DNA of 20,000 bases from Novakomyces olei. Lineage: Eukaryota. The DNA lies in the NCBI GenBank assembly GCA_016906335.1, contig JADEYG010000007.1, positions 2,601,055-2,621,054 of the forward strand, in the 5' to 3' direction. Below are positions 1-20,000 of this stretch, one piece after another. The position numbers were made by a program, and so were the translations under genes. The notes beneath the pieces are model-generated. The model made no database searches. It saw only the letters and a list, made by a program, of their open reading frames with translations, and had not been told where the DNA came from. Each line of letters starts with the position of its first letter. The first letter of the stretch is position 1.

Positions 1-1416
1 CAACCACAGAGGCAACTGTAGGAGATCCAGTCTCAGTTTGCCAAAATGTCTAAAGCACGAAAATTAGCCCAACTCCTTTAAGTCAAAAGCGACTCGAAAT
101 TAAGCTCCCTTACATCAGTCAATGGGACATTTTGTCTTCCGATAATATTAAAATACCAGGTCCAAGCGTCCGGCGAAATAGGTTCTCCAGCTGATCCTAA
201 CACCCTTAAAGACGGCATTTCAGGGATGGTAGCGTCGTCTTCAAATCGCTTGAGTAGTCTCAATGCCGTTGGAGCAGTATAAAAATGGGTAATTTGATAC
301 TTGTTGATTACATCCCAATATCGACTTCGAGTAGGGTAAATTGGTGTACTTTCAAACACCATAGTACAACATCCAAGAAGTAATGGAGCATACACCACAT
401 ATGTGTGTCCTGTAATCCAACCAACATCAGCTCCGCAAAACAATTTGTCGTATTCGTGAAGATCAAAAACATATTTGGCCGATACTGCAGCACCAAGTAA
501 ATATCCCGCTGTCGTGTGTATAAGACCTTTGGGTTTCCCGGTTGATCCGGACGTATATAGAAGAAAAAGAGGATCTTCTGAGTTCATTGGCTCTGGAGGG
601 AAATAAGCTGGGTGCTTTTCCAGCTCTTCATTCCACCAGAGATCTCGACCTGTCGTCCAAGGTGTCGTAACATTTTTTGATCGGTTGTAGACAATGACGT
701 TTTGAACACAGTTGCATTGCTCAATCGCCTGGTCCACAATCATTTTCAGTTTAGTTGATTTTCCTCCTCGAAAGCCTTCGTTTGCAGTAATGACCACGCG
801 AGAGTTGGAATCGAGAATGCGATCTCGAACAGACTCCGCCGAAAAGCCAGCAAAAACAACGGAATGGATGGCACCAATACGTGCGCATGCCAGCATAGAA
901 ATTATTGCGTTTGGAATCATGGGCATATATATTGTGACAACGTCGCCTTTCTTGACACCGAGAGCTTTGAGAGCCCAAGATAAACGACAAGTGTCTTCAA
1001 GTAACTCGCCATAGGTGATGACTCTGCCTTCATTGGGTTGATCAGCTTCATATATCATAGCTATTTTCTCCGGTGATTTGGCAGCATGTCGGTCGATACA
1101 ATTGTAGGATGCGTTCAGTTTCCCACCAGCAAACCAGGCACTATTGCCTTCAAGCAAAGAGCCGCTGTAGGTAGTATGAAAAGGCGTGTCAAATGAAAGC
1201 AAATCATTCGCCATTCGAGCCCAAAAATTATCGGGATGCATGATTGATTCATTGTAAAGCCTTCGATATTCATCCACTCCGCTGATATGAGGGGTTGAAG
1301 GGTGTTTCGAGCGGAAGGCCTCTGGCGTGAGAACCGAACGGCCAGCATTAGGCTCTTCCTAAGGCCATTAGGCGAATTGATCCAGATCAGTGCTCCTTTT
1401 CAAGCTGTCATACCAT
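1..1416 (-). CDS. acs: Acetyl-CoA synthetase (acetate-CoA ligase), 3'-truncated by the window edge. Exons 1416-1414 (ATG only), 1358-114, 49-<1; introns 1413-1359 and 113-50
   Basis: AMP-binding motif YTSGSTGKPKG, plus LACARIGAIHSVVFAGFS, ADVGWITGHTY and FYTAPTALR. Splicing out GTAAGG..CTAAT..TTTAG (113-50) restores the conserved DTFWQTETG. Upstream, GCCATG|GTATGA..CTAAT..CTTAG gives M|EEPNAGRSVLTPEAFRSKHPSTPHISGVDEYRR. Confidence 0.95.
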
Positions 1417-2668
1417 GGCGAGCCTTTACTGTTACAGTAATATGTGAGGATAGCTCCCGCGTGAAAAGACCTTACAGCCTTTCTAGCTGGGGTCCAGACA
1501 AAGGTTTGTACGTGTGCCTGGCTGACTCCCGGCCCGAAAATAAATCGGCGGATTCGGCCTATCGGATTTTACTAAATACTAAATTATCAGAAATAGAGCA
1601 CTGCTTGAAGTATTGCAAGTATTGCTGCTAAACATGGAAAAGGACCAAATAACTATCGTGACTTGGCATGAGCGGATATCCACACGTGTGCTGCATGCCA
1701 GTACAGTAAAAATTCGGTGGCATGTGGGTATATATGCCAGCGAATGTGCCAGATGCGCGTAACTACTGTCTCAAGTCGAGCAAGAAAACAGAAAGTCTAT
1801 CGTGTATCTATTGTGCAAGCTTAGGCGATAGCGTAGATAACCAAATTTACGCGATATCTTGGATAACCAAATCGGGCGCAAACCCAGTGAGAAAATCGCG
1901 AATAATTGGGCGCGTGCCTGCGACCTTGCTGTCATTTTATCGGATGTCGGTAACAATAATCGACTAGAGCACGAGAAAATTGCTTACCAACTGCCGGCTG
2001 GATTTCTGCGCGTCAAGCGAGTTTTTATTCATGACTATTTTGGACAAGTTCATTCGACATTTAGGAAACCCTATGCATTATATCCAAAAATTACGGTCGT
2101 TCAGATACTTGACTACTAAATACTAACCTCATCCTTGTATACAAATAACATTTATATCCTTTTCCTATCGATTGAATATGCTAGCCCCACTCTATTGACC
2201 ATGTCTTCACAATCACCGGTTCAGACTTAACCATATTGATTATTTATTATTTTATCTTGCATAAATACAAGATTTATTGGCCGAAGTCACCAGACTACAG
2301 TACAATTAATACTAAATAATTTATCATTATAATAATTTATAAGTGTAATTTACATAATAACATATACCAACTCCACTACCCACCACAAATATTGCACAGG
2401 CTGTATGGTCACTCTCCGTGTCCATATAGCCATATAACTCTAAGATGCTCCATAACTAACTTACAATCCATTTCAGCTTCTTGCCCTCATCCCGTTTCTT
2501 CGAAATCTGTCAGTTCCCTTCCATTCCCTCCTAATCCTTAACATCGTAGGATTCTCTCCCGATTAATAATATCTGCCGATTCTCTAGGGGTATAAAACTA
2601 ATTATAGGCCTTTCAGCTGAGGGTCTGACCGCCCAATGACCAACAGTCTCTTAGGCTTGAACGTTGTT

Positions 2669-4414
2669 TCAAAAGCTCCACAAAGCCAAATCAAAGGAAT
2701 CCCAAAATTCAGAATTCAGCGAGTTTATCTGATCATCTGAAAGCAGAGGTATGCCATTCACGATAGAAGACTGCGAGGCTCTATCGTGCAAAGAGATGTT
2801 AGTTTTCTCTCTTGAATCATTATCGCTCGGCATGCCGCACTCCTCAAGAGTGTCAGCTGCTGCGTCTTGGCCATTGCTTTTCTGGTGATCGATTTGCCAT
2901 TCGTCAACCATCCAGATCAACTCAAAAAAATGACTTGCACCGAGTCGCGACTGAAACCCGTTTTGTGACTTAAGAACATGTTCTAGTTGATTCGTTGCCA
3001 GCCAATGATTGATAGTCTCTATCACGCGTTTGGCCCGAAACCCTAGTAAGTTCCTCAGCGGATTTTCACGCTCAAAAAACCTATAGGCCTCTGAGATCGC
3101 GCTGTGCACGAAATCGAGGTCGACGAAAATGCTGTATTTTGAGAACAGTAACTTATAAAGAAACAAAGCACTGCTACCTACTGAATAGGTTGGCCAAAGT
3201 GGCCACGATTCGGTGCCGTATTTGCCTTGCATCTGCGTGGCCAAGCGTATTATTTCATGGCAAGTTTTGGAGGACGATAGCGATAGTTCTGCCAACAGGC
3301 TTTCGTTTAGTTCCGAAGCAGTAAATACCAATCCCGCCTCCTGCAGTGTAGCCGAGAGAAGCATCAGGCGCACAACGCAGGAAGTCTCTGCCTCTAGTTG
3401 GTCAGATGATAATTCGAATTCAGTGCGTAACGAAGTAAGCATAGATTGTAGAAGTTTGTGAGTGTGAAGCGATATTTTGACTTTTTCTGGGCTTGAGTTG
3501 TGAAGAATCTGCTCCTCGAGAACGAATTGGGTGTTCTGCTCTAATCTGCGAGCTATGGCGGCATACCAATACATGAGCTTTGGCACACCCGTAGCATCGC
3601 CTCTCGAAGCCAGAAACTTGAGAATGACAGGATCTTGGTTGACCGTGGGCGGGAATCCCTTAAAGCAGGCTACGTACTGATTAACCACGTAGCATGCTAT
3701 CCAGGTACAAAGGCGCTCACTTTCCACCGTCAACGAAACGTATCCGGGCGCCAAATATTCGTCCGGATAATTTGGCCGGTGCAGCCCAATGTTTTGCGCC
3801 AGATGAATGGCAGTCCCACAATAGATCCAAGAGAGATTACGTGAGCTCGTAAGCTTTGATGATTTCCATAAGGCAAGCAGGAGCAGAGCCTGTACAGCAA
3901 AAATAGCGGTCCTGTCTCTTTCTAGTGCCTCAAAAGACTCTTTAGCCGTAAGCCGTGTAATCGAAGCATCAATCTTCTGTCCGAGTTCAACTTCGGAGCA
4001 CTTGGCTGCTATCATACAGATGCTCCAGAACAAGAGCGGAGATTTCATAAAAAGCACCTTTGGCTCTGCATCACTCCTGACAATAGGCAGATATCTACTA
4101 GGACCTTCGAAGAAAATCTTGAAGAGATTGGAAGCGTCGGCCAGACTAAGGGCAACGTGCTCCAGAGAAAAAGCATCGTCAGAAAAGGGCGCAGACGAAT
4201 CTCTCTCTGCAAAGGCCCGGGCAGTACCATCTGGTAGAGCAAGAGGCTCTGCTGGTTGATAGCCTTGCACGTCATAGACGCACTCCAGTTTTCTTCGCCG
4301 GCACCGCAAGCATGGTTTTCCAGGATCTCTAATGCAGCGCATTTTGAGCTGCCTGCAGCGATTGCAGGCACTGTGTCGACTCTGTCGCCGAGGCTTTATC
4401 GCACGACCAGTCAT
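2669..4414 (-). CDS. Zn(II)2Cys6 binuclear-cluster transcription factor with fungal-specific middle homology region (~581 aa, apparently intronless)
   Basis: CNRCRQLKMRCIRDPGKPCLRCRRRKLEC has Gal4-type Cys6 spacing. SWIYCGTAIHLAQNIGLHRP is typical of the fungal TF middle domain, and the C-terminus is acidic/aromatic (EFWDSFDLALW). The first in-frame ATG is at 4414; the ORF track start at 4444 is TTG. Confidence 0.93.
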   Translation of the reverse strand: MTGRAIKPRRQSRHSACNRCRQLKMRCIRDPGKPCLRCRRRKLECVYDVQGYQPAEPLALPDGTARAFAERDSSAPFSDDAFSLEHVALSLADASNLFKIFFEGPSRYLPIVRSDAEPKVLFMKSPLLFWSICMIAAKCSEVELGQKIDASITRLTAKESFEALERDRTAIFAVQALLLLALWKSSKLTSSRNLSWIYCGTAIHLAQNIGLHRPNYPDEYLAPGYVSLTVESERLCTWIACYVVNQYVACFKGFPPTVNQDPVILKFLASRGDATGVPKLMYWYAAIARRLEQNTQFVLEEQILHNSSPEKVKISLHTHKLLQSMLTSLRTEFELSSDQLEAETSCVVRLMLLSATLQEAGLVFTASELNESLLAELSLSSSKTCHEIIRLATQMQGKYGTESWPLWPTYSVGSSALFLYKLLFSKYSIFVDLDFVHSAISEAYRFFERENPLRNLLGFRAKRVIETINHWLATNQLEHVLKSQNGFQSRLGASHFFELIWMVDEWQIDHQKSNGQDAAADTLEECGMPSDNDSREKTNISLHDRASQSSIVNGIPLLSDDQINSLNSEFWDSFDLALWSF

Positions 4415-5304
4415 GATAATTTGAAGACTGATGTTGAGCGTCAAAGATTGGGCCTGCTGGAATTAGATGGTCCTCTCCTGAAGCAATAGTACGACCGCAT
4501 CAAAAGCTATAATGCTGCTTTAGCACCATAGACTTCAGACAAGGCAGCGAGGTGGAGAAAATCCAACATTTGCCAGCTGTGCAAAGCAAAAATTTGATCC
4601 ACGGCCTAGTTCTACGATCCTATAATGCGCCGATCCGCCCAACACATATAGATCCTGTTGCAGAGTTGAGTTTTACAAGTCAGTAAATTAGCTTGAATGT
4701 CACCTAAATCTGAATCTATAGTTTTCTATCTAAATCACCAAATGTAGATCACCTGTTTATACTATGAAAACAACAAAGAACAAAGTGAGCAAAAAACAAG
4801 GTATTACTTAAGAACAAAGGACAAGGCCTTATCACAAGGAGCAAAGTGTCGTCCTTGTCCAAGGTCAGTATAGGAAGTAAGGCAGCATTCTCTTTGGGTA
4901 CGTATATTATACATTGTTAGGACCCAACCCAATATTTGATTTAAAAAACCCAGCTATCCAGGCCTTATCGAAATGGAACAAGGTAGCAGCGCGGCGCTAT
5001 TGCAATATAGGCGAAGCTATAGGATAACGGCGTCTTGAAGCAGTTATGGTTTCAAAGCACTGAGATTAATAGTACTATGGGCGAATGGGTCCCTATTTAT
5101 AGACAACGAGTGGTCGAGCAAATGCATCTCTCGTTCCCTTCCATACATATATTAGAAAATAGAACCCCCTGATCAATGGGGGTACCCACATACACACACA
5201 AGAAATACTAAACAAACTAAGCTTGTACAAACTGTTATAGAACCCAAACTTCATAAACTACCCGACCGTCGGCCGACGGGAGGAGCGTCTCCGCTTCTCC
5301 CCAA

Positions 5305-5340
5305 TTAGGTTTAGGGTTTGCTAGGGTTTGCTAGGGTTAG
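5305..5340 (+). repeat. Interstitial degenerate telomere-like repeats
   Basis: TTAGGTTTAGGGTTTGCTAGGGTTTGCTAGGGTTAG, containing 10-bp-period TAGGGTTTGC units in the same orientation as the terminal telomere. Confidence 0.65.
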
Positions 5341-5473
5341 TTTGGTAAACCCGGACCAGTTGAAGCAAGAACACACATATATAGCCTACATAGCCTATCA
5401 AAATATACTATCCCACTTAATACGAACTCCATCAGATCCAAATCATAATATGTCAAGCCCACGCTACGCTAAC

Positions 5474-5491
5474 CAGGGTTAGTTAGGGTTA
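5474..5491 (+). repeat. Interstitial telomeric repeat overlapping the hydrolase stop codon
   Basis: CAGGGTTAGTTAGGGTTA is an exact match to sequence in the terminal telomere tract. Confidence 0.7.
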
Positions 5492-6313
5492 AATATCACG
5501 GTCTTTAGCGTGCTTGTCGAAAAAGCTGGCAAAGTTGTCGAAGCCTTGTACAAATCGTTGCTGATGAACAGGGTCTTTTGGATCGTGCCGTGCCCCCATG
5601 AAACCGTGGGGAACATCGCCAAAAGTTTCTACCCGGCTGTCGCTGCCGCGTTTGGCAGACTTGAACTGGTTTGCAAACTCTGCTACTACAGCCTTGTCTT
5701 CGTCATGTGATGCCAGCAGATAGAAGGGGGCTTGCAGGTCTTTTGCATCGGCTGGATCCAGCAACCTATATTTTGTAAGTGTAAGCAGACTGATGCGAGT
5801 GGGCGGCCCGCACGGAGGCACTTACGACGGATGGCACACTGCGGCAGCGCGAACAGGCACATGAGGGTCATGCAAAAGTAAGGTAACCGGCTTTGCGCCC
5901 CAGCATGCACCATACAGGAATATTGGCGCCGTTGTAGTGCCAGCAATGTGCATTACAATTTCTCGCAATTTCTTTGTGCTCGCTTCGACGTTTGCACGGC
6001 CTTTAAGAAAGCTCATGATTGCATCGGTGCGCGGTCCCGGTTCCATCGCGCCTATGGCCTTCTCTTCTAGAGAATGGCCTTCGAAAAAGTCGGGCAGGTA
6101 GACCCGATATCCTTTTGCAGCAAGCGTGTCGACTCCTCTCAGAGTCTGCTCGTGGAAGCCAAAGATATCGTACACACCAACAGCGACGGGTGTGTCTTTT
6201 CCATCCCCACCGGATACATATGTCTCGAGTCCCGCAAAGGTTTCGTAAGTGCCCTGAGGCTTATAGTCGCTGGTCACTGCCGGCTCGCTGGACGTACAGC
6301 ACGGAGAAGTCAT
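5489..6313 (-). CDS. Dienelactone hydrolase family alpha/beta hydrolase, 254 aa. Exons 6313-5826 and 5765-5489; 60-bp intron 5825-5766
   Basis: N-terminal CC..P....Y.P.G, DIFG, PDFF, nucleophile elbow GACWG (Cys), ASHDED (Asp) and VPHGF (His). The GTAAGT..TATAG intron joins HPS to LLDPADA in frame (765 nt total). Confidence 0.93.
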
Positions 6314-6455
6314 GTCAAGGTTAATTTACAGCGCAATAGTTCTTGGATGGATGGTGTTTAATGGGAGCGTCAAGAAGGGCGTCTTTGGTCTCCGCTTAAA
6401 TGCTTTCCCGTAATGGCTCCATCGGAGCCGGAGCAAAGCCCAGTAAATCCGTAGG

Positions 6456-6571
6456 TCCGGCTGAGCAATCCGGCTGAGCAGTCCGGCTGAGCAGCTCGGT
6501 CGAAATGCTCGGTTGAACTTGTCCGGCTGACATCCGGTTGAGTGTCAGACGTCCGGCTGACATCCGGCTGA
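6456..6571. promoter_or_regulatory. Array of nine (TC/CT)CGGYYGA motifs in the divergent hydrolase/MFS promoter; candidate Zn2Cys6 binding sites
   Basis: TCCGGCTGA at 6456, 6469, 6482, 6522, 6552 and 6563. Variants CTCGGTCGA at 6495, CTCGGTTGA at 6508 and TCCGGTTGA at 6533. The repeat is seen directly; the function is inferred. Confidence 0.6.
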
Positions 6572-6685
6572 CACGACAGGCAAATTGTCGGAGCTTGAGC
6601 CCTGCCAGCTTCATAAAATGGACTCTATGGGGCACCCTGGTGCTTACTACAGGGCGGACTGACACTGGTAGCTGTGTCGCGAGTC

Positions 6686-8158
6686 ATGATTAAAGGCAAT
6701 GGATCTGGGGAAAAGAGTTCAGCCGCAGCTGGGGAAACGTATCCCGTGACAGACTGGGATAGTGGTATTGTTGCATGGGATAGTCAAGATGATCCGGAAA
6801 ACCCGCAGAATTTCAAAATGTGGCGCAAAGTACTGAATCTGGCTTTGCTTGTGGCGGCAACGTTTTGCTCGCCGTTTGCGTCGAGCTCATTTTCGCCCGG
6901 CGCAGGCGATGCTATGAGAGATTTTCACAACAATTCTGATATCTTGAGAGCGTTTATCGTGAGCGTCTACATCTTGGGCTATGCTGTGGGGCCGTTGGTT
7001 ATTGCGCCTCTATCAGAGCTGTATGGGCGCTGGATCGTCCTTTCCGTGTGTAATTCCATGTTCACCGTCTTTCAGATTGGATGTGCGTTGGCCCCAAACG
7101 TCACTGGTATGGCGTTTTGTCGCCTATTGACAGGTATCGGCGGCTCTGCTTGTATAACGTGTGGTGGAGGCATCGTCAGCGATATGTTTGGGCGCCACGA
7201 GCGTGGCCGCGTCATGGCTATCTACTCCTTTGGGCCCGTACTCGGGCCCTCCATCGGCCCTATTGCGGGGGGGTTCATTTCTACCAGAATTGGCTGGAGA
7301 TGGGGGTTTTGGATATTACTGATTGCCGGCTTTACCATAACCACGCTCAATGTTTGTTTCCTCAAGGAAACAAATGCAATGGTTTTGCTTGAGCGCAAGA
7401 CCAAGCGCTTGCGGCGCGAGACAAAACGGGACAATCTTGTCAATTATTATGTGCAAAAAAATTCTGCTATATCTCCCCAGCGCAAATTCAAACAGGCACT
7501 TCTGATGCCCATCAAGATATTAATGCAGCCGGTTGTTACGGCAGCCGCGTTGCATCTCGCTTTTGTCTACGGACTTTTTTACCTCCTTCTGACCTCCTTG
7601 TCTGAAATTTTCATCGAAAACTATCACTGGAAATTAGACATCGCGAATCTCTGCTTCGTTCCGCTTATGCTCGGCTTCATTCTCGGCGGAGTGTTTGTTG
7701 TAGCGTTTTCAGATGCATATTGCCGGAGATTGGCTCGCATCAATGGACACTTCCGTCCTGAATATAGACTCTTGTTTCTCATCTATAGCGAATTTACATT
7801 GCCGATAGGGTTCATTTGGTATGGGTGGACTGCATACAAAAAAGTGTTTTGGATTGTTCCTATGATCGGACTAGTACCTGTGGGCTACGGCACGCTGACT
7901 GCATTTGTCAGTACTCAGATGTATATAGTAGACGCTGTCCCGGCGTATGCTAGTAGTGGTTTGGCGGCAATCACAGTCACCCGCAGCCTTTTTGGTGCCC
8001 TTTTACCTCTTTGCGGTCACAAAATGTACCAATCTTTGTCATACGGCTGGGCCAGCACAATGCTAGGTCTGATTGCGCTTATTCTTTCGGCTACGCCTTA
8101 TGCATTTGCAATTTTTTTAAGGAGGCATGATGCAACATTGGTCGAAAATGGTATTTGA
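6686..8158 (+). CDS. Major facilitator superfamily transporter, drug:H+ antiporter 1 (DHA1)-like, ~490 aa
   Basis: WDSQDDPENPQNFKMWRK, GPLVIAPLSELYGR, ERGRVMAIYSFGPVLGPSIGPIAGG and PEYRL motifs, with about 12 hydrophobic segments. First in-frame ATG is at 6686. Confidence 0.93.
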   Translation: MIKGNGSGEKSSAAAGETYPVTDWDSGIVAWDSQDDPENPQNFKMWRKVLNLALLVAATFCSPFASSSFSPGAGDAMRDFHNNSDILRAFIVSVYILGYAVGPLVIAPLSELYGRWIVLSVCNSMFTVFQIGCALAPNVTGMAFCRLLTGIGGSACITCGGGIVSDMFGRHERGRVMAIYSFGPVLGPSIGPIAGGFISTRIGWRWGFWILLIAGFTITTLNVCFLKETNAMVLLERKTKRLRRETKRDNLVNYYVQKNSAISPQRKFKQALLMPIKILMQPVVTAAALHLAFVYGLFYLLLTSLSEIFIENYHWKLDIANLCFVPLMLGFILGGVFVVAFSDAYCRRLARINGHFRPEYRLLFLIYSEFTLPIGFIWYGWTAYKKVFWIVPMIGLVPVGYGTLTAFVSTQMYIVDAVPAYASSGLAAITVTRSLFGALLPLCGHKMYQSLSYGWASTMLGLIALILSATPYAFAIFLRRHDATLVENGI

Positions 8159-8879
8159 AGGAGCAATTCGGGTTCCTCAGCTAGAAATGCTAGTGGGGTT
8201 ACAGAGAAAGCTAATCAAACCATTTTACAGGTTGCAATATGAACACTAGATACAGAAAATACTGGCGCAGCGAGCCCAATTATCCCGAATTCTGATAGAC
8301 GTTGATCAAAGCTTGGCTCCCGGAAACTACCAGCATTATTCTGACGGGGGCACGCTTAAATGAATACGTCTTTTAGAATATTAATTATATGCTGGCGCTA
8401 ATGCAATAGTTCATGTCTTTCCTTTCTCATCTGCGCTGTAAGCTGCCCTTGAGAGACGTCATGAGTCTGAAGGCCACACTCATGTGAAAACATGTTGGCT
8501 TCTGCCATCACTAGTTGCCATATGGTCATGATAAAGAAGCGGGAATAGGCGCTACTATTCTGCATAAGAGTCACTACGAATGGCATCAGGGATTACAACG
8601 GGCAAGCTTGTAGGCGGGATCATACTGGCGCGATTGTTTGGCTGTGAGCATTGACTAGATAGATCAAAGATGGACTGCATCTTTGATCATGCTTGATTGC
8701 CCTTGGCTTTTTGCTTGTCCCGACCTTCTAAAATAACTTCAGACCAGGAAAAGAATCACAAGGTATTCGGTTTCTGCCGCCCTTATTCGCTCCGTCTACC
8801 TTCGGATAAAGCTTCCGAGCTCGTAAATACTCAGACAATTCGTTGTTGAGTAGTCACTTATTACCCTCGAGGGCCATGA

Positions 8880-9560
8880 AAGCATTATTTAATCGATTCC
8901 TGTGGGTCACATATTTTCGTTTTGCTTGCCTGGTAGAACCGCTGAACAAGTAGACAAAAGCGGAAATATAGCAAGAACGAGAGACGGGGAAGCGGGGTAA
9001 AAACCCAATTTGTCAATTACTCCTTTTATGTAACCGGAAGTTGGTCAGACTGCCCAAACTATATCACTCTGGAAGGATTTTGTCAAAGTTAGATGTGTAG
9101 ACGAAGAAATGTATAAGATGCTCCTGAGGACGCGATTATGCTCCTCGATTCGTGTCATTGCTGCTGTTCTATGTGTCTTGCAACGACGACTATTCATTCT
9201 CAAGTTCGATCTGTGTAGACAAGCGTTGACTTAATTGGTATGGCCTGTCAAGCCATCGCTCGGTGCTATGATTTTTTTTGGTAGCATAGAGCCAAGGAAA
9301 GGTTGAGTAAAGAAGGTAAAAATAATTTAGACCTCTATTTCCATCGTCCATGTAGAAAAAATTATCTCCAATTCACCGTTTCGTCTACTTTTGAGGCTCA
9401 AGGGTTGGCTTGTCCCAGCGGGACGGTGTTACACTCAGCAATAAGATTTTCCAGCTTCTCCCTAATCCTTCGCACCACAAACTCAAAATTGACGCTCTTT
9501 CTATTCATCGATATTTCGTCGGGTCGGCTACCTTTTAACGTGAACTTTTCCAGTTTAATA
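8880..9560 (-). pseudogene. Possible decayed protein-coding gene of unknown family
   Basis: Manual minus-strand translation gives protein-like stretches separated by single stops or frameshifts (MNRKSVNFEFVVRRIREKLENLIAECN...*ASKVDETVNWR*FFYMDDGNRGLNYFYLLYSTFPWLY...). No family motif recognised; boundaries approximate. Confidence 0.3.
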
Positions 9561-9583
9561 TATGGGCAATGTACTAGTGCGTT

Positions 9584-9606
9584 CTGACATTTCGCCGAAA
9601 TATCAG
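9584..9606. repeat. Palindrome, third copy of the motif found in the 37-bp inverted repeats
   Basis: CTGACATTTCG-C-CGAAATATCAG, 11-bp arms with one mismatch. Confidence 0.85.
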
Positions 9607-9665
9607 TTATAGGGTTTTCTTGATTTTTAGACTGCAATTATTATACAAAACAATATATACTAACT

Positions 9666-9702
9666 GACATTTCGTCGAAATGTCGCTAGTAATAATAACT
9701 AG
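9666..9702 (+). repeat. Left 37-bp inverted repeat (19-bp palindrome plus AT-rich tail ending CTAG)
   Basis: GACATTTCGTCGAAATGTCGCTAGTAATAATAACTAG is 33/37 identical to the reverse complement of 16176-16212. Confidence 0.9.
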
Positions 9703-9868
9703 GATCCTACGTTTAGTGCAGCGTCACGTCCTAAGGATCAAAAGTAATAATGCTGGATCTTATTTAGAGCCAATATGTTAAAATATTTACAAAAATCAAT
9801 ATGCGATTATGAAATTTTGACCTTGGCTTCACCCTCGACGAACCCTGGCAAAACTGTGGACTCTGGGG

Positions 9869-10663
9869 ATGAAGAGCAATACAAGCGAGCTAAGTGCGAT
9901 AAGCTGGGGCGCTGAGGGGATTGCAACCCTTGTTTCAAAAGATGGAGCCACAATAGCGGCGGTTCCGATTCAGTTCACAAATGCAGACCCTCATCCCGTC
10001 AACACAGCAGCTTACCTGTACGATGTTGCGCGGCGGTTGATATCCAACTTTAAAGTGGAGGATATCATTCAGCGGGGTGGGAGCACCGTTAACCCGCAAG
10101 ATCCGCTTACTTCTGGCATATACGCGGTGGATATGCTATTAGACAATATTGAACATCGTCCCGGTCCACAAGGGAAGTCGTACCACAAACGATTTTCTGA
10201 TGCGGATAGTTCATCAACTGTCAGCCGGTCGTCGCGTTCGTCTCAAGCGCAGACGTACTTTCGCGAGGATCTTCTTTTGCGTGATGGACGTTGCGTCTTC
10301 ACAGAAGCCAGAGGGCGTACCGCTGTTGTTGCGTGCCACATTGTTCCCTACAGTCTCGGCGACACGTACCTTTCGGAAATACTGGGAAACCAACAGTTCT
10401 CTGGTATTTACTCTTCTTCGAACGGACTGCTCATGAGGAGGGATATCCATTTCTGTTACGACAGATATCTCCTAGGGTTCTATCGGATTGCGCCAAATGT
10501 ATACGTTATTCATTCCTTTGGGACGGGCTACCGTGAACTTCACGGAAAAATCGTGGATTTTAACATCGAGCCCGGCGATCCTTCTATACCACCTAATGAA
10601 ACACTCATGGCTTGGCACTATTCTCAATGTCTTATGGCAAGGATGCGTCCGTTTGTGGTTTAA
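9869..10663 (+). CDS. HNH endonuclease-domain protein (fungal HNH_2-like), 264 aa
   Basis: FREDLLLRDGRCVFT..ACHIVPYS..NGLLMRRDIHFCYDRYLLGF..LMAWHYSQC matches the fungal HNH pattern with H, N and H present. A short N-terminal domain and Ser/Arg-rich linker precede it. Confidence 0.88.
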   Translation: MKSNTSELSAISWGAEGIATLVSKDGATIAAVPIQFTNADPHPVNTAAYLYDVARRLISNFKVEDIIQRGGSTVNPQDPLTSGIYAVDMLLDNIEHRPGPQGKSYHKRFSDADSSSTVSRSSRSSQAQTYFREDLLLRDGRCVFTEARGRTAVVACHIVPYSLGDTYLSEILGNQQFSGIYSSSNGLLMRRDIHFCYDRYLLGFYRIAPNVYVIHSFGTGYRELHGKIVDFNIEPGDPSIPPNETLMAWHYSQCLMARMRPFVV

Positions 10664-11195
10664 TGAGCGGGTGCGATTCGTGCTTCGACCCTGTTGGACA
10701 ATTCAACAGTATATTCTCATCCCAGGGCTCACTATTATGAGGAAGCTTTATGTTTTTAATGAAGCCTGGGTTTATGGGTATTCTACCCTATGTCTTATAA
10801 TCGAAGACTGTGTAATCTTCTAGGGTTTCAAATGACCCTGCGGTGGGCTCTTTGGCCAAATTTTCGCCAATTTTTGATGCAGGTTTGTCGCTGCGCAGAT
10901 TAAAAAGGCATGCCGACAAGCTGCTTATCCGGCTGCAAGTTCGGCATGTACGTCCTACTGAAAGAGCCATTCATGTGGGCTGCTGGGGTACTGAGCTTCT
11001 TATTGGTGACGGGCACGATTGCCTCACAACTACTCTGCTGCTCCCGCTTGTGTCAAAGGACTCAGACATCAGCGCGCGCAGGTCGCCGCCCTCCCTGTAT
11101 GCCAACAGCAGCTTTTATGCCGATGTGCTGTTTTGTGCAGTAATGCGATCAGTGCCGGAACCACATCAACGCTCGCCGTAAAGTCATAATATCAG

Positions 11196-11786
11196 ATGCG
11201 ATTCTGCAGCGCCCTGCACGACCCATACTTTCATACTCTGCGCGTGGACTCTGTTACGCGAGCAATCAGCATAGACAGCGAAGCAGTAGCGCTTTTCATT
11301 GGTGTAAATTTAACATTCTCCCAGATAGCAGATGATTTATGGGATTTTGGTACAGTGCGTAATGGAAACACTGCACAAAGTCCCGTAAAGCCTACACCTG
11401 CCCTTGAACTTGATGATGAGTTGGATCCTACAGTGCTGCAACACCTGCAGATTTCCGAGAATACCACAATCAAGCCTGCACGCACCGAGCCGCCAAAAGC
11501 TACCGACGCTTTAAATAGGACAATGACGGTTACTGGCTTGAATAAGGGAAAAGATACCAATGAAAGTAAACCTAAAGTTGCTGAACAGACAAGTGACGAC
11601 TGGCTATCGCTGTCAGAATCAACTTTTCATTTAGATAAGCGCGACCGTCTGCTCGAGACACTAAAGCGCCTGCGGCAAAGTGAGGACGCAAAAGTTTTGC
11701 ACGCTGCTCAATTGCTTGCTGATGCCATAACTGCAAGTGAAAAGGAGTGCCCCGATATTTTAACGCGTTTGCTCCACGATGTATAG
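11196..11786 (+). CDS. Hypothetical protein (196 aa or more; may have an upstream exon via a possible intron at 11140-11195)
   Basis: ATG-started ORF with natural composition: globular N-part, P/T/E/K-rich linker and helical C-terminus. A possible GTAATG..CAG 56-bp phase-0 intron would join it to the 10843-11181 frame. No family recognised. Confidence 0.55.
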   Translation: MRFCSALHDPYFHTLRVDSVTRAISIDSEAVALFIGVNLTFSQIADDLWDFGTVRNGNTAQSPVKPTPALELDDELDPTVLQHLQISENTTIKPARTEPPKATDALNRTMTVTGLNKGKDTNESKPKVAEQTSDDWLSLSESTFHLDKRDRLLETLKRLRQSEDAKVLHAAQLLADAITASEKECPDILTRLLHDV

Positions 11787-12210
11787 AGAGGTTCAACATC
11801 CAGGTGAGATTGTGGCCTTTTTATCGAGATTTATGTTCCATTCGCCTGTGATTATTTGTAGTTTGTTCAAGAGTGGATTGTAGAACGTGGAGGTTTTGAC
11901 GAGATCAATTTGGCCGTTTGCACGCCGTCTCACCGTATTAGTTGAAATCTTTATGGCCAAACTGTAATAGATTACATAACGTATCAAAATGTGCAGCTCA
12001 ATCGTGCAGTCATCGAAGCGATTACTAAACAAGCACAACAAGTGTCTCATGAGCACCTTGCATTATTTGGACAACAAAAGATTTCGTCTCTTGATTTTGG
12101 TAGGCAAAGTAACGATGCCGTCTCACGTGCGCAACCTTCATGGATAAACTGTAAAACTCGTGCATAAACGAAAATATTAATAGTTTAAAAAGATGCATTC
12201 TATCGTGTTC

Positions 12211-12240
12211 ATTGCAGACTGTTGGATTGCAGACTGTTGG
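12211..12240. repeat. Perfect 15-bp tandem duplication
   Basis: ATTGCAGACTGTTGG x2. Confidence 0.9.
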
Positions 12241-13414
12241 AAATAATCAAAATAATACTAAGGATTGATCTACGTTTAGTGATTTAAATAGAAAACTATA
12301 TAAGTACAGGTAGCACCTAGATTCAAATTTAGATGGCATTCAAGCTAATTCACTGCTTATAAAACACAACTTTCCAACACAAACTAATAGGATGCAACAC
12401 GCTTTAAATACGTGCAAATAACTGCATGGCCTCTACTCGAAACTGTAATTTGAATGTCAAATAATCCATTCATGCACACATGCTGTAATTAATTACCAAG
12501 CCCATGCTAACAAGCAATTCATATTTACGCGTGACAGGCAACCTTGCTTCCATTAATTTTGGATACCACAGGTTTGTTTGTGGAAGAGCGTTTTTATGAG
12601 AGGAATTCTGGTCTACAGCCATGCTTTCAGCTGCTGTGCCCGATGAGCAGCTTTTTGTTATTGAGCAACATGGTTTGGTCGAATTGTTGGAGAGCTCGGA
12701 ATAGCCATAATTTAATCCTTCATATTGACTCAAAGCACTTGGGATGTAAGTGCATACATCACATGGCGGCTGTTTCCTGTATCAAGGTTCCAGGCACCAA
12801 TGTTTTGCCTCGCGCTATGCGCATAAGAATCGGGTATGAGATAAAAGTTGCCTTCCTTGTCCCAGCCTCATAAATCAGCCAGTCCACCTGAACAGTGGCA
12901 GGTCAAAACGATGGACGGAAGCCGGCACTCGAACGCAACCCACTCATACTTATTTCTTTCGGCTAAAGCCACATTCCAGCCAACACGCCATTCCAACAAA
13001 TAATACTGTATCAGTCACGACTTCCCCTTACTTTCGACATATTTCTTGCCAGCTATCGTCGCCATGTCACCGCCACTGCCACAGCTATTTCTATATTACT
13101 CCAGCGCTCATACAGTCCCTTCGCCACTGGTGCTGCCATGCGACGGAGTTGGAATCGCCAGCAATAACTGGAATTGTGGAGGCAGGAACTCCGTCAAAAA
13201 ATATTACTTGATTTCTGTCCGTTCAATACGCGAGGCTCTTGAATGCTCATGATGGGTTGTATCGCTATTGGTGAACTAATGGAATCAAAATAAAAACGCC
13301 AACAATATGCTAAACAAAATGCAATTTAAATATGCTCAATAATATGCCATAACTATGCCAGACTTTAAAGCCTGGACGAAAATGAAAGGGTATTATACAT
13401 CACTGGCCCCCGGC

Positions 13415-16116
13415 CTACTTGACCCTTCTTGCCTTTTTCTTCGGGACTCCCTGGCCTTCATGAATTTCTTCGTCCTCCTGACCACCCTGATTCCCATGGT
13501 CTCTACGATTTTCATATTCTCTCTGGAATTTATAGCTGCCATAGGCTTCGTGGCCTCTCTGTCCCCATGGATCTCGTAACCTCAGTGACCTCCGTGGCCC
13601 TTCTGGCTTCCCTGCCTCCTGGCCTCCCTGGCTGACCTGATTGACCTGGCCTCCCTGGAGTTCACCGCCTCCTTGGACCCCCTTTCGTTGCAGATTTTCC
13701 AGCCGCTCCACTTCGCTGCTCAATATATTGAGAATTTTGTCATACAATTCTTCACCTTGTTCGATACGTACGCCTCTTGAATCTTTCATGAACAATGCAA
13801 TGCGAAGCTTTTCCATGCATCCCATCAAAGGCTTATGGTCATTAGTGAAATTTTCCGACATTTCGCGCATAAAAATATCGGGATTCTCAACGATTTTTGA
13901 TTTATACGCCGAGACCTTTGACATACTGGCATAGTTCCAATCATCATACGGAGAATTCTGATTAATAGGCTGTCCATTTTGGAAATAGTGAGTCAAAATC
14001 CAGTAAGCCACCCAAAAGTGCGACTCAATGTCGTGCATCATGGTATGATCTTCTCCGTCTAGTAAAGGTATCGCCATAAACGGCCTCGTTCCTGTTCTCT
14101 CCATCGCGCCTGACAGACCAGCTTGGCTGATCCTGATCGCAAACTCAAGATCAATAAGAAATGCCCGCCGAGACCCTGGATTTTCAGACCCCTCATTCAT
14201 CATCAAGTTCCCGATCGAAATGTCCCGGTGCAGAATATCATTCTTCACAAGCGACCGGTGGCCCTCAAGACATCCCATTATCCCTTTCAGTAGCTCTATG
14301 TGTGAACTTGCCTTGTACAATGGCTTCCCGTAGTCCAACACAACGACTCGTCGATGGACTCGGTTTTTGATTTTCGCATCCAAAGAATCAATCTGCTTTG
14401 CTGGCGACGACTCTCCGGACCTCTCCTCCGCATTCTCCTCTATATTCCATAATGGAGATTTCGCTGACCGAGTACTGCTTCGCCGCATGTCAAGTGCTGA
14501 AGTGCCCGATCCGGTCGATCCTCTCGACCATCTTGCTCCAAGATCCGGAATTGCCTTTTTTAGAGCTCCGGTCATGTCTAATCCATTCCGCACATTGCTC
14601 ATAAGATCGTCTTCCTTGCCATCAATGTGAACCACCTCATGGTGATAATATCGCGAAATATTCTCGACACCACGAGTACCCGCTAGCTTAAGCAGCTCCC
14701 CTTCTTCCCTTCGCTCCGGCTCCTGCCACGAGTCTTTGATCACTCTGACTGCGCTCTTATCCCCTTCTCGGTGCGCCAGCCATACCGTCGTGCCTCTGCA
14801 CGCAATTCCGCTCGAAGTCTTCAACACTTTGTCAATTATAAGTCGCTCACGCGTCCGCCCTAGTTTAATATCGATATATCTATCTTTCTCTCTACTGACA
14901 ATTGTCGGATCGTAACCCAGCTCTTTCTCTCCCATCGTAAGGAAAAACAGCATCACGTAGACTATCAGGCCTGTTGCTTTGTTGATGTCGAATGCTTTTG
15001 ATGCTATCGCCCCACATCGATCATATTTCCACACCCTCATCGACGAGTCGCAAAGCGTAAATCCCAAAACATATCGACGGTTATCCTGCGCTCGAAATAT
15101 TTCCTTTATATACTTTGCAAGGCCAAGCCATGCTTGTGCAGGGCTATCGGCCTTACGACTGCTTTTTAGCTCTCCCACAACCAAGACGTTGTTCCATTGT
15201 TTATCAGCATTTCGCTTTATGAAGAAAATGTCAGGTTTGCGTGCGAACTTTCCAGGGAGAGGTTTATTCGCCGCAGACATTGTAGTTCGCCGCACCTCTG
15301 TGCCTTTAATTCGCTTGTAAATGTTGCTTATTTGCGTTACAAAACTCTTGAGCCAATCTAGCACCGCTGCCTCCTTCGCTGATTTGGGCCAATCCTTCAA
15401 TTTACCGTTTTTGAAGAGTAAGTTTTCTTGGTTTGCCTCTTTAACCACTCTCGCCGATAGTTTATTGAGCGATTTTTTCTGAGTGGACAAAATATCCTCC
15501 ACCTCAAAGTTGATATAGAAAAATTTAAGTTCAGCTTTGATTTGCTCTTCGACCTCTATTGATCGTTCGCTAGAATTGTACGCAATAGAATTAATATTGA
15601 GTGGCGTCCCAGGAGCTTGTTTTGGTGGCTCTTCCTTCGTTTGGCTTTGAGCTTGCCTTAATCGCTCGACCTTCCTTTGGCTTTCCGCTACAACATCGTT
15701 CAGTTTCTCCCAAATCTCTAAGTCGTTATCATGTTTAAATGCAGCCGTCAGGACTGGGGCAATGTCATGATAGTAAAGCCGGATATCAGAGGCAATGTCG
15801 TTAACTAGTTCACTTATAGCAGGTTGAACATCCTCCGCCACAGCACTCAACTGCGGAAGCAAGATTCTAGCCAGCCTAAAATAGTCTATAGATGTTAGGC
15901 ATAAAGAAAAATCGACGAGACCCAATCGTTACCTTTTTCATGGAGCAAAAGGGCATTATACTGTCCTGAAGGGTCTCTATAGCCTGCTTTGTCAATCCGA
16001 CGTAAACTTTCGTAAAAGTAATATAAATGCGGTGTAAAGGGATTATCGTTAAGCATTCGTCGAATTCCATCGTTTATCTCGACCGCACCGGGCTCTGGCC
16101 TTAAAGGTTCCGCCAT
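13415..16116 (-). CDS. Fungal-type protein kinase (FunK1/Sgk2, Pkinase_fungal family) with PD-(D/E)xK-like N-terminal region, ~884 aa. Exons 16116-15933 and 15885-13415; 47-bp intron 15932-15886
   Basis: RKPDIFF..WNNVLVVGELK..LAKYIKEIFRAQDNRRYVLGFTL..WKYDRCG, then CRGTTVW, VIKDSWQ, NRVHRRVV, ILHRDISIGNLM, LIDLEFA, RTGTRPFMA and HDIESHFWV. The GTAACG..CTAAC..TATAG intron joins MAEPLRPE...LLHEK to DYFRLAR in frame (2655 nt). Confidence 0.92.
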
Positions 16117-16175
16117 CGCCGCTGCGGTCAAGGTGGGAACGCGACTCGAGCCAATGAATGCATGTTGGATATACA

Positions 16176-16212
16176 CTAGCTATTATTAGTAGTGACATTT
16201 CGACGAAAAGTC
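16176..16212 (-). repeat. Right 37-bp inverted repeat
   Basis: CTAGCTATTATTAGTAGTGACATTTCGACGAAAAGTC; its reverse complement matches 9666-9702 at 33/37. Confidence 0.9.
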
Positions 16213-16285
16213 GTATTATTGCATAGAATGCTTCTTGTTTTGTGAAAAGATATATTAAAGATTATTTCTGCCAGCATTTATAACA

Positions 16286-16323
16286 GTTAGTGTTAGGGTT
16301 ATGTAACTAACCCTAACCCTAAC
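16286..16323. repeat. Head-to-head interstitial telomeric repeats
   Basis: GTTAGTGTTAGGGTTATG is immediately followed by TAACTAACCCTAACCCTAAC. Confidence 0.8.
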
Positions 16324-16481
16324 TTATTCTGGCTTACTAGATATATTCAAACCGGAATTATGGCGAAATTCCATTTTTATGTAATGTGATTCTTATTATG
16401 TATAATTCTAGTCAGGGTTTTCGCTTTTCCTTTACGCCATAATTCCATTTCGAAAAATAATTAATGTATGAGGGGGGGGTC

Positions 16482-16635
16482 ATGCCAATTTCCTTAGCAT
16501 TCCCGCGAATTATGGCGTAATTCTAATAAGAATGGTAGGAGAAACGTGGAGGCAGGGTTTTTTAGGGAGAATTTTCCGACTAAATTCCAAATTATAATAT
16601 GGGAAATTGCGCGGGAATGCTAAGGAAATTGGCAT
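16482..16635. repeat. 154-bp segment with perfect 26-bp terminal inverted repeats (MITE-like), copy 1
   Basis: ATGCCAATTTCCTTAGCATTCCCGCG at 16482-16507 and its exact reverse complement at 16610-16635. Confidence 0.85.
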
Positions 16636-17064
16636 AAACGGGGGTAAGAACGACGTAAGAGCAAAAATAGTTTCCGCCTTAATTCCAAAACATTGGCAAA
16701 CCATATTGCGGCGAGGGTAGGGTTGCTGAATTTATAAAATATAATTATTATACAAGATGGTCTACACATATTATAGCTATCTGATAATATAATAAAAATA
16801 TTATAGAGAGAGCCCCATAGTAATAAAGTATAATAAGAAAAACGTCAGAAAAATAAGAAAAATTAAGAGTGTGTAGTCCATGTGTAGAGGTGACAAAACG
16901 TCGAATGAACAAGTGTTTTTACAAAAAGTGTATGGTTGGATAGAGGGGTGCAGTAGGAGTGTAAATATATACTTGTTTACAAGATTGGATTAGTAATTAT
17001 GGAGATATATGGGTTTAAAGATTTATAAAAAGCTCATGACGGCGCAGGATGCATTTTATGTGGC

Positions 17065-17710
17065 ATTATAATAATGTATAGTAGAATAATTTATTGTAAA
17101 GCAATGTATGTATAATAATGTATAGTATAATAATGTATGGTAATTTAATGTATAGGAATAATGTATGTATAATAATGTATGGTATAATAATGTATGGTAT
17201 AATAATATATGGTAGAATAATGTATTGTAAAGTTATTGTAAAGTAATGTATGTATAATAATGTATGGAGGAATAATGTATGGAGGAATAATGTATGTATA
17301 ATAATGTGTGGTATAATAATATATGGTAAAATAATGTATTGTAAAGTGAATAATGTATGTATAATAATGTATGGTATAATAATGTATTGTAAAGTAAAGT
17401 ATGTATAATAATGTATGGTAAATAATATATGGTAGAATAATGTATTGTAAAGTTATTGTAAAGTAATGTATGTATAATAATATATGGTAGAATCATATGG
17501 TATAATAATATATGGCATTATAATGTATGGTATAATAATATATGGTGGAATAATGTATGGAGGAATAATGTATGTATAATAATGTATGGTATAATAATAT
17601 ATGGGGGATTAATGTATGGGAATAATGTATGGGGAATTAATGTATGGGGGATTAATGTATGGAGAATAATGTGTATGGGGGAATAATGTATGGGGGAATA
17701 ATGTACGGTG
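17065..17710. repeat. AT-rich minisatellite, 14-15-bp unit (consensus ATAATAATGTATGGT)
   Basis: Dozens of variant copies (ATAATAATGTATGT, GAATAATGTATGGAG, ATAATGTATTGTAAAGT). Confidence 0.92.
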
Positions 17711-18203
17711 ATATTTATTTAGGGTTAGGGTTATTTATGATCGAATGGAGTAGAGAATTATATTGAGATTGTTGGATATGAAAGGGAGGGAGAGAGTTGG
17801 AGTTGAGATAGGAAGTAAAGGGAAATAGAAAATGGGAATAGAGTAATGTAGAAGTTGCCAAAAAAATGTTTGATAAAGGACAGTTATTGAAAGGAAGATT
17901 GTTTTAATATTATTTAGTATTTTATAATATTTGGTTAAAGTTTAGAAAGGATCAAATAAAAATGATGATGTAAAAGTTTTAAAAGGGCGGAAAATGTGAA
18001 TAATAATAGATTGAAGGGGTGTGAGGGGATGTGGAAAAGTGATGGGAGATGTTAGGCCTAGATATATTCAAGACGGAATTATGGCGAAATTCCATTTTTA
18101 TGTAATGTGATTCTTATTATGTATAATTCTAGTCAGGGTTTTCGCTTTTCCTTTACGCCACAATTCCATTTCGAAAAATAATTAATGTATGAGGGGGGGG
18201 GTC

Positions 18204-18357
18204 ATGCCAATTTCCTTAGCATTCCCGCGAATTATGGCGTAATTCTAATAAGAATGGTAGGAGAAACGTGGAGGCAGGGTTTTTTAGGGAGAATTTTCCG
18301 ACTAAATTCCAAATTATAATATGGGAAATTGCGCGGGAATGCTAAGGAAATTGGCAT
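18204..18357. repeat. 154-bp segment with 26-bp inverted repeats, copy 2
   Basis: Same arms at 18204-18229 and 18332-18357. Confidence 0.85.
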
Positions 18358-18782
18358 AAACGGGGGTAAGAACGACGTAAGAGCAAAAATAGTTTCCGCC
18401 TTAATTCCAAAACATTGGCCATATTGCGGCGAGGGTAGGGTTGCTGAATTTATAAAATATAATTATTATACAAGATGGTCTACACATATTATAGCTATCT
18501 GATAATATAATAAAAATATTATAGAGAGAGCCCCATAGTAATAAAGTATAATAAGAAAAACGTGAGAAAAATAAGAAAAATTAAGAGTGTGTAGTCCATG
18601 TGTAGAGGTGACAAAACGTCGAATGAACAAGTGTTTTTACAAAAAGTGTATGGTTGGATAGAGGGGAGCCGTAGGAGTGTAAATATATATTTGTTTACAA
18701 GATTGGATTAGTAATTATGGAGATATATGGGTTTAAAGATTTATAAAAAGCTCATGACGGCGCAGGATGCATTTTATGTGGC

Positions 18783-19435
18783 ATTATAATAATGTATAGT
18801 AGAATAATTTATTGTAAAGCAATGTATGTATAATAATGTATAGTATAATAATGTATGGTAATTTAATGTATAGGAATAATGTATGTATAATAATGTATGG
18901 TATAATAATGTATGGAGGAATAATGTATGTATAATAATGTGTGGTATAATAATATATGGTAAAATAATGTATTGTAAAGTGAATAATGTATGTATAATAA
19001 TGTATGGTATAATAATGTATTGTAAAGTGAATAATGTATGTATAATAATGTATGGTATAATAATGTATGGTAGAATAATATATGGCATTATAATGTATGG
19101 TATTATAATATATGGTAGAATAATGTATGGAGGAATAATGTAAAGAGGAATAATGTATGTATAATAATGTATGGTATAATAATATATGGCATTATAATGT
19201 ATTGTAAAGTAATGTATGTATAATAATGTATGGTATAATAATATATGGTAGAATAATGTATGGAGGAATAATGTATGGAAGAATAATGTATGGAAGAATA
19301 ATGTATGGATGAATAATGTATGGGGATAATGTATGGTGTTAATATATAGTATTAATGTATGGGGGCATAATATGAGAGTTGTTCAGTTAGGGTTAGGGTT
19401 ATTTATTGGGATAATGTATGGGGTATTATAATGTA
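18783..19435. repeat. AT-rich minisatellite, copy 2
   Basis: Same 14-15-bp ATAATAATGTATGGT family with a different order of variants. Confidence 0.92.
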
Positions 19436-19835
19436 TGAGTTAGTTGTTTTATTAGGGTTAGGGTTATTTATCATGGAGTGGAGTAGAGAAATTTGTTGAG
19501 ATTGTTGGATAAAGGAAAGGATGGAGAGAGTTGGAGTTGAGATGGGAAATAGAAGTAGAAAATGGGAATAGATTTATGTAGATTTTGGCAAAAAAAGGTT
19601 GAAAAAGGAGAGTAGTTGAAAGAAAGATTGTGATAATATTGTATAGTATGATATAGAATTGTATGTTAGATTATAAAGGGATCAAGCATAATTAAAGATA
19701 TGAAAGATAAAAAAAGGCAGAGAATGAGAATAATAATTGATTGAAGTGGTGTGGGGGATGGTGAAAAGAGATGGGAGATGAAGAAAGACAGATTTTGGAA
19801 GAGTTGAGGGAAGTATATGGAAGTTGATGGAGATT

Positions 19836-20000
19836 GTCAGGGTTAGGGTTAGTCAGGGTTAGTTAGGGTTAGTTAGGTTAGGTTATGTCAGGGTTAGTGT
19901 TAGGGTTAGTTAGGGTTAGTTAGGGTTAGTTAGGGTTAGTCAGGGTTAGTTAGGGTTAGTTAGGGTTAGTTAGGGTTAGTTAGGGTTAGTTAGGGTTAGT
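19836..20000 (+). repeat. Telomeric tract, 10-bp unit TAGGGTTAGT with CAGGGTTAGT and shorter variants
   Basis: 19901-20000 is ten consecutive 10-mers (nine TAGGGTTAGT, one CAGGGTTAGT at 19941). Degenerate units lie proximally, and the G-rich strand runs towards the window end. Confidence 0.95.

Follow-up and report, generated by a model that had tools for sequence, protein, structure and literature searches.

A block of nuclease and kinase genes beside a telomere of Novakomyces olei is probably a subtelomeric duplication mosaic

The window, which is the whole stretch of 20,000 nucleotides of Novakomyces olei DNA analysed here, is a chromosome end. A telomere repeat array occupies positions 19822-20000 of the plus strand, with the G-rich strand running up to the window end mostly in a 10-nt unit (GTTAGGGTTA). 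This array is preceded by two tandem telomere-associated repeat units of 1.72 kb on the same strand (16337-19780, divided into 16337-18057 and 18058-19780), each of which contains a 15-bp AT-rich minisatellite, and which have a summed depth of ~50-135x. A repeat search also identified two interstitial telomere-like features, a palindrome (GTTAGGGTTA ... TAACCCTAACCCTAAC) at 16284-16324 and a tract at 5300-5359. The block at 9666-16212 directly adjoins the telomere-associated repeats and the telomere.

The HNH_2 gene of this block (9869-10663, plus strand) encodes 264 aa and is intact. Its protein matches Pfam HNH_2 (PF13391) with E 2.3e-12 and 47 bits (cut-off 21); the profile also matches 29/29 family members, and residues H157, H215 and H225 are invariant across the 29 HNH family sequences. 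The protein is predicted to consist of a ubiquitin-like domain at the N-terminus that is joined by a Ser-rich linker to a TagI/VcaM4I-like HNH domain. In the predicted structure, residues ~15-93 match many ubiquitin-like chains at a middling Z of 6-7, a range (Z < 8) that may reflect a common arrangement, while Foldseek assigns the same match a probability of ~1 but an E of ~0.01. The predicted C-terminal domain (~111-262) superposes on the HNH domains of two modification-dependent HNH restriction endonucleases, TagI (6ghs; Z 10.3, rmsd 3.9, 114 aligned) and VcaM4I (6yex; Z 10.1, rmsd 3.3, 123 aligned), and the HNH family profile picks up VcaM4I from sequence with E 0.0064. Unlike in these two enzymes, the N-terminal domain appears to be ubiquitin-like and not modified-base-reading, and identity to them is 17-20%. 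Proteins with these predicted ubiquitin-like and HNH domains form a conserved family of ~260-280 aa, with 12 cluster representatives at E <= 1e-30.

The FunK1 (fungal protein kinase) gene lies on the minus strand at 13415-16116, with a main frame at 15928-13415 and a probable first exon from an ATG at 16116. It matches Pfam Pkinase_fungal (PF17667) with E 2.1e-126 and 422 bits (cut-off 24.1), covers positions 2-386 of the 387 in that profile, and has 1638 relatives at E <= 0.001. Its identity to a 787-aa homologue is 40% over 716 residues, without a stop or frameshift. Before 15280 the long frame contains no ATG, and the N-terminus of a homologue maps to 15817-15512, which places the start in an exon farther upstream; the ATG at 16116 would fit this. 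The kinase core is preceded by a PD...ELK stretch, conserved with a homologue, which may be a restriction-endonuclease motif.

Between the two genes, the ORF list contains an orphan ORF of 196 aa (11196-11786, plus strand), for which no Pfam family and, among proteins of 108-347 aa, no relative was found. It straddles a boundary in depth at 11349 and is therefore probably not one conserved gene. No transposase, recombinase or Rep-helicase domain was found by Pfam among 102 frames (the large ORFs, and every stop-to-stop frame that reached 45 aa in 1118-2763, 4238-5952 and 7957-16261), in line with the preliminary description, which had seen no DDE transposase, tyrosine recombinase or Rep-helicase. 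Starship giant transposons carry a tyrosine-recombinase captain at one end and are larger than 20 kb; no such captain is present in the 20-kb window.

Crinkler and CR-type proteins combine a ubiquitin-like header with an enzymatic C-terminus, of which HNH and REase-kinase versions exist, and an LxLFLAK-type motif has been defined for the Crinkler header (PMC5289972). The HNH protein would resemble them in its predicted ubiquitin-like N-terminus followed by an HNH domain, and FunK1 may resemble the REase-kinase versions in the PD...ELK stretch ahead of its kinase core. Unlike in Crinklers, no LxLFLAK motif was seen on reading the translated N-terminus of the HNH protein. Both the predicted ubiquitin-like and HNH architecture and the review cited above (PMC5289972) are compatible with the earlier proposal that fungal HNH and REase+kinase proteins belong to Crinkler-like families. 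Both genes look intact and would be members of lineage-specific Crinkler-like conflict-type families. Two published reports describe FunK1 genes as enriched in non-syntenic regions and expanded through lineage-specific duplication (PMC3203195), and as expanded on lineage-specific chromosomes (PMC6001611).

The block is bracketed by an inverted repeat with arms at 9666-9702 and 16176-16212, which are 37 nt long, 33/37 (89%) complementary, and paired with E = 3.6e-7 in a self-blastn of the window. Each of these 37-mers consists of two hairpins side by side, termed H1 and H2. H1 is a 19-nt palindrome, GACATTTCG-N-CGAAATGTC, and H2 is CTAGT-AATAATA-ACTAG. The left 37-mer (plus strand) has H1 at 9666-9684 and then H2 at 9686-9702, and is directed at the HNH gene, whose ATG at 9869 lies 166 nt inside the arm. 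The right 37-mer (minus strand) has H2 at 16176-16192 and H1 at 16194-16212, is directed at FunK1, whose ATG would lie 59 nt inside, and is separated by 72 nt from the interstitial telomere-like palindrome. Both motifs have the same orientation to the adjacent gene at these distances from the ATGs, an arrangement that a regulatory site or an element terminus would predict and that pure breakpoint debris would not. 

The likeness between the two arms ends at the arm edges. The bases outside are unlike (...CTAACT before the left arm, GTATTA... after the right), which means that there is no flanking target-site duplication. Because H1 is palindromic, the outer 19 nt of the arms are equally a direct repeat and an inverted repeat, and the only match to a duplicated target is obtained when these palindromic 19 nt are re-read as a duplication (17/19). 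The layout given in the preliminary description holds throughout: 37-bp inverted repeats (33/37), similarity that stops abruptly at them, no target-site duplication, an HNH ATG ~165 bp inside the left repeat and a FunK1 ATG 60 bp inside the right, and outer genes that read inward. HNH is on the plus strand and FunK1 on the minus strand, and both are intact.

Copy numbers were based on the k-mer depth of contigs, with X1 and X2 being independent public runs from different studies. Since summed bin depth is not a copy number, per-contig depths were mainly relied on. Depth is 1x up to position 8000, and ~2x over 8000-11349, a segment that reaches from the MFS 3′ end past the left repeat and the HNH gene into the orphan ORF; X2 contig depths are 1124.5 (5326-8029), 2185.6 (8000-9404) and 2184.4 (9668-11349). 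The start of the 2x segment, at 8000-8029, falls within the MFS ORF (6686-8158), and the segment extends 1.67 kb left of the left repeat. From the equal depth on both sides we infer that its second copy is contiguous across the motif, where contigs break (9669-9693), as is expected of a repeated word. The adjoining segment at 11361-12496 is highly repeated, at ~9x in X2 by summed bin depth (bins of 10434 and 9122 vs 1125), and contains one arm (12266-12379) of an inverted repeat whose partner arm lies at 4656-4751; a joint of 4705 to 12325, on opposite strands, is found in X1, X2 and X3. FunK1 is present at ~3-4x, with X2 contig depths of 4364 (14219-14787) and 3374.9 (15562-16244). X1 gives depths of 8.33 (8000-9693), 8.55 (9669-11349) and 14.5 (13188-16134) vs a single-copy depth of 3.7-5.3, and the depth ratios of the two runs agree.

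Contigs run through the right repeat in X2 (15562-16244) and X3 (16052-16855, 0 differences), and the FunK1 contigs continue past it into the telomere-associated repeat. Duplication boundaries are found at 8000, at 11349 and beyond 16244. The unequal depth along the block (1x, 2x, ~9x and 3-4x) means that there is no duplication boundary at either repeat.

The motif itself is dispersed. A third copy of H1 lies at 9586-9604, so that the window contains three H1 sites vs 0.01 expected. Together, 9586-9604 and 9661-9684 form a 24-nt inverted repeat with a 51-nt spacer, and the DNA fold here has z = -4.56. The depth of left-type 37-mer copies corresponds to ~5-7 further single-copy loci, and k-mer depth suggests roughly ten copies of the 37-mer per genome. 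At position 9663, the contigs that have G instead of A account in X2 for 7472 of a depth of 9379, and in X1 for 25.4 of 33.8. H1 joined to H2 is also found elsewhere, beside telomere-associated sequence and without the HNH and FunK1 genes: in one X2 contig, with a depth of 3762 and a shorter side of 32 nt, the match extends to 9703 and then resumes at 16757 of the opposite strand, within the telomere-associated unit, a joint of ~3x seen in one of the four runs. Two X2 contigs match the window from 9657 onward and are unlike it before 9657, which is a loose end. Positions 9610-9648, beside the left repeat, are weakly like 16717-16755 of the telomere-associated unit, with a score of 31; shuffles had a mean of 18.7 (sd 2.4), and the best of them reached 34, so that this score lies within their range.

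Taken together, 9666-16212 is probably not an element but a subtelomeric mosaic of segmental duplications in which a short palindromic repeat is dispersed. The block would be the last gene-bearing stretch of the chromosome end, assembled from separately duplicated subtelomeric segments, and the 37-mers would be copies of a short double-hairpin repeat belonging to this organism's chromosome-end repeat repertoire. One copy would stand upstream of the HNH gene in the 2x segment, and the other upstream of FunK1 in the 3-4x segment that runs into the telomere-associated repeats. Two such motif-led units placed head to head produce an inverted repeat. The segments may have spread between chromosome ends through ectopic recombination or break-induced replication, and the hairpin-forming motif may lie at or near rearrangement breakpoints, or may additionally be a shared upstream regulatory site.

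The preliminary description had offered two explanations. The first, a mobile or selfish cassette with the repeats as its ends, is not supported: depth is unequal, the boundaries lie off the repeats and contigs cross the right repeat. The second, two gene units that share a 5′ terminus, is closer to the data: the units do differ in copy number, and a motif lies upstream of each and is directed at its gene. The shared terminus was not borne out: neither duplicated segment ends at the motif, which also occurs elsewhere without these genes.

Yeast subtelomeres are mosaics of X and Y′ elements, with internal telomere tracts and duplicated subtelomeric gene families. The block resembles them in its position beside the telomere, in its segments of differing copy number, in the interstitial telomere-like tracts and in its lineage-specific families. 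It differs in its repeat units and its 37-nt double-hairpin motif, both particular to this organism, and in that it carries HNH_2 nuclease and FunK1 kinase genes, not helicases. The evidence points to ordinary chromosome-end dynamics, and the block shows how conflict-type families such as FunK1 kinases and HNH nucleases amplify in fungal subtelomeres. It also provides two leads for a complete assembly, namely the short double-hairpin repeat, which is met repeatedly both at junctions between segments and upstream of genes, and the conserved family with predicted ubiquitin-like and HNH domains.

The 37-mer could instead be a cis-regulatory palindrome, a dimeric-factor site common to the promoters or 5′ leaders of subtelomeric genes, in which case the inverted repeat would merely reflect two convergent genes under the same control. 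This is unlikely, although it can coexist with the mosaic. Both copies are directed at the adjacent gene, 166 and 59 nt upstream of the ATGs, and the 19-nt palindrome of the core is a common form for dimer binding sites. Moreover, the motif at the X2 junction lies ~63 nt before the ATG (16694) of a small putative minus-strand ORF in the telomere-associated unit, a similar spacing. However, this 63-aa ORF is a putative gene, no gene adjoins the third core copy at 9586, and the motif is absent from the remaining genes of the window.

It is decidedly unlikely that the 37-mers are the ends of small non-autonomous transposons, either Helitron-like, with a hairpin and then CTAG, or MITEs such as the 99-nt stretch at 9586-9684, and that such elements inserted independently near the two genes, lying outside or at the edge of the supposed cassette without bounding it. 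According to a published account (PMC5148889), canonical Helitrons have a hairpin that lies 10-12 nt from the CTRR of the 3′ end, and in fungal Helitron2 both termini have hairpins. In a possible likeness to Helitron termini, each 37-mer contains a hairpin with CTAG 14 nt later, where the arm similarity ends, and the short motif is dispersed (the ~5-7 further single-copy equivalents) with differing flanks; in addition, 9586-9684 has 24-nt inverted ends. Unlike in Helitrons, no Rep/helicase is found in the window (which a non-autonomous copy would lack), no 5′ TC end was identified, and CTAG is followed by G in the left copy and by T in the right, so that an insertion site between A and T is not consistent. 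The first CTAG-like word in the right copy is CTAC, and the 37-mer pattern has 0 matches in a metagenome collection.

A 6.5-kb non-autonomous mobile or selfish cassette with 37-nt terminal inverted repeats, mobilised in trans or by the HNH or nuclease-kinase protein that it encodes, is very improbable; if true, eukaryotes would have a new kind of element, with nucleases and not a transposase as its means of movement. The inverted repeat is real and significant, and terminal inverted repeats of 37 nt (33/37) are what a TIR-bounded DNA transposon would have. The genes at the two ends face inward, and the products of both are of nuclease or conflict type. Unlike such a transposon, the block has no flanking duplication and no transposase in the 102 frames, and its repeated units, at 2x, ~9x and 3-4x with boundaries at 8000, 11349 and beyond 16244, miss the repeats. 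The contigs that cross the right repeat into the telomere-associated repeat, and the H1-H2 copies that lie beside telomere-associated sequence without these genes, also argue against it. None of the four joints found in four runs is the empty site, 9665-to-16213, where holes in contigs prove nothing and two runs cover the region well. A FunK1 gene or core motif was found at 0/20 loci of HNH relatives, which are distant and of which many loci are short. A composite version is barely credible, in which H2 is an 18-nt terminal inverted repeat and H1 a 19-nt palindromic target duplicated on insertion (17/19), so that 9685-16193 would be a non-autonomous cassette of two Crinkler-like nuclease genes in a palindromic site of the telomere-associated repeat, perhaps cut in a homing-like manner by its own HNH or nuclease-kinase protein and later partly re-duplicated: it fits formally, but the depth mosaic counts against it and would need an old insertion followed by segmental duplication.

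The window is the end of a chromosome. A telomere array, made mostly of a 10-nt unit, occupies 19822–20000, and its G-rich strand extends to the end of the window. In its terminal part (19842–20000) this unit, GTTAGGGTTA, is present in 15.2 copies with 88% matches and is not the plain TTAGGG hexamer; interspersed with it are plain GGGTTA units as well as variants (GTCAGGGTTA). Next to the array lie telomere-associated repeats (16337–19780), which consist of two tandem 1.72-kb units whose unique parts are 98–100% alike. Each unit contains a 15-bp AT-rich minisatellite (about 44 and about 39 copies) and a perfect inverted repeat whose 26-nt arms stand 102 nt apart (16482–16507/16610–16635 and 18204–18229/18332–18357). 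Telomere-like sequence is also found at two interstitial positions, as a palindrome combining G-strand with C-strand repeats at 16284–16324, 72 nt from the right arm of the inverted repeat discussed below, and as a tract at 5300–5359 whose strand orientation is that of the terminal array. These tracts may be former chromosome ends or fusion points. The left-hand neighbours are ordinary genes for an acetyl-CoA synthetase, a Zn2Cys6 factor, a dienelactone hydrolase and an MFS transporter.

The 37-nt inverted repeat (arms at 9666–9702 and 16176–16212), which the preliminary description took to bound a mobile or selfish cassette, is real. Its arms match at 33 of 37 positions, and the pair is recovered at E = 3.6e-7 when the window is compared with itself. 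It was also correctly described that similarity stops at the arm edges and that there is no flanking duplication, because the bases immediately outside the two arms have nothing in common. Each 37-mer is composed of two hairpins side by side, namely H1, a 19-nt palindrome (GACATTTCG-N-CGAAATGTC), and H2 (CTAGT-AATAATA-ACTAG). An additional H1 at 9586–9604 brings the number of sites in the window to three, with 0.01 expected, while H2 is confined within the window to the two 37-mers. A degenerate H2-like sequence beyond each H1, considered on grounds of symmetry, was dropped as AT-rich and indistinguishable from chance. A metagenome scan with the 37-mer pattern (33 positions with 29 specified bases) gave no matches, and neither did Rfam or tRNA searches; a promoter and terminator scan also returned no sites, its models being bacterial and not relevant to a fungus.

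Contigs of four public sequencing runs (X1–X4) were aligned to positions 1–17040. X1 and X2, which belong to different studies, both give good coverage of the stretch and concordant results; X3 covers 21 of 30 bins and X4 only 2 of 30, and holes in these two runs are not evidence of absence. Main reliance was placed on per-contig k-mer depths, because summed bin depth, which is about 9x at 11361–12496 and 50–135x throughout beyond about 16250, is not a copy number. The single-copy reference is 1124.5 in X2 (5326–8029) and 3.7–5.3 in X1. Left of the left arm, depth is 2185.6 in X2 (8000–9404) and 8.33 in X1 (8000–9693); from the arm rightward it is 2184.4 in X2 (9668–11349) and 8.55 in X1 (9669–11349). 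The FunK1 gene reaches 4364 (14219–14787) and 3374.9 (15562–16244) in X2 and 14.5 in X1 (13188–16134). By this measure the HNH and FunK1 parts differ in copy number, and therefore the block 9666–16212 is not the copied unit.

The twofold segment starts at 8000–8029 and reaches 1.67 kb leftward of the left arm. Equal depth on either side suggests that it is contiguous across the left motif, depth being the guide because contigs break exactly there (9669–9693). Its boundary with single-copy sequence falls inside the MFS transporter ORF (6686–8158), in its 3′ end, and thus a second locus should carry an MFS gene fragment. Within this segment the runs with the best coverage depart from the window at single bases, at 8727 (T>C, in X2) and at 11271 (A>G, in X1, X2 and X3), which could be strain differences, between-copy differences or assembly errors.

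The right arm is crossed by contigs of X2 (15562–16244) and X3 (16052–16855, with no differences), the latter continuing into the telomere-associated unit. The joint 9665–16213, which would mark an empty site, is not among the four joints reported for the four runs. The unequal depths and the contigs across the right arm leave a mobile cassette bounded by the repeats unsupported. An X2 contig that joins 5344 to 12235 (6890 nt skipped, 30 nt on the shorter side) was considered as a deletion allele and rejected; it also returns from 5348 to 5304, has both its ends in repeats, a telomere-like tract and a 15-nt tandem repeat, and is read as another locus of these repeats.

The motif is not limited to these two sites. 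Contigs with an alternative base at 9663 account for a depth of 7472 out of 9379 in X2 and of 25.4 out of 33.8 in X1, which corresponds to about 5–7 further single-copy loci with the left-type 37-mer. In X2, two contigs match the window from 9657 on, and their sequence before this point is unlike the window. Another X2 contig, with a depth of 3762 and 32 nt on its shorter side, follows the window to 9703 and then switches to the opposite strand at 16757, in the telomere-associated unit. This means that the motif also adjoins chromosome-end repeat sequence, without the HNH and FunK1 genes. The sequence beside the left arm (9610–9648) weakly resembles 16717–16755, a likeness given little weight because it does not exceed the best of 200 shuffles.

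The region is best read as a subtelomeric mosaic, which is held to be moderately probable. Segments would have been copied among chromosome ends via recombination or break-induced replication, and two gene units, each led by the motif, would have been brought head to head. The motif itself may mark rearrangement junctions. Two separate gene units with a shared 5′ terminus had been proposed previously, and this proposal is partly supported, in that the copy numbers differ and the motif points at each gene; the motif does not seem to be the terminus of either unit, with the twofold segment probably running past the left arm and contigs crossing the right. Alternatively, the motif may be an upstream regulatory palindrome common to both genes, as both copies aim at their gene, with the ATG 166 and 59 nt away. 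A third possibility is that the motif forms one end of a small non-autonomous element, since its hairpin with CTAG after it is reminiscent of the Helitron termini in PMC5148889. However, no 5′ end was identified, the insertion site is not consistent between the copies, and no transposase, recombinase or Rep-helicase domain was found in 102 frames, in line with the original description. The cassette survives, with small probability, mainly in a form in which H2 is an 18-nt terminal inverted repeat and H1 a 19-nt palindromic target duplicated on insertion.

The HNH gene (9869–10663) encodes a 264-aa HNH_2 protein (E 2.3e-12) from a family of about 260–280 aa that is conserved over its full length, with a predicted ubiquitin-like domain, a Ser-rich linker and HNH_2. 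This family includes 199 cluster representatives at E ≤ 0.001 and 12 at E ≤ 1e-30; HNH_2 is present in all 29 aligned members, in which H157, H215 and H225 are invariant. The ten closest relatives all come from run assemblies or metagenomes. A single-sequence fold was unusable (pLDDT 34.5) and was replaced by an alignment-based model (pLDDT 88.6), which predicts two domains. The modelled C-terminal domain resembles the HNH domain of two modification-dependent endonucleases, TagI, with a Z of 10.3 (rmsd 3.9 over 114 aligned positions), and VcaM4I, with a Z of 10.1 (rmsd 3.3 over 123). The predicted N-terminal domain (residues ~15–93) matches many ubiquitin-like chains at a middling Z of 6–7, and Foldseek gives a probability of about 1 but an E of about 0.01. 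Crinkler/CR proteins combine a ubiquitin-like with an enzymatic domain (PMC5289972, section 11), and the model would share this layout, subject to the middling ubiquitin-like match; no LxLFLAK motif is seen in the translated protein. PMC12957317 deals with an animal Crinkler-like gene adjoining hAT elements.

With a smaller family alignment as query, HNH relatives were found at 20 metagenome loci (23–38% identity). None of the 20 has a FunK1 or orphan-ORF relative or the core motif, which says little because 11 of these loci are shorter than 5 kb, and the relatives are distant. Paralogous HNH loci (L002 and L004 compared with L006) have only the gene itself in common, about 1 kb at 80%.

The FunK1 gene, on the minus strand, matches Pkinase_fungal (E 2.1e-126). 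There are 1638 relatives at E ≤ 0.001 among 8000 candidates scored, and those among the matches listed are mostly about 44–48% identical and come from many Pezizomycotina. Alignment with a 787-aa homologue covers 716 residues with no stop and no frameshift. The start codon is placed in an upstream exon, because a homologue's N-terminus maps to 15817–15512 and no ATG occurs in the long frame ahead of 15280; the ATG previously noted near the right arm (16116, 59 nt inside) would fit such a start. The third protein, from the orphan ORF (11196–11786), belongs to no Pfam family and has no relative among proteins of 108–347 aa. According to PMC3203195, FunK1 genes have undergone lineage-specific expansion and are enriched where synteny is lacking, and PMC6001611 reports their expansion on lineage-specific chromosomes. 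A literature search combining FunK1 with subtelomeric gave no match, and a bioRxiv preprint on host-specific subtelomeres contains nothing about kinases, HNH or inverted repeats.

Other repeats are also found in the window. A second inverted repeat (4656–4751/12266–12379; 73% over 115 nt) belongs to a multi-copy family with a depth of about 5–9x, and a contig joint 4705–12325 on opposite strands is present in X1, X2 and X3. In addition, a repeat of about 75 nt lies in an AT-rich stretch at 2208–2283 (depth about 4.7x), with X1, X2 and X3 contigs diverging on either side of it, where they have loose ends before 2208 or 2233 and after 2283.
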